Origin: Chitinophagales bacterium
GTDB lineage: Bacteria > Bacteroidota > Bacteroidia > Chitinophagales > JADIYW01
Assembly (NCBI GenBank): GCA_046329805.1
Contig: JAXLUA010000003.1
Coordinates: forward strand, 269,559 to 333,558
Length of the DNA stretch: 64,000 nucleotides
Direction of reading: 5' to 3'
Part shown: positions 1-64,000 of the stretch, piece by piece
Layout: each line of letters opens with the position of its first letter
Numbering within the stretch: the first letter of the stretch is position 1
Program-made: the position numbers and the translations under genes
The notes under the pieces: generated by a model
What the model saw: only the letters and a program-made list of their open reading frames with translations
Databases searched by the model: none
What the model was told of the DNA's origin: nothing

Positions 1-454
1 TGCGCCTATCGTAATTTTATAAACTCCCGCAGGGTAATTTTTTACCATCAGGTAGCGTATGGCAAATTTATCATACGAAGTAGCACAAGTAGGACCATCA
101 TTGCCCCAATTCATATTGAAATTTTCAGTATTGGTTACATATCCACGATACGTTGTTGTAAATGCGTCAGACGGAGGATTGCCTCCATTGTGAGTACCAT
201 ATACATACCCTATCCAAGAGCCATTACCATAGGTAAGCTGATCGCCCCCTGTGGTGCAAGGTTGTGTAGTGGCAAATACGGAGGGTATAAGTAAGAGCCC
301 CAAAAAAAGAAATAGTATAACCGTTTTTAAAGAACTGCTTTTAGCAATAAAACTAACTAAGTAATTGATTATCTTCTGCTTACCCCCCCCCGTTTTTTTT
401 AGTGGAATGCTGGAATAGGGGTAGTACGTTGTTGTTTTGTATATTTTTTTTCAT
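1..454 (-). pseudogene. 5' part of a secreted PA14-like domain protein that runs off the left edge. The only ATG (454) is out of frame with the main ORF across a homopolymer tract.
   Basis: Minus-strand reading from ATG 454 gives MKKNIQNNNVLPLFQHSTKKNGGG then a stop. The adjacent frame is open to position 1. It encodes KQKIINYLVSFIAKSSSLKTVILFLFLGLLLIPSVFA (signal-peptide-like), then TTQPC...GSWIGYVYG...FTTTYRGYV...FNMNWG...DKFAIRYLMVKNYPAGVYKITIGA, a PA14-like pattern. Losing one base in the G9 run (minus strand) joins the two frames. Confidence 0.5.
383..400. repeat. Adjacent homopolymers C9 (383-391) and T8 (393-400)
   Basis: Read directly: ta ccccccccc g tttttttt. The tract lies in the first 25 codons of the minus-strand gene above. 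Confidence 0.9.
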
Positions 455-761
455 AAAAAGATGGTTTAGTTCGTTCGTATTTAATTAAAGTAAAAAACAA
501 TAGATAATTCGGATTTTTAGTTCGTAATGGTTATTGGAAGTTGTTTTATCTATACAAATATAAACATAAAAAACATTTTTGCCTATACCTAATTATAAGT
601 AATTTCTAACGTTTCGTTTTTGCCTTTTCTCACCGCCAAAAGCGTGGGCTGCCAAAACGCGTAGCTAAGCGCTGCCCTAAGCGCTGAACGATCGTTTTGG
701 CTTGATTTTTTGTTTCCTTTTTTATCAAGAAAAAAGAAAATCTATAAACAACATAGCAGAA

Positions 762-800
762 GAAATTAGAAATTAGATATTAGATATTAGATGTGAGATT
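762..800. repeat. 7-bp tandem repeat GAWATTA, about 5 copies
   Basis: gaaatta gaaatta gatatta gatatta gatgtga gatt. Confidence 0.85.
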
Positions 801-801
801 T

Positions 802-905
802 CATTACTTCATTATTTCATTACTTCACTATTTCATTACTTCACTATTTCATTACTTCATTATTTCATTATTTCATTACTTCATTACTTCATTATTTCAT
901 TATTT
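802..905. repeat. 8-bp tandem repeat CAYTAYTT, 13 copies
   Basis: cattactt cattattt cattactt cactattt and so on, 13 contiguous units with no spacers. Confidence 0.9.
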
Positions 906-906
906 C

Positions 907-950
907 CTTTGTGTCCTTTGCGGTAAAACTTTGTGCTCTTTGCGGTAAAA
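907..950. repeat. 22-bp tandem doublet CTTTGTGYYCTTTGCGGTAAAA. A second copy of this module is at 11919-11964.
   Basis: ctttgtgtcctttgcggtaaaa / ctttgtgctctttgcggtaaaa, followed by gtgagag x2 at 953-966. Confidence 0.85.
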
Positions 951-989
951 AAGTGAGAGGTGAGAGGTGCAAATCATTCATTATTCCCT

Positions 990-1005
990 TTCCGACACTT
1001 CGGAA
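990..1005. promoter_or_regulatory. Palindrome TTCCGA-N4-TCGGAA just upstream of the gmhA promoter box
   Basis: ttccgacacttcggaa. The same half-sites recur at 11844-11859 (ttccgaacggtcggaa). It could be an operator or simply part of the repeat family. Confidence 0.3.
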
Positions 1006-1022
1006 CATTATTTACATTTTAC

Positions 1023-1030
1023 TATCTTTG
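1023..1030 (+). promoter_or_regulatory. Bacteroidota -7 promoter box TAnnTTTG (TATCTTTG), 4 nt before the gmhA ATG
   Basis: Exact match to the Bacteroidota sigma-A -7 consensus. Confidence 0.45.
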
Positions 1031-1034
1031 CACT

Positions 1035-1610
1035 ATGCAATCTAAAATAAAAGATATTTTACAAGCCTCTATTTCGGTAAAACAGCAAGTACTGAACGAT
1101 GCAGCGTTAGTGGAAACCATGCTGGCAGTAACAGAAAAAATGATAGACTGCTTTAACCACGACGGGAAAATATTATTTTGTGGCAATGGCGGGTCGGCTG
1201 CCGACGCACAGCACTTAGCAGCAGAATTTTCAGGTCGATTTTATACCGACCGCGAGCCATTAGATGCGGAGGCGTTGCATGTAAATACGTCATATCTTAC
1301 GGCGGTAGCCAACGATTACAGCTACAATGAAGTGTATGCCCGCATCGTAAAAGCTAAAGGGCGCAAAGGCGATATTTTGGTAGGGTTATCTACCTCCGGA
1401 AATTCTGCCAATATTATAGAAGCATTTAAGGTGGCTAAAGAAAAAGGCATGCTGATTGTAGGATTTACGGGCGCTACGGGCGGCAAAATGAAACCCCTTT
1501 GCGATTACCTGATAAACATTCCTTCTACCGACACGCCACGCATTCAGGAATGCCACATCACCGTTGGACATATCATTTGCCAGTTGGTAGAGGAGCAATT
1601 ATTTGCGTAA
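1035..1610 (+). CDS. gmhA: D-sedoheptulose-7-phosphate (phosphoheptose) isomerase, SIS domain
   Basis: MQSKIKDIL...ILFCGNGGSAADAQHLAAEFSGRF...GLSTSGNSANI...QECHITVGHIIC. The ATG at 1035 is preferred to the track start at 960, which lies inside the repeats. Confidence 0.9.
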   Translation: MQSKIKDILQASISVKQQVLNDAALVETMLAVTEKMIDCFNHDGKILFCGNGGSAADAQHLAAEFSGRFYTDREPLDAEALHVNTSYLTAVANDYSYNEVYARIVKAKGRKGDILVGLSTSGNSANIIEAFKVAKEKGMLIVGFTGATGGKMKPLCDYLINIPSTDTPRIQECHITVGHIICQLVEEQLFA

Positions 1611-1677
1611 CGTAGAAGTAGGATTTACAGTTACAGACTAATAATTATTTTTTTAAAATAAAATAAAAATGTATAAG

Positions 1678-2475
1678 CTATAGCTTTACATTTACTATCA
1701 CTCCAAAATTTTGAGGAAAGACACCGTCATCAAACCATTTCTTAGTAAGCGTAAATTTATAATTAGCTCCAATCGAAATTTTATCGGGTTTAATTTCATA
1801 ATTCAAGGAAGCCTCTGCAAAACCGCCAACTAAAAATGATTTAGAGATATGAGACCTTAAACCGTTGAATATAATAAAACTTCTATTATTAGGCGTATCG
1901 TACTCATCATAATTAATATATACTGCTGGATCTATATAATAATGATAACCTGCAATTAAACCCAAACCTAACCTTATATTAAACCGTTTGTAAGAGTATG
2001 GAATAAATCCTAATCCTACATCAAAGAAGAATTGATTTGCACTAAAAGCAACCTTGCCTTTTAAGTTTATATCTGTATATAATTTCAATAAATTTTCTAA
2101 AGCTTGAGGTGTTAAACCTGTTGTAAAATTATTTAAATTGCTGAAATCATAACTTACATATTGGGGTTTATAAAAGAATGTATTAAGAGAGGTGGAAAGG
2201 TAAATATTTTTGTGGAAATGATAATTATACTGTGCACGAAGCCCAAAACCACGTCCCATTTTTTTACCTATAGATAAACTTTCCAAAATATTATCGTTGT
2301 GTAGTTCATCTTTTATAAATAATTTATCTACTACATGATCTCCGTATTTTTGTTGTGCATAGTGTAATGCAAAACTTAATTCATGTTTTTTTTGAAATTT
2401 AGTTTTTAGCTCTTGTGCCTTTATTTCTAAATTAGTCAGAAGCATTAAAAATATAGTTAATATATAATTATTCAT
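1678..2475 (-). CDS. Predicted outer-membrane beta-barrel protein, paralogue of 2475-3275
   Basis: N-terminal signal peptide and alternating hydrophobic strands (ISIGANYKFTLT, FAEASLNYEIK). It aligns by eye with its neighbour: LNTFFYKPQYVSYDF vs LNTSFYFPQTIYYDL, and GANYKF vs GINYKF. Confidence 0.6.
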   Translation of the reverse strand: MNNYILTIFLMLLTNLEIKAQELKTKFQKKHELSFALHYAQQKYGDHVVDKLFIKDELHNDNILESLSIGKKMGRGFGLRAQYNYHFHKNIYLSTSLNTFFYKPQYVSYDFSNLNNFTTGLTPQALENLLKLYTDINLKGKVAFSANQFFFDVGLGFIPYSYKRFNIRLGLGLIAGYHYYIDPAVYINYDEYDTPNNRSFIIFNGLRSHISKSFLVGGFAEASLNYEIKPDKISIGANYKFTLTKKWFDDGVFPQNFGVIVNVKL

Positions 2476-3275
2476 TATTTTATTTTTAAATTAAAATTCA
2501 CACCTACGTCATGTGGGAATGTCAACCCCATAGGTAATTTGCCAAAAAAAAATTTGTAATTAATTCCTATTTCAAGTTTATCCTTTATCGCAACAAAATT
2601 TAGAGCAGATTCGAGGTAGCCGCCCCAAAATAAGCCATGAACGATATCTTCCTCTATTTGGAAAATTTTATAATAGTACTTGTAAGTGCTGCTATCTTGG
2701 CTTAAAACCATTAAACTTCCATTGCCGCTGAATGGGTTATTGTACGAACGATATCCGAAACCAATTCCGGTAGCTATGCGCCAATTAAATTGTTTAATAT
2801 CAACAGGCAAAAATCCTATCCCTATGTCTGTATAAAATTTTTGAGCATTATAAGTAAGTTCAATTTTATTCTCTGGGGCTGAAACAATAGGTTTTGTACC
2901 ACCAGGAGGTATTTTATTTAATGCATCTGTTAAGTCGTAATAAATAGTTTGGGGGAAATAAAAAGAAGTATTTAAGGAAGCACCAACATAAATTCTTTTC
3001 TTTATGAAGTAATTATATTGCAGTTTTAAACCAACCCCTTGCAGTACAATGTTTCTAAAGCGAAATTCATGCAGTATTTCCGAATTATCTTCAATTCCTC
3101 TTACAATAATGCTTGTATTGCTTACAAGACTATTATGATAGGAATAATTTATATTTAATCCTATTTCATGGCGTTTAAAGTTTTTATTCTTTAAATCTAT
3201 TTTGGCAAATAATGGTTCTATCGTCAATACGAAAAATATAAATAAAACAGTTGAAATTTTTGTCATTTTTATCAA
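2475..3275 (-). CDS. Predicted outer-membrane beta-barrel protein, tandem paralogue
   Basis: Signal peptide MIKMTKISTVLFIFFVLTIEPLFA. Shares motifs with 1678-2475 and overlaps it by 1 nt. Confidence 0.6.
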   Translation of the reverse strand: MIKMTKISTVLFIFFVLTIEPLFAKIDLKNKNFKRHEIGLNINYSYHNSLVSNTSIIVRGIEDNSEILHEFRFRNIVLQGVGLKLQYNYFIKKRIYVGASLNTSFYFPQTIYYDLTDALNKIPPGGTKPIVSAPENKIELTYNAQKFYTDIGIGFLPVDIKQFNWRIATGIGFGYRSYNNPFSGNGSLMVLSQDSSTYKYYYKIFQIEEDIVHGLFWGGYLESALNFVAIKDKLEIGINYKFFFGKLPMGLTFPHDVGVNFNLKIK

Positions 3276-3325
3276 TTTAATAAGAGCGCAAAGCTCAATA
3301 GATATTGGCTTTGCACTCTATGGTA

Positions 3326-4579
3326 CTAGTAATTTTTAAAAACAATTTTTAAATCTGGGTCTGCTGTTGCTCTGATTGGATAATTTACACCATTTTCAGT
3401 GTAAAATCCCCAACCCCAGTTATTTTTATTTTGAACATGATGAACAAATTCATTGAACGTCATCTCTGTTTTAAAATATAAATCATCTTTTCGTGTTATT
3501 TTAGACTGCAAGCCCAAGCTGCCTTTAACAATTGGAATTCCAAGTAAATTTAATTCTCCTTGCAGAGCAACTCCGCTAACGGTTTTATTAAACATAACCC
3601 CTCCGTCTTGTTCATAGACACCAATCATTTGCTGATAATCAATGAATGTCCAATCTGAATCTAAAATATTATCAATATCTGTTAATCCAATCCAGTTTTT
3701 AGTTGCTGCTGCTGATGCTGTTAAATTCAAATATACTATTTTATAAAAACCATAATTACCAGTTTGGTATTCAAAGAATCCATTTCTGAAAAATCTAAAT
3801 TCAGGACCTCCATTACCATCAAAATCATGCCCATTTGTGTTGATTTTATACACTCGTAGCCTACTTGGTATGTCTTGTACTAAACGCTCTTTATTTACAT
3901 CTTTATATCTTTTATTTTGAATAGAATCAGATAACCATATATACGTTTCATTTGAATAATAAACAGGACTTCCATTTTCGTAATCTTCATTAGGACATAT
4001 TAGTATAACTGGGTTTTCTTTCAGATATGTCCGTTGTATTATACTGCCTATTGTATCTATGTGTGAAGTGAAAATTTTATAAGACAATAAGCTGAAGTCG
4101 CTATTAACATCTTCTTCTTCGTTAATTGGGTATCCAAATACAGGCTTTTTAACACCATCCCAAAGTTCTATATAAGTCCAATAAATAGTTAAATCATACT
4201 TATCAATGAACATTTTAAATTCATCAAATGTTAAATTACTGTATTTAGAAAACTGATAATATAATTGTTGTTCAAAGCTCTCATTTCTATTGTTTTTAGT
4301 AGAAATACTATTAAAATAAGAATTTAAATCCTTTAAAGTAATATTTTCATCTTTCTTTTTAGAATATATAGCCTTTTTTAGTGTGTTAAGATTATTTACA
4401 TTATTAAGTGTGTTATTAAGTGCTATAGAAAACATCTTTAATTCATTCTCTATGTGCTGGATATGGAACTGTTCTTTATCAATGCTTATACGTTGTTGTT
4501 CTTGTTTTTTACACGAGGATAATATAAAAAAAAGCAATAGCACGTAAGGGCTACCAATCGTTTTAATTAACTTGTTCAT
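3326..4579 (-). CDS. Hypothetical lipoprotein, 417 aa, first gene of a 3-gene operon
   Basis: Lipobox LLFFILSSC followed by KKQEQQ. I recognise no family motif. Confidence 0.65.
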   Translation of the reverse strand: MNKLIKTIGSPYVLLLFFILSSCKKQEQQRISIDKEQFHIQHIENELKMFSIALNNTLNNVNNLNTLKKAIYSKKKDENITLKDLNSYFNSISTKNNRNESFEQQLYYQFSKYSNLTFDEFKMFIDKYDLTIYWTYIELWDGVKKPVFGYPINEEEDVNSDFSLLSYKIFTSHIDTIGSIIQRTYLKENPVILICPNEDYENGSPVYYSNETYIWLSDSIQNKRYKDVNKERLVQDIPSRLRVYKINTNGHDFDGNGGPEFRFFRNGFFEYQTGNYGFYKIVYLNLTASAAATKNWIGLTDIDNILDSDWTFIDYQQMIGVYEQDGGVMFNKTVSGVALQGELNLLGIPIVKGSLGLQSKITRKDDLYFKTEMTFNEFVHHVQNKNNWGWGFYTENGVNYPIRATADPDLKIVFKNY

Positions 4580-4668
4580 TGAATTTATTTTTTATTATTT
4601 GTTTAAGTTTGACTGAAAAATTGTGACTATCATTGTTTAAACAAATAATCAAGGAGGAATAAATTTAA

Positions 4669-4693
4669 TATATATATATATATATGTGTGTGT
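4669..4693. repeat. Dinucleotide microsatellite (TA)8(TG)4
   Basis: tatatatatatatatatgtgtgtgt, 90-115 nt upstream of the ATG at 4579 (minus strand). Confidence 0.9.
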
Positions 4694-4926
4694 ATGTGTA
4701 AAGAAAGTTGTTTTATCAACATATATTGGGTTTTATTAAGAGAAACAAAATTAGTGAAAAAAAAATAAATTTTAACTACGCTATATGTTAAATTTTTAAA
4801 TACAATTTTCAAAACCACGGAATTTGAAATCAGTCCTAAGTAACGAAATTTAAAATAAAGTGTAGTTTTCTCTATTAAATAAATTGCAGCTTTAACTCTG
4901 TAAAAAAGCTGTTCTCATTCCTTTAT

Positions 4927-5547
4927 TTATTTCCACTTCAAGGTTTCTATCAGGTGTTCTACATCTTTGCGAAAATATTCTACAGCAGGTGCTATGGAAT
5001 CAGCATTCGGCGAAGCATAGAAATAAAGAGAGCCTCGCAAAAAATGACGGCTGCTGTCTGTAACATAGAACTGCACGGCGCTGGCAGCATTTCCTCCTAC
5101 ATCATACAAAATACCATGCACGTTGGGGTTTTTCCCTTTTATATTCGTTTCGTCTATATAATCTGCTTTTACGGTATGCTTAAACGTAAGTTTGTAACTA
5201 TCTCTAATAAGTTTATCTAATGTATTCGTTGCATCAATGGCGGTATAACTCAAGTATATTTTGCTCTTATAATCGGGGAAAATAATATTGAACCAACAAG
5301 GGTGTGCGTGCATTTCTTCGGCATTTGCGGTATCTTTTTGGATACTTCCATACGTCGGATATTCAAACGTGAAAGGGCATAAATTATTAGCGTAGATAGT
5401 ATAAGTTCGTTCTTTCGGAAAATCAATACGGAAATAGCCGTTGCGCTTGGGTGAATACGTTTCTTGGCAGGCAGCAAGCAAAAGAATACAACATATAGAT
5501 AGGAAGAGTAGGTTAACTTGTTTGCGTGAAGATGGCGTAGGTGTCAT
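4927..5547 (-). CDS. gldD: Gliding-motility lipoprotein GldD
   Basis: Lipobox LLAAC. Motifs GYFRIDFP, FEYPTYG, HPCWFNIIFPDYKSKIYLSY, VQFYVTDSSRHFLRGSLYF and a terminal TLKW. Sits immediately downstream of gldE. Confidence 0.8.
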   Translation of the reverse strand: MTPTPSSRKQVNLLFLSICCILLLAACQETYSPKRNGYFRIDFPKERTYTIYANNLCPFTFEYPTYGSIQKDTANAEEMHAHPCWFNIIFPDYKSKIYLSYTAIDATNTLDKLIRDSYKLTFKHTVKADYIDETNIKGKNPNVHGILYDVGGNAASAVQFYVTDSSRHFLRGSLYFYASPNADSIAPAVEYFRKDVEHLIETLKWK

Positions 5548-5563
5548 TTTATTGAAGCTGATT

Positions 5564-6922
5564 TTAGTTTAGTGTTATTTTTACTCGTATTACGCGTACA
5601 TTGTCTGCTTCTAATACTACAAATGTAAAATTTCTATACTCCTGTTGGTCGCCTTCCGAAGGGATTTCGGCATTGAGTTCCAAAATCAATCCAGCTAAGG
5701 AGTCCGCATCGCCTCGCGCATCGTCAAAGGTATCTATCGGCACATTTAATACTTTGCACACATCATTTAATGCAGTACGTCCTTCAAAAATAAAATTGTT
5801 GTTATCTATTTTTTTAAAATCGATTTCGCTTACATCGTCAAATTCATCTTTAATATCGCCTATTACTTCTTCCAATACATCTTCTAAAGTTACTAAGCCC
5901 GAAGTGCCGCCATACTCATCTACTACAATTGCCATGTGCACGCGCTTACTTTGAAAATCTTCCAACAAATCATTTATTTTTTTATTTTCTGGCACAAATA
6001 ACGCAGGGCGTATTAAGGCTCTCCAATCAAAAGTATCGTCCTCGTCTATATGTTGCAATAAATCTTTGATATGCAAAACACCTTCTATCTGATCTATATC
6101 GCCTTTGTATATGGGTACTCTCGAGTATCCAGATGCTTTTACATTATTTAATACTTCTGAAAAAGTAGTATTGTATTCTAATCCTGCAATTTCCATGCGT
6201 GAGTGCATAATTTGAGAAGCGGTAATATTTCCAAACTTTACAATTCCTTTTAGTATTCGTGTGTCATTTTGTTGTGTTTCATCATCATCTAATGCATTGG
6301 CAATATCTATAGCTTCATCTATATCTTGTGCCGATACATTGTCTTTTATTCCTTCCAATCTTTTCTCAAAAAAATTAGAGGTAAAGATTAGCGCATTTAC
6401 AAATGGAGAAAATATGAAGTCAAAGAATTTAAGTGTATCGATAGTAGCGCGAGTTACTTTATAATATTGCTGTGTAGCATATAGCTTAGGAATTACTTCT
6501 GCAAAAAGTACGATTATAAATGTTTCAAAAGAGATTTTTATGACAAATAATAATGCCGTGTGCGATTCGATAAAATGAGGTTGGATTACCACCTCCAATA
6601 TATGTTCAAACATCAGTACGATTGCCAACGTAAATAAGGTGGTCGTTAAAACGAATGTCGCTAAAAACCGTCGAGGTTTTTTTATAAAATACAAAATCAC
6701 TTTATCCGTTTTATCGGAACTTCGTTCAAGGTCGGATATTTCATTTGGGGTAAATAGGAATATGGCTACTTCTACCGCACACATCATTCCTGTAAATAGC
6801 AGCAAGAGTAGAATTAGCAGCAATTCCAATATAACGACAGTGTCAAATGGATTGAAAATTTCATTCCACGAAACTGTAAGTAGTAAATTTAACAAAAAGG
6901 GTATGGGTATTCCGTCGTCCAA
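5564..6922 (-). CDS. gldE: Gliding-motility protein GldE (DUF21 membrane domain, CBS pair and CorC/HlyC C-terminal domain)
   Basis: N-terminal TM helices, a CBS region (MHSRMEIAGLEY...YSRVPIY...IEGVLHIKDLL) and VHMAIVVDEYGGTSGLVTLEDVLEEVIGDI. Confidence 0.85.
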   Translation of the reverse strand: MDDGIPIPFLLNLLLTVSWNEIFNPFDTVVILELLLILLLLLFTGMMCAVEVAIFLFTPNEISDLERSSDKTDKVILYFIKKPRRFLATFVLTTTLFTLAIVLMFEHILEVVIQPHFIESHTALLFVIKISFETFIIVLFAEVIPKLYATQQYYKVTRATIDTLKFFDFIFSPFVNALIFTSNFFEKRLEGIKDNVSAQDIDEAIDIANALDDDETQQNDTRILKGIVKFGNITASQIMHSRMEIAGLEYNTTFSEVLNNVKASGYSRVPIYKGDIDQIEGVLHIKDLLQHIDEDDTFDWRALIRPALFVPENKKINDLLEDFQSKRVHMAIVVDEYGGTSGLVTLEDVLEEVIGDIKDEFDDVSEIDFKKIDNNNFIFEGRTALNDVCKVLNVPIDTFDDARGDADSLAGLILELNAEIPSEGDQQEYRNFTFVVLEADNVRVIRVKITLN

Positions 6923-6943
6923 TGTGCTTATATTTCAATTATA

Positions 6944-7387
6944 TTAAAATGGCAAATCATCATTTATATTAGGTTCGCTTATTGTATCCGGTGCGGCCGA
7001 TTCCATGCTTGGTTTTTGCTCACTGCCCCCATGGGATGCTGAGCTGCCACTGCCGGGTTCGCGTTTATCTAAGAGTTGGAAATTTTCTACTACAATCTCC
7101 GTAATATACCGTTTATTGTTGTCTTTATCCTCCCAAGAGCGCGATTTCAACTTTCCCTCCACAAATATAGTATTTCCTTTTTTTAAAATACGCTCTGCCC
7201 GTTCTGCTACGCCTCGCCACATCACAATATTATGCCAATCGGTTACCTCTGTATAAGTACCATCTTGATTTTTATAGGCTTCATTGGTAGCCAATGGAAA
7301 ATTACATACCGTAGTAGTAGGGTTCACTTTCCTTACTTCAGGATCTTTCCCTAATCTTCCAATTAAAATTACTTTGTTCACACTCAT
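6944..7387 (-). CDS. ssb: Single-stranded DNA-binding protein
   Basis: MSVNKVILIGRLGKDPE...TDWHNIVMWR...GKLKSRSWEDKDNNKRYITEIV, with the acidic tail DDLPF. Confidence 0.95.
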   Translation of the reverse strand: MSVNKVILIGRLGKDPEVRKVNPTTTVCNFPLATNEAYKNQDGTYTEVTDWHNIVMWRGVAERAERILKKGNTIFVEGKLKSRSWEDKDNNKRYITEIVVENFQLLDKREPGSGSSASHGGSEQKPSMESAAPDTISEPNINDDLPF

Positions 7388-7449
7388 AGTTATATTTTTT
7401 TAGAAACGAAATTTACAAAAATCTGACGGATATCAAGTTCATTTTATAT

Positions 7450-8490
7450 CTAAGATAAAAAATTTAATCTTTCTGCCAAATAGTCTCGTATTATTTTTGG
7501 GAATGCGTATTCCAACAGACTTGCCTTTGGCACTTTCAGCCACCCGAGGGGAGCAGCAGGAAGTTGCTCGCAACGTACCTCATAAAAATACGCTTTTATG
7601 TATTGGTGCGACAACGTTTGCAAATACACAAAAGGCAATGTATTGGCATTAATTTTAGCCCAAACGGGAATATGCTTCGGATTTTTTTCATCCGTATCTA
7701 CATATTCGTCCAAAGGAAATTCAAACAATCCTTTCCAAATATCATTTTCTGTACGTTGTTTTAGGTAAATATATTTTTCGTTGTAAATAACAGCGTAATG
7801 CAAGGCACGTGTAATTTTTATTACTTTCTTAGCTTTTACAGGAAACTTATCAATAGTATTTAACTCTAATGCTTTGCAGGCAGTACTAAACGGACATTGG
7901 TGGCACAACGGCTGCTTAGGCTTGCAGACCAATGCCCCTAAATCCATAATTGCTTGGTTATAGACGGCAGGCTTTTTTGTATCTAATAATTTGTGGGCCA
8001 ACTGTTCAAATTGTTTTTTGCCATCTGTAGTATCAATAGGCGTTTCAATTGCAAATACTCTGGATAACACTCTAAACACATTGCCATCCACTACGGCATA
8101 AGGCAATCCGTAAGCAAAAGAGGCAATTGCCGCCGCCGTATAGGTGCCTATTCCTTTTAGTTTTAAAATAGCGGCATACTCCGTCGGAAATATGCCATTG
8201 TGCTGTTCCATAATTTGCTTTGCAGCATATTGTAAATTTCGCGCTCTCGAATAATAGCCCAATCCTTCCCAAAGTTTTAACACTTCCTCTTCAGGAGCTG
8301 CCGCTAATTTTTTTATGGTAGGATATTTTTTTACAAATGCCAAATAATAAGGCAATCCTTGTTCTACACGTGTTTGCTGCAATATAATCTCCGACAGCCA
8401 TATTTTATACGCCTCATTGGTATGCTTCCAGGGCAGATTTCTACGGTTCGGGTTATACCATTCCAACAATTGCACGGAAAATGATTTCAT
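7450..8490 (-). CDS. mutY: A/G-specific adenine DNA glycosylase
   Basis: LPWKHTNEAYKIWLSEIILQQTRV, GLGYYSRARNL, an HhH motif GIGTYTAAAIASFAY and a 4Fe-4S cluster loop CKPKQPLCHQCPFSTAC. Confidence 0.93.
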   Translation of the reverse strand: MKSFSVQLLEWYNPNRRNLPWKHTNEAYKIWLSEIILQQTRVEQGLPYYLAFVKKYPTIKKLAAAPEEEVLKLWEGLGYYSRARNLQYAAKQIMEQHNGIFPTEYAAILKLKGIGTYTAAAIASFAYGLPYAVVDGNVFRVLSRVFAIETPIDTTDGKKQFEQLAHKLLDTKKPAVYNQAIMDLGALVCKPKQPLCHQCPFSTACKALELNTIDKFPVKAKKVIKITRALHYAVIYNEKYIYLKQRTENDIWKGLFEFPLDEYVDTDEKNPKHIPVWAKINANTLPFVYLQTLSHQYIKAYFYEVRCEQLPAAPLGWLKVPKASLLEYAFPKIIRDYLAERLNFLS

Positions 8491-8593
8491 AGAAATGCAA
8501 AATAACCAATTCCGAGCGTAATAATTGCGTGAATACTATATTAAATAAACCCTAATTATGTGTATATTAGTAAGTTAGTTAAGAATAATTTCG

Positions 8594-8601
8594 CAACTTT
8601 G
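8594..8601 (+). promoter_or_regulatory. -7-like box CAACTTTG upstream of the HU gene
   Basis: One mismatch to TAnnTTTG, 21 nt before the ATG. An identical octamer precedes the ATG at 50518. Confidence 0.3.
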
Positions 8602-8622
8602 CAACACATTTAATAAATAGCC

Positions 8623-8934
8623 ATGAGAAAAGCAGATATTATCACCACTATTTCAGAAAAAACAGGAGTGCCAAAAGTAGATGTATTAGTAGCTATGGAG
8701 GCATTTTTCAAGGAAGTAAAAGACACTTTAGCTGACGGTGAAAATCTGTACGTAAGAGGCTTTGGGAGCTTTATTGTAAAAACTAGAAAAGCAAAAATAG
8801 GGCGAAATATTAAAAAAAATATTGCCATAGAAATACCGGAGCATCAAATTCCGGCATTTAAGCCCTCTAAAGTTTTTGTAGAGCAGATTAAAGAATCCAG
8901 CGCACTACGTTTAAAAGCAAAAGAACAACAATAG
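8623..8934 (+). CDS. HU/IHF-family DNA-binding protein
   Basis: MRKADIITTISEKTGVPKVDV...VRGFGSFIVKTRKAKIGRNIKKNIAIEIPEHQIPAFKPSK. Confidence 0.9.
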   Translation: MRKADIITTISEKTGVPKVDVLVAMEAFFKEVKDTLADGENLYVRGFGSFIVKTRKAKIGRNIKKNIAIEIPEHQIPAFKPSKVFVEQIKESSALRLKAKEQQ

Positions 8935-9795
8935 TTGAGCAATAACGTGCAGCGAGGACAAATAGCATTAGGCGTAGGTACCCTTATTTTAGTTGTAGCC
9001 CTTTACTTTGCAGGAAATACCGGAGCAAAGAATAAAAAAGAGAACAACACGGATGCGCATGCGCATACCGAAAGTATTTCAATGGAACAATACGAGCAAC
9101 AGCAAACGGAGAAATTGGCTGCCGGTGAAAAGGCGCAAATTACTACCCTCAAAGACTCTATTGCTGCTACCGCAGCAACGGATACTGCTACGTTGAAAAA
9201 ACTATACCTGCACCTATCTGAAATTTGGAAAACCCTACATCAGCCTGCTGTTAGTGCGTTTTACTATTATCAATATGCACAAAAAGAAGGAGGAAAAAAA
9301 GTACTGGAAAATGCCGGCGACAACTTTGTGGAAGCATATAAAAGTGGTACAGACAGCATAATTTCAAATAATTTGATTACCTTTGCCCTCCGTTCTTACG
9401 AAGAAGGCGTACAAAAAGACACCGGCGATATCAATTTGCAAATCAAACTTGCCGACGCTTATGTACAAGGATCTTCTGAGCCGATGAAAGGAATTGGGAT
9501 GCTGCGTGAGTTAGAACAAAAACATCCTGACAACATTTCTATTCTTATTGCCTTAGGTAGATTATCTATCCAGTCGGGGCAGTTAGATAAAGCAAAAGAA
9601 CGATTTAAAAAGGTGTTGCAAAAAGAGCCACAAAATACGGAAGCATTGTATTTTATGGCAATCACCGAAGCACAACTCGGACATACGGAAGAAGCTATCC
9701 GATTATTTGAGCTATGTAAGGCGATTATCAACCATCCTGATTTTAATAAAGAAATAGACGAAATCGTCAAAAGTTTAAAAAATAAAAAAGTTTAA
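8935..9795 (+). CDS. Membrane-anchored TPR-repeat protein
   Basis: One N-terminal TM helix (IALGVGTLILVVALYFAG) and C-terminal TPR-like repeats (ALGRLSIQSGQLDKAKERFKKVLQKEPQNTEALYFMAI). It has a non-ATG start: TTG at 8935 or GTG at 8944. Confidence 0.7.
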   Translation: MSNNVQRGQIALGVGTLILVVALYFAGNTGAKNKKENNTDAHAHTESISMEQYEQQQTEKLAAGEKAQITTLKDSIAATAATDTATLKKLYLHLSEIWKTLHQPAVSAFYYYQYAQKEGGKKVLENAGDNFVEAYKSGTDSIISNNLITFALRSYEEGVQKDTGDINLQIKLADAYVQGSSEPMKGIGMLRELEQKHPDNISILIALGRLSIQSGQLDKAKERFKKVLQKEPQNTEALYFMAITEAQLGHTEEAIRLFELCKAIINHPDFNKEIDEIVKSLKNKKV

Positions 9796-9797
9796 TT

Positions 9798-9887
9798 ATG
9801 CCTTGCGGAAAAAAAAGAAAACGTCACAAAATTGCGACACACAAACGTAAAAAGAGACTAAGAAAAAACCGTCATAAGAAAAAGTAA
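9798..9887 (+). CDS. 29-aa highly basic peptide, probably the Bacteroidota small ribosomal protein bS22. Not in the ORF track.
   Basis: ATG at 9798, translation MPCGKKRKRHKIATHKRKKRLRKNRHKKK then stop. It starts 2 nt after the upstream stop and is followed by a strong hairpin. Confidence 0.55.
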   Translation: MPCGKKRKRHKIATHKRKKRLRKNRHKKK

Positions 9888-9893
9888 TCTTAA

Positions 9894-9936
9894 TTAAGTT
9901 CAAAAGAGTAAGTGCTTCTTACTCTTTTGAACTTAA
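9894..9936 (+). terminator. Intrinsic-terminator-like hairpin
   Basis: ttaagttcaaaagagtaag / cttactcttttgaacttaa, a 19-bp perfect stem with a 5-nt loop. Confidence 0.7.
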
Positions 9937-9948
9937 ACCGCACCTAAT

Positions 9949-11490
9949 ATGAATAAAGAATTAGTGATTCATGCTAATTCAAAAGGTGTTGAAATTGCTC
10001 TTCTTGAGAATAAAAAATTAGTTGAATACCATCTTGACTCCTACGAAAAGGAAGGGTTTTCTGCCGGAGATATCTATTTAGGCAGAGTAAAAAAACTCAA
10101 TCCGGGATTAAATGCCGCATTCGTAGATATAGGACACGAAAAAGATGCTTTTATACATTATTCCGATTTAAGTCCCTACATCCGATCTATTCGAAAATAT
10201 AGCTCGGAAGCATTTCGGGGCGAGCAATCGCACCTTTTGAGTACTTTTGAATTTGAGCCTCCCATCAAAAAGGACGGACTTATGTCCGACGTGTTAGAAA
10301 AAGGGGACATCCTTATTTTTCAAATTTCCAAAGAAGCGATATCCACCAAAGGGCCGCGTCTTACTTGCGAACTCTCTATACCGGGCAGATATACTGTTTT
10401 AGTTCCGTTTACCAATTCTATCGGAATATCTAAAAAAATAGATACGCCCGAAGAAAGAGAACGATTATTACAGGTATTACAAAAAATAAAACCCAAGAAC
10501 TTTGGGGTGGTAGTGCGTACAAATGCAGCCGGAGTAGGAGAAGAAGAACTTCATTACGACATTCAAAACCTACTCCACAAGTGGAAGCTGATGACTGAAA
10601 ATGTAAAATTTCAGAACCCGCCGAAACTGTTACTAAAGGAGATGAACAAAACATTCTCCATTGTTCGCGATTTAATTAATGATAGCTTTTCCAAAGTCAT
10701 CACCGACAGTGCCTCACTACACGGCGATTTAAAAGCTTACATTAAAGAACACGCCCCCGAACAAGTGTCTATACTTACCAATTACACGGACAAAACCCCT
10801 TTATTTGAGGCTTTTGATATCAGTAGGCAAATAAAGGCAGCTTTTGGGAAAACGGTAACCTTAAAAAGTGGGGCTTACGTTATTTTAGAACATACGGAAG
10901 CGCTACATGTGATAGATGTAAATAGCGGGCCGAAGGTAAAAAAAGACGTATCCCAAGATACATTAGCGTTCAATACCAATGTGGAAGCGGCACAAGAAAT
11001 TGCACGACAACTCCGCCTGCGTGACATCGGCGGAATTATCGTTATCGACTTCATAGATATGAAATCATCGGAATTTAAGCACAAAGTGTATGAAGCGATG
11101 CAAGACGCTATGAAGCCGGACAAAGCAAAACATGTTATTTTACCGGTAAGCAAATTTGGGCTTATGGAAATTACGCGCCAACGCATGAAAGAGCAAGTAA
11201 TGATAGATACGCGCGAACCTCTATTTCATGGAAGCAATAAATACAAAGTAGATCAGCCACTACAGATCATCGACAATATAAGAGCTGAATTAATGCAGCT
11301 AAAGCCACATACAGAGAAAAACTTCTTGTTGTATGCTCATCCGTTTATTTATGCCTATTTAAAGAAAGATACTTTTTCTTTTAGAATGTATTGGTATGCT
11401 AAAACAGGAAAAATAATTCGGCTGATTCAGGATTCATCGCTGCACCTCGGTGATTACAGACTGATGACAAGATCCGGAGAAAAAGTGTAA
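9949..11490 (+). CDS. rng: Ribonuclease E/G family (RNase G-like)
   Basis: S1 domain GDIYLGRVKKLNPGLNAAFVDIGHEKDAFIH and a catalytic core with HVIDVNSG and RDIGGIIVIDFIDM. Confidence 0.9.
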   Translation: MNKELVIHANSKGVEIALLENKKLVEYHLDSYEKEGFSAGDIYLGRVKKLNPGLNAAFVDIGHEKDAFIHYSDLSPYIRSIRKYSSEAFRGEQSHLLSTFEFEPPIKKDGLMSDVLEKGDILIFQISKEAISTKGPRLTCELSIPGRYTVLVPFTNSIGISKKIDTPEERERLLQVLQKIKPKNFGVVVRTNAAGVGEEELHYDIQNLLHKWKLMTENVKFQNPPKLLLKEMNKTFSIVRDLINDSFSKVITDSASLHGDLKAYIKEHAPEQVSILTNYTDKTPLFEAFDISRQIKAAFGKTVTLKSGAYVILEHTEALHVIDVNSGPKVKKDVSQDTLAFNTNVEAAQEIARQLRLRDIGGIIVIDFIDMKSSEFKHKVYEAMQDAMKPDKAKHVILPVSKFGLMEITRQRMKEQVMIDTREPLFHGSNKYKVDQPLQIIDNIRAELMQLKPHTEKNFLLYAHPFIYAYLKKDTFSFRMYWYAKTGKIIRLIQDSSLHLGDYRLMTRSGEKV

Positions 11491-11510
11491 TATTTGACAA
11501 TGAGGTCAAA

Positions 11511-11554
11511 AAATGCAAGATTCAAGTTGCAAATGCAACTTGAATCTTGCATTT
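11511..11554 (+). terminator. Long perfect hairpin after rng
   Basis: aaatgcaagattcaagttgca aa tgcaacttgaatcttgcattt, 21-bp arms. Confidence 0.65.
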
Positions 11555-11918
11555 ACAACAAAGGCAAACTATTATCACAATTTATAACCTTTAAAAAATG
11601 TAATGAATTAGTTCAAATAAAAAGATAAATCATGACAAAATACTTAATTCTACTAACTGCTACGTTAACAACCCAAACTTGCGCAAGTATGTAGTTTTGC
11701 CTTGTGTGATAGCGTACTTGCGCGTTATTTTGATTAGTCATAAAAATGAATGGAACAAGTATCAGAGAGTGGCACAAGTATTCCACACTTATACCGACAC
11801 TTCATACTTGCGCCAGACTATAGACTCTGCATGGAAAGAAATGTTCCGAACGGTCGGAAAGTAAGTAGTGAGATTTTAGAAGTTAATTTTTAATTCGTAA
11901 TTTTTAATTCTTAGATTT

Positions 11919-11964
11919 CTTTTGTACCCTTTGCGGTAAAACTTTGTGTTCTTTGCGGTAAAAA
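11919..11964. repeat. Second copy of the CTTTGCGGTAAAA doublet module
   Basis: cttttgtaccctttgcggtaaaa / ctttgtgttctttgcggtaaaa, near-identical to 907-950. Preceded by taatttttaattc x2. Confidence 0.85.
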
Positions 11965-12021
11965 TGTTGGTTAAGAAAACTAACAAGGAATTGGGCATCT
12001 GTGGTATGCGTTCAGAGACCG

Positions 12022-12132
12022 CCAATATCCTTAGACACAGGTCGTCCTATGGAAGACCTGCTCTAGAGCGGTACTTATTTTATTACCGTAACCAATACAA
12101 ATGGAATTGTTAGCAAAGAACTGATTATAAAT
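12022..12132 (+). pseudogene. Decayed relic of a T9SS C-terminal sorting domain
   Basis: A single frame reads PISLDTGRPMEDLL-stop(TAG 12064)-SGTYFITVTNTNGIVSKELII. The second part matches the typical final strands of type-A sorting domains (GxYFvxVxxxnGxxxxKlI). There is no upstream ORF body. Confidence 0.4.
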
Positions 12133-12301
12133 GGTGGACACAATAATCAGCTATTGCCTAATTGGTCGGTATTTTTACTTTACCGTACAATGCTATACAT
12201 TTTGGTTAGTGAAGACACCAACCGATAGAAATTTACCTTACATAAGTAAACTCTAAATGCGCTAAAAAATACTACCTTTAAAGTACACAAAATTATAACG
12301 C

Positions 12302-13399
12302 ATGCTATTTTTGACAGGATTTCCCGGATTTTTAGGAAAAGAGATTTTACCTCGTTTATTAGAAAGAAACTTAAATACAAAAGCCATTTGCTTAGTGCAA
12401 GATCGTTTTATGCAGCAAGCTAAATTTGCACTTAAAGAACTGGATGAACGGTATCCAACTATTGATATTATCGGTAAAGTAGAATTGGTGGTAGGCGATA
12501 TTACAGACCCTCTTCTAGGGCTGGGAGATTTATACACTGCTTATGCAAAAAAAGTAACGGAAGTTTATCATTTTGCGGCGGTGTACGATTTAGATGTGAA
12601 ACGAGATTTAGCATACAAAGTAAATGTAGATGGAACGCAACACGTGCTGAATTTTTGTGCACATTGTCCCAAACTAAAAAGACATCATTATGTAAGTACG
12701 TGCTATGTAAGTGGCAATTACAAAGGCAGATTTAAAGAAACAGATTTAGAGAAAGGGCAAACGTTTAATAATTTTTATGATGAAACAAAATACCATGCGG
12801 AAGTATTAGTAAAAAAAGCCATGAATGCCGGAATGCCGACAACTATTTATCGTCCGGCAATTGTAACCGGAGATTCTAAAACCGGGGAAACTCAAAAATA
12901 TGACGGGCCGTATTTTATGTTGAAATGGTTGTTGCGATTTCCGACTATCGGCATTTTTCCGACTATCGGCAAAGGGGCAAAAAACACTATGAATATTGTA
13001 CCACGAGATTTTATTATTGACGCCATTACGGCATTAAGCAGTATGGAAAAATCATTGGGAAAAACGTATAACTTAGCCGATCCAAACCCACTAACTATTG
13101 AACAAATTGGCGAAGCAATGGGGAAATCCGTTGGCCGATTTATAGTAAAAGCACCCCTCCCGCTTAATGCAGCGCAAGCGGTGTGGGTATTTAAAAAACT
13201 CCCTATTATTCCGGAATTTATGGAGATTCCGACAATGGCAGTTGCCTACTTTGATCACCCTACCGATTACGATACCACAGAATCTGCGAAAGACTTAGCA
13301 GAAGCCGGCATTACTTGTCCGCACTATACGGATTATTTAGATACTATCGTCCGGTTTTTAAAAGCCAACCCTACCATCACCTCTAAGGCAATGGTATAG
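12302..13399 (+). CDS. SDR-family NAD(P)-binding oxidoreductase (thioester/acyl reductase-like)
   Basis: N-terminal Rossmann motif LFLTGFPGFLGKEIL, catalytic YxxxK (YDETKYHAE), and IYRPAIVTGDSKTGE. Confidence 0.8.
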   Translation: MLFLTGFPGFLGKEILPRLLERNLNTKAICLVQDRFMQQAKFALKELDERYPTIDIIGKVELVVGDITDPLLGLGDLYTAYAKKVTEVYHFAAVYDLDVKRDLAYKVNVDGTQHVLNFCAHCPKLKRHHYVSTCYVSGNYKGRFKETDLEKGQTFNNFYDETKYHAEVLVKKAMNAGMPTTIYRPAIVTGDSKTGETQKYDGPYFMLKWLLRFPTIGIFPTIGKGAKNTMNIVPRDFIIDAITALSSMEKSLGKTYNLADPNPLTIEQIGEAMGKSVGRFIVKAPLPLNAAQAVWVFKKLPIIPEFMEIPTMAVAYFDHPTDYDTTESAKDLAEAGITCPHYTDYLDTIVRFLKANPTITSKAMV

Positions 13400-13692
13400 C
13401 TTACTCAATACATTTTTACATTTTGGAATATAGATATTAGTAAAACCCAATGATTACATCACTACGACTCGACTGGTTGGTATAATATATATATAACTAT
13501 TACATATTAAAAACATTGTACATATATTTAATAGCAAGCAGCCTCTGCGTTTTTTAAGAGGCGAATTACCCCATAAAGCAAAGGAATAGAGCTAAAGACA
13601 TCACATATTACTATAAAGTTAAAACTACAATCATTCAAGTCAAAAAATTATTGTATTACAACGGATTATTATTAAAAGCGTTTGTAAAAATG

Positions 13693-13700
13693 TACCTTTG
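13693..13700 (+). promoter_or_regulatory. -7 box TACCTTTG upstream of typA
   Basis: Exact TAnnTTTG, 26 nt before the ATG. Confidence 0.45.
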
Positions 13701-13726
13701 CCCCTCAAAATAATTTATTTTCCTCT

Positions 13727-15523
13727 ATGCAAAAAATCAGAAATATCGCCATCATTGCGCACGTTGACCACGGTAAAACTACCTTAGTTGATAAAATTCT
13801 TTGGGAATGTAAAACATTTTCAGAGCATGAAAACACGGGAGTGCTAATCTTAGACAACAATGAATTGGAGCGAGAGAGAGGTATTACCATTACGGCAAAA
13901 AATGCTGCCGTTAAATATAAAGATTACAAAATCAACTTGATTGACACCCCCGGTCACGCCGATTTTGGCGGTGAAGTAGAGCGGGTATTGAAAATGGCTG
14001 ATGGCGTATTATTATTGGTAGATGCATTTGAAGGGCCGATGCCACAAACACGATTTGTATTACAAAAAGCATTGCAATTAGGTTTAAAACCAATTGTTGT
14101 GATCAATAAAGTAGATAAAGAAAACTGTACGCCTGATGAAGTACACGAGAAAGTATTTGACTTAATGTTCCAATTAGATGCTACAGAAGAACAATTAGAC
14201 TTCCCTACCATTTATGGCTCCGCTAAAAATGGTTGGATGAGTACTGATTATAAGAAACCAACTACCAATGTAGTGGATTTAATGGATTGTATTATCGAAC
14301 ACATTCCGGCACCCAAAACTGCCGAAGGTACCGCACAGATGCAAATCACCTCGTTAGATTTCTCTTCTTTTGTGGGTCGTATTGCCGTAGGGCGTGTGTT
14401 TAGAGGCACATTAAAAACAAACATGCCCGTTGCATTGATAAAACGCGATGGCACCATATCCAAATCAAGAATAAAAGACTTGATGCTTTTTGAAGGAATG
14501 GCAAAAGTAAAAGTCGATGAAGTACCTGCCGGAGAAATATGTGCAATTGTAGGTATTGATGGATTTGAAATTGGGGACACCATCGCCGATGCGGAAAATC
14601 CGGAGGCAATGGCAGCAATTGCTATTGATGAACCAACAATGAGCATGTTGTTTACGATAAATGATTCTCCGTTTTTTGGCAAAGAAGGGAAATTTGTAAC
14701 ATCTCGACATATCAAAGACAGATTAAACAAAGAATTAGAGAAGAATTTGGCATTGCGTGTTCAGCAAGGCGACACGGCAGATTCTTTCTTAGTATTTGGT
14801 CGTGGTGTATTGCACTTATCCGTACTAATTGAAACGATGCGACGCGAAGGCTATGAACTACAAGTAGGACAGCCGCAAGTATTATACAAAGAAATTGATG
14901 GGCACAAATGTGAGCCGATTGAAGAATTGACTATCGACTTGCCGGAAGACAAAGCGGGTACTGCAATAGAAATGATTACCCAAAGAAAAGGCGATATGAA
15001 AAATATGCTTTTGAAAGGCAATCGTTCAATCATGGAGTTTGAAATTCCATCTCGTGGTTTAATAGGGTTGAGAACAGATATTATTACGGCTACCTCAGGG
15101 CAAGCAGTAATGGCACATCGTTTTATTAGATACGACAGGCATAAAGGTGAAATTAAAGGACGTATCAATGGCTCTATGATTTCTAAAGAAACGGGCGAAG
15201 CCATTGCTTACTCTTTAGATAAATTGCAAGACAGAGGACGTTTCTTTGTGGAAGCCGGCGACCAAGTGTATAGCGGTATGGTGATTGGCGAAAACTCTCG
15301 TCAAGATGACTTAGTGGTGAACGTTACCATTAAAAAGCAACTAACCAACGTTCGTGCATCCGGAACAGATGACAAAGCAAAATTGATACCGGTTACCAAA
15401 TTTTCATTGGAAGAGGCATTAGAGTATATTCAAGGTGATGAGTATGTAGAATTAACGCCAAAATCTATTCGTTTGCGTAAAATTTATTTAGACGAAAACG
15501 AAAGAAAACGTAGAGGTAAATAA
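13727..15523 (+). CDS. typA: Translational GTPase TypA/BipA
   Basis: IRNIAIIAHVDHGKTTLVD, DTPGHADFGGEVER, NKVDK; 598 aa. Confidence 0.97.
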   Translation: MQKIRNIAIIAHVDHGKTTLVDKILWECKTFSEHENTGVLILDNNELERERGITITAKNAAVKYKDYKINLIDTPGHADFGGEVERVLKMADGVLLLVDAFEGPMPQTRFVLQKALQLGLKPIVVINKVDKENCTPDEVHEKVFDLMFQLDATEEQLDFPTIYGSAKNGWMSTDYKKPTTNVVDLMDCIIEHIPAPKTAEGTAQMQITSLDFSSFVGRIAVGRVFRGTLKTNMPVALIKRDGTISKSRIKDLMLFEGMAKVKVDEVPAGEICAIVGIDGFEIGDTIADAENPEAMAAIAIDEPTMSMLFTINDSPFFGKEGKFVTSRHIKDRLNKELEKNLALRVQQGDTADSFLVFGRGVLHLSVLIETMRREGYELQVGQPQVLYKEIDGHKCEPIEELTIDLPEDKAGTAIEMITQRKGDMKNMLLKGNRSIMEFEIPSRGLIGLRTDIITATSGQAVMAHRFIRYDRHKGEIKGRINGSMISKETGEAIAYSLDKLQDRGRFFVEAGDQVYSGMVIGENSRQDDLVVNVTIKKQLTNVRASGTDDKAKLIPVTKFSLEEALEYIQGDEYVELTPKSIRLRKIYLDENERKRRGK

Positions 15524-15540
15524 GAGTTACAAGTGTATAA

Positions 15541-15580
15541 AAGAGATAGGGGCAAGAATTTTTTCTTGCCCCTATCTCTT
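15541..15580. terminator. Bidirectional hairpin between typA and the convergent hydrolase gene
   Basis: aagagataggggcaagaa tttt ttcttgcccctatctctt, an 18-bp perfect stem. Confidence 0.75.
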
Positions 15581-15649
15581 TATACAAATCTTAAAATTAC
15601 AATTCGCTTCCTACAAAAGAAACTTAATACATCTTATTTATAAAAAAGA

Positions 15650-16876
15650 TTATTTAATCTTATCGTATCTAAAAAAAGTAGCCAGCCAGTTGCTTCCTAA
15701 TAATAAGGACGGAGGGGCACAATCGGTATGGTCTGAATTGCCCATGTCTATCAACTCAATAGTTGCGCCTCTTGCGCTAAAAACAGAATCGGCATACGTG
15801 GCATTATCAAAAAACACATTATCATCTCCGTGGCAATGATATAATCGCATCGGCGTAGTGGGCGTCCAATCATCTACTAAATCAAACCCTCTCAATGCTA
15901 AACGAATGGGGTATTCCGGATTGCTCTTTATTGCGGCTTTTACCGAATCTATTACCATATTACTTACAAAATTTGGAAACTTACTATTCGCATATCCCGC
16001 AGAATGATATCCATCTATAATTGCAGGAACTAAGGAATCATAAGGAGCTTTAAATATTTGGCTGTAAGAATGATATATCCCCGGATACGAATTAAATAAA
16101 CTTACGGCTACATACGGCAAATAGAACGGATTAGGGTAGTATGTTGAATCAAATATCAAATTAAATTGCGATGTACGACTCAGCGCATAAGGACCTGCCA
16201 TTGGAGCAGAGGCTGTTAATTTAAACTCTTTCGGGTTTTCTAATTCCAATTGTCGCTGTGCCGCCATAGTAGCATGCCCGCCTTGTGAGTAGCCAAACAG
16301 CACCACTTGCCCGTTTAATACGGCATTATGTTTTTGTTTTACTAATTTTCTGGCAGCACGTAAAATATCGCGCACCGAGTTGGCTTCTTCTCTTGGATTT
16401 AAATATAAATGTAACCCGTCGCCTGTGCCTAACCCCAAGTAATCAGGGACACAAGAAACAATTCCTTTATCGCAAGAAGCTGCCAAGTTTAACAAATATT
16501 CCGAGCCTTTTTTTACAGATGGAGCGTCGCTCTTTTTCAATGTCGTACCATGCTGGTAGCTGCTTAATGGAATAGCAAAACTGTCCACTTGTGGTACAAT
16601 TATAATACCACTCGCTTTTACGGTATCGCCATTATTATTTTGCGATTTATATTCTATGGTATAAACGGTGGTGTTGTATTTTAAATGTACGAATGACGAA
16701 ATCTCAGAGGGGAGCATGGCCAGTACTTGTGCCGGCGTGTAATTGTTTTCACTACTAATTCGTATGATATCTCCTAATGCGCCGGTGTATTCATAATTAT
16801 CTGTATTTACTTTCTCTTTCTTACAAGAGGACAACGCAAAAAGTACTGCTGTAAACAGCAGGTAGTATTTTCTCAT
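15650..16876 (-). CDS. Alpha/beta-hydrolase lipoprotein (secretory-lipase-like)
   Basis: Lipobox LFALSSC followed by KKEK, and nucleophile elbow GYSQGGH. Confidence 0.7.
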   Translation of the reverse strand: MRKYYLLFTAVLFALSSCKKEKVNTDNYEYTGALGDIIRISSENNYTPAQVLAMLPSEISSFVHLKYNTTVYTIEYKSQNNNGDTVKASGIIIVPQVDSFAIPLSSYQHGTTLKKSDAPSVKKGSEYLLNLAASCDKGIVSCVPDYLGLGTGDGLHLYLNPREEANSVRDILRAARKLVKQKHNAVLNGQVVLFGYSQGGHATMAAQRQLELENPKEFKLTASAPMAGPYALSRTSQFNLIFDSTYYPNPFYLPYVAVSLFNSYPGIYHSYSQIFKAPYDSLVPAIIDGYHSAGYANSKFPNFVSNMVIDSVKAAIKSNPEYPIRLALRGFDLVDDWTPTTPMRLYHCHGDDNVFFDNATYADSVFSARGATIELIDMGNSDHTDCAPPSLLLGSNWLATFFRYDKIK

Positions 16877-17002
16877 AAAATAGCTTTTTTAGTACATTGA
16901 ATGTACGATTCTTTTTTGAAAAAAGAGTAAATCTTTTTTGATAACTATTTGTTTTAACATTCGTTATGTATTACAATTTTAAAACGTGCATTACCCTATT
17001 TT

Positions 17003-18055
17003 TCATCTAAAGCCATTATTTATAGTATTCAATACTTCTTCTCCCGGGCACAACACCATTTCATTCATCTTATTCAACGGCGTATCTGAAGTTTGTAACA
17101 ATTGATGCAAATCTTTGCTTTCTACATCCATGTATAACAATCCTGTCAATATTTCATTATCGATATGCGATTGTTTTAATGCATTAATAGCCGATAATTT
17201 ATCCTCCGGATTCCAAGCTTGTGCAATCTTATGCAGTCGCAGCCAAGAGCCATCATGAATTTCCACCATTTTGGTTTCATCCTCCGTGTATTCCATAGTT
17301 ATTTCATTCATTGAAGGAACAAAATCTACTGTTCCGGTAGCCTCCACATGATGACGGACATAATCGTAAGATTTTGTAGAGCCTATATTATTATTAAAAG
17401 TAACACAAGGTGACAGAACATTTAGTAAAGCAAATCCATGATGGTTCATGGCTGCTTGTATCAGTGGAATAAGTTGCTTTTTATCGCCGCTAAAGCTTTG
17501 TGCTACAAATGTTGCTCCTAATTCTATTGCCAAAGAACACAAATCAATTCCGTGAAACATATTGATGTGTCCGGCCTTATTCTGAGAACCTTCATCTGCT
17601 GTAGCAGAATCTTGTCCTTTCGTTAATCCATAACAACCGTTATTCATTACAATATAAGTCATATTTAAATTTCGGCGAATAACGTGAGCAAACTGCCCCA
17701 TTCCGATAGATGCGGAATCTCCATCGCCGGATACACCTAAATAAATCAATTCTTTATTGGCAAGATTGGCACCGGTAGCTAAAGACGGCATACGTCCATG
17801 AACGGAATTAAATCCATGAGAATTACTTAAGAAGTAGGTAGGTGTTTTGGAAGAGCAACCGATACCGGAAAGTTTTGCTACTTTATGAGGCTCTATGTCC
17901 ATCTTCCAGCAGGCTTCTACAATTGCCGCACTTATGGAATCATGACCGCAGCCGGCGCACAAAGTAGATAATGCGCCTTCATAGTATTTTCGGGTATATC
18001 CTAATTTATTTTTGGGTAAATCCGGATGTGCAAAGGTCGATTTTATATACGTCAT
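17003..18055 (-). CDS. korB: 2-oxoacid:acceptor (ferredoxin) oxidoreductase, beta subunit (TPP-binding)
   Basis: CAGCGHDSI, GIGCSS, GVSGDGDSASIGMGQFAH, MNNGCYGLTKGQ. Confidence 0.9.
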   Translation of the reverse strand: MTYIKSTFAHPDLPKNKLGYTRKYYEGALSTLCAGCGHDSISAAIVEACWKMDIEPHKVAKLSGIGCSSKTPTYFLSNSHGFNSVHGRMPSLATGANLANKELIYLGVSGDGDSASIGMGQFAHVIRRNLNMTYIVMNNGCYGLTKGQDSATADEGSQNKAGHINMFHGIDLCSLAIELGATFVAQSFSGDKKQLIPLIQAAMNHHGFALLNVLSPCVTFNNNIGSTKSYDYVRHHVEATGTVDFVPSMNEITMEYTEDETKMVEIHDGSWLRLHKIAQAWNPEDKLSAINALKQSHIDNEILTGLLYMDVESKDLHQLLQTSDTPLNKMNEMVLCPGEEVLNTINNGFR

Positions 18056-18062
18056 GGCAATA

Positions 18063-19904
18063 CTATTTTAGGTTAGACAAATAGGTTTTAGGCAATTGTG
18101 GTAATATATTATTTACTATAAAATCAGCGGTTATAGGCTTACCGTCATAGTTCAATATTTTTTTTAATTTTTTAGGGTTACTATCTAATTCATTCATTAA
18201 AAGTGTGCGCATTTGTGCATCTCTATTTTGTTCTATTACAAAAACAATGTCGTGTGTTTCTATAAACTGCTCTACTGCTTTATTAAATGGAAATGCTTTT
18301 AATCGCATAGCATCTACAGATATTCCCTGTTCTGCTAAAATATCCATAGCTTCTTCGGCAGCGGGGGTTGTAGTTCCGAAGAAAATCAACCCTATATTGT
18401 TTTTTATTTTGGAGGGGTAAAAATAGGGTGTCGGAACGGCTTCTTTTGCGGTTTCAAATTTTTTCAATAATCTATCGACAACTCGAACGTATGTTGGAGA
18501 ATCTTCCGAGTAAACTGCATATTCATCATGTGAAGAGCCTCTTGTAAAATAAGCCCCTTTGGTAGGGTGCGTGCCGGGTAAGGTGCGGAATGGGATGCCG
18601 TCATTATCTATATCTAAATAACGGCCGAAGCGTTGTAATTTTTCTAGCTGCTCGGCATTTAGCACCTTCCCTCTGTTATATTTTTTAGTATTATCCCATT
18701 TTAATGGGGGTGAAATATGGTCATTCATCCCCAAGTCTAAATCACTCATTACTAGTATTGGTGTTTGTAAATACTCTGCTAATTCAAATGCTTCTGCCGT
18801 CATTTCAAAACATTCTGCCGGAGTAGCCGGAATCAAAAATACATGCTTGGTATCGCCATGTGAAGCATACGCAGCCATCAACAAATCGGATTGCTGTGTA
18901 CGAGTCGGCATCCCCGTGGATGGACCGGAGCGTTGAACATCGACCAATACAACGGGAATTTCTGCATAATACGCTAAGCCTAAAAATTCATTCATCAACG
19001 ATAACCCCGGGCCACTGGTTGCGGTAAAAGAACGAGCGCCATTCCAATTAGCTCCTATTGCCATTCCTATTGCTGCTAATTCATCTTCTGCTTGCACTAT
19101 AGCAAAATTCTTTTTTCCCGTTTGGGCATCTACTCTATATTTTTCTGCATATTTTTCAAAAGATTCGACAAAGGAAGTAGATGGGGTAATAGGATACCAC
19201 GAAACGACAGTTGCTCCACCATACACTGCGCCTAACCCTCCGGCTTTATTACCATTCATCAAAATTTTATCTTTTATTAAGTCTCTGCGTTCTACTCTGA
19301 TATTTAAAGGATATTCAAAATTTTCTTTTACATAATTTATGCCTAATTGCAATGCATGTACATTGGGTGCTACTAATTTTTCTTTGCCTTTGAATTGTTC
19401 TTTCACTAAGGTTTCCAAAACTTCAAATTCTATATTTAATAAAGTGGATAAAGCACCAACGTAAATGATATTTTTAAACAATTGCCTTTGGCGAGGATCG
19501 GTATATTCATTATTGCATATCTCTGTTAATGGAATAGGAATATATTGGATATCTTCACGGATATACTCTTTGTGCAAGGGTTTCGTATTATCATACAAAA
19601 AATATCCTCCACTATTTACAGAAGCAATATCACTCAGCATGCTTTGTGGATTCATGCATACCAATAAGTCCACGCTGTCTTTTCTGCCCAGGTAGCCTTT
19701 TTCGCTTATGCGTACATCGTACCAAGTGGGTAGTCCTTGTATGTTAGAGGGAAAAATATTTTTGGGTGTTGCAGGCACTCCCATTCTAAAAACAGATTTA
19801 GCGAACATCAGGTTGGCGCTTGCAGAGCCTGTACCATTTACATTGGCAAAACGTACTGTAAAATCGTTTATTTTTATTGCTGTTGAATTTATATTTAATG
19901 ACAT
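18063..19904 (-). CDS. korA: 2-oxoacid:acceptor oxidoreductase, alpha subunit
   Basis: 613 aa; ANVNGTGSASANLMF, YPITPST, TSGPGLSLMNE. Confidence 0.9.
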   Translation of the reverse strand: MSLNINSTAIKINDFTVRFANVNGTGSASANLMFAKSVFRMGVPATPKNIFPSNIQGLPTWYDVRISEKGYLGRKDSVDLLVCMNPQSMLSDIASVNSGGYFLYDNTKPLHKEYIREDIQYIPIPLTEICNNEYTDPRQRQLFKNIIYVGALSTLLNIEFEVLETLVKEQFKGKEKLVAPNVHALQLGINYVKENFEYPLNIRVERRDLIKDKILMNGNKAGGLGAVYGGATVVSWYPITPSTSFVESFEKYAEKYRVDAQTGKKNFAIVQAEDELAAIGMAIGANWNGARSFTATSGPGLSLMNEFLGLAYYAEIPVVLVDVQRSGPSTGMPTRTQQSDLLMAAYASHGDTKHVFLIPATPAECFEMTAEAFELAEYLQTPILVMSDLDLGMNDHISPPLKWDNTKKYNRGKVLNAEQLEKLQRFGRYLDIDNDGIPFRTLPGTHPTKGAYFTRGSSHDEYAVYSEDSPTYVRVVDRLLKKFETAKEAVPTPYFYPSKIKNNIGLIFFGTTTPAAEEAMDILAEQGISVDAMRLKAFPFNKAVEQFIETHDIVFVIEQNRDAQMRTLLMNELDSNPKKLKKILNYDGKPITADFIVNNILPQLPKTYLSNLK

Positions 19905-21676
19905 GATCCTGCTTTACTGGTTACATATAAATATTTTTGCATATCCCATGCTGCGGTTGGGCATCGTTCGGCGCATAGCCCACAATGCAAGCATACGTCT
20001 TCATCTTTTACCATTATTTTTCCTGTGGCTAAATTTTCCGAAATCAGTAAGATTTGGTCTGTATTTAACGAAGGTGCTTTTAGCCTTTGGCGAAGGTCTT
20101 CTTCCGCTCCGTTCGTAGTAAAGGTAATACAGTTTGTTGGGCATACATCCATGCAGGCATCACATTCTATACACTTAGTAAAGTCGAATGCTGTTTGCAT
20201 ATCGCAATTTAAACAACGCTCTGCTTCTTTAAATCCGGTTGGGAGATTATATCCCAGCTCTACTTCTTGTTTAAAATTTTGTAAGGCTTTTGCCTTTGGC
20301 ACTTGCGGCACTGTAAATCTATCATCATTAGAGACAATACTATCATAAGCCCATTCATGTATTCCCATTTTTACACTATGTAAATTAGTAAATGGTGCCG
20401 GGCGTTCGTTTACGTTTTTTTGTTGGCAAAATAAGTCGATAGAAATTGCGGCTTCGTGGCCATGTGCTACCGAAGTAATTATGTTTTTGGGGCCGAATGC
20501 GGAATCACCGCCAAAGAAAACCTTTGGAATACCGGACTGAAAAGTGACGGCATCTACCACCGGAATTCCATTTTTATTAAACTCAATACCTAAGTCTCTT
20601 TCTATCCACGGAAAACTATTTTCTTGTCCTACGGCAATGAGTACATCATCGGCAGCTATGAAAACATCAGGTTCTCCTGTTGCTACTAAGTTTCTATTTC
20701 CATTTTCATCATATACGGCATGAACTTTTTCAAAATTCATCCCTATTAATTTTCCGTTTTGTAAAACAAAGTTCTTAGGGACGTGGTTGTCAATAATCGG
20801 AATATCTTCATGCACGGCATCTTCAATTTCCCAAGGGCTTGCTTTCATTTCGGAGCGCGGGCTTCGTACCACTACCTTCACGTCTTTTCCGCCTAAGCGG
20901 CGTGCAGTACGGCAGCAATCCATTGCAGTATTTCCTCCTCCTAATACAATTACTTTCTCTCCTATTTTGGTGGTGTGCTCAAATGTTACATTTGCCAACC
21001 AAACTATTCCGATGTGAATATTGGCATTTCCTTCCTCCCGTCCGGGTAATTTTAAATCTCTTCCCTTAGGTGCGCCGGTACCTATAAAAATAGCATCGTA
21101 ATTTTTTTGAAGTAATTCTTTTAAACTATTAATATATGTATTAAAATGTGTATGCACTCCCAAGTCTAATATTTGATTGACTTCTTCGTCCAAAACATCT
21201 TCAGGCAATCTAAAAATAGGGATTTCACTACGCATCATTCCTCCGCCTTTTTTTTGTTCGTCAAACAGGTGAATTTCATACCCGACAACTGCCAGATCTC
21301 GAGCTACCGTTAAAGAGGATGGACCGGCACCTATCAATGCAATTTTCTTTCCATTTTTTTGTGTCGGTGCTTTGGGTAATAAGTTGCGAATATCGCCTTT
21401 GTAATCGGCGGCAACACGCTTGAGACGGCAGATAGCAACGGGTTCTTCGTCTTTTAGTCGTCCGCGCCGACAAGCCGGTTCGCATGGACGGTCGCACGTG
21501 CGTCCCAAAATTCCGGGAAATACATTTGCATCCCAGTTCACCATGTAAGATTCAGCATATTTCTCTTGAGCAATAAGGCGAATATATTCCGGCACCGGAG
21601 TGTGTGCCGGACAAGCATACTGACAATCTACCACCTTGTGGTAATACTCCGGGTCTTTTACATTTGTAGGTTCCAA
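19895..21676 (-). CDS. GltD-like NAD(P)H flavin oxidoreductase fused to a C-terminal 2x[4Fe-4S] ferredoxin domain
   Basis: N-terminal Cys cluster (CQYACPAHTPVP...CDRPCEPAC), dinucleotide folds IALIGAGPSSL and VIVLGGGNTAMDC, and C-terminal CIECDACMDVCP plus CLHCGLCAERCP. Overlaps korA by 10 nt. Confidence 0.85.
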   Translation of the reverse strand: MEPTNVKDPEYYHKVVDCQYACPAHTPVPEYIRLIAQEKYAESYMVNWDANVFPGILGRTCDRPCEPACRRGRLKDEEPVAICRLKRVAADYKGDIRNLLPKAPTQKNGKKIALIGAGPSSLTVARDLAVVGYEIHLFDEQKKGGGMMRSEIPIFRLPEDVLDEEVNQILDLGVHTHFNTYINSLKELLQKNYDAIFIGTGAPKGRDLKLPGREEGNANIHIGIVWLANVTFEHTTKIGEKVIVLGGGNTAMDCCRTARRLGGKDVKVVVRSPRSEMKASPWEIEDAVHEDIPIIDNHVPKNFVLQNGKLIGMNFEKVHAVYDENGNRNLVATGEPDVFIAADDVLIAVGQENSFPWIERDLGIEFNKNGIPVVDAVTFQSGIPKVFFGGDSAFGPKNIITSVAHGHEAAISIDLFCQQKNVNERPAPFTNLHSVKMGIHEWAYDSIVSNDDRFTVPQVPKAKALQNFKQEVELGYNLPTGFKEAERCLNCDMQTAFDFTKCIECDACMDVCPTNCITFTTNGAEEDLRQRLKAPSLNTDQILLISENLATGKIMVKDEDVCLHCGLCAERCPTAAWDMQKYLYVTSKAGSCH

Positions 21677-21717
21677 CTGCTATTATTTTACGGATATCAA
21701 TGGTAATGTAAATTTAG

Positions 21718-21736
21718 TAACATTTAAGAAATGTTA
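21718..21736. promoter_or_regulatory. Inverted repeat TAACATTT-N3-AAATGTTA in the divergent kor/fur intergenic region
   Basis: Read directly; arms of 8 bp. Confidence 0.3.
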
Positions 21737-21784
21737 TAGAAATACAGCAGGAATTTTGATTTATTGTACGAAAGATAAAAAACA

Positions 21785-21802
21785 GATTGCTTATAAGCAA
21801 TC
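21785..21802. promoter_or_regulatory. Perfect 18-bp palindrome GATTGCTTATAAGCAATC, a candidate Fur-family operator
   Basis: Perfect dyad, AT-rich centre, located between divergent operons of which one encodes Fur. Confidence 0.35.
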
Positions 21803-21898
21803 GAAAGACAGTGAGTATTGTAAATTAATATATTATAAAAATGCAATAATAGTATCATTAAAGTATCTTAATTAATTCCTCTAAATCAACAATTTTAC

Positions 21899-21906
21899 TA
21901 AATTTG
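21899..21906 (+). promoter_or_regulatory. -7 box TAAATTTG, 5 nt before the fur ATG
   Basis: Exact TAnnTTTG. Confidence 0.4.
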
Positions 21907-21911
21907 CATAG

Positions 21912-22388
21912 ATGGCAATTGACAATAAACTATTTAACGAAGTAAAGCATATTTTTTCTACCTATTTAGAAAGAAACAAACAGCGCAAAACACCTGAGCG
22001 TTTCTCCATTTTAGAAGAGATATACAACCGCGAAGACCACTTCGATGCAGAAGAATTGTATTTACAAATGAAGAATAACAACTTCAATGTCAGCCGTGCT
22101 ACCGTATATAATACTTTAGATGTTTTGGTACAATGCGATTTGGTTACCAAGCACCAATTTGGACAAAACCACGCTATGTATGAAAAATCTTATGGCAACC
22201 GCAACCATGACCATCTTATTTGTGTGGACTGTGGTAAGGTATTTGAATTTTGCGACCCGCGATTGCATTTGGTAAAAAGCAGTGCCGGTGATTTATTTCA
22301 GCAAACTATAAAAAGCCATTCGCTTACTTTATATGGAAATTGTAACAAAGCAAATTGCGAAAACAAAAATCAAAAAACAACTAAATGA
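21912..22388 (+). CDS. fur: Fur-family metalloregulator
   Basis: Winged-helix region [18 protein letters not shown], plus [15 protein letters not shown] and a second Cys pair CNKANC. Confidence 0.88.
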
Positions 22389-23716
22389 ACATACGGCATT
22401 GGTTTTTTTCTTATTTACTTTTTTTATTATTTCCATTGATTTCAATCGCAGGGAGTCCCATTATTCCAACGCCGAATTCCATTGAAACTAAAGAAGGTTT
22501 CTTTTCTTATTCCAACGGATTTGATATAAAAATTACTCGTGGCGATAATGCTACCAAGCGCGTTCAGCAATTGCTTTCCGATTCTGTAATTGCAAAAAAA
22601 ATACCTATTGTACCTTTTGCAAAAACAGGAATCATCTTAAACTTATTGCCTGCATCAGGCGGAGATATTTATTCCGAAAATTATACGCTTTCCATTACTC
22701 CAACTACAATTACTATTACTTCTACCGGAAATGCAGGCTTATTTTATGGTGTACAAAGCCTATTACAGCTCTTTAGAGCAAGCAACACCCGGCAAATACC
22801 GTGTGCCGAAATCAAAGATACACCGGCTTATAATTTTCGAGGGTTTCAATTAGATGTCGTGCATCACTATTTTGATGTTGCAGTACTAAAAAAATATTTA
22901 GATATCATGGCGAAATTGAAGATGAATCAATTTCAATGGCAATTATCCAGCAACGAAAAAAGCAGTGTTCAATTTAAAAATACGATAGCAAAAGCAGATA
23001 CCGCAAACAGTTATACTCCGGAACAAGTGAAAGCCCTTGTAAAATATGCACAAGAACGGTTTATAAATATAATTCCTGAAATCTATTTTCCTTACGCAAC
23101 ATCAGACAGCGAGATTGTAAGAAACAAGCAATTAGCCGATGAAGTAATTGCTGTATTTCCGGGTACGTTTATACAAATTGGAAATGCTATTACCGATGAT
23201 TCTACGCTTGCCTATTTACAGCGGAAAAACAAAAAAATAATCGGTAAAGACAAAAACATTAATTCAAGTGCAATATTACTGAGCTATAAAAGTGAAAAAA
23301 GCGGCCTCCTTGCTGCCACTAAAAACACCGATGTAATCATGGCTACCCGACAATATTGTTCCCTCGATTATTATCAAGATTGGGTAGATGAGAAAATGGA
23401 ATTCAGCATGACTTTTTTACCCTTGAGTAAAGCCTATTCGTTTAGTCCTGCGGGCAAACTAAAAGATGCAAATACCATAAAGCACATTCTGGGTGGGCAG
23501 GCTTGCCTATTTACTACTTACATAAAAAATGAAGATGCGTTAGACTATCAATCCTTTCCGAGAATGCTTGCACTTGCCGAGTGTTTTTGGACAACCAAAA
23601 GCAACAAAAATTTTAAAGATTTTGAACGACGTGTAAAGATTTTGAAAGATTATTTTTACAAAGAAAAGGAAGTGTATATTGACTTAGTGCGCATCAGGCC
23701 TAAGAAGCAACAATAA
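22385..23716 (+). CDS. Secreted GH20 (beta-hexosaminidase)-like protein with degenerate catalytic motifs
   Basis: Signal peptide; [15 protein letters not shown]; [21 protein letters not shown]. The canonical HWHLTDD position reads FQWQLSSNE, and the HIGGDE position reads [12 protein letters not shown] overlap with fur. Confidence 0.7.
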
Positions 23717-23718
23717 GA

Positions 23719-24045
23719 TTAAAGGTTTACCATAATTACTCCTGCCACTATAACGAGCACCCCTGCCAAATGCAATGGACTTATCTGTTCATTAAAAAGA
23801 TAATAAGAAACCAAGGTAAGGCTAACTATTGTGAGGGAGAAGAATACAGCACCTGCAATGTTCAGCGAAACCCCTTTTAGAGCTTCTGTAAAACATATAG
23901 AATTTAAAAATCCAAAAATTAAAGACACGGAAAATATTGTCCATTTTTTCTTAGGATTTCCATCTGCCATGGCTGCATATTTAAAACCCGCGTTTGTAAA
24001 TACATTAAATAAAATGGCAAGCCATAACCAAGAGTTTGTAAGCAT
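23719..24045 (-). CDS. Small multidrug-resistance (SMR/DMT)-like 4-TM membrane protein
   Basis: 108 aa with four hydrophobic helices. Confidence 0.6.
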   Translation of the reverse strand: MLTNSWLWLAILFNVFTNAGFKYAAMADGNPKKKWTIFSVSLIFGFLNSICFTEALKGVSLNIAGAVFFSLTIVSLTLVSYYLFNEQISPLHLAGVLVIVAGVIMVNL

Positions 24046-24231
24046 AGATTTTTTGATAAATTTACAAATCCTTTGCTTATATTTTCAAAAATCTGGGTTT
24101 GTGCTGAAAAAACGGTACAAAACCGTATAAGTGGTTTATTTTTTAGGAAAAGGCAGTTTCACCGATTGGAATTTACGAATAAGCTAATAATTCTTTAATT
24201 AAAAAAACTGCGTATAAATTTTTACCTTTAG

Positions 24232-25545
<1,314 letters not shown>

Positions 25546-25571
25546 TACTCTTTGTACTATAAGTTTTTGGA

Positions 25572-26855
25572 ATGAGGACATTCTATCCGTATGCAGTGAA
25601 TGATATTGAAGCATTTAAGTTGCGACTATTATATCTTTCTGAACAAGTAACTCATTTCTGTCTCTTAGACTCTAATAATTACCCAAACTATCCACATGCT
25701 ACTGTAAATAGTATTGTAGCCATTGATGCCCTTGACGTTTTTTGTGCAAACACAAATTGTCTGAATGAATTTCAGGCTTTTCTGCAGCAACACAAAGATT
25801 GGATGTTTGGATACTTAACTTATGATTTAAAAAATGAACTAGAACGCCTGACAGTCGTACAAAAACCGGATGATTTATCGTTTCCGTTATTGCAATTTTT
25901 TATTCCAAAATATATCCTCAGATTTTACACTAACCATATAGAAATAGGAGTAACGCAATATGTGCATATAGCTGAATTGGAGCAACTTCTTGCACAAGCG
26001 AAGACACCTCAAAATAACAACACATCCTCTTTAGCTATACAACATAAACAAACCAAAGAAGCATATATTGCAACTATCGAAAAAATCAAGGCGCATATAC
26101 AAAACGGCGACCTCTATGAAATGAATTTCTGTCAGGAATATTTTGCCACCGATGCCGAGATAGAACCCATAAACACATTTCAGAAACTAAACGATGCCTC
26201 CAAAGCACCTTTTGCTTCTTTTTACAAAGGAACAGATCATTACTTGTTGTGCTCCAGTCCTGAACGATTTATAAAACGGCAAAACAATCAACTTATCTCG
26301 CAACCCATAAAGGGAACGAGAAAACGCCTTGCAGACACACAACTCGATTCTAATTTAAAAAATGAACTATTGAGCGATAACAAAGAGCGAAGTGAAAATG
26401 TGATGATAGTAGATTTAGTACGCAATGATTTATCGAAAGTAGCCGTTGCGGGTTCTGTGAAAGTAGAAGAACTATTTGGCATTTATACCTTTGAACAAGT
26501 ACATCAGATGATTTCTACAATATCATGCACTATTCCGGATGAGCGTACTTTTATAGAAATAATAAAAGCGACCTTCCCAATGGGAAGTATGACGGGAGCA
26601 CCCAAAATTGCGGCTATGCAATTTATTGAAACATTAGAGCCTTTTAAGCGGGGGTTATATTCAGGAGCTATCGGCTATCTTACACCGGAGGGGAATTTTG
26701 ATTTCAATGTTGTTATTCGAAGTATCTTATACCATAAAAAGAATAAGCACCTTGCTATTCATGCAGGAAGCGCCATCACTGCGGAATGCGATGCCGAAAG
26801 AGAATACGAAGAGTGTTTATTAAAAGCCAAAGCCATGCTGCAAGCAGTAAACTAA
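25572..26855 (+). CDS. pabB: Aminodeoxychorismate synthase component I (chorismate-binding enzyme family)
   Basis: SPERF, IKGTRKR, ENVMIVDLVRND, FPMGSMTGAPK, RGLYSGAIGY. Confidence 0.85.
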   Translation: MRTFYPYAVNDIEAFKLRLLYLSEQVTHFCLLDSNNYPNYPHATVNSIVAIDALDVFCANTNCLNEFQAFLQQHKDWMFGYLTYDLKNELERLTVVQKPDDLSFPLLQFFIPKYILRFYTNHIEIGVTQYVHIAELEQLLAQAKTPQNNNTSSLAIQHKQTKEAYIATIEKIKAHIQNGDLYEMNFCQEYFATDAEIEPINTFQKLNDASKAPFASFYKGTDHYLLCSSPERFIKRQNNQLISQPIKGTRKRLADTQLDSNLKNELLSDNKERSENVMIVDLVRNDLSKVAVAGSVKVEELFGIYTFEQVHQMISTISCTIPDERTFIEIIKATFPMGSMTGAPKIAAMQFIETLEPFKRGLYSGAIGYLTPEGNFDFNVVIRSILYHKKNKHLAIHAGSAITAECDAEREYEECLLKAKAMLQAVN

Positions 26856-26908
26856 AAAAGCCTGTCAGAAAAATCTAAACAGGCTTAAAATGCAAATTAA
26901 TTATTTGT

Positions 26909-27424
26909 TTAATGATGATGTCCGCCGGGGCCATGAACATGTCCATGTGCCAATTCATCGGCTGTAGCCGGGCGCACTTCCACTACTGTAACAGAGAAGT
27001 TTAATTCTTTACCTGCCATTGGATGGTTAAAATCCATTACAACTACTTCCGGGGTAACTTCACATACTATGCCTTGAAATTGATTTCCTTGATTATCCAT
27101 CATCGGCAAAATGTTTCCCACACGAACGGAATTTGTATCTACATTTCCTTCATTATCTTTAAAACTATCGATAGGAATACTTACAATTTCTTGTTCATTG
27201 CGTACGCCGTACCCATTTTCCGGCGAAATTTTAAAACTTACCGAATCGCCTACCGTTTTTCCAACCATATTAGACTCAAATTCCGGCAGTAACATTCCTA
27301 ATCCCTGTATATAAACCAGTGGGGAGTCCGGTTGAGATTTGTCGGCAGTCACTAACTCACCGTCATTATCCACTTTTAATTCGTAGTGCACACTCACTAC
27401 CATGTCTTTATTTACTAATAGCAT
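26909..27424 (-). CDS. slyD: FKBP-type peptidyl-prolyl isomerase SlyD with a His-rich tail
   Basis: VVSVHYELKVD..., IF-domain insert, DFNHPMAGKEL and C-terminal HGHVHGPGGHHH. Confidence 0.88.
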   Translation of the reverse strand: MLLVNKDMVVSVHYELKVDNDGELVTADKSQPDSPLVYIQGLGMLLPEFESNMVGKTVGDSVSFKISPENGYGVRNEQEIVSIPIDSFKDNEGNVDTNSVRVGNILPMMDNQGNQFQGIVCEVTPEVVVMDFNHPMAGKELNFSVTVVEVRPATADELAHGHVHGPGGHHH

Positions 27425-27650
27425 AAAAAAAATTTGAATAAAGATAAGATTTTAAACGCAAACAGAGATGAAGGAATAAATAAGAATAGCATAAAAATCC
27501 TTAAAAAGGAATTTTGGACGAAAGTATATTGATGAAAATCAATTTTTGTTAACCTGAAATTTGCAATTAAGCAGAGGAAACTTAAAATCATTTCGCCTTT
27601 AATTCAGAAATTCTTAATACGTCTATAATGCACGATTAACGACGTTAGCG

Positions 27651-27658
27651 TAATTTTG
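27651..27658 (+). promoter_or_regulatory. -7 box TAATTTTG
   Basis: Exact TAnnTTTG, 19 nt before the ATG at 27678. Confidence 0.45.
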
Positions 27659-27677
27659 TAGTATTAAAAAAGTAAAA

Positions 27678-28316
27678 ATGGATTCAACTAAAAAATTTCA
27701 ACAAGCATTTGATTCTTTATTAAATGATTTTAACACAAGAATTGATGAAGTTAAATCAAACATTCAAAATCTAACTGCTGACGTGAAAGTACAAGTAGAA
27801 GGGCAAAAGGAAAACCTACAAGAGTATGGTGAAAAAATAAAAGGCAGAATTACACAAATTGTTGACGTAGATAAAGTACGTGCAAATGTATTAGCGGAAG
27901 CAGAAAATGTAATTGACGATACTAAATTCAGAATTGAGAAATTGTTCCATTTTATCAATGAACAAGTAAATTTAGGTGGAAAGAAAGCGAAAAAAACGGC
28001 TTCTACATTTACTAAAAATGCAGAAAAATTTTCGGCTGAAATAGAAAAAGATGTAAAGAAAGCAGCTACCAAATTGGATAGCAATATTAAAAAGACGGAA
28101 GCGAAAATAGAAAAGAAAGTAGCAGCTGTAGCGAAAGAAGTAAAAGCAGCAGCAAAAAAAGCTACTCCGGCACCTGCTAAAAAAGCAGCAGCTCCAGCTA
28201 AAAAAGCAGCAGCACCTGCTAAAAAAGCTACAGCACCTGCTAAGAAAGCAGCAGCGCCTGCTAAAAAAGCAGCAGCACCTGCTAAAAAGGCTGCAGCAAA
28301 GAAACCCACTAAATAG
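27678..28316 (+). CDS. Coiled-coil protein with a histone-H1-like PAKKAAA repeat tail
   Basis: Helical N-terminal 150 aa, then a C-terminal run of (PAKKAAA) x6. Confidence 0.8.
   Translation: MDSTKKFQQAFDSLLNDFNTRIDEVKSNIQNLTADVKVQVEGQKENLQEYGEKIKGRITQIVDVDKVRANVLAEAENVIDDTKFRIEKLFHFINEQVNLGGKKAKKTASTFTKNAEKFSAEIEKDVKKAATKLDSNIKKTEAKIEKKVAAVAKEVKAAAKKATPAPAKKAAAPAKKAAAPAKKATAPAKKAAAPAKKAAAPAKKAAAKKPTK
28173..28298 (+). repeat. Six tandem 21-bp coding repeats (CCTGCTAAAAAAGCAGCAGCA)
   Basis: Read directly, in frame, encoding PAKKAAA. Confidence 0.9.
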
Positions 28317-28361
28317 TCATCTGTAAAATATATAAGGATTTTATTTGGTTAGTAAAATTCA

Positions 28362-28391
28362 AGAGGCGTGCAATTACACGCCTCTTTTTTA
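28362..28391 (+). terminator. Rho-independent terminator
   Basis: agaggcgtg caatta cacgcctct followed by tttttt. Confidence 0.8.
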
Positions 28392-28501
28392 TTCTTCTTA
28401 TTCCTGTCTCGCCACTTGCTTTAGCATTATTGCAATACAAATTTATGCTATACGGCTACTGCTCTGTTATACATTTACAAATTGGAAGGAAAAATCCCTA
28501 T

Positions 28502-28531
28502 AAAAAAATAGCTACACCATTGCAGTGTAGC
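28502..28531 (-). terminator. Rho-independent terminator after ftsZ
   Basis: Minus strand: gctacac tgcaatg gtgtagc followed by a T7 run. Confidence 0.65.
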
Positions 28532-28562
28532 CAAATTGGGGAACAACTATATTACTTGGTTA

Positions 28563-30197
28563 TTAGTCCAACGTTATATCTTTTATAGCATTGGGACGTA
28601 TTTCAATTTTTGAAGGATCTTCCGTATTGTTAAAAATCATGTAATTGGAAAAATTTGATTCTTCAGAAGAAACCGAATTATCTAATTCAATTCCATATCG
28701 TTTATAAGCAGGCTCTTTTTCCAATTCATATAAACTAATGTGGTGTTTCTGCATATCTAAAGTGATGCGCTTTTTTATTAAATCTCTTTCTAAATCTTGG
28801 TTATCGACTTCTCCGGATATTTTTTCTTCTGTTTCGAATAATGAAAATTGCGTTTCGTTCTGAGACAACTTATCGTTACTATAAGACCATTCATTTCCCA
28901 AATGTACTCTTGGTTTATCCACGATTTTTATATCTGACTCCGTTGAAGGGAGATTGATTTCAAATTCAATTTCGTTGGGATTATTTACCACTGTATGTGT
29001 TGCATCTTCTGAAGTTGTTGTGGCTGCGTCTTCTTCCGTTTCTGTATTTGCTGCACCGATTACGCCCACAATTTCATGTTGTAATTCTTCCGTTTTTTCA
29101 TTTGCAGTTTCCATTGGCGGCGGCGGTGTTGTTTCTGTATTTTTTGCCGGTGGTGGAGTTGCTTCTGCTTTTTTAGACTGCAAAGTATAAACTACGCGTT
29201 CCTCCAGCTGTCGTTGCTTTTGTTTGCGTTCTTTTTGTACTTCTCCAGTCTGAAATCCGGTGGCTACTAAGGTTATTGCAATTTCGTCTGCTAAAGATTC
29301 ATCTTTACATACCCCCCAAATAATTTCACAATCTGTTTGAGTTTGTGATTGTATTGATTCTGTAATTAAATCTAATTCGCGCATTTTCACGCCATTGCCA
29401 TAAGTTATATATAGCACTACACCTTTTGCGCCATAGATATCAGCATCTTCTAATAAAGGAGAGTTCATGGCTTCGTTAATAGCATCAGCAGCTCTGTTTT
29501 CTCCGACGCCTTTGCCGATTCCGATAATGGCAACACCACTATTAGACATTACACGTTTTACGTCATTAAAATCCACATTTATTTTTCCCGGTTTAGTAAT
29601 AATTTCAGTAATCCCTTTAGCCGCTGTTGTCAAAATATCATCAGCTTTGGAGAATGCTTCATCAATATCTAAATCAGGATAAATATCATACAATTTATTG
29701 TTAGAAATTACGATAAGTGCATCTACGTTTTCTTTCATATTTTGAATACCTCGTTCTGCTTTATCGCGTTTAGGTTTTCCTTCATTAGAGAACGGTATCG
29801 TAACAATACCAACGGTAAGTATTCCTAATTCTTTTGCAATTTTAGAAACAATTGGAGCGCCGCCGGTGCCCGTGCCACCGCCCATACCTGCCGTTACAAA
29901 CACCATTTTGGTATTGTTGGACAGATACATTCTTATTTCTTCTTCCGCCTCAAGTGCGGCGCGTCTTCCTTCTTCGGGATCTGCACCGGCGCCCAAGCCT
30001 TCTAACAAGTTTGTTCCTAATTGTATTTTTGAAGATACGGGACTTTTTAATAAATCTTGTTTATCGGTATTGCACACTCCAAAGTTTACACCGGGAATAC
30101 CTTGTTCGTACATATAATTTACGGCATTACAACCGCCTCCACCAACACCTAATACTTTAATAATGGAGTTATTTTCGCTAAACATTTCAAATTCCAT
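28563..30197 (-). CDS. ftsZ: Cell-division GTPase FtsZ (544 aa, long C-terminal linker and tail)
   Basis: IKVLGVGGGGCNAVNYM, GMGGGTGTGGAPIVSKIAKE. Confidence 0.97.
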   Translation of the reverse strand: MEFEMFSENNSIIKVLGVGGGGCNAVNYMYEQGIPGVNFGVCNTDKQDLLKSPVSSKIQLGTNLLEGLGAGADPEEGRRAALEAEEEIRMYLSNNTKMVFVTAGMGGGTGTGGAPIVSKIAKELGILTVGIVTIPFSNEGKPKRDKAERGIQNMKENVDALIVISNNKLYDIYPDLDIDEAFSKADDILTTAAKGITEIITKPGKINVDFNDVKRVMSNSGVAIIGIGKGVGENRAADAINEAMNSPLLEDADIYGAKGVVLYITYGNGVKMRELDLITESIQSQTQTDCEIIWGVCKDESLADEIAITLVATGFQTGEVQKERKQKQRQLEERVVYTLQSKKAEATPPPAKNTETTPPPPMETANEKTEELQHEIVGVIGAANTETEEDAATTTSEDATHTVVNNPNEIEFEINLPSTESDIKIVDKPRVHLGNEWSYSNDKLSQNETQFSLFETEEKISGEVDNQDLERDLIKKRITLDMQKHHISLYELEKEPAYKRYGIELDNSVSSEESNFSNYMIFNNTEDPSKIEIRPNAIKDITLD

Positions 30198-30219
30198 GTT
30201 GTCTTATTTTTATGGTTTA

Positions 30220-31698
30220 TTATTTACTTTCAAAATCTTCAATATCGGATTGAATCCACTTTCCAAATTTATTACTTAGAGAGGAAAACAAAGACACTCT
30301 TCTGCCGGCATCTCTGCCTTGTATTACTGTTTCCACATCCGTATCCGCTTTTTCTATTTTTTTAGAAATATCGATGGATTCATTTTCCAAAATCGGTGTG
30401 TTTGCTACTTCTTCTTTTACAATAATATCTTCTTTTTTTGCCGGTTTTGGAGCAAACATTTCTTCTTGTCCGTTTAATATTGCTTCTTCTCTCATTTTAA
30501 AACCACGAATCAGCAAGCCGATACCTGTAGCATAAATCGGGTTATCGACATTGGGTATTTTAGTCGATGCCAAATGTTCTCTTGGAAAACCTAATCTTGC
30601 ACTTTGTCCTGTTTCGGTTTCTGTCAATCGGGCTAAATGTTGCAATTGGGAGCCACCACCGGTTAATACGATACCGCCGATTAATTTCTTTTCAAATTTC
30701 GATAAGTTAATTTGAAATGCTACATGTGCTAAAATTTCGCGCATACGGGCAGAGATAACTTTAGAGACCGCCAGTAAATTCACTTCATTTTTTCCGATTG
30801 TTCTTGATGCGCCTTCTCCTTGAATGGAAACGTGTTTGTTGCGCAATGCCTCGGAAGGGATGGCACTACCGTATTGTTTCTTCAACGATTCAGCTTGGTC
30901 TTTTAGGATTTTAAAATCTTTTAAGTCGTCTGTTATTGTGTTTCCGCCCAATGGAATTACTGCCGTGTGTCTAATTACAAAATTTTCGAAAATAGCAATA
31001 TCCGTAGTACCTCCACCGATATCTACTAAGCATACGCCACCTTCCAATTCTTCTTTACTCAATACGGCATCAGCGGAAGCCAATGGCTCTAACTCAATAC
31101 TTGCAACTTCTAACCCAGCGGTAATTACACAACGTTCTATATTTTGTATTGCTGCGATTGCGCCGGTAATGATATGGAAATTCCCTTCTAACCGAACGCC
31201 CATCATACCGATAGGTTCTCCGTATATTCCCGGCTCATTATCCACGATGTATTCTTGTGGCAGTACGTGTAAAATTTTATCTCCCGGTGGTAATGCCAAT
31301 TTATACATTTCATTTTTCAGCTTCTGAATATCTTCATAGCTAATCCATGTTTCATTATTATTCCTCGTGAGAATACCGCGATGTTGTAAACTTTTGATAT
31401 GCTGACCGGCAATACCAACGTGTACTTGTTTAAATTTTACGCCCGACTGTTGCTCTGCATCTGCCACGGCTTTTCTGATGGACTCTACGGTTTTAGCAAT
31501 ATTCACTACTACACCACGTTGTACGCCGAACGATGGGCAATTCCCAATGCCCAAAATTTCAATTTTTCCAAATTGATTTTTTCTGCCTACTAAAGCAGCA
31601 ATTTTTGAGGTGCCGATATCAATCGCGCATACAATGTTTTCTGTAGGATTTGCTAAGTTCATCTCCATCTCGGATTTTGTTACATTATCAACTTGCAT
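30220..31698 (-). CDS. ftsA: Cell-division protein FtsA
   Basis: Actin-like ATPase motifs AIDIGTSKIAALVG, VDIGGGTTDIAIF and LTGGGSQL. Confidence 0.95.
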   Translation of the reverse strand: MQVDNVTKSEMEMNLANPTENIVCAIDIGTSKIAALVGRKNQFGKIEILGIGNCPSFGVQRGVVVNIAKTVESIRKAVADAEQQSGVKFKQVHVGIAGQHIKSLQHRGILTRNNNETWISYEDIQKLKNEMYKLALPPGDKILHVLPQEYIVDNEPGIYGEPIGMMGVRLEGNFHIITGAIAAIQNIERCVITAGLEVASIELEPLASADAVLSKEELEGGVCLVDIGGGTTDIAIFENFVIRHTAVIPLGGNTITDDLKDFKILKDQAESLKKQYGSAIPSEALRNKHVSIQGEGASRTIGKNEVNLLAVSKVISARMREILAHVAFQINLSKFEKKLIGGIVLTGGGSQLQHLARLTETETGQSARLGFPREHLASTKIPNVDNPIYATGIGLLIRGFKMREEAILNGQEEMFAPKPAKKEDIIVKEEVANTPILENESIDISKKIEKADTDVETVIQGRDAGRRVSLFSSLSNKFGKWIQSDIEDFESK

Positions 31699-31709
31699 AT
31701 TTCATAATT

Positions 31710-32474
31710 TTATTTGATACAAACCACTTGATTTTTATACATAATGTTTATAACCTTGTAATAGTCCCAACCCACCTTTCTCAACACATCAAAGTAAAAG
31801 ACATCTAATTGTTTTAATTTCTTTTCCAGATTAGCAGTATCTCCTAACAAGATAGTGCAGTTTCCCAAGCGAGGAATCAGCTCCAGTTGTCCGCTATTGT
31901 TGATGTTATACTGTCCAATCATTGCGTTCCATAATTCATTTTTATTTATCAAGCGAATGGTGGAAAATAATTGTTTTAAGGCAACACTATTTACTTTTTT
32001 TGTAGAATCACATTGCTCTGTAATGTATCCCGTAACAACCGGTACTTTGGCGGTATAGTTATTCGTTGTAGGGAATTTTATTCCATCCTCATCTACATAG
32101 AACGATTGCCCTTGTTGGTTATACACTCTGAGCAACGGGATTCTTTGTTCTACTTTTATGCTTAAATTGCCTTGATTATCAACAAAAGCATTTGCATATT
32201 TTACTTGTGGAATTTGGCCAACCACTAGTTCAATGTGTTCTAAATTTTTTCCGGAAAGATTTTTCCCTTCTACCTTAAAATTACGTTGGATAACCTCTAG
32301 CACTTGGTCTTTTTCTACAAAATAATTTCCTTCAATATCATCTACGGCGATTGTTATTTTTTTCACACGCTCCCCGGAGCGATATATATTTCCTGCTATT
32401 ACTAAAAATATAAACAGCCCGATTCCTATCAGCATAGAAAGACGAATAATAATATTTCGGGTAGTTTTATTCAT
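31710..32474 (-). CDS. ftsQ: Cell-division protein FtsQ (POTRA)
   Basis: Single N-terminal TM helix, position between murC and ftsA, 254 aa. Confidence 0.8.
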   Translation of the reverse strand: MNKTTRNIIIRLSMLIGIGLFIFLVIAGNIYRSGERVKKITIAVDDIEGNYFVEKDQVLEVIQRNFKVEGKNLSGKNLEHIELVVGQIPQVKYANAFVDNQGNLSIKVEQRIPLLRVYNQQGQSFYVDEDGIKFPTTNNYTAKVPVVTGYITEQCDSTKKVNSVALKQLFSTIRLINKNELWNAMIGQYNINNSGQLELIPRLGNCTILLGDTANLEKKLKQLDVFYFDVLRKVGWDYYKVINIMYKNQVVCIK

Positions 32475-33838
32475 TAGCTTTTGCTTTCTAATAATTGGGT
32501 AATAGCATTTACTTTTGTATCGATATCGCCTGCACCTACGGTTAATACAACTTCCAAATCGCTTTTATGCTCTAATACGTTTATTAGATTTTCTTTGGTA
32601 GTGATACATTTATTTTCAATGGTTACTTTATTTAAAATAATGTCGCTTGTCACACCCTGTATTGGTTTTTCGCGTGCCGGATAGATATCTAATAAAATAA
32701 GCTCATCTGCTTTGGATAAAGAAACTGCAAACTCGTCTCCTAAATCTTTAGTACGCGAGAATAGATGCGGTTGGAAAATTACGGTTAATTTTTTATTGGG
32801 ATATAATTCTCTTGCTGCAGCAATAGTGGCGTCCAGTTCTCGGGGATGATGTGCGTAATCATCAATATATACAAATTTATCATTGTGTATATGCGTCTCG
32901 AATCTACGTTTTACTCCTTTAAAAGTAGCCACGGCATTTTTTATATCCTCCTCCGAAACACCAATATTTAAAGCTATTGCAGCTGCGCCTACTGCATTTT
33001 CTATATTGTGCTTGCCGCCATAATAAGAACGCACATTTTTAATTTCTCCTTGCGGATGTACAATATCAAACGTATATATTCCATTTACAACTTGTACGTT
33101 TTCTGCATGATATGCTGCTGAGGTATCTGTAAGGCTATAGCGTAAATTTACAACGGCAGGATTTAATATTTTTTGGGGTACATTGCTATTTGTAATCAGC
33201 ACACCACCGCTCCGTACTTTCAAACAAAATTGATGAAATGAATTTTCAATGGCTTCTAAATTTCCATAAATATCTAAATGATCTGTATCAACGGAAGTAA
33301 TTAAAGCAATATTGGGTTCTAAGTTTAAGAAAGAGCGGTCAAATTCATCTGCTTCCGCAATTGCGTATTCGTCTCCATCTATAAAATTAGAATTAAAATT
33401 AATGCAAATGCCACCTAAAAATGCGGCTACGTTTTTATTTGCTGTTTTTAAAATATGTGCAGTAATTGAGGAAGTAGAAGTTTTACCGTGCGAGCCTGCG
33501 ATAGAAATATTAAACATGCTATTTGCCACCAACCCTAACACTTGCGCACGTTTCAGCAAGGTGTAGTTTTGTGCTATATACCAATTAAACTGAAGGTGAT
33601 CTTTAGGAATTGCAGGAGTATAAATAATTAATTCTGCGGTTTTATCTAATGTTTCTATGCTATCTTCAAAAGTGATGGAGATACCTTCCCTTTCCAGCTC
33701 ATCTGTTAATGCAGTGCGAGTTTTATCATATCCGGAAACTTGCTTTCCATGGAAATTAAAGAAGCGAGCCAGCGCACTCATCCCGATGCCGCCGATGCCT
33801 AAGAAATATATCCGTTGTATGTTCGATAAATTCGTCAT
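32474..33838 (-). CDS. murC: UDP-N-acetylmuramate--L-alanine ligase
   Basis: IYFLGIGGIGMSALA, AGSHGKTSTSS, DDYAHHP. Confidence 0.95.
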   Translation of the reverse strand: MTNLSNIQRIYFLGIGGIGMSALARFFNFHGKQVSGYDKTRTALTDELEREGISITFEDSIETLDKTAELIIYTPAIPKDHLQFNWYIAQNYTLLKRAQVLGLVANSMFNISIAGSHGKTSTSSITAHILKTANKNVAAFLGGICINFNSNFIDGDEYAIAEADEFDRSFLNLEPNIALITSVDTDHLDIYGNLEAIENSFHQFCLKVRSGGVLITNSNVPQKILNPAVVNLRYSLTDTSAAYHAENVQVVNGIYTFDIVHPQGEIKNVRSYYGGKHNIENAVGAAAIALNIGVSEEDIKNAVATFKGVKRRFETHIHNDKFVYIDDYAHHPRELDATIAAARELYPNKKLTVIFQPHLFSRTKDLGDEFAVSLSKADELILLDIYPAREKPIQGVTSDIILNKVTIENKCITTKENLINVLEHKSDLEVVLTVGAGDIDTKVNAITQLLESKS

Positions 33839-33847
33839 TTGTTATTT

Positions 33848-34966
33848 TTATGGTGCAATGATTTCTGTAACAATATCATTTGCGGCGTTTATTTTAGCTA
33901 AGTTTTTGATATGTTCTGCTAATTTTCTTTGTTTATTTTCATCTTGTAATAATTCAACCGCAACAGCTCCCAATTTACCTTTTGCTTCATTGTCTTTTAC
34001 TAAAATTGCAGCATCTTTATTGACCAATGCCATTGCATTTTTCGTTTGATGATCTTCGGATACATTTGGCGAAGGTATCAAAACAACCGGTTTGCCTACT
34101 ATGCACAATTCCGAAATAGATAATGCACCGGCACGAGAAATAATAATATCTGCTGCGCTGTATGCCATATTCATTTCACGGATAAACTGAAGAATTTTTA
34201 CGTGGGCTATTGTTCTGTTTTTAGTTCTCTCGATAATTCCGTCGTAATATCCTTTACCTGTTTGCCATAATACCTGAATATTATTTTCTGCAAATAAATC
34301 CAAACTGTTTTCAATAGCTTCATTGATGGTTTTAGCTCCTAAGCTTCCGCCGATGATTAGTATTGTTTTTTTATCTTCTGACAAATTAAAGAATTTTACA
34401 GCTTCGGATTTGAGAGGTAAATTCGCTGAAATGTCTTTTCTGACGGGGTTTCCGGTCAGAACTATTTTGCTGGGATTAAAAAACAAATTCAAATTATCGT
34501 ACGCTACAAAAATCTTTTTTGCAAAGCGGGATAAAATTTTATTGGTAATTCCCGGATAAGAATTTTGCTCTTGAATAAATATTTTACCCCCTGAGAGCGC
34601 AGCCATAAACAATACAGGGCCGCTGGCATATCCGCCAACGCCAATACTGGCATCGGGTTTAAATGCTCGAACAACCTTCCACGCTTGGAATAAACTGCGC
34701 ATAAGTTTAAACGGGAACCAAATATTTTTTAGCGTAAGGCTTCGCTGCAATCCCACGACTTCTAATCCTATGATTTTATATCCGGCTTGGGGCACTTTTT
34801 CCATTTCCATTCTTCCGGCTGCACCTACAAATAAAATATCGCAATCAGGTTGTTGGAGTTTCAATGCATCGGCAATAGCAATTGCGGGGAAGATATGTCC
34901 TCCGGTGCCGCCACCTGCAATAATGTATCGCTGCTGTTGATTGCTATGGTTGGATTTATTGGTCAT
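33848..34966 (-). CDS. murG: Undecaprenyl-PP-MurNAc-pentapeptide GlcNAc transferase
   Basis: IIAGGGTGGHIFPAIAIA, IIGGSLGA, ISRAGALSISEL. Confidence 0.95.
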   Translation of the reverse strand: MTNKSNHSNQQQRYIIAGGGTGGHIFPAIAIADALKLQQPDCDILFVGAAGRMEMEKVPQAGYKIIGLEVVGLQRSLTLKNIWFPFKLMRSLFQAWKVVRAFKPDASIGVGGYASGPVLFMAALSGGKIFIQEQNSYPGITNKILSRFAKKIFVAYDNLNLFFNPSKIVLTGNPVRKDISANLPLKSEAVKFFNLSEDKKTILIIGGSLGAKTINEAIENSLDLFAENNIQVLWQTGKGYYDGIIERTKNRTIAHVKILQFIREMNMAYSAADIIISRAGALSISELCIVGKPVVLIPSPNVSEDHQTKNAMALVNKDAAILVKDNEAKGKLGAVAVELLQDENKQRKLAEHIKNLAKINAANDIVTEIIAP

Positions 34967-34969
34967 TTA

Positions 34970-35434
34970 TTATTTATAAATTTTAATCGGACTCTCATCA
35001 ATGGGCACGTCTATATTGTTATACTTTAAACTATTAATATAATATACCGTTTGACTACAAGCACCGCTTGAGTGTTTTACTTTTCTCATTTCATACTTTA
35101 CTGTAAATGTATCTATATCCGTACTTGAAAATTTTATATAACACGTAGCAACGTCATTAAAATAGATAGACACAAAAGTATCCGTGGAATTGTTAGATGT
35201 TCGGATTTTCTGATAAAAAGTGTCTTTGTCATACTTTACAAAAACAGAATCCTTATTGTATATTTTATTTGCACCAAATAATAGATTATTTCCTGTTGTT
35301 TTATCCATAAAAGAAATAGATTGCAATGCGTTCCCGTAAATATATTCTTGAGAACAACATGCAGCAAATAGGATTATGCTAATTGCTGTAACTATCTTAA
35401 TACTTTTATTATTTATTTTATCCATGAATTTCAT
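34970..35434 (-). CDS. Hypothetical 154-aa lipoprotein inserted between ftsW and murG
   Basis: Lipobox ILFAAC. It overlaps the ftsW 3' end by 17 nt and ends 3 nt before the murG start. It reads visibly more AT-rich than its neighbours. Confidence 0.6.
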   Translation of the reverse strand: MKFMDKINNKSIKIVTAISIILFAACCSQEYIYGNALQSISFMDKTTGNNLLFGANKIYNKDSVFVKYDKDTFYQKIRTSNNSTDTFVSIYFNDVATCYIKFSSTDIDTFTVKYEMRKVKHSSGACSQTVYYINSLKYNNIDVPIDESPIKIYK

Positions 35435-36611
35435 CTACTACTTTTTGTTTTGCTTTTTGTGGTGGTTTTGCTGTTTGTACTTTTTGTTCTGTGTGTCGGC
35501 TTACGCTTAAAATAATTCCCAAGGCAAATGCATTAAACCAAATACTAGATCCTCCCCAACTTATAAATGGCAAAGTAATACCCGTATTGGGCAATAGATG
35601 CACATTTACGCCCATGTGAATAATAGCTTGTAACACTAAACTCACGCCTAAGCCCACTGCCATGAGTGCACCAAAAGCACGCGGGCTATTTTTTACCAAA
35701 ATGATTATTCGCCACATAAAAAGGAGGTATAAAAACAAGATAAATGCACCACCGATTAATCCGTATTCTTCAATTAAAGTGGCGTAAATAAAATCGGAAA
35801 AGGCATCCGGCAAAAAATTACATTGTGTGCTTTTGCCCGGCGCTACACGAAACAATCCGCCTTTTGCAATGGCGATATTGGCTTGTTTTTGTTGGTAAAA
35901 ATCATCTGAATTTACATCAGGATTTGTCCAACTTTTAATACGCTGTATCCAAACGTCTGCACGGCCGTGGTCTTTAGCCAAAAACCAAGAAGCGGCAAAA
36001 ATCATACCGGCTACTACTATTCCTCCACCAATTATTGCAAGGATAAATTTTGTACTTACTCGACCAATAAACAGCACAACGATGCAAGTCATAAACAATA
36101 TTGCAGCGGATGATAAATTATCCAACATAATCAATCCGCAAATAACAACTATTGGCAGCATGATGTGAATAAGCACTTCTTTAATGTCTTTAATAACGCC
36201 TTGTTTTTTAGACAACATTCTTGCGGTGTACATAATTAATGCGAGCTTAGCAAAATCGGAAGACTGAAAGGTAAGCCCTCCCGGAATGCGTATCCAGCGG
36301 CTGGCATCATTAATTTTTACACCAAAAAATTTTGTATAGAGCAATAAAGGGATTGATATCAACAGCATCATTTGTGCAATACGCGAAAAATAGCGATGGT
36401 CAATTCTATGAACAAAGTAAATGATAAATAATCCTACACTTAAAATAAATCCATGCTTAAACAAATAATACTCCGTATTGCCTTGTTCATCTCTATAGGC
36501 TAATGAGCGCGTAGAACTATACACCAACAACAAAGAAAATGCACTTAGTATTAGCACTACGTACCAGATATACTTATCGCCTTTGATGTTATTGACTATT
36601 CTACCTATCAT
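35418..36611 (-). CDS. ftsW: SEDS-family peptidoglycan polymerase FtsW
   Basis: Polytopic membrane protein; SDFAKLALIMY, LPDAFSDFIYA, TGITLPFISWGGSS. Confidence 0.93.
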   Translation of the reverse strand: MIGRIVNNIKGDKYIWYVVLILSAFSLLLVYSSTRSLAYRDEQGNTEYYLFKHGFILSVGLFIIYFVHRIDHRYFSRIAQMMLLISIPLLLYTKFFGVKINDASRWIRIPGGLTFQSSDFAKLALIMYTARMLSKKQGVIKDIKEVLIHIMLPIVVICGLIMLDNLSSAAILFMTCIVVLFIGRVSTKFILAIIGGGIVVAGMIFAASWFLAKDHGRADVWIQRIKSWTNPDVNSDDFYQQKQANIAIAKGGLFRVAPGKSTQCNFLPDAFSDFIYATLIEEYGLIGGAFILFLYLLFMWRIIILVKNSPRAFGALMAVGLGVSLVLQAIIHMGVNVHLLPNTGITLPFISWGGSSIWFNAFALGIILSVSRHTEQKVQTAKPPQKAKQKVVDEIHG

Positions 36612-36645
36612 TTGTTTTTATTAAAAATTGATTGAATTATTGACA

Positions 36646-37983
36646 TTACAGATTCAATACATTTCTTTTAAATTGTCTGCCTCTATCTTCATAATTTTCA
36701 AATAAATCGAAGCTGGCACAACAAGGGGATAATAATACTACATCTCCTTTATCTGCAATATTATACGCCATCCGTACTGCTTGCTCCATACTTTGAGCAT
36801 CGACAATATAGCCGACTTCAGAGGCAAAAGCTGCATGTAATTTTTCATTATCTTTTCCTAAGCAAATGATGGCTTTCACTCTACTGTTTACTAAGTCTTT
36901 GAGGAGTGTATAATCATTTCCTTTATCTACCCCACCGGCAATTAACACCGTTGACTTCGTCATTGACTCCAACGCGTACCATGTAGAATTTACATTAGTG
37001 GCCTTTGAATCATTAATAAAATCTACACCTTTGATAGTGGCAACAAACTCCAAACGATGTTCAAGGTTTTGAAAATCTTCTAAGCTTTCTCTGATTTTTT
37101 CATTGCGTACCCCGACTAATTTTGCAGAGATAGCTGCAGCCATTGAGTTGTACGAGTTGTGGATTCCGTGGATAGATAGTTCGCTGATTGGCATAGTAAA
37201 GTTGTTTTTATTGAGTTGGATAATTAATTGTTCATTATGTATATACGCACCATGCTCTACCGCATGATAATAGGAAAATGGTATCTTTTGTACGTGCTGA
37301 TTTACGGAAGGTAAATATTGTTTTGTCACAGCATCATCATCACAGAAGATAAAAAAATCTGATGCATCTTGGTTTTTGGTAATACTAAATTTTGAATGGA
37401 TATAATTTTCAAACTTATACCCATATCTGTCTAAATGGTCTTCTGTGATATTGCATAAAATAGAAATGTAAGGCTTAAACGTTATGCAATTATCCAATTG
37501 AAAACTGCTAATTTCTAATACAAAATAGTCTTTATCTCCGGCGGCAACTTGGCGTGCAAAAGATGTTCCGATATTTCCGCCTAAGCCAACGTTTAATCCT
37601 GCTTTTTCTAAAATATGGAAAGTTAAAGAGGTGGTAGTGGTTTTTCCGTTTGTTCCGGTAATAGCAATTATCTTGGCTTTAGAAAATCGATAACCAAATT
37701 CTATTTCGGAAATAATCGGAATATTTTTTTCTTTTATTTTTTGTATGATAGGTGTTTTATCTGCAATGCCCGGACTTTTAATAATAGTAGTAGCAGACAA
37801 AATAATATCTTCAGAATGCCTCCCTTCTTCAAATGCAATTTGCAAAGCTGCTAATTCTTCTTTATAACTCGGCTTTATTTTTCCATAATCAGAAACAAAT
37901 ACTTCCATTCCTTGCTTCTGAGCAAGAATTGCTGCGCCTACACCGCTTTCACCACTACCTAATATGACTATTTTTTCTGCCAC
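36646..37983 (-). CDS. murD: UDP-N-acetylmuramoylalanine--D-glutamate ligase
   Basis: ILGSGESG, ITGTNGKTTTT; GTG start. Confidence 0.93.
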   Translation of the reverse strand: MAEKIVILGSGESGVGAAILAQKQGMEVFVSDYGKIKPSYKEELAALQIAFEEGRHSEDIILSATTIIKSPGIADKTPIIQKIKEKNIPIISEIEFGYRFSKAKIIAITGTNGKTTTTSLTFHILEKAGLNVGLGGNIGTSFARQVAAGDKDYFVLEISSFQLDNCITFKPYISILCNITEDHLDRYGYKFENYIHSKFSITKNQDASDFFIFCDDDAVTKQYLPSVNQHVQKIPFSYYHAVEHGAYIHNEQLIIQLNKNNFTMPISELSIHGIHNSYNSMAAAISAKLVGVRNEKIRESLEDFQNLEHRLEFVATIKGVDFINDSKATNVNSTWYALESMTKSTVLIAGGVDKGNDYTLLKDLVNSRVKAIICLGKDNEKLHAAFASEVGYIVDAQSMEQAVRMAYNIADKGDVVLLSPCCASFDLFENYEDRGRQFKRNVLNL

Positions 37984-37986
37984 TTC

Positions 37987-39288
37987 TTATCTGATTTTTA
38001 AGGTTACGAATGTGATTACTGCCAAAAGGATACTTACAATCCAAAAGCGTAAAACAATTTTTGCTTCATGGTATCCTTCTTTCTGAAAATGATGGTGCAG
38101 TGGAGACATTTTAAAAATCCTTCTTCCTTCACCATATTTCCGTTTAGTGTATTTGAAATAGCTCACCTGTATCATCACCGACAAATTTTCTACTAAAAAA
38201 ATACCGCACAACACCGGGATTAATAATTCTTTTCTTACAATGAGTGACACGGTGGCAATAACTCCACCCAACATCAAGCTGCCGGTATCGCCCATAAATA
38301 CGGTAGCAGGAAATGCATTGTACCATAAAAAACCTATAGTAGCACCGATAAGTGCAGCGCAAACTATTACTACCTCTTCAGAGTTAGGGATGTATAACAC
38401 ATTAAGGTAATCTGCAATTTTTACGTTACCGGATATATACGCAAAAATTGCCAATGTAATCAGCACTATTGCCGATACGCCTGCTGCTAATCCATCAATA
38501 CCATCGGTGAGGTTGGCAGCATTGGAAACTGCCGTTATTACGAATATTACAAATGGGATAAAAATTATCCAACCCCATTTTTGATAATCATCCGTAAATG
38601 GTTTTAGGAAATAAGAATAATCCAGCAAATTGTCTTTTAAAAACGGAATATTGGTTTTTAAGGCTTTTGTTTCGTGGGATAAAAATTTGTCGCCAACTAC
38701 AATTCCTTTTCCTTCATACATTGCATTTGCCGATGGGAATACTTGAATAGGATTATCCCAATTTATCGTGCCATCTTTTTGTATTTGATATTCAAAAACA
38801 TTATCAAAGTCTCTAACTTTTACTGAGGGATGGAAATACAACACACAACCTACTACTAAGCCTAATACAACTTGTGCTAATATTTTAAACTTACCCCGTA
38901 ATCCTTCTTTATCTTTTTTAAAGACTTTGATATAATCATCTAAAAAGCCGATAGCGCCCATCCATAATGTAGAAACGAGCAATAAGATTACATATACATT
39001 ATCTAAACGGGCAAACAACAATGTAGGAATAACAATAGCAGCTATAATAATGACCCCGCCCATGGTAGGTGTTCCTTTTTTTTGCAATTGTCCTTGCAAG
39101 CCTAAGTCGCGTACAGACTCTCCGATTTGCATTTTACGCAACCATCGAATAACACGACGACCTATGAGCATAGAAATTATCAGCGATAAGATGATAGCCA
39201 GCGAAGCACGGAATGAAATGTATTGAAATAACCGAGAGCCGGATACACCAAACGTTTCATGTAAATATTTGAATAAGTAGTATAGCAT
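37987..39288 (-). CDS. mraY: Phospho-N-acetylmuramoyl-pentapeptide transferase
   Basis: [26 protein letters not shown]. Confidence 0.95.
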
Positions 39289-39295
39289 CTCTATT

Positions 39296-40762
39296 TTATT
39301 TATTCATTTCTAAAAATGTTTCTTGCAATATTGCCTTATCATCAAATGGATATTTTACGCCATTTATTTCTTGATATTTTTCATGTCCTTTTCCTGCTAA
39401 AAGGATAATATCTTTGGGTGCTGCTATGCTGCAGGCCACACGTATTGCTTCTCTTCTGTCTGTAATGCTCAGCACTTTATTATAATTCTGTGCCGGCACA
39501 CCTGCTTTCATTTCTTTTATTATTTCGTCAGGTTGTTCATTTCTCGGATTATCTGAAGTAAGGATTACTTTATCTGCCAATTCGCTGGCGATGTGTGCCA
39601 TTTCCGGTCGTTTTGCTTTATCTCTATTGCCTCCACAGCCTACTATAGTAATTACATTTTCGTTATGGCTGCGTATTTCATTTATCGTATCTAATACATT
39701 TTTTAATGCATCGGGCGTATGCGCATAATCAATAATTCCTACGTTTTTATTTACAGAAGAAACAAAAACATCAAACCGGCCTTCTGCGCCTTTTAGCGTA
39801 GATATTGCGCTTAATGCTTCTGCTTTAGGCATTCCCAACAACACGCAAGTAGCATAAATAGCCAACAAATTATATGCGTTAAACCGTCCTGTCATTTGCA
39901 AATGCACGTCAACTCCATCACAATCGATTACTAAGCCGGAAAACGCATTTTCCAAAATTTTAAATCGGAAATCTGCCAAACTTTTAATAGCATACGTATA
40001 TTTTTTTGCGGCTGTATTTTGTAGCATCACCTCCCCTCTTCTATCATCTATATTGGTTAATGCAAAAGCACCATCGGGCAGTTGGTCAAAAAATTTCTTC
40101 TTTGCGTAGATGTAGTCTTGGAATGTTTTATGATAATCTAGATGGTCGTGAGTGATATTGGTAAATATCGCTCCCGTAAAATACAGTCCAGCTATTCTAT
40201 CTTGATCGGCGGCATGAGAGCTTACTTCCATAAAAGCGTATTCACACTTTTCCTCTACCATTTTATTCAACAATGCGTTGATAGCAATAGGGTCGGGAGT
40301 AGTATGTGTAGAAGGGATTTCTGTATGTTGGATTTTATTTACAATAGTCGAAAGCAACCCTGATTTATACGCTTTGTCGGTATAAATTTGATGAAGCAAA
40401 GTAGCGATAGAGGTTTTGCCGTTGGTACCGGTTACGCCAATTAATTTTATTTTTTTGGATGGATGATTAAAATAATTGCAAGCCATGATAGCTGATGTTT
40501 TACGGGCATCTTGCACTTGCAGATATACTACAGCCGGCGATATTGTTTGTGGTAAATCTTCGCACACAATCGCCGCAGCACCTTGTTCTATTACTTTTGG
40601 GATAAAGGTATGCCCATCAACAGTAGTTCCTTTTACGGCAAAAAACACATCTCCTTTTGATACCTTTCGAGAATCTAATTGCAGTAAAGAGATAGCCGTA
40701 GAAGTATCGCCGATTATGGTAATCGTTTGCACTGTATTTAATATTTCTTTTAATAGCTTCAT
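39296..40762 (-). CDS. murE: UDP-MurNAc-tripeptide synthetase (meso-DAP- or Lys-adding)
   Basis: [23 protein letters not shown]. Confidence 0.93.
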
Positions 40763-42861
40763 TAGTTTAATATCAATTGTATTCTACTTCCTTTTACTAT
40801 CGGGCTTCCGGCCGGTATAGTTTGCATGGATACTTTTCCCTTTCCGTAAAAAGACACCACTAAGCCTTTATTTTCTAATATTGCCACCGCATCATCGGCT
40901 AACATCCCTTTTACATTAGGTACTGTTTTATCTTCAACAGGAACATTGCCAACAAAGAATTTTCCGGTAGAGTCGCTTTTCACAAATGCAAATTCCCATT
41001 CAGGTTTAAAATCGAATTTGATACGGAAGCGATTATTAATTTCTTTTATATCCTCTTTAGTACCTATTGCAAACGGTATCGGTTTATTGGCGATGGTAGA
41101 ATCTTTATTGATGGCTTTTATTGTTTTTATGTCTGATGTAATAATTTTATCTGCCATAGTACGGAATATTGGAGCAGACACCGCTCCGCCTGTAGTAAGT
41201 AGCCCTTGTGGGCCGCCAACGACTACAATACAAGAGTACAATGGGTTATCCGCCGGGAAAAAGCCGACAAAAGAAGACAAGTTTTTTTGGGTAAATCCTT
41301 TGTTGTCGAAGCTCATTTTTGCGGTGCCTGTTTTTCCTGCAATTCTATAATGCGGTGTTCTAATGCTTCTGCCAGTACCATTCTCATCTTCTGTAACGCG
41401 CAGCATTATTTCTTTTGCCATTGCAGCCGCTTCGGGGCTGCAAATTTTTTCACTCGACGATTGGGGTTTATATTCTCTGATTACTTTCCCATTATCTACT
41501 ACTTGCTGAATGAGGTACGGTTTTACGCGTGTGCCGGCGTTTGCTACGGCATTATAAAATGTTAATAGTTGTAAAGGGGTAAACTTCACTTCGTAACCGT
41601 GCGCTATCCATGCTAAAGACATTGCGCTCCAATTCTTAGGCTTATTGATGAATGGATTTCGCTCCCCTTTTATGCCTACATGGGTAAGTTGCGTAAGTCC
41701 GAATTGTTGTAATTTTTTATAGAATTTCTCTTTATTATTTCCATAATATTTATTCAGCCAAGTAGCTATTGCTACATTGGAGGAGATGGCAAATGCCTTT
41801 CCCGGAGTAAGGAACGTATATTGTGTATTATGGCCATCATCGGTGAGAAGGTGACCGCCAAAAACAGCGCTGGCATGATTAGTGTTTATGGAATCTTTGG
41901 GGGTAATATACCCATCATCAAACAAAGAAAGATAACCTGCCAACTTGAATACGGATCCGGGTTCATTGCTCATGCCCAATGCATAATTAAAAACTTCGCC
42001 GTATCCGCCATTTGCCATTCTGCCGAGATTGGCAATGGCTTTTATTGCGCCGGTCTTTACTTCCATTAATATAGCACAGCCAAAATCAGCTTGATACGCA
42101 GTAACAGATTGCAGCAAAGTGGACTCCGTGATATCTTGCAGCCCGATATCGATAGTAGTTACAATATCATATCCATCCTTAGGGTTTATTTGTCGTGCGC
42201 TTTTCATCGGCACCCATTCACCTCCTGCAATTTTTTGTTTTAATACCTTTCCGTTTACGCCTCTTAATATAGAATCTGCGGCTTCTTCCAAGCCTATGTT
42301 TTGTGCATTCTCCCGTTTTATGCCAATAACTCGCTTTGCTAAATAACCATACGGATTGGTGCGCTCTTGATGCATTTCAACTATCAATCCGCCTTTAAAT
42401 TTCCCCTCTCTGAAAAGCGGCCATTTTTTTATTTCGTTTAATATAATGTAGTTTACTTTTGGCGCAAGCAAAAAATAACGGCGTCTTTCTTTTCTTGCTT
42501 TTTTTAATTGTTGGCGATAAGCGGCTTCTGTATTTTGATTGAAATATTTCCACATGTAATACGCCAATGAATCGACATTGCGGTCGAATATCTCTTTAGT
42601 CATTGCCTTAGAAGCAAAATCGATGTGCAATTCAAAAAAGGGTACGGAAGTGGCAAGCAGTTTATCATCTGCCGAGTAAATATTTCCTCGTTCACCGCTC
42701 ACATCAAAGAACCTTGTTGTTGAGCTGTCTGCTTGTTCTTTCCAATTATTTTTTTTGTCGGTTTGAATTAAATATACTTTTCCCAACACCGCTACTCCAA
42801 ATAGCGAGCATAAAGCCCCTACGAGGTATATTCGGAATAATATGTTGGATTTTATATTCAA
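40762..42861 (-). CDS. ftsI: Class B penicillin-binding protein FtsI/PBP3 with a C-terminal PASTA domain
   Basis: SVFK (SxxK), SSN (SxN), KTGT and a terminal PASTA-like VPNVKGMLADDAVAILENKGL. Apparent TTG start. Confidence 0.92.
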   Translation of the reverse strand: MNIKSNILFRIYLVGALCSLFGVAVLGKVYLIQTDKKNNWKEQADSSTTRFFDVSGERGNIYSADDKLLATSVPFFELHIDFASKAMTKEIFDRNVDSLAYYMWKYFNQNTEAAYRQQLKKARKERRRYFLLAPKVNYIILNEIKKWPLFREGKFKGGLIVEMHQERTNPYGYLAKRVIGIKRENAQNIGLEEAADSILRGVNGKVLKQKIAGGEWVPMKSARQINPKDGYDIVTTIDIGLQDITESTLLQSVTAYQADFGCAILMEVKTGAIKAIANLGRMANGGYGEVFNYALGMSNEPGSVFKLAGYLSLFDDGYITPKDSINTNHASAVFGGHLLTDDGHNTQYTFLTPGKAFAISSNVAIATWLNKYYGNNKEKFYKKLQQFGLTQLTHVGIKGERNPFINKPKNWSAMSLAWIAHGYEVKFTPLQLLTFYNAVANAGTRVKPYLIQQVVDNGKVIREYKPQSSSEKICSPEAAAMAKEIMLRVTEDENGTGRSIRTPHYRIAGKTGTAKMSFDNKGFTQKNLSSFVGFFPADNPLYSCIVVVGGPQGLLTTGGAVSAPIFRTMADKIITSDIKTIKAINKDSTIANKPIPFAIGTKEDIKEINNRFRIKFDFKPEWEFAFVKSDSTGKFFVGNVPVEDKTVPNVKGMLADDAVAILENKGLVVSFYGKGKVSMQTIPAGSPIVKGSRIQLILN

Positions 42862-42890
42862 GCGTATTAATTGTTGGTTTAGTTAGTTGT

Positions 42891-43295
42891 TTAATCTAAA
42901 GCATCTTTATTTATTTCAATTTTTTTAGGTGGTTCTTGTAACGATTTTAATCCATACGGTTCTACTATTTTTTGCAATTCTGATTGTTTGCTTTTTAGGT
43001 TCATTTCTGTTTTCACATTCATATATTCCCAGCGTAGTTCTTTTATTACGTCTTGTTTTTTATTAATACTTCTATTCAGCCGTACAGCAAGGTGTGTATT
43101 AAAGATTTCAAGCACGCCAACAAACACGATAGCGACGACAAAGAAGAAATTATGCATCACTTGTGCATAAGAGATAAAATCTTCTACCCCAAAAAGCTGC
43201 AAAAAACCTTCTACAATACGCTGTAGTTTTCCTTGCGGTTTGGGCGTAGGTTCATTTTCCGTTTCCACTGTATTTACTTCCGCTTCTATCATCAA
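42891..43295 (-). CDS. ftsL: FtsL-like small bitopic division protein
   Basis: One TM helix (FFFVVAIVFVGVLEIF) followed by a coiled coil. Sits between rsmH and ftsI and overlaps rsmH by 4 nt. Confidence 0.7.
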   Translation of the reverse strand: MMIEAEVNTVETENEPTPKPQGKLQRIVEGFLQLFGVEDFISYAQVMHNFFFVVAIVFVGVLEIFNTHLAVRLNRSINKKQDVIKELRWEYMNVKTEMNLKSKQSELQKIVEPYGLKSLQEPPKKIEINKDALD

Positions 43296-44185
43296 TTTTT
43301 TTGTGCTATTCTCAATTTTGCGCTTCGTGCTCTTGAATTTATTTTCAATTCTGTTGCACTTGCTTCTATCGGTTTTTTGGTGATTACTTTTAGATGATGT
43401 TCAAACTTTCCGAAGATGTCTTTTTCCGGTTCGCCATCAAATACGCCATTTTTCATAAAATTTTTTGTCAATCTATCTTCCAAAGAATGATAACTCATTA
43501 TCACTAAGCGACCATTTGTATCTAAAACTTCTTCGCTTTGTTGTAAAAATTCTTTAATGGCATTCAATTCATCATTTACCTCAATGCGGATGGCTTGAAA
43601 TACTTGTGCTAAGTATTTTACTTCAATTCCTTTGCTTACTGTTTTGCCTATTTCAACCAAATCTTTTGTGGTTTCAATAGGATGTAAGGTGCGAGCTTCT
43701 ACAATTTTGTTTGCCAACGTTTTTGCATTAATAACTTCGCCGTAAAAGCCCAAAATATGCTGCAATTGCTCCGCAGAATAATTATTGACTACCTCTTTTG
43801 CGCTGATACCTTCTTTGGTGTTCATGCGCATATCCAAAGGAGCATCGAAGCGGGTAGCGAAGCCGCGGGAGGGTTCATCAATTTGGTGCGATGAAATTCC
43901 GAAATCGGCTAAGATGCCCTGAACTTTTGTTACTCCGTACAATTTTAAAAAGCGTTTTAAGTATCTGTAATTTGCTTGTATCAGGGTGAATCGGGTGTCA
44001 TTAGGTATATTTCTCCTCGCATCTTCATCCACATCAAAAGCAAATAATTTTCCTTTTTCGTTTAAGTGTTCCAATATTTTTTTGGAATGTCCGCCGCCGC
44101 CAAAAGTTACATCTACATAAATTCCGTCCGGTTTTATTTGCAACCCTTCTATACATTCGTTCAGCATTACCGGAATATGATACAT
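43292..44185 (-). CDS. rsmH: 16S rRNA (cytosine1402-N4)-methyltransferase
   Basis: HIPVMLNE, DVTFGGGGHS, DFGISSHQID. Confidence 0.96.
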   Translation of the reverse strand: MYHIPVMLNECIEGLQIKPDGIYVDVTFGGGGHSKKILEHLNEKGKLFAFDVDEDARRNIPNDTRFTLIQANYRYLKRFLKLYGVTKVQGILADFGISSHQIDEPSRGFATRFDAPLDMRMNTKEGISAKEVVNNYSAEQLQHILGFYGEVINAKTLANKIVEARTLHPIETTKDLVEIGKTVSKGIEVKYLAQVFQAIRIEVNDELNAIKEFLQQSEEVLDTNGRLVIMSYHSLEDRLTKNFMKNGVFDGEPEKDIFGKFEHHLKVITKKPIEASATELKINSRARSAKLRIAQKN

Positions 44186-44212
44186 GTAATTTTGTTTACC
44201 GTTTTTAAAGAA

Positions 44213-44668
44213 CTATTTATTATCACTTAATTTCGACCAAACATCATCGGCCATATCTGCAAAATTCTCCGGCTCTACAATAGTAGCAGCATACGTTTTA
44301 CTGTCCCAAATTTCAATTACATCGTGAAATGCCGTTATCACTACTTCATCTGTAATGCCAACATTTTCCATTAATCTTTTGGAAAGTAGGATTCTATCGC
44401 TGCTATCTGCTTCTACTTGAGTGGCCAATTGGTAAAATGCTCGTAGGAAATTTCGCTCGTCCGTTCTGAAGTAACTAAACTTGTTCATTTCTTGTGTTAC
44501 ACTATCCCATTGTGTTTTTGGAAAAAGGCGAAGACATTTTCCCATTCCTTTATTCAACACAAAATGCAATCTGCTATTTTCCGGAAGTTGTTGCAAAAGA
44601 TTGGTTGGCAAACGCAATCGGCCTTTGCTGTCCACTTTTACTTCATAATTTCCGGTTAAGCCTATCAT
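44213..44668 (-). CDS. mraZ: Transcriptional regulator MraZ
   Basis: Duplicated SpoVT/AbrB-like halves: VDSKGRLRLP and DSSDRILL. Confidence 0.93.
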   Translation of the reverse strand: MIGLTGNYEVKVDSKGRLRLPTNLLQQLPENSRLHFVLNKGMGKCLRLFPKTQWDSVTQEMNKFSYFRTDERNFLRAFYQLATQVEADSSDRILLSKRLMENVGITDEVVITAFHDVIEIWDSKTYAATIVEPENFADMADDVWSKLSDNK

Positions 44669-44693
44669 TTATACGTTTGGATATTTAGATAAG

Positions 44694-44701
44694 CAAAAAT
44701 A
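44694..44701 (-). promoter_or_regulatory. -7 box TATTTTTG of the dcw (mraZ) promoter
   Basis: Exact TAnnTTTG on the minus strand, 25 nt before the mraZ ATG. Confidence 0.45.
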
Positions 44702-44711
44702 AAATAAAACT

Positions 44712-44736
44712 CACACAAATTCCCACTTCTTGCCAC
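44712..44736 (-). promoter_or_regulatory. Three direct pentamers at exact 10-bp spacing (GTGGC-N5-GTGGG-N5-GTGTG), candidate MraZ boxes
   Basis: Plus strand has cacac at 44712, cccac at 44722 and gccac at 44732. The array lies immediately upstream of the -7 box. Confidence 0.55.
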
Positions 44737-44982
44737 TTTTTACCATTGACACCAATGTTAACAACTCGAAAAATGTGCATATCTGCATATTTTATGTGCA
44801 TTGCCTGTGAATTAAAAGTATAAATAGGTGATTAACAAGGCTTAATTATAAACATTGGTTTATGAACGATTTGAGAATTGTAGAAAAGATTGTGTGAATT
44901 ATATCCCTAAAAACGACTCGTTGAGGGCTGAGAAGCAGTTATTTACAATAGAATATTTTTTATGAATTAAATAAAAAGATTT

Positions 44983-44990
44983 TAAATTTG
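44983..44990 (+). promoter_or_regulatory. -7 box TAAATTTG, 5 nt before the ATG at 44996
   Basis: Exact TAnnTTTG. Confidence 0.4.
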
Positions 44991-44995
44991 TTTTT

Positions 44996-46471
44996 ATGCA
45001 ACAACATCCAATCATTTTATTAATACAGAAAGTTGAATCCTGCTATTCTAAAGATATTCAGAAATATTTTGCCATTATAAAAAAACAGCGTACTGAAAAA
45101 TTATACAAGTTACTTGCAAGTGCAAAGAACGAAGAACAATTAGGACGCTCACTTTTATTTAAAAAATTATTCGGGAAAACATACTCTGAAAAAAATGATT
45201 ATTTATGGCGCAATGAAATTCGCTTGCTAAAAGAAACTATTGAATCATTTCTAATTCAAAAACAGCATGAATATATTTCTAAGCATAACGAAGCCTATAA
45301 CCAATGGCTGTTGGTGCAGATGTATGATAAAATGAAATACCTACAAGGTGTTACAGAGCAAACTGAAATTTTATCGAAAGAAAAACATGAATATGCTTCC
45401 TATCCATTTGCATTGGATGCCCAATTAATTATGGCATTAAATCTACAACACAGCATTCCCGATGTAGCTAAACGCATGGAAGCTTTTCCTCCACATATAG
45501 AAGAAAGTATCCGCACTCTGAAAGATTTATTTGCAACATACTGCTCACGGATTAACTTATCTATTGCCTTACACAATTGGCTTTGTTACAACACACAAAC
45601 TGTAAAGCATATTGAGCCGATTACTGCTTATTTTGAAGAGATGCTTGCAGAAAACAACATGAGCACTTTTTATAATCATTTCAGTAATACATTTTCTACT
45701 GATTTTGATGTACGCATAGGCAATATCAACAAGGCAATTGAGGCAATTGAACCGATTGCACAGAAAAACAAACTGCAACAGGAGAACAATATCATCATAC
45801 AAATGGCACTCGGCAGAGAGCTTTCTGCAAATGGTCATTTCCCAAAAGCACATGAAATATTTACTAAAATAAAGAAAATCATTGATGAAGATTTTCAGCA
45901 ACACCGTACTGTCTTTTATGTAAACTATGTAACAAATTTGGTGAAAAATAGAATGTACAAAGAAGCACTTTATGTAATGGTGCATGAGTTTTCTACCGAC
46001 AATTTATTATATAAAAATATGTTGTTGCAAAATCGTTTGCTATGTTATCTTTATTTGCGTGACACATTACAGTTGGAAAAATTCATCAACTACGATTTGG
46101 ATACTGCACCGTTTCCGCAAAACTATATGTTGAAAGTGATTAAGTCAGCATACTTCTATTTAATAAAAGAATACGATACAGCAATTTCTATTATCAATAG
46201 TTTACTAAACGCAAAATACGCTGCCGATAATATGCAGTATTACCAGCCGGTTTCCAATATCTATAAGAAATTATACACTATTTCTCAAAAAAATAGTTTG
46301 CAAAAAAAGTGGTCTGATAAAGACGTAAAATCTTTATTAGATGACATTACTGAATTTGAAAAAACAAGCCCTGTCGAGTTTAAAAAAGTATCGGTTTACC
46401 TTTGGTTGAAAGAAGAAATTGAGAATAATTTAGTAGAAAAACACGTACCACGAATACATACAACAAATTGA
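44996..46471 (+). CDS. 491-aa all-helical (TPR-like) cytoplasmic protein, paralogue of 53488-54981
   Basis: No signal peptide or TM helix. Shares blocks with the paralogue along the full length: SFLIQKQ vs DILIQKR, FYVNYVTNLVKNRMYKEAL vs IFLNYATNCSKQKQFAKAI, and VYLWLKEEI vs PFLWLEQKL. Confidence 0.7.
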   Translation: MQQHPIILLIQKVESCYSKDIQKYFAIIKKQRTEKLYKLLASAKNEEQLGRSLLFKKLFGKTYSEKNDYLWRNEIRLLKETIESFLIQKQHEYISKHNEAYNQWLLVQMYDKMKYLQGVTEQTEILSKEKHEYASYPFALDAQLIMALNLQHSIPDVAKRMEAFPPHIEESIRTLKDLFATYCSRINLSIALHNWLCYNTQTVKHIEPITAYFEEMLAENNMSTFYNHFSNTFSTDFDVRIGNINKAIEAIEPIAQKNKLQQENNIIIQMALGRELSANGHFPKAHEIFTKIKKIIDEDFQQHRTVFYVNYVTNLVKNRMYKEALYVMVHEFSTDNLLYKNMLLQNRLLCYLYLRDTLQLEKFINYDLDTAPFPQNYMLKVIKSAYFYLIKEYDTAISIINSLLNAKYAADNMQYYQPVSNIYKKLYTISQKNSLQKKWSDKDVKSLLDDITEFEKTSPVEFKKVSVYLWLKEEIENNLVEKHVPRIHTTN

Positions 46472-46573
46472 TTATCAAAATCTTTTGTTTGTATTTATTT
46501 AGAATTCACTCACAAAATCCAAATATTTTAGTTGTCTTCGTTTTTTGTTTGATACAAATTTGTATTACAAAAA

Positions 46574-47425
46574 ATGATACCAATGAAAAATTTCAAATTA
46601 TTCTTTATCCTCATTATTTATTGCATTTCATTTAGTGCTTGCCAAAAAGAAAACAATGAACATGAAGGTTGGCAGTTTACAAAATTAGTTAATACCTCTT
46701 TAGATGCTGATGGCAACATGACAACGTTAGATTTCTATCAGAAAAAAGGAAACGAATGGCGTGTTGTACGCATGGAACCTGATGATTATACGAGCTTCAA
46801 TTTAAAAGAAATTATTACACCTAAGGATTATCAATTGCCTGTAACGGATAATGTAAATATTTTTATGACGTGTAATGCTAAGTTATTCAATCCGAGTACA
46901 AATTTGATACACACGCAAAATAAAATGAAATGGTTGCTTAACGACATACCGTCATTTAATTCAACTTTCTCATTTGCTAGCGGATTTCCCGATATTTCTA
47001 CTTCCTTTAATGCTATTAATAAATTTTCTGCGGCAACGTATTCTCTAGAAAAAGCCTATAATAATGATGCTCAAACAGATACTTATATTTTCTATGATTT
47101 TCCAAATCAGAAATATTTGTATTACGGAAAAAGAAGTACAACTCCATTAATTATACAAAGCAATTTACCGGATATGTGTTCTACCTGCAATCAAATTAAT
47201 TGGAAAACAATAGATGCCGTTACCAGCACCAACCAAAAAGATTTTTCATATTATTACTTTTTTGATTTTGATGCTAAGAAATTACACATCTTAGAACGTA
47301 ACGATAAAAATACCGACCATCCATCTTTTTCTTTTGATAAAGGGTTTACGTTAGATTTCAGTTATTCATTTCACAAGGAATATACTTCTCCCGACAAAGA
47401 TAAACCTTTTGATTTCAGTAAATAA
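46574..47425 (+). CDS. Hypothetical lipoprotein (283 aa)
   Basis: Lipobox ISFSAC followed by QKENNE. Confidence 0.65.
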   Translation: MIPMKNFKLFFILIIYCISFSACQKENNEHEGWQFTKLVNTSLDADGNMTTLDFYQKKGNEWRVVRMEPDDYTSFNLKEIITPKDYQLPVTDNVNIFMTCNAKLFNPSTNLIHTQNKMKWLLNDIPSFNSTFSFASGFPDISTSFNAINKFSAATYSLEKAYNNDAQTDTYIFYDFPNQKYLYYGKRSTTPLIIQSNLPDMCSTCNQINWKTIDAVTSTNQKDFSYYYFFDFDAKKLHILERNDKNTDHPSFSFDKGFTLDFSYSFHKEYTSPDKDKPFDFSK

Positions 47426-47464
47426 TTCTATCAATAAATTCATTCACAATTAAAATAACAGGAA

Positions 47465-48112
47465 ATGAAAACAATTAAAACACTGAAAAGAACAATGCTA
47501 TTTGCGTTGTTATTTGCTACACTGCTATTTACAGGTTGCAAAAAAGAGAAAACCTTTGACATCAATAAATTAGAAGGCTATTTAATTTTTGGAAAATACC
47601 CAGACCATGATTTAATGTTAATAGAATTTTTGCCCGGTAAAAAATTAAATATATATTTTACATCAGGCGGTGCTATTGCTTCTTACAAGATTATTGATGA
47701 TAAAACTATTGAGATTGATATTGACGATACGCCCAGAATTATCATTGATAATGGTAAAGTCAGTATAACTCCTAGTTTTGACATATCAGAACTTCAGCTT
47801 ATCAAAAAGCCAAGTACCAACCAATTAGAAGGAAAGACTTTTGCAGGCAAATATTACTATCCCAATGGCAACTTATTGCACCCAAAATTCTTTTATACTT
47901 TCCAAACAGGTACACAAAAAGTAGGTGTAGGTTATATCGTAGGTAGTCCTGTGCGTACCAATGATTATGAACTCATAGGCAATATCGCCGCCAGAATCCA
48001 ACCGGGAGGCGATGACAGAGAAATGGTTGTACTGGTAAACGGCAAATTAGAATCCGTATATTATAATAGTTCTTCAAATAAATATCAATATGGCACATTA
48101 GAGCAACAATAA
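47465..48112 (+). CDS. Hypothetical lipoprotein (215 aa)
   Basis: Lipobox LLFTGC followed by KKEK. Confidence 0.65.
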   Translation: MKTIKTLKRTMLFALLFATLLFTGCKKEKTFDINKLEGYLIFGKYPDHDLMLIEFLPGKKLNIYFTSGGAIASYKIIDDKTIEIDIDDTPRIIIDNGKVSITPSFDISELQLIKKPSTNQLEGKTFAGKYYYPNGNLLHPKFFYTFQTGTQKVGVGYIVGSPVRTNDYELIGNIAARIQPGGDDREMVVLVNGKLESVYYNSSSNKYQYGTLEQQ

Positions 48113-48116
48113 TTTA

Positions 48117-48267
48117 TTAAAGAGAGATTCCGCAAATGTAATCTGTCATTCCGAAATATCAGAACGACCAATAGGAGAAATCCAACAAGATAAAAGAGAT
48201 TCCTCTCTCGCCTGAGGCGAGACGGAATGACGGCTTACTACATTCGTATGACAGTTCTCTTTAAAGT
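48117..48267. repeat. REP/MITE-like nested palindromic element, family A copy 1
   Basis: ctgtcattccgaa...ggagaaatccaacaagataaaagagattcctc...cggaatgacgg, flanked by aaagagagattc and gttctctttaaagtg. Confidence 0.8.
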
Positions 48268-48291
48268 GCAAAACGATAAAAACACCGAACC

Positions 48292-48612
48292 ATGTTTATT
48301 AACAACAGAGCAAACGCTATGTGCATTCATCTAAAACCATTGGAAGATTACCTAAAAACAAAAGGTATCGCGGAAATTTATAGAGGGCAAGTTTGGTCAA
48401 AAAATTGCAGAGAATGGATTTATTACGATGCGGTATTAGATCCCAAAAGCTTAAAAGCAAAATTTCACTTTGATGATACTATTCTGATTCACGATTATGA
48501 AGATATAAAAGTAGGTTCTGAATTAGGATTAATCTGCACCATCTGCAATGATGGAATTATGGGAACACATCCAAAATCACATTATGCTCATCAAAAGAAA
48601 GTTATTCATTAA
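48292..48612 (+). CDS. Small cytoplasmic hypothetical protein (about 97-106 aa)
   Basis: Open frame with no signal peptide. The true start may be the second Met (MCIHLKP). Confidence 0.5.
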   Translation: MFINNRANAMCIHLKPLEDYLKTKGIAEIYRGQVWSKNCREWIYYDAVLDPKSLKAKFHFDDTILIHDYEDIKVGSELGLICTICNDGIMGTHPKSHYAHQKKVIH

Positions 48613-48647
48613 AAAATAAAATTATTAAACACTTAAAAACAAATTTT

Positions 48648-49718
48648 ATGCTAACATTAGAACAATACGCTTCTATTTACCTGACAATGATATCGGCAGC
48701 AGGAAACGCACAACAAGAACAAGAAATTTGCTCCTCTCACGGCTACACTTTAGCACAATGGCAAGAAGCCAAAGATTTTTATACGGCTAAAATGATGGAT
48801 CCGAATGATATGGGCAAAACTGCTATGGCATTTTCCGCTGCAATGATGCAAGGGGCAACACCTGTGCAACCGCAACAACAACAGCAAACGCTCACTCCTT
48901 CAGATTTTACAGCAAACAACATTCAAATCTACATTAGCGAATTTGATGTACAAATGGTGGAATTTCTCAACCGACAAACACAGCAGCATATCGTATTGCA
49001 ACTTGGCTTTGATGCAAAAGATGATTTTGAAAAAAAATACATCAATGGCAGAGTACATATTTCTATCAACGACCAATCGTACAGTATTTACGGAGGCGTA
49101 GAAAAAGTAGAACTCAGCAGCACAGCCGTAAAATTCATTTTTGATGAGGAAGGCAAAGCACGTATGCAATGTGGAAGTATTACAGTTTTGTACAACATCA
49201 ATGGTAAATTGTATAATTACCTGAAAAGAAAAATGCAGTTTATGTACAAGAATATTTTGAGTATAAAAGAAGAAAGTACACCAAAAGAATATGTAGTAAA
49301 TGGCATTACTTTAAATGATGAATGGGGTACATTTTCTACCGACAGCATGAAAGTAAGTATTCGACCAAACTTGCAAAACATCAAAGAAACAGGCAAATAT
49401 CCACAAGCTGTTTTTGTAGATTTTATGTCGGCAACCATTGGAAAAGACAATAATGAAATGGCATTATTAAATGAAGTGGAAGCCTGTCTGAAAGATACAC
49501 TCGAATATGATTTGGCAGCAGTAATGTTGTTTCATGTTACCGATAATGAAAAGCGAAGATTTTTTATTTATACAGGTTTGAGTCAAAAAGATTTTATGAC
49601 ACGTATCAATGAAGCATTTCGTTTATTGCCACAATTACCATTAAATTTTTCCGGCGGCGAAGATGCTGCTTGGGCAAACTATGCCGGTTGTTTGGGCGAT
49701 TATAATTTATATAAATAG
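48648..49718 (+). CDS. Cytoplasmic hypothetical protein, 356 aa, two-domain with a poly-Q linker
   Basis: Helical N-domain (LTLEQYASIYL...), then a QPQQQQQ linker, then an alpha/beta C-terminal half. No signal peptide. Resemblance of the C-terminal part to DUF695/RraB-type immunity-like folds is only an impression. Confidence 0.6.
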   Translation: MLTLEQYASIYLTMISAAGNAQQEQEICSSHGYTLAQWQEAKDFYTAKMMDPNDMGKTAMAFSAAMMQGATPVQPQQQQQTLTPSDFTANNIQIYISEFDVQMVEFLNRQTQQHIVLQLGFDAKDDFEKKYINGRVHISINDQSYSIYGGVEKVELSSTAVKFIFDEEGKARMQCGSITVLYNINGKLYNYLKRKMQFMYKNILSIKEESTPKEYVVNGITLNDEWGTFSTDSMKVSIRPNLQNIKETGKYPQAVFVDFMSATIGKDNNEMALLNEVEACLKDTLEYDLAAVMLFHVTDNEKRRFFIYTGLSQKDFMTRINEAFRLLPQLPLNFSGGEDAAWANYAGCLGDYNLYK

Positions 49719-49726
49719 TTGACGGC

Positions 49727-49912
49727 TGTTTGTTCACAGTGAACAGTGAACAGTGAACTAAAAACTAAAAGTGAGTGCGTCATTTCGAACGAGGAACGAG
49801 TGAGAAATCCCGACGAGTTTGGGTAAAGTTATTTTCATATCTAGATACCTCCTAACGTCGGCATGACGACTCGCATTTATAGACAAAATCCGGTGAACCG
49901 TCATCGAACAAA
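49727..49912. repeat. Composite repeat zone: CAGTGAA x3 (49737-49757) plus family-A-related palindromic units
   Basis: gcgtcatttcgaacgaggaacgagtgagaaatcc, cgtcggcatgacgactcg, gaaccgtcatcgaac. Confidence 0.65.
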
Positions 49913-49923
49913 AAATAAAAAAA

Positions 49924-50370
49924 ATGGATAAAAAAATAATCAATAAAGATACAGGCGAGCTTTGTTTTGATAATGGTTTTGTTGTTTCTAAGAATACAAC
50001 ATTAGAAGAACTTCTTAGACATTTCGGAAAAGATAAAATTACAAAGTCAGAATACAATCGCAATGTGTACATTCTTCAACAACAAAAGCTGGGGAAGTAT
50101 TACTTAAAATTCTATTTCTACTTTGGCAAACAACACCTAAATAAAATTGAATTTGAAGTAGAAACAAAACCAATAGAACGCATTCCTTGGAGCAGCAACC
50201 GAGATGTGGAAACACGCTGGATTGCCCGACAACTAGACGATAAAAGCAATTTCAAATGGGACATGAATAAGGCAGGAAGGCATTATCATTTGCAGTACGA
50301 TTGGGGTAGTATAGGAGTTTATTACGATTTTAAAAATGGAACGTTCAGTAGTGTTTTAGTATATAAATAG
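49924..50370 (+). CDS. Small cytoplasmic hypothetical protein (148 aa)
   Basis: Open frame with no signal peptide and no motif I recognise. Confidence 0.55.
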   Translation: MDKKIINKDTGELCFDNGFVVSKNTTLEELLRHFGKDKITKSEYNRNVYILQQQKLGKYYLKFYFYFGKQHLNKIEFEVETKPIERIPWSSNRDVETRWIARQLDDKSNFKWDMNKAGRHYHLQYDWGSIGVYYDFKNGTFSSVLVYK

Positions 50371-50517
50371 TTTAAAAAAGAGAGTCTGCTGAATAATTAA
50401 TTAAATGATTATCAACAACATACAACATATAAAATAAAATCAAACATCACAAATCGATAAAATCTCTGTTGCTCTCAATAATAAAATCAAACAACTTTGT
50501 TTTATAAAAATAAAACT

Positions 50518-50895
50518 ATGAAAAACACATTGCCGCTCGCTTTCTTATTGCTTTTTTTCACAGCAAGAGCAGAAGATAACAACACCATCAAAACCAACGC
50601 CACCTGCACCTTAGGTCAGGAAAGAATTATCAAAGAATTGAAAAAATTAGATGGTGTGTTTGATGTAAAAATAGACAATAAAGGAACGATTACTTTAGAT
50701 TACAGTTCAGATGGAACACCTTATAACGAACTTGTCAAAAAAGTAACCGAATGTGGATTTACCGCAAACGGCATTGAACCAAAAAATGGCGATAAAGATT
50801 TATGCAAATCATCATCTAAAAGTGCCGACCGTCATTTCGACCAACGGGAGAAATCCCAACAAGTTAAAAAAGATTCCTCACTACGTTCGGAATGA
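50518..50895 (+). CDS. Secreted HMA-fold-like protein lacking the CxxC metal site. Its C-terminal 25 codons are encoded by a REP element.
   Basis: Signal peptide MKNTLPLAFLLLFFTARA. A ferredoxin-like pattern ATCTLGQERIIKELKKLDGVFDVKID...GTITLDY...LVKKVTECGF has a single Cys where MxCxxC is expected. ATG 50518 is preferred over TTG 50497. A CAACTTTG box sits at 50492-50499. Confidence 0.55.
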   Translation: MKNTLPLAFLLLFFTARAEDNNTIKTNATCTLGQERIIKELKKLDGVFDVKIDNKGTITLDYSSDGTPYNELVKKVTECGFTANGIEPKNGDKDLCKSSSKSADRHFDQREKSQQVKKDSSLRSE

Positions 50896-50896
50896 C
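50829..50896. repeat. REP family A copy 3, overlapping the 3' end of the CDS above
   Basis: ccgtcatttcgaccaacgggagaaatcccaacaagttaaaaaagattcctcactacgttcggaatgac. Confidence 0.8.
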
Positions 50897-50980
50897 AACA
50901 GCGAAGTAATCTTGAGATTGTTTGCTTCTCGCTCAATAACGGCAAGAAAAATAAATTATTAACTACAAAAAAATTAAATC

Positions 50981-52096
50981 ATGAACAAAATTATTTTATT
51001 AATTACAATGGCACTCTTATTAGCAGTTGCTTGTAATAAAGAAGACAAGAAAGTAAATCCGACTCCCGGCGTAGCCCAATTTTCTTCTGGTGGCGGACAT
51101 ACTATGCTGCTAAAAACAGACGGTACGCTATATGGCACTGGGTGGAACGATCGTGGTTTTCTGGGAATAGGTAGTGCTACCAATCCTAATAAGTGGGTAA
51201 AAGTTTTAGATGGTGTAAAATCTGTTACCGCAGGTTACCAAGAAACGTTTATCATTAAAAATGATAATACCGTTTGGGCAACAGGACGTAATTTGTCCGG
51301 TAATTTGGGCGATGGCACTAAAGATATGAGAACTTCTTTTGTAAAGGTTGCGGATAACGGCAAAGCCGTTTTTGCATGTCGTTACAACACTTTTATTCTT
51401 AAAAATGATAATTCACTTTGGGCAACAGGCAAAAATGAAGATGGAATGTTAGGCATTGGTGCAACACCTGCCGAAACAAGCACTTTTGTAAAAGTAACGG
51501 ACAATGTAAAATCTGTAGCCGTGGGAACTTGGCATACACTTATTTTGAAAACAAATGGTACTGTATGGGCTGTTGGGTTTAATAATGGTGGACGATTAGG
51601 CGATGGCACTTATGTAACTAAAACAGAATTAGTAAAAGTTGCTGATAATATAACAGCAGTTGCGGCAGGATATAGTTATAGTCTGTTACTTAAAAACGAT
51701 AAAACAGTTTGGGCTTGCGGGTGGAACGATGTAGGGCAATTCGGCATTACCACCTCAGACCTTGGGGTACCAACATTTATCAAAGTAGCAGAAAATGTTA
51801 ACTATATTGCAGCAGGCGTACATAGTGAATACAGTGTTATCATAAAAACAGACAATACACTCTGGGTTACGGGGTCGAACGGTTACGGACAATTAGCCAC
51901 AGGAAATACTAATACTCTACTTACTTGGGTAAAAGCAGCAGACAATGTAAAAGCAATGAGTGCCGGTACAGCACATCTTACTATCCAAAAAACAGACGGC
52001 ACACTATGGGCAGCCGGTGCAAATGATGCTTCTCAGTTAGGCACAGATGAAGCTACTGCCCCAAAAACCTCTTTTGTAAAAGTCGTTATTCCTTAA
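50981..52096 (+). CDS. RCC1-repeat (7-blade beta-propeller) lipoprotein
   Basis: Lipobox LLAVAC followed by NKEDKK. Seven repeats of the type AGxxHTLxLKTDGTLWAxGxNxxGQLGxG. Confidence 0.85.
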   Translation: MNKIILLITMALLLAVACNKEDKKVNPTPGVAQFSSGGGHTMLLKTDGTLYGTGWNDRGFLGIGSATNPNKWVKVLDGVKSVTAGYQETFIIKNDNTVWATGRNLSGNLGDGTKDMRTSFVKVADNGKAVFACRYNTFILKNDNSLWATGKNEDGMLGIGATPAETSTFVKVTDNVKSVAVGTWHTLILKTNGTVWAVGFNNGGRLGDGTYVTKTELVKVADNITAVAAGYSYSLLLKNDKTVWACGWNDVGQFGITTSDLGVPTFIKVAENVNYIAAGVHSEYSVIIKTDNTLWVTGSNGYGQLATGNTNTLLTWVKAADNVKAMSAGTAHLTIQKTDGTLWAAGANDASQLGTDEATAPKTSFVKVVIP

Positions 52097-52157
52097 TTAT
52101 TCATCCTGAAATATAAAACAGAGAAAATAAATTAATGCACAAAAAAAATCACAGAAA

Positions 52158-52763
52158 ATGAAAGCAAAACTTCACAAACTCAAAAAATTACTTTCTAATT
52201 TATTGAGTAAAAAAACAATCATTATTTTTTACATAACAAGTTTTCTTTTCTTGTCGTGCAATAATAGCAAAAGTAAAAGCACTACGGTAGAAGATGTTAT
52301 TCAGAAAGCCAAAGAAACAACGGCAGTCGTAGCCAAAGAAGGACGTGGGAATATTAGTTTGCAATGCAGTGGAAAAACTTACGAAATCAACGGCGTATGT
52401 GGTGCATTAACCAGTATGGGCAGTGTTTCCATTGTCGTTAAAGACGATAGCACCAAGCTAAAAGTATTTACTATTGATTTCTCAACCGACCAGTTGCCAA
52501 CCTCTTCCTCTTCTTACAAAATTATAAAAAATGCTGACGATAAAGATGCCCATTACGTATCCATAGGCTACAACGACATGCGACAACCACAAATGATTTG
52601 GGAATCGGACAATGCCACCGGAAAATTAGATTTTACAGTAAATGGCGATGAAATAAAATGCTCGTTTTCCAACTTGAAATTACAAGCAAACGAATTTTTC
52701 AATAAAGGTGAACTAAATAATCCGGCTATAGTTTCCGGCGAACTAACATTGTATAAAAATTAA
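52158..52763 (+). CDS. Hypothetical lipoprotein (201 aa)
   Basis: Lipobox FLFLSC followed by NNSKSK. Confidence 0.6.
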   Translation: MKAKLHKLKKLLSNLLSKKTIIIFYITSFLFLSCNNSKSKSTTVEDVIQKAKETTAVVAKEGRGNISLQCSGKTYEINGVCGALTSMGSVSIVVKDDSTKLKVFTIDFSTDQLPTSSSSYKIIKNADDKDAHYVSIGYNDMRQPQMIWESDNATGKLDFTVNGDEIKCSFSNLKLQANEFFNKGELNNPAIVSGELTLYKN

Positions 52764-52860
52764 AAAAGAGAATCTAAAATGCGAGCCGTCTTTTCGAGCG
52801 AGGTACGAGTGAGTTTCGAACGTTCGGAATGACGGTTCTCATTAAAGTGTGAGATTCAAT
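52762..52860. repeat. REP family A copy 4
   Basis: aaaaagagaatct...gccgtcttttcgagcgaggtacgagtgagtttcgaacgttcggaatgacggttctcattaaagtgtgagattc. The flanks match copy 1. Confidence 0.8.
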
Positions 52861-52900
52861 AACGACAAAAAAATTAATAACTTGCTAAAAAACAAAAAGA

Positions 52901-53311
52901 ATGAACAGAATTATTTTATTATTTGCAATGACAATCTTGTTAGCGATTGGCTGCAAAAAAGACAAAGTACAAACAGAGTTACCTGCCAACTACACTAATC
53001 AAGGTACTATCACAGTTGCCAAGAAAAACATTTCTATCTGCATTTATGATAACAGCGTAGAAGATGGCGATATTGTTGATTTAATATTTAACGGGAAAGC
53101 ATTGGTAACAAATTATGAATTGAAAAACGCAGAAAAATGCTTCAATGTTACTTTAGAAAACGGCAATAATTGGATTGGCATTATTGCTAAAAATGAAGGC
53201 ACAAATCCTCCGGCATCTGTTACCGTCAAAATAAATGATGGTGTAAGTGAACAGTCATTCGACATTGATGGAGAAATAGACCATCCGGGTGGTTACATCA
53301 TTAAACTATAA
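52901..53311 (+). CDS. Hypothetical small lipoprotein (136 aa)
   Basis: Lipobox LLAIGC followed by KKDK. The signal peptide closely resembles that of the RCC1 lipoprotein. Confidence 0.6.
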   Translation: MNRIILLFAMTILLAIGCKKDKVQTELPANYTNQGTITVAKKNISICIYDNSVEDGDIVDLIFNGKALVTNYELKNAEKCFNVTLENGNNWIGIIAKNEGTNPPASVTVKINDGVSEQSFDIDGEIDHPGGYIIKL

Positions 53312-53412
53312 GAAGAATTTTTATTCAATAATATCTGTCTTTGGTAGAATGTAAAATAGATTGATAGCTGATATTGAGTATTGCCTGTTTTTACTCATTT
53401 TTCATTTTTTGT

Positions 53413-53440
53413 AAGCGAAGCCTTGCGGCTTCGCTTTTTT
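53413..53440 (+). terminator. Rho-independent terminator
   Basis: aagcgaagcc ttgc ggcttcgctt followed by tttt. Confidence 0.8.
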
Positions 53441-53442
53441 AT

Positions 53443-53472
53443 AAAAAAAATCCGAAACAGTTTGTTTCGGAT
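53443..53472 (-). terminator. Rho-independent terminator for the convergent gene 53488-54981
   Basis: Minus strand: atccgaaaca aac tgtttcggat followed by a T8 run. Confidence 0.75.
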
Positions 53473-53487
53473 TCTATTCTATCATTC

Positions 53488-54981
53488 TCAGTGCTGTGGT
53501 AGGAGTTTTTGTTCTAACCAAAGAAACGGGGAATAATGTCTTAAATATGGAAATTGTTGGATATTGAGTGCTGCTTTCACTTTTTCATATCGTTGTACTT
53601 GCGCCGGCGTTAGCTTTATTTTTCCATTTTTAAAAACCGCAGCTATCATAAAGTTCATCAATTCTGTTGCCGGAATAAAATTGACATCTATTTCCTGCAT
53701 CAACTTGGAACGCAACAGATTGGTTATTTCGGAATGGGCAAACTCAAATTCATTTTCCATCAAAAAAGCGTTGCATTGACACAGTCGGAAATAAATTTTT
53801 TCGTGCGGTTGTATTAAATTATAATCTTGGCTATTCACTAAGGCATGAATGGCTGGCGCATTTTCCATAAAAAGATAACAACTCAAACTGCGTATGGCGC
53901 ATTCTGTTTTTAATTTTGAATCTCTTGCGGCTTCTTCTTCCAATAAATGTATTAACTCAATCGCTTTAGCAAATTGTTTTTGCTTGCTGCAATTCGTTGC
54001 ATAATTAAGGAAGATAGTTTTATAATTCAGATACTGTTCTTTGGGGATTATTATTATGGCTTGTTCAAAATATTTATTTCCATTTTTAAAATCTCCGAGT
54101 ATAGAATAGCGCGTGCCGATAAGATGAAGTGCCTTTGCTTTATAATGCAAGAAGCGCGGATGATAATTAACCAAAATGGTTGCCAGCCGGACGGTTTCTT
54201 CGTAAATGTGCAATGAAATATCCGTTGCCGGGCTGTCGATTTTCAGGTAGGCAATGCCGTTAAGTATAATCAATTTAGCTTCTTCATTTACAAATTCATC
54301 TGCAATTTTCAATACTTCTTCTACAACAATTTCTTCGAAAAAAGTATTTGTAAGTTGCTTGTGATAATAATTATGCATGCACTTTAAATACCACGATTTT
54401 GCCTGCCGTATTTCTGCTTCTTGCTGAGAATTTTGCAAATAATTTTTTGTAATCACTCCCATTAGCCGCTCTTTTTCTTTGAGTGGCAAATGGCTTTTCA
54501 TCAAATAGTCTGCATATTTATCGTTTATCCTATTTTTGCCGGAAAATGAATATGAAACAGCAGTCGAAATTTCGTTGTACACGTACTCGGCTTCTTTAAA
54601 TAATTTTAAATCGAGGTACAAATTTATTCTTTCTTCTTGCTGCCATTCTTCATCATTTTTTATTTGCGCTTTCCAACGTTTTTGTATCAGTATGTCTTCA
54701 ATAAAATCTGCTAAGCGACTTTGATCTGTGCGAAAAATGGCATCGCCTTTGGGTGTCCATTTTTTTTTATACACTCTTAAATATATTTCTTCACGGTTAA
54801 ATGGTGTTTGTATTAGCAGATGGATTGCGGTAAATAATGGCAGATACATTTTATTTTGCTGCGCCTTTATTTGGGTTTTAACAAAATCAATATCTGAGCT
54901 TGACAATGCGTGAATAAGTTGAACAAGACGTATTTCTTTCATACCATTTGGAAAAATACAATTTAATAGTAAATATTCCAA
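53488..54981 (-). CDS. 497-aa all-helical (TPR-like) cytoplasmic protein, paralogue of 44996-46471
   Basis: See 44996-46471. Transcribed divergently from the GH5 cassette. Confidence 0.7.
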   Translation of the reverse strand: MEYLLLNCIFPNGMKEIRLVQLIHALSSSDIDFVKTQIKAQQNKMYLPLFTAIHLLIQTPFNREEIYLRVYKKKWTPKGDAIFRTDQSRLADFIEDILIQKRWKAQIKNDEEWQQEERINLYLDLKLFKEAEYVYNEISTAVSYSFSGKNRINDKYADYLMKSHLPLKEKERLMGVITKNYLQNSQQEAEIRQAKSWYLKCMHNYYHKQLTNTFFEEIVVEEVLKIADEFVNEEAKLIILNGIAYLKIDSPATDISLHIYEETVRLATILVNYHPRFLHYKAKALHLIGTRYSILGDFKNGNKYFEQAIIIIPKEQYLNYKTIFLNYATNCSKQKQFAKAIELIHLLEEEAARDSKLKTECAIRSLSCYLFMENAPAIHALVNSQDYNLIQPHEKIYFRLCQCNAFLMENEFEFAHSEITNLLRSKLMQEIDVNFIPATELMNFMIAAVFKNGKIKLTPAQVQRYEKVKAALNIQQFPYLRHYSPFLWLEQKLLPQH

Positions 54982-55049
54982 AGTCCGTTTTGGTGTTATT
55001 CACCAAAACATAAACTAAAGATTGTTGGAAAAGAATTCCAACAATGACG
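54981..55049 (+). repeat. Double-hairpin repeat family B, copy 1
   Basis: aagtccgttttggtgttattcaccaaaacataaactaaagattgttggaaaagaattccaacaatgacg, with two internal hairpins: gttttggtg/caccaaaac and attgttggaa/ttccaacaat. Confidence 0.85.
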
Positions 55050-55295
55050 AAGTATTTAATATCTTATCGGTAGAAAATAATTCCCGAATACTCAGTCAAA
55101 GTGTCCGTTTGCTCAATAGCCGCACTTGCTCCATCAAAAAACAATACAACTCTAATTAATTAACTATCAAGTAATTACAGTTAATTTCAACATACTGCTT
55201 GCTGCAAAAACACAATTCTTGTATTGATAGATTTTTGTCCGCAGACTACTTTTACAATAGAGAAAACGTAATTTATTCACACTAAAACAACCTCT

Positions 55296-56369
55296 ATGAA
55301 ACGTATTCAATCATTAATTTCTATTGCGGTATTGTTGTTATTCACCGCATGCACGCCTACTAATATTGCTCCTACAGGGGGCGGTACAAATAACACAACA
55401 TCGGGGACAACACCTACAAGAACAACCACAGCCACAATTACCGTAAAAGGAAGCCACATCATAACTTCTTGCGGGGATACCATTGTACTAAAGGGCGTAA
55501 ACTATGCGGCGTATAGTTGGGGCTGGAACAATAACGAAAATCTATTCCCGGAGATTGCAAAAAGTGGTGCCAATGCCGTGCGCATCGTTTGGTATAAAAC
55601 CAATTCCGGACCGGCATATAGCAATATGGCTTTATTGGATTCTGCTCTTGCTCGTTGTATTAAAAACAAGATGATTCCGATACTTGAACTGCACGACGAA
55701 ACGTGCAATAATAATAGTACTTCGATGATAGCAACGGCGAATTGGTACACACAAACAGCCGTAAAAAATATCCTGATAAAATATCAAAAATGGATAATCA
55801 TCAATCCGTTAAATGAAGCAGGGTATGTACTCTGGAATGGCAACAATGCAACGGCATTAAACACTTTTAAAACTACCTATAAAACCATTATTACCAACTT
55901 GCGAAATGCAGGGTTAAACATGCCATTACTATTAGATGCTAGTGATTGTGGGCAACACTTAAATGTATGGAAAACCATAAGCACGGAAATGCAAACATAC
56001 GATCCAAAGCACAATTTAATTTTCAGTGCCCATGCTTATTGGAGTTCGTATGCAGGTACAGCAGCAGCAATTACTACGCTGTTGCAAGATGCATCCACTT
56101 GGAACGTACCAATAGTGTTGGGTGAAGTAGCCAACAAACAAGATGACAATAATGGAAATTGTACGCTACCATTAGACCTATCTACTACATTACAAAAATG
56201 CGAACAATACAAAATTGGTTGGTTAGCCTGGGTATGGACGGCGGATAACTGCGGTAGCAGACAAATGACAACAAACGGCAATTTTAACGCTCTTACATCT
56301 TATGGAAATCAATTGATAAATACTTCGCCTTATGGGTTAAAATTTGCCAAACGGCCCGACTGTTTCTAA
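55296..56369 (+). CDS. GH5-family glycoside hydrolase lipoprotein (beta-mannanase-like)
   Basis: Lipobox LLFTAC plus a Thr-rich linker. GH5 signature order: LKGVNY, ILELHDETC, INPLNEAG (acid/base Glu), FSAHAYW, VLGEVAN (nucleophile Glu), GWLAWVW. Confidence 0.8.
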   Translation: MKRIQSLISIAVLLLFTACTPTNIAPTGGGTNNTTSGTTPTRTTTATITVKGSHIITSCGDTIVLKGVNYAAYSWGWNNNENLFPEIAKSGANAVRIVWYKTNSGPAYSNMALLDSALARCIKNKMIPILELHDETCNNNSTSMIATANWYTQTAVKNILIKYQKWIIINPLNEAGYVLWNGNNATALNTFKTTYKTIITNLRNAGLNMPLLLDASDCGQHLNVWKTISTEMQTYDPKHNLIFSAHAYWSSYAGTAAAITTLLQDASTWNVPIVLGEVANKQDDNNGNCTLPLDLSTTLQKCEQYKIGWLAWVWTADNCGSRQMTTNGNFNALTSYGNQLINTSPYGLKFAKRPDCF

Positions 56370-56399
56370 CCGCATTTTATAAATAACAAAACTAATTTC

Positions 56400-56861
56400 A
56401 TGAAAACAAACAAAATCAACAAAACAATTAGCATTATCCTTGCTGCATTTCTTTTTATTTCGTTTTCGGCTTGTAAAAAAGACAACTTAGCCACTGGTGG
56501 CGGGTATATCGAATACACCGTTGATGGGAAAACTTACCAACAAACCGATGCTGTAAGTGCCGTATTTATTGGCGGGAAATTTCAGGGATTATCCGATGGA
56601 AATTTAGATGCAAAAATTGGGGATAGCCAAGATATTAGCATTATCATCGGCACTGCGTACAGCCCTATGAAATTAATTTTTAGAATTGATGGGGTTTCCT
56701 ATGGTAATCTTGGGAACACGTCGAAAGCAAAAGTAACCTTTACCAAGAACGAAACTAATTTATTAGAAGGTACATTTGAAGGAATTATTAAAGAAGATAT
56801 AGGAAAACCGGCAAAAACGATAAGCGGGAAATTTAGCATAAAATCAATTACAAGAATCTAA
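56400..56861 (+). CDS. Small lipoprotein (153 aa), paralogue of 56875-57354
   Basis: Lipobox ISFSAC followed by KKDN. Shares YIEYTVDGKTY and VTFTK...LEGTFEG...ISGKF with its neighbour. Confidence 0.65.
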   Translation: MKTNKINKTISIILAAFLFISFSACKKDNLATGGGYIEYTVDGKTYQQTDAVSAVFIGGKFQGLSDGNLDAKIGDSQDISIIIGTAYSPMKLIFRIDGVSYGNLGNTSKAKVTFTKNETNLLEGTFEGIIKEDIGKPAKTISGKFSIKSITRI

Positions 56862-56874
56862 AAAAATATCAATT

Positions 56875-57354
56875 ATGAAAAAGATAGTATATAGCACATT
56901 ACTTTTGTTATTTAGTATAGCAATTAGTGCCTGCAAAAAAGAGTGTAAAGTATGCCCAACTTGTAGTAATTACGAATACATTGAATACACTATGGATGGA
57001 AAAACGTATAAGATAGATACAGGAGTTACTGCTTTATTTAATTCCGCCAATTTTGTAAAACTAAGCGCAAATAATGGTACTGCGACAATGGCACCTCATC
57101 TATTAGGTTATACTGGAATACCTATTAATGAAGGAGATAGTAATGGAAACTTTGACTTTAGATTTAAGACAGCTGATGGCTATTACATTTCAATCTTAGC
57201 ACAAAATACTTCTGTTACATTTACAAAAATAGGAGATACTATGCTGGAAGGAACTTTTGAAGGAAAGGTGAAATCGGAAAATGGCGGAGAAAGTCCATTC
57301 AAAACAATTACCGGGAAATTTTATACTACCCACATTATAAATCTTGGTGGGTAA
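56875..57354 (+). CDS. Small lipoprotein (159 aa), paralogue of 56400-56861
   Basis: Lipobox IAISAC followed by KKEC; YIEYTMDGKTY, VTFTK...LEGTFEG...ITGKF. Confidence 0.65.
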   Translation: MKKIVYSTLLLLFSIAISACKKECKVCPTCSNYEYIEYTMDGKTYKIDTGVTALFNSANFVKLSANNGTATMAPHLLGYTGIPINEGDSNGNFDFRFKTADGYYISILAQNTSVTFTKIGDTMLEGTFEGKVKSENGGESPFKTITGKFYTTHIINLGG

Positions 57355-57364
57355 CTACTTTCCG

Positions 57365-57456
57365 AAGTCCGTTTTGGTGTTCTTCACCAAAACATAAACT
57401 AAAGATTGTTGGAAAAGAATTCCAACAATGGCGGTAGAAAGGAATTCCAACAATGG
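57365..57456 (+). repeat. Double-hairpin repeat family B, copy 2, plus an extra partial unit
   Basis: 57365-57433 matches 54981-55049 with 2 mismatches. It is followed by gtagaaaggaattccaacaatggcg. A further ttccaacaat fragment is at 59259-59268. Confidence 0.85.
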
Positions 57457-57461
57457 CGAGC

Positions 57462-57499
57462 AAAAATAAAAAAGCCCGAAGAAATACTTCGAGCTTTTT
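57462..57499. terminator. Bidirectional terminator hairpin between the lipoprotein cassette and the helicase gene
   Basis: A-run, then gcccgaag aaata cttcgagc (1 mismatch), then T5. Confidence 0.6.
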
Positions 57500-57519
57500 A
57501 TATTTTACAAACAGAATAA

Positions 57520-59226
57520 TTATCTGTCGTCGCGTTCTCTGGCTCTATCTACCAAAGATTTCTCTTTGCCTTTGTTGCGCTTATATACCGCTATAATGGT
57601 ATCGGCGTCTTCTTTATTGGTAGCGAAAAAAGAAAAATTATCCAAGATACGGATATCGTCAATTTTTCTAGATTCCACGCCTGCTGTATTTCTCAATTCG
57701 TCTAATAAAGCACGTGGAGTCATGCCGTCTGCTCTGCCTTTAGCAAAAAACAATCGCTGCGAAGAACCGCCTCCTCTTTTTGGTGCGCCGTTGCGGCCGC
57801 CATCTCTATCTCTTCTGTCGCTAAATCGTCCTTCTCTTCTATCGCCTCCACGGGTACCTCTGTTATCTCTACCACTTCTGTCGCCTCTATTAAATTCTTC
57901 TTTGGGAGCTACTTCCTTTATTTGCTTATAGGCCTTCGGATTCAGTTCATCTTTGGCAAAATGTTTTATCAATGCCGCCACCAATACTTCCGCCTCTTTG
58001 TCTTGGATTAATTCTTTTGCGAAGGACAAATACGCTTCATAATGCTCTGTCCCTATAATGGTTTCCACGCTTTCTACCAATCTGCGTTTCTTTATCTTCA
58101 CCATTTCAAAGGCATCCGGCAATTTGCCTTTTTTCATTTTTGTTTTAGCAATACGCTCTACAAACAACAATTTTCTTCTTTCGTCCGGCGAAATAATAGC
58201 AATTGCTTTTCCTAATTTTCCGGCACGTCCGGTGCGTCCAATTCTGTGTACATAGGATTCCGGATCTTGCGGCAACCCGTAGTTGATGACATGGGTTAAA
58301 TCCGAAATATCGATACCGCGCGCAGCCACGTCTGTAGCAACCAGCACGCCAAATTTATTGGTCTTAAATTGCTTTACTACTTTTTCTCTAAGGTTTTGTT
58401 GTATATCGCCATGCAGGGCATCTGCGGTATATCCCTTATCGTTCAAGTGGTTGGATATTTCTACCACTTCCGCTTTCGTGTTGCAAAAGATAATACCGTA
58501 AAAATCTTCTTCCACATCCAATACTCGGCACAAGGCATCAAAGCGGTCGCGATCCGGTACTTCAAAATACGACTGTTCGATATTCACGTTCGTAATTTCT
58601 TGTTTGGCGATGCGTACCATTTCAAATTTTCCCATATAGCGTTTGGCTAATGCTAAAATTCGATCCGGCATAGTCGCTGAAAACAGTAACATTCGGCGGG
58701 TTTCGTTGCACGATTTTAAAATCAACTCGATGTCGTCAATAAAGCCCATGTTCAACATCTCATCCGCTTCGTCTAATACTACGTATTTTACTTCATCAAG
58801 GATCAATTTTTTTCTTTCGATTAAGTCAATCACACGTCCGGGCGTACCCACCACTACATGTGTACCTTTCTCCAATTCGCGCATCTGCTGGCTGATGGGC
58901 GCACCACCGTAAACAGTAGTAATCCATATTTTTTTAGTCCCTTTAAAACTTTTAATTTCTTCTGCTACTTGGATGGCTAACTCGCGGGTAGGCGCTAATA
59001 CCAACGCCTGCACACTTCGTTGCGCAGGGTCAAAGCGTTCTAAAATAGGCAACCCGAAAGCAGCCGTTTTTCCGGTGCCGGTTTGCGCTTGTCCTACTAC
59101 GTCTAAATTGCCGTTAAGCAAAAGCGGTATCGTTTGTTCTTGTATGGGGGTCGGCGATTCGTAGCCTTTTTTTTCTAATGCGTCTAAAATTTCCTCACTT
59201 AATCCTAACGCTCTAAATCCTTCCAT
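57520..59226 (-). CDS. DEAD-box ATP-dependent RNA helicase with a C-terminal RG-rich region and DbpA-like RNA-binding domain
   Basis: AQTGTGKT, PTRELA, VLDEADEM, SAT, HRIGRTGRAG, then RGDRSGRDNRGTRGGDRREGR. Confidence 0.95.
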   Translation of the reverse strand: MEGFRALGLSEEILDALEKKGYESPTPIQEQTIPLLLNGNLDVVGQAQTGTGKTAAFGLPILERFDPAQRSVQALVLAPTRELAIQVAEEIKSFKGTKKIWITTVYGGAPISQQMRELEKGTHVVVGTPGRVIDLIERKKLILDEVKYVVLDEADEMLNMGFIDDIELILKSCNETRRMLLFSATMPDRILALAKRYMGKFEMVRIAKQEITNVNIEQSYFEVPDRDRFDALCRVLDVEEDFYGIIFCNTKAEVVEISNHLNDKGYTADALHGDIQQNLREKVVKQFKTNKFGVLVATDVAARGIDISDLTHVINYGLPQDPESYVHRIGRTGRAGKLGKAIAIISPDERRKLLFVERIAKTKMKKGKLPDAFEMVKIKKRRLVESVETIIGTEHYEAYLSFAKELIQDKEAEVLVAALIKHFAKDELNPKAYKQIKEVAPKEEFNRGDRSGRDNRGTRGGDRREGRFSDRRDRDGGRNGAPKRGGGSSQRLFFAKGRADGMTPRALLDELRNTAGVESRKIDDIRILDNFSFFATNKEDADTIIAVYKRNKGKEKSLVDRARERDDR

Positions 59227-59244
59227 GTTATTTTATTTAGGGGG

Positions 59245-59252
59245 CAAAGATA
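59245..59252 (-). promoter_or_regulatory. -7 box TATCTTTG for the helicase gene
   Basis: Exact TAnnTTTG on the minus strand, 18 nt before the ATG. Confidence 0.45.
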
Positions 59253-59626
59253 CGGCTATTCCAACAATAAAGTTGCGGTTGAATAGGTGTAGGATGTTGT
59301 GATTGAGTTAATTAACCCAAAAAACTGTACTATGATGTGCATGAACGGTAGCGATTCCCTCGTATCCTTTTGTACTATCGGCACTTCTCCCTATCCGTAG
59401 GAGCCCCCTTAGCAAAGTCCTGCAAAACATCCACAGAAGTGTTACTGTAAATTAACAAAAGATAATTAATTTCCAAACGCTTGCATACAGTTTGCGATAC
59501 CGTTAAGAACATAACAATTTTTAGGTTAAATTAATTGACAAAACTCAATTAAAGCGTAACTTTATAGTGCAAATACCTTGTAGTATTGCGAATGGACATA
59601 AAAATAGTCTTTTATATAAAAAATAA

Positions 59627-62600
59627 ATGCGTATGAAATTCAACTCTTTACACTTTAAATTTTTTGGGCTTTTGGTTTTAAGTTTGCTCCTTTCTCCTTG
59701 CTATATGAAAGGACAAACTTATAAAATTCCGTCTGGTAGTTACGATAATATTGCTAATCCAACTCAGCCTTTTCCTTTTGGTACTACAAATGATTACATG
59801 TATTCTGTTTCATTATATACTATCAGTGAAATTGGTAATAGTGGAAATATTTCAAGAGTTTATTGGCCCAACAGGAATGGTTTTAATCCTCAAACACAGA
59901 CAATTTTATTTAAAAACGACCACAGCTTCTGTTTTAGACCCTGCTCTAACTTTTACCCAATATGTTAGTGGTGCTACACAAGTGAATACCGGAACAATTG
60001 GCACAAGTTCGGCTGCAAACTCGTTAAGTTTTTCAACAACTTCTTTTCCTTATGATGGTAGCCAAAATTTACTCGTAATTGTAAAAAGTGTAAGATCATC
60101 AGGTTCAAATAACGACCCACAGGTACAATATAATACAAGCAACAGCAGACATATTCAATGGGTTGCTTCAGGTTCTGATCCAAGTGGTAATACAGGGACG
60201 TTAACTAACAACCGTCCTAATTTCGGATTTGATATGACAAGTGCAAAAGCTTTAGCTTGTGCAGACGGGAATTGTTATTGTATTCCAACTTATACAAATG
60301 TTGGTGATAAACTTAATTCCTTTACCACTACCGGAGGTTCAAATAATATTAATGATGCTGATAATACAACCGGAACATACAAAAATAAATATAGTACACA
60401 GTATGTAGAAGTTGCAGCAGGCAGTACATTTGATTTTTCAAGCCCTATTACAGGGCAGAATACAAATTTTTATATATGGATAGATTGGAATAAGAATAAC
60501 ATATTTGAAGCAAGTGAAGTCGTATTTTCACAATATAAATCTGGTAATGGTCTTTCTTTTTCAGGAACTATAAATGTGCCTTCAGGTCAAGCAAATGGTA
60601 ATTACAGAATGCGTGTAAGAACTGCTTACACAGGTGGAGTTTCTGGTACTGTTTATCCATGTAATAATTATGATTACGGTCAGGCAAGAGATTATAAAGT
60701 AGTTGTCGTAAACCCTACCTGTAGCGGAAAACCAACTGGTGGAACATTATCGATTAGTCCGGCTGTTGGAACTCCTGGCTCCAATGCTAACGGAACAGTT
60801 AGTGGTGACACGCCTTATGAACCCGGAATTTCATACTGGTGGGAATCTTCAAGCGACGGAATTACTTGGAATACTATTGCTGGACAGACAAGTGCTAATT
60901 TGTCGGTAGCACAAGCGGGAACTCAAGACTTATATTATCGTCGTATCACGAAATGTAGTGTATCCGGAGATACTGCTCGTTCTACTATTGCTATGTACTC
61001 TACTTTTACCAATGACTGGCCTACTTTTTCAGCTTGGTTTAAAGCAGAGGGTTTACCAGCCGGAAAAGTTACAAGTTGGACAGGTTCCGGAACGCCGGGA
61101 ATAACGGTTACCGCAACACCATCCGTCAACCAACCCACACTAATAGATGGCTCTGTTAATTACAAACAATTTAACTACCGCGATAGAGTAAAATTTGATG
61201 CCAGCAACAATACCTATTTATCGAATACCTCTCCGGCTTCCAACTTATTAGGAAACGATGGAGGCACTATTTTTGGAGCTTTTAACAACATAACATCGGA
61301 TGCAACAGATTTCTTTTATTCGCCAACAGTTTTATACCAGCTAAAAGTAGGGTTTAGATATCAGAGCAGTTCTACTTCAGCAAATACAGGATACACAAGA
61401 GAATTTACCGGTACCGCTCCTCCGACTACAGAGCTTGATAATTCTTCTTCCCGTATTATAACCGGTTGGGGAATAAATTTAACAGCAGGAAGAGTTAGAG
61501 GCGGTCAATTTAATGGTGTAGATCTGACTAATTTTATTGATAATAATAGCACATATACGCCTAAAATTTCAGCCGGTAAGTTTGTATTTGGCAAAAGAAT
61601 TGATAATAATAACGTAGATAATCTTGAGAAATCAGACAATTCTATGGCGGAGTTCATTATGATGAATACGCCGGCTACCGCTTCTCAACGTGATAAAATT
61701 GAAAGTTATTTAGCTCTACAATACGGCAGCACTAGAGGAAATAATTCCGGTACTGCTACTACGTATAATTATATTTCAACAAAAGGTGCAACCATATATG
61801 ATAAATCTGCAAATTCGGGATTCACCAATGATATTGCCGGTATTGGTAGAGATGATGTTAGTACATTAAATCAAAAGCAATCTATTTCTGTCAATGTTAC
61901 CGATCCGGTTACGGTTTCATTAGGAAGTGGTGCTATTCCAAGCAAGAATAGTGCAAATAGTAATACTTTTAGTAGTAATTATTCTTTCTTTATTTGGGGA
62001 AATAATGGCAAAATTCCTCAAACGGTGTATGGAGATGCATCCTTGCAGGCTAATTTACCGCCTTCCTTAGGCCCCAATGCCGCCAGAATAGCTCGTATAT
62101 GGAAAGCACAAATTACTAATTTCAGCCAAGCCGTAGCCGTTGGCTTTGAAACTTCTTTATTGAGAAACTACTTGCCACTTACCAACTTACGGTTACTCGT
62201 ATGGAATGACCCTACTAACTGGACAGGCGCTACTGTAATTAGTGGTGCTACCTTAAATGGGAGTAGAATAGAGTTTAGCGTACCTGCAAGCACCATCACT
62301 TCAGCGATGCCTTATTTTACGTTAGCGACCATAGATTATAGTGCAACACCACTGCCGGTAGAACTAATTTCATTTAATGCCGTACTGAACGCTCAAAATA
62401 TGGTGGATGTGACGTGGGCAACTGCCAGCGAGCTAAACAGTTGTTATTTTGCGGTAGAACGCTCCAAAGATGCGGTCAACTGGGAAACGGTGGGCACTAT
62501 AAAAGGGGCAGGCAACAGCAACGCCCTGCTCAACTATTCCACACAAGACAAAGATCCTTACGCGGGCCTATCCTATTATCGCTTAAAACAAGTGGACTTA

Positions 62601-62909
62601 GACAGCACTTTCCAATATTCTAAAATGGTAGCGGTAAAGTTGAATAAAAATATTTTGGGAATTTACCCCAACCCTGCAAGCGACGTAATGAATATCATAT
62701 TCAGTAGCGACAAAGATCAGGAGATCTTTATCGAAGTTATTAATTCCATTGGACAGTTGGTTCAAAAAGAGCATTTTAATGTGATAAGAGGCAGCAATAG
62801 TCTAAATATAAATGTGTCGAAATTAGCAGGCGGCGTTTATTTTATAAACTTAAAAACAGACACGCCTAACAATGTAGAAAAAGCACGTTTTACGGTAGTC
62901 AGACAATAA
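59627..62909 (+). pseudogene. Large T9SS-secreted surface protein (GEVED-like domain, LamG-like region, type-A sorting domain) interrupted by a +1 frameshift at an A5 run
   Basis: ORF 59627-59968 carries the signal peptide and the domain start. ORF 59751-62909 (offset +1) carries the remainder. The reading changes sensibly at tttaaaaacg (A5 at 59912-59916): ...TQTILFK then TTTASVLDPALTFTQYV. The C-terminus is LGIYPNPASDVMNI...GGVYFINLKTD...RFTVVRQ. GEVED-like part: CIPTY...YIWIDWNKNN...YGQARDYKVVV. Confidence 0.7.
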
Positions 62910-62914
62910 CCACA

Positions 62915-62950
62915 GCGGTATCGGTGGGTGAAAACACCCACCGATACCGC
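62915..62950. terminator. Bidirectional perfect hairpin between convergent genes
   Basis: gcggtatcggtgggtg aaaa cacccaccgataccgc, a 16-bp stem. Confidence 0.8.
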
Positions 62951-62953
62951 AAA

Positions 62954-64000
62954 TTATATATACCCCAACAAATTAGGATCAATTTCTTTGGCATACGCCA
63001 AAATTCCGCCTTTTAGTTGGTAGATATTACTAAAGCCTTTCGCCTGTAATTGTCGGATAGCCTGCAAGCTGCGAGCACCACTTTTACAATGTATGATTAC
63101 TTTTTTATCTCGGGCAATTTGGTTTAGGTGTTCCCCAATTTTGGATACCGGAATTAGCGTTCCGCCCAAGTTGGCTGTTTTGTATTCTTCGGGTTCGCGC
63201 ACATCTATCAATTGAAAGTCGGCAGCATTATCCTGCATTTGTTTTAATTCTTGTACAGTAATTTCCCGTATTGTAGCAGTGGCTGTTCCTTCATTGCCGC
63301 TACAAAATTGGTTATAGTCTATCAATGCCGTTATCGTTGGCTGCACGCCGGTTATTGGGTTATTGGGGTCTTTATTGATTTTAAATAGTTGTGTAGTAAA
63401 ATGCAGTGCATCAAACGTAAAAAGGCGACCGCTTAAAGGCTCACCGATGCCTGTACAAATTTTAATAACTTCATTGGCTTGCATGCTGCCGATTATTCCG
63501 GGCAATACGCCCAGCACGCCACCTTCGGCACAACTCGGTACTGTGCCCGGCGGTGGCGGTTCCGGAAAAACATCTCGATAATTAGGGCCGTTATTATAGT
63601 TAAATACCGCCACTTGCCCTACAAATCGGTGAATAGAAGCATATACATTCGGGATACCGGCAAAAACACAAGCATCATTAACGAGATAGCGAGTAGGAAA
63701 ATTATCCGTACCATCTGCTACTACATCGTAATTTTTTACTATCTGCATGGCGTTACGGCTACTCAATGGTTCTTCGTAGGTAATAATATTTATATACGGA
63801 TTTAAGCGGAGCAGGTGGGCTTTAGCGGCGGCGGTTTTTGCTTTTCCTACATCATCAACAGAAAATAACACTTGGCGTTGTAAATTACTTAGCTCTACCG
63901 TATCAAAATCTACAATACCGATAGTGCCCACACCGGCAGCGGCAAGGTACAACAAAAGTGGACTGCCCAACCCGCCGGCGCCGACCACCAATACTTTGGC
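62954..64000 (-). CDS. moeB: MoeB/ThiF-family adenylyltransferase with a C-terminal rhodanese domain (N-terminus beyond the window)
   Basis: VVGAGGLGSP, DFDTVELSNLQRQ, CxxC-free E1-like core, then a rhodanese region (IDVREPEEY...HCKSGARS). The frame is still open at 64000. Confidence 0.88.
   Translation of the reverse strand, partial: AKVLVVGAGGLGSPLLLYLAAAGVGTIGIVDFDTVELSNLQRQVLFSVDDVGKAKTAAAKAHLLRLNPYINIITYEEPLSSRNAMQIVKNYDVVADGTDNFPTRYLVNDACVFAGIPNVYASIHRFVGQVAVFNYNNGPNYRDVFPEPPPPGTVPSCAEGGVLGVLPGIIGSMQANEVIKICTGIGEPLSGRLFTFDALHFTTQLFKINKDPNNPITGVQPTITALIDYNQFCSGNEGTATATIREITVQELKQMQDNAADFQLIDVREPEEYKTANLGGTLIPVSKIGEHLNQIARDKKVIIHCKSGARSLQAIRQLQAKGFSNIYQLKGGILAYAKEIDPNLLGYI

What the first reader, a model, noticed from the sequence alone, without database searches (positions are those of the whole stretch)
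44996..57456. 12.5-kb repeat-punctuated lipoprotein island between mraZ and the DEAD-box helicase
Two deeply conserved housekeeping blocks (dcw ending at 44668, helicase from 57520) enclose 14 ORFs. Only the GH5 enzyme and the RCC1 propeller have a recognisable family. Nine ORFs carry lipoboxes, three are small cytoplasmic orphans, and two are inverted paralogous ~490-aa helical proteins. Nearly every intergenic gap holds a palindromic repeat from one of two families. I saw no integrase, transposase or tRNA, so this is not a classical island. My inference is a cassette-like surface-lipoprotein locus assembled by repeat-mediated recombination and controlled by the helical paralogues. This is the best candidate in the window for an undescribed system.
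Basis: partly seen in the sequence, partly recalled or inferred. Interest (0 to 1): 0.7.

Follow-up and report, generated by a model that had tools for sequence, protein, structure and literature searches.

The report
Lineage-specific lipoprotein cluster, not an island
The stretch between mraZ and the helicase is an inherited, fast-evolving cluster of lipoprotein genes headed by proteins of an undescribed helical family in uncultured wastewater Chitinophagales, and its palindromic repeats are late hitch-hikers rather than what built it.

Summary
The 14 ORFs are real, but several details are off. There are eight lipoboxes, not nine. Palindromic repeats sit in 6 of 15 gaps, not nearly all. Four proteins match a known family, not two: GH5 mannanase-like, RCC1, HMA and Imm10+DUF695.

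The interval is not a foreign island. GC3 and codon usage match the other genes in the window. I found no tRNA and no family match to an integrase or transposase. Fourteen assemblies of this species show one gene order.

Related Chitinophagales genomes carry the same cluster, mostly between mraZ and the helicase. It starts with a ~480-aa TPR-like protein (p491), followed by lipoprotein genes plus two conserved cytoplasmic proteins (p106, p356). A second module (paralogue p497, GH5 lipoprotein and two small lipoproteins) is absent or on the mraZ side in relatives. Here it lies between the old terminator and the helicase.

The repeats are REP/MITE-like. They are missing from relatives, one has an empty site in a ~90%-identical relative, and further copies lie elsewhere.

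The helical proteins belong to a large unnamed family (663 representative clusters). No DNA-binding fold was detected in them. Function remains inferred. The finding is modestly interesting.

The parts
44669..44900 (-). Conserved mraZ upstream region. It lies outside the variable cluster and contains three GTG(G/T)G boxes at 10-nt spacing (44710-44745).
   Evidence: It is 74-81% nt identical in 10 related loci whatever gene follows it. The boxes are conserved in six relatives.
44996..46471 (+). p491: a cytoplasmic ~480-aa TPR-like alpha-solenoid and head gene of module A. It belongs to an unnamed family with an invariant DYLWRNE-R-L motif.
   Evidence: The family has 66 clusters, all annotated 'hypothetical' and with no Pfam hit. 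The AF2 model has pLDDT 90 and is all helix. Foldseek gives only generic TPR hits (E >= 0.011). The superfamily has 663 representative clusters.
46574..47425 (+). p283: a lipoprotein and the conserved partner directly after p491.
   Evidence: It has a lipobox. Homologues at 45-59% identity follow p491 in 12 loci. It has no Pfam or PDB match.
47465..48112 (+). p215: a lipoprotein found only in this species among the loci examined.
   Evidence: It has a lipobox. No related locus gives a tblastn hit. A weak profile link to the p153 family exists.
48145..48232 (.). E1: a palindromic REP/MITE-like element bounded by GTCATTCCGA...CGGAATGACG.
   Evidence: Logan contigs break here, and loose ends show other flanks.
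48292..48612 (+). p106: a conserved small cytoplasmic protein (real start Met10, 97 aa) with invariant C11, H13, C39, C82, C85 and H93.
   Evidence: The alignment covers 9 homologues at 58-81% identity. It co-occurs with p491 in three chromosomal contexts. It has no Pfam or PDB match.
48648..49718 (+). p356: a conserved cytoplasmic protein with an N-terminal helical region, Imm10 and DUF695.
   Evidence: Pfam gives Imm10 at 33.5 bits (cut-off 28.6) and DUF695 at 31.8 bits (cut-off 23.1). Imm10 matches 7 of 7 homologues and DUF695 6 of 7. Homologues are 65-80% identical.
49779..49870 (.). E2: a palindromic element lying in a 201-nt gap that is an insertion.
   Evidence: An abundant ~90%-identical relative joins p356 to p148 through 18 nt in place of 49718-49918.
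49924..50370 (+). p148: a small cytoplasmic protein of unknown family.
   Evidence: It has no signal peptide. Homologues occur in L097 and L098 at 61-62% identity. No family hit.
50518..50895 (+). p132: a secreted HMA-like protein with an SPI signal and no CxxC motif. The repeat E3 supplies its last ~22 residues.
   Evidence: Pfam HMA at 29.7 bits. Tail comparison with five homologues.
50831..50896 (.). E3: a palindromic element overlapping the 3' end of p132.
50981..52096 (+). p371: an RCC1-repeat beta-propeller lipoprotein found only in this species among the loci examined.
   Evidence: Pfam WD40_RLD E 8.6e-58 and RCC1_2 E 5e-42. It has a lipobox. No homologue in related loci.
52158..52763 (+). 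p201: a lipoprotein recurrent in relatives.
   Evidence: It has a lipobox. Homologues at 49-58% identity occur in 7 loci. No PDB match.
52788..52834 (.). E4: a palindromic element.
52901..53311 (+). p136: a lipoprotein and the last gene of module A. In relatives it is the gene next to the helicase.
   Evidence: It has a lipobox. Homologues at 69-71% identity occur in L001, L088, L097 and L098.
53394..53475 (.). Back-to-back intrinsic terminators. The first is the ancestral array/helicase terminator and the second ends p497.
   Evidence: Terminator scan. Fold z-score -7. The 53394-53460 hairpin is homologous to the DNA that lies beside the helicase stop codon in 8 related loci.
53488..54942 (-). 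p497 (484 aa from Met14): a paralogue of p491, transcribed divergently from the GH5 gene. It is the head of module B.
   Evidence: It sits next to mraZ in L003, L109 and L114.
54976..55049 (.). R74 copy 1: a double-hairpin repeat ~35 nt upstream of the p497 start and ~250 nt upstream of p357.
   Evidence: Fold z-score -4.9.
55296..56369 (+). p357: a GH5 beta-mannanase-like lipoprotein with a Thr/Gly-rich linker.
   Evidence: PDB 1wky E 3.5e-26, 3jug, 2whj and 1bqc. The NE and GE motifs are aligned. It is 81-91% identical in relatives.
56400..57354 (+). p153 and p159: two paralogous small lipoproteins (35% identical).
   Evidence: The family extends to ~150-aa lipoproteins in L082, L087 and L088. 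No Pfam or PDB match.
57360..57459 (.). R74 copy 2 (57360-57433) plus a partial third hairpin (57437-57459).
   Evidence: Hairpin 2 also occurs with foreign flanks in five runs.
57469..57499 (-). Present terminator of the helicase gene.

Best explanation
**What it is.** The interval is a vertically inherited accessory gene cluster of a clade of uncultured Chitinophagales from activated sludge. It is lineage-specific and fast-evolving. It is not a mobile island.

**Module A (44996-53311).**
- It is a co-directional, probably operon-like array.
- The head gene p491 encodes a cytoplasmic TPR-like solenoid.
- Lipoprotein genes follow it, with p106 (Cys/His-rich) and p356 (Imm10+DUF695) interspersed.
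- It ends at an intrinsic terminator that in relatives abuts the helicase gene.

**Module B (53447-57460).**
- It consists of the paralogue p497, transcribed divergently from a GH5 mannanase-like lipoprotein gene, and two small paralogous lipoprotein genes.
- Relatives lack it or carry it on the mraZ side.
- In this species it sits between the old terminator and the helicase.

**How content changes.** Between species, content changes by gene gain, loss, tandem duplication and block relocation.

**The repeats.** The palindromic repeats are REP/MITE-like elements. They entered the non-essential intergenic gaps in this species only.

**Likely function (inferred, not shown).**
- The products are envelope or surface lipoproteins.
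- One of them cleaves mannan-type glycans.
- The rest are binding or structural proteins of unknown specificity.
- The TPR-like proteins act through protein-protein contacts, as regulator, adaptor or chaperone for their neighbouring secreted proteins.
For: **Synteny**
- 25 or more related loci carry subsets of the same families in the same interval. The commonest order is mraZ, p497, p357-p153(-p159), p491-p283-(p132)-p106-p356...p201...p148-p136, helicase.
- The cluster p491 + lipoproteins + p106 (+p356) is also found intact at two other chromosomal sites, L081 and L082.

**Vertical inheritance**
- GC3 is 0.305 against 0.316 +/- 0.05 for 38 other window genes, and codon distance is in the same range.
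- The window has no tRNA. No ORF matches an integrase or transposase family.
- Gene order is identical in 10 contigs from different samples and in runs from 4 studies.

**Module B relocation**
- The terminator at 53394-53460 is homologous to the one lying beside the helicase in 8 relatives.

**Repeats are late**
- They are absent from related loci.
- E2 has an 18-nt empty site in a ~90%-identical relative.
- E3 supplies the tail of p132.
- Extra copies with other flanks exist, and contigs break at the repeats.

**Proteins**
- Eight have lipoboxes.
- p357 is GH5 mannanase-like.
- p371 is RCC1.
- p491 is modelled as an all-helical solenoid with pLDDT 90.

**Transcription**
- Faint traces of p132, p371, p497 and p357 appear in one metatranscriptome.
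Against: - No function has been tested, and ten of the 14 proteins have no characterised relative.
- The operon structure is inferred only from gene orientation, short gaps, one terminator and one promoter-like -7 box.
- The RNA evidence is a few low-depth contigs and could be DNA carry-over.
- The route by which module B moved is unknown.
- The two R74 copies flank only p357-p159. I cannot say whether that is coincidence or a trace of the rearrangement.
- Within the 64-kb window the repeats occur only in this interval (0 of ~9 other large gaps). Their genome-wide spread therefore rests on loose ends of metagenome contigs, not on a complete genome.
Confidence: 0.62

Rival explanations
1. One reading: a cassette-like surface-lipoprotein locus. 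Cassettes are shuffled in and out by recombination at the intergenic palindromic repeats. The helical paralogues control expression.
For: - Content differs between species.
- The repeats are concentrated in this interval within the window.
- Near-identical 74-nt direct repeats flank p357-p153-p159.
- One low-depth contig in run X27 joins copy 2 back to copy 1.
- p136 and p371 share a similar signal-peptide coding stretch.
Against: - Relatives with equally variable content have no such repeats.
- The repeats do not bound the units that differ between species.
- E2 is a simple insertion relative to a close relative.
- No strain-level variation appears in 14 assemblies.
- No recombinase gene was detected in the interval.
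- No DNA-binding fold was found in p491.
- The X27 joint runs through 48 identical bases, more than the assembler's word length. It may be an assembly path.
Confidence: 0.08
2. An orphan-immunity array, analogous to acquired interbacterial defence clusters. Small lipoproteins would neutralise periplasm-acting toxins. The cytoplasmic proteins p356, p106 and p148 would neutralise cytoplasm-acting toxins from competitors in sludge flocs.
For: - p356 carries an Imm10 domain above Pfam's threshold in all 7 homologues.
- The genes are small, co-directional and mostly orphan.
- They evolve fast, at 45-70% identity against 85-96% for the flanking genes.
- Tandem paralogue expansion is seen in L081.
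- The layout resembles rAID-1 clusters as described in 10.1101/471110.
Against: - Only 1 of 14 proteins matches an immunity family.
- There is no XerD-like recombinase, no GC skew and no mobile-element context, all of which define rAID-1.
- PADLOC found nothing.
- A GH5 enzyme and an RCC1 propeller are not immunity-like.
- p106 and p356 are strongly conserved and syntenic across genera. This pattern suggests a housekeeping-type role rather than arms-race turnover.
- No toxin or secretion-system gene lies nearby.
Confidence: 0.12
3. The TPR-like proteins are ligand- or peptide-sensing regulators that switch their neighbouring secreted-protein genes. They would work like the RRNPP receptors of Firmicutes, but in Bacteroidota.
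For: - The best Foldseek hits of the p491 model include Rap (6t46) and NprR (5dbk, 4gpk).
- Family members sit at the head of, or divergent from, genes for lipoproteins or T9SS cargo in every context examined.
- The paralogue pair p491/p497 each pairs with its own module.
Against: - The fold matches are weak (E >= 0.011, TM <= 0.37 on the query) and typical of any TPR solenoid.
- The N-terminal 135 residues match no DNA-binding or other known fold (best E 3.7).
- No HTH was found by Pfam or NCBIfam.
- No candidate peptide gene was identified.
- Secreted proteins are very common in Bacteroidota, so the neighbourhood signal is weak for distant members.
Confidence: 0.15
4. A horizontally acquired genomic island inserted between two housekeeping blocks.
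For: - It lies between conserved blocks.
- Most of its genes are orphans.
- Its GC is slightly lower (0.347 against 0.371).
Against: - The GC difference is within one standard deviation, and GC3 is equal.
- The same interval holds the same core families in several genera.
- The window has no tRNA, and no integrase match or direct repeats bounding the interval were found.
- Another part of the window (1678-4579, GC 0.28-0.30) looks more foreign than this one.
Confidence: 0.03

Closest known systems
REP / REPIN and MITE-type palindromic repeats (PMC3116915, PMC3337134)
   Same: - The E elements (terminal inverted GTCATTCCGA...TCGGAATGAC, 47-92 nt) and the R74 double hairpin are short, extragenic and hairpin-forming.
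- They are present in several copies and lie in non-essential gaps.
- Each is absent from the homologous site in relatives, as expected of non-autonomous mobile repeats.
   Different: - No RAYT or other transposase is in the window.
- Copy number in the genome is unknown.
- Rfam has no matching family.
- A Y1-transposase-like gene lies 2 kb beyond the helicase in two relatives. Those relatives lack the repeats in this interval.
rAID-1 recombinase-associated orphan-immunity arrays of Bacteroidales (10.1101/471110)
   Same: - A head gene is followed by many small co-directional genes of mostly unknown function.
- Repetitive sequences lie between them.
- At least one gene carries an immunity-family domain.
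- Content differs between species.
   Different: - The head gene is a TPR-like protein, not a XerD-like recombinase.
- There is no GC skew.
- The repeats are not shared between species.
- The cluster is chromosomal and syntenic across genera.
- Most products are lipoproteins without immunity-family matches.
GH5 subfamily of bacterial endo-beta-1,4-mannanases (solved structures 1wky, 3jug, 2whj, 1bqc)
   Same: p357 aligns over ~300 residues with these enzymes. The acid/base NE motif and the nucleophile GE motif fall in register.
   Different: - p357 is lipid-anchored through a lipobox and has a Thr/Gly-rich linker.
- It has no carbohydrate-binding module.
- It scores below Pfam's Cellulase model (no hit at E <= 0.01).
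- Its activity is untested.
TPR-type scaffold and receptor proteins (LapB, Rap/NprR, LGN)
   Same: p491 and p497 are predicted all-alpha solenoids. Their best structural neighbours are TPR proteins, and there are weak TPR_2/TPR_12 and LapB sequence hits.
   Different: - No hit reaches a family threshold.
- The conserved N-terminal motif DYLWRNE-R-L has no counterpart in these families.
- The family has a fixed length of ~480 aa and no fused domains.

Membership tests
Classical genomic island | Integrase or transposase gene, tRNA or direct-repeat boundaries | tested here: not met
   The window has no tRNA. No ORF matches such a family. No direct repeats bound the interval.
Classical genomic island | Composition deviating from the host genome | tested here: not met
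   GC3 is 0.305 against 0.316 +/- 0.05. Codon-usage distance lies within the range of the other window genes.
Classical genomic island | Presence or absence polymorphism among close strains | tested here: not met
   Gene order is the same in 10 contigs from different samples and in runs of 4 studies.
rAID-1 orphan-immunity array | 5' XerD-like tyrosine recombinase | tested here: not met
   The head gene p491 is a TPR-like protein with no recombinase match.
rAID-1 orphan-immunity array | Two or more co-directional downstream genes with skewed low GC | tested here: inconclusive
   The genes are co-directional. There is no GC skew relative to the genome.
rAID-1 orphan-immunity array | Genes matching toxin-immunity families | tested here: inconclusive
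   Only p356 matches (Imm10, 33.5 bits against a cut-off of 28.6). The other 13 have none.
Integron | IntI integrase and attC sites after each cassette | tested here: not met
   There is no integrase. The repeats lie in 6 of 15 gaps, are of two unrelated kinds, and are absent in relatives.
REP / REPIN-type repeats | Short extragenic imperfect palindromes that fold as hairpins | tested here: met
   Fold z-scores range from -1.5 to -4.9. Terminal inverted repeats were identified.
REP / REPIN-type repeats | Many dispersed copies in the genome | tested here: inconclusive
   The window holds 4 E elements and 2.3 R74 copies, all in this interval. Loose ends and contig breaks show further copies with other flanks. 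No whole genome was available.
REP / REPIN-type repeats | Cognate RAYT (Y1 transposase) gene in the genome | not testable with these tools
   There is none in the 64-kb window. Y1_Tnp-like genes lie near the helicase in L087 and L088.
Glycoside hydrolase family 5 (p357) | Sequence similarity to GH5 catalytic domains with conserved NE acid/base and E nucleophile | tested here: met
   Eight solved GH5 mannanases/endoglucanases match at E 3.5e-26 to 7e-21. NE and GE are aligned. Pfam's Cellulase model gave no hit at E <= 0.01.
RCC1-like beta-propeller (p371) | Repeated RCC1 blades | tested here: met
   WD40_RLD 196.8 bits (cut-off 150). RCC1_2 matches five stretches.
Canonical TPR proteins (p491, p497) | Match to TPR repeat models above threshold | tested here: not met
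   p497 scores 20.5 bits on TPR_2 (cut-off 27) and 20.0 on TPR_12 (cut-off 30.1). p491 has no hit. The fold is TPR-like only.
RRNPP peptide-sensing regulators | TPR sensor joined to an N-terminal HTH or three-helix effector domain, with an adjacent propeptide gene | tested here: not met
   The N-terminal 135 residues match no known fold (best E 3.7). No HTH was found by Pfam or NCBIfam. No peptide gene was identified. Whole-protein matches to Rap and NprR are weak (E 0.011-0.044).
Anti-phage defence systems (PADLOC) | Match to a defence-system protein model | tested here: not met
   No significant hit for the ten proteins tested.

The most novel reading that the evidence does not exclude
The ~480-aa DYLWRNE-motif TPR-like proteins form an undescribed family, probably Bacteroidota-wide. 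It has 663 representative clusters at 50% identity and no Pfam model. In this reading they are dedicated cytoplasmic partners of adjacent secreted-protein genes, acting as sensors/regulators or as export adaptors. In this Chitinophagales clade they would form a functional unit with a Cys/His-rich 97-aa protein (p106) and an Imm10-DUF695 protein (p356) that governs a rapidly diversifying set of surface lipoproteins.
Probability: 0.15. Interest if true: 0.6.

Novelty: new variant of a known kind. Interest (0 to 1): 0.33.

Why it matters
The practical result is a corrected annotation. The interval is a native, clade-specific lipoprotein cluster plus REP/MITE-like insertions. It is not an island and not a recombination-driven cassette system.

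Two things remain worth knowing:
- A large, uniform and unnamed family of ~480-aa helical proteins repeatedly sits beside genes for secreted proteins.
- In one abundant wastewater lineage this family is locked together with two conserved cytoplasmic proteins and a changing set of lipoproteins.

If that link is functional, it would give a handle on how these uncultured floc bacteria build or regulate their cell surface. The locus also offers a clean natural example of palindromic repeats invading a dispensable region. It includes an empty site in a close relative and a gene whose 3' end was rewritten.

Tried and rejected
- **Rfam** on the interval with relaxed thresholds: three chance-level hits only.
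- **NCBIfam and PADLOC:** NCBIfam gave nothing above threshold for any of the 14 proteins. PADLOC gave nothing significant for the ten tested.
- **PDB profile searches** for the p283, p106, p356, p153/p159 and p201 families: nothing credible.
- **Pfam on all family members individually:** only Imm10 and DUF695 for p356.
- **Foldseek of the full p491 model and of its N-terminal domain:** generic TPR hits or nothing.
- **A profile search meant to reach named relatives of p491/p497:** it returned the same unnamed proteins. Cluster look-ups gave no names.
- **Literature search for Imm10/DUF695:** nothing relevant.
- **Profile-profile comparison among the lipoprotein families:** mostly signal-peptide matches. 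The only longer ones were p153-p215, p153-x185 and p136-'TRLK' at 90-91% probability. That is too weak to claim common origin.
- **Strict Bacteroidetes promoter pattern:** no more frequent than chance.
- **Second structure job:** I considered folding p283 or p106 but could not supply an alignment the tool would accept. I used the job on the p491 N-terminus instead.
- **R74 repeats as the route of module B's relocation:** rejected, because the repeats flank only p357-p159 and not p497.

Full report
**What is in the sequence**

I name them by length. On the plus strand are p491, p283, p215, p106, p356, p148, p132, p371, p201 and p136. Then comes p497 on the minus strand, followed by p357, p153 and p159 on the plus strand.

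Eight have a lipoprotein signal ending in a lipobox Cys: p283, p215, p371, p201, p136, p357, p153 and p159. p132 has a signal-peptidase-I type signal instead. p106, p356, p148, p491 and p497 have no signal peptide.

- p371 is an RCC1 propeller, p132 an HMA-like domain, and p356 carries Imm10 and DUF695 above Pfam's cut-offs.
- p357 has no Pfam hit. It matches solved GH5 beta-mannanases (1wky E 3.5e-26 and seven others) with the NE and GE catalytic motifs in register.
- NCBIfam gave nothing above threshold for any of the 14, and PADLOC nothing significant for the ten proteins tested.
- p491 and p497 are distant paralogues. They share 25% identity in two collinear segments (E 3e-6) and align over their full length at family level.
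- The only other paralogy is p153/p159 at 35%.

**The repeats**

Only three repeat pairs exist in the whole 64-kb window.
- A 74-nt double hairpin (R74) lies at 54976-55049 and 57360-57433 at 97% identity, with a partial third hairpin at 57437-57459.
- Two pairs belong to one kind of element bounded by GTCATTYCGA...TCGGAATGAC. These are E1 48145-48232, E2 49779-49870, E3 50831-50896 and E4 52788-52834.

All of them fold as hairpins and are far above chance. They occupy 6 of 15 gaps. A seventh gap holds ordinary back-to-back terminators, and eight gaps hold nothing. About nine other gaps of 240-810 nt in the window have none of these repeats. Rfam has no match.

**Where it comes from and whether it is foreign**

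The helicase's nearest relatives are uncultured Chitinophagales at 81-85% identity. The runs that hold the sequence are wastewater and activated-sludge metagenomes from at least eight studies.

GC3 of the 14 genes is 0.305, against 0.316 +/- 0.05 for 38 other genes of the window. Codon-usage distances overlap. The window has no tRNA, and no ORF matches an integrase or transposase family.

Ten contigs from different samples that encode the identical p106 all have the same 14 genes in the same order. So do Logan contigs of four runs from four studies.

**Comparison with relatives**

tblastn of the 14 proteins against about 40 related loci gives a clear picture. The commonest arrangement is:

mraZ | p497 (same strand as mraZ) | p357 p153 (p159) | p491 p283 (p132) p106 p356 ... 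p201 ... p148 p136 | helicase.

- Some species lack the p497-p357-p153 block altogether (L001, L088, L108, L098, L092, L087).
- One species has a thioredoxin-ApbE-DUF4266-DUF3570 block added next to mraZ (L087).
- p215 and p371 were found only in the window's species.
- In two more distant genomes the cluster p491 + lipoproteins + p106 (+p356, p132, p201) lies at quite different chromosomal sites (L081, L082).
- In all these loci the genes after the p491 homologue are almost all lipobox proteins.
- L081 has tandemly duplicated lipoprotein paralogues.

Cluster proteins are 45-70% identical between these species. The exceptions are the GH5 enzyme (81-91%), p356 (65-80%) and p132 (68-81%). In the same loci mraZ is up to 96% identical, rsmH 86-88% and the helicase 80-87%. 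The interval is therefore an old, clade-specific cluster that evolves quickly. It has a stable core (p491, p283, p106, p356) and a changing periphery.

**The rearrangement in this species**

- The first ~220 nt upstream of mraZ are 74-81% identical at DNA level in ten relatives, whatever gene follows.
- The hairpin terminator at 53394-53460, just after p136, is homologous to the sequence that lies directly beside the helicase stop codon in eight relatives.
- The segment 53447-57460 therefore sits between the ancestral terminator and the helicase. It comprises the p497 terminator, p497, R74, p357, p153, p159 and R74. The helicase now uses another terminator (57469-57499).

I could not establish how the block moved. 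The R74 copies flank only p357-p159, not p497, so a single crossover at R74 does not explain the order.

**The repeats are late arrivals**

Four observations support this.
1. Neither repeat is found in any related locus, and the relatives' intervals contain no comparable palindromes.
2. In runs X26 and X27 a much more abundant relative (about 89-94% nt identity over p356 and p148) joins p356 to p148 through 18 nt. The window has the 201-nt E2-bearing gap at that place.
3. E3 overlaps the end of p132 and encodes its last ~22 residues. Five homologues end soon after the conserved ...GDK(D/N)LCK.
4. Logan contigs break at the repeats. Loose ends with the same foreign flanks in five runs show at least one further copy of R74 hairpin 2, and further copies of the E elements, elsewhere.

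This is the behaviour of REP/REPIN- or MITE-type elements (PMC3116915, PMC3337134). It is not the behaviour of recombination sites that built the cluster. No RAYT gene is in the window, and genome-wide copy number could not be measured.

**The helical proteins**

The p491 family has 66 clusters at 90% identity and the p497 family has 21. All are annotated 'hypothetical' and none has a Pfam domain. A profile of both families finds 663 representative clusters at 50% identity (342 at E <= 1e-10). Nearly all are 460-510 aa and match end to end, so there are no domain fusions to give a hint. None of the ten I looked up carries a name.

The AlphaFold model is confident (pLDDT 90, pTM 0.81) and entirely helical. 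Foldseek against the PDB gives only TPR-type scaffolds at E >= 0.011 and TM <= 0.37 on the query. Rap and NprR are among them, but so are APC/C subunits, LGN and TTC7B. The N-terminal 135 residues carry the invariant K-D-LWRNE-R-LK motif. They model well (pLDDT 87) but match nothing (best E 3.7). There is thus no evidence for a DNA-binding domain, and a regulatory role remains a guess.

Remote family members lie beside genes for large secreted or T9SS-sorted proteins (L083, L089, L118/L130, L119). This fits a link with secreted proteins. Without a background rate, however, it is weak evidence.

**The conserved cytoplasmic pair**

p106 probably starts at Met10 (97 aa). It has invariant C11, H13, C39, C82, C85 and H93, which suggests metal binding. 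p356 keeps Imm10 in 7 of 7 homologues and DUF695 in 6 of 7. Neither has a solved relative.

Their conservation is as high as or higher than that of p491, and they travel with p491 to other chromosomal sites. This argues that they belong to one functional unit. The Imm10 domain keeps an immunity-array reading alive. However, the defining features of rAID-1 clusters (recombinase, GC skew, mobile context) are absent, and 13 of 14 proteins match no immunity family.

**Expression**

The only RNA evidence is a handful of low-depth contigs in one aquatic metatranscriptome. They cover parts of p132, p371, p497, p357 and the helicase.

One Bacteroidetes-type -7 box (TAAATTTG) lies just upstream of p491, and none lies in the internal plus-strand gaps. 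The only plus-strand intrinsic terminator lies after p136. This fits one long transcription unit for module A, but it is inference.

**Verdict**

The interval is a native, clade-specific, two-module lipoprotein cluster that has been invaded by palindromic repeats in this species. I rate it a new variant of a known kind, namely a variable, lineage-specific envelope-protein cluster carrying REP/MITE-like insertions. The unnamed ~480-aa helical family and its conserved partners p106 and p356 are the only part that deserves follow-up.

Noticed in passing
window 44710-44745: Read on the mraZ strand, three GTG(G/T)G boxes lie at 10-nt spacing (AAAGTGGCAA GAAGTGGGAA TTTGTGTGAG), about 40-75 nt upstream of mraZ. 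They are conserved in six related loci. From memory of the family, they look like an MraZ operator.
   Followed up: partly
window 50818-50895: The last ~22 residues of p132 are encoded by the palindromic element E3. Homologues end shortly after the conserved GDK(D/N)LCK. A repeat insertion has rewritten the gene's 3' end.
   Followed up: yes
window 49718-49918 (runs X26, X27): A far more abundant ~90%-identical relative in two runs has p356 and p148 separated by 18 nt (AAAGAAGAATTTAGAACT) instead of this 201-nt gap. The same contig diverges from the window before 48647 and after 50369, so its neighbouring genes differ.
   Followed up: partly
window 54999 / 57382 (run X27): One low-depth contig (3.4x) runs from the end of p159 back to the R74 copy upstream of p357 ('goes back 2384'). 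It could be a circle or tandem duplicate of the R74-flanked unit. It could also be an assembly path through 48 identical bases. It was not seen in the other six runs examined (X1, X5, X7, X11, X25, X26).
   Followed up: no
window 53441 / 57695 (run X1): One contig at about half the local depth joins 53441 (terminator region after p136) to 57695 (inside the helicase 3' part), skipping 4253 nt. Only 41 letters lie on the shorter side. It may be a co-resident relative without module B, or a chance match.
   Followed up: no
window 1678-4579: Three adjacent minus-strand genes (265, 266 and 417 aa) have GC 0.28-0.30 and GC3 0.20-0.26, the lowest in the window. None has a Pfam hit, and all have secretion-type N-termini (the 417-aa one has a lipobox). 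By composition this region looks more foreign than the finding.
   Followed up: partly
window 34970-35434: A 154-aa low-GC (0.277) lipoprotein-like ORF without a Pfam hit sits inside the dcw cell-division cluster. It overlaps the next gene by 17 nt.
   Followed up: no
window 49739-49757: A short tandem (GTGAACA repeated, within CACAGTGAACAGTGAACAGTGAAC) lies at the start of the E2-bearing gap.
   Followed up: no
L087 19597-20157; L088 19493-20053: A 186-aa gene with a weak Y1-transposase (PF01797) hit lies next to radC, about 2 kb beyond the helicase, in two relatives. The window has a T9SS cargo gene (59751-62909, GEVED + Por_Secre_tail) at that side and no such gene.
   Followed up: partly
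L081 16800-21455: A more distant relative carries a run of at least seven tandemly duplicated lipoprotein genes after its p491 cluster. Their signal-peptide coding stretches are 70-87% identical. This shows that arrays grow by tandem duplication.
   Followed up: partly
L087 7130-9948: In one relative a thioredoxin-ApbE-DUF4266-DUF3570 block is inserted between mraZ and the p491 homologue. The mraZ side of the interval therefore also accepts insertions.
   Followed up: no
L118 8304-11479; L130 8001-11158: Distant members of the p491/p497 family occur as tandem paralogue pairs, divergent from genes for 830-950-aa secreted proteins and a T9SS-sorted protein.
   Followed up: partly
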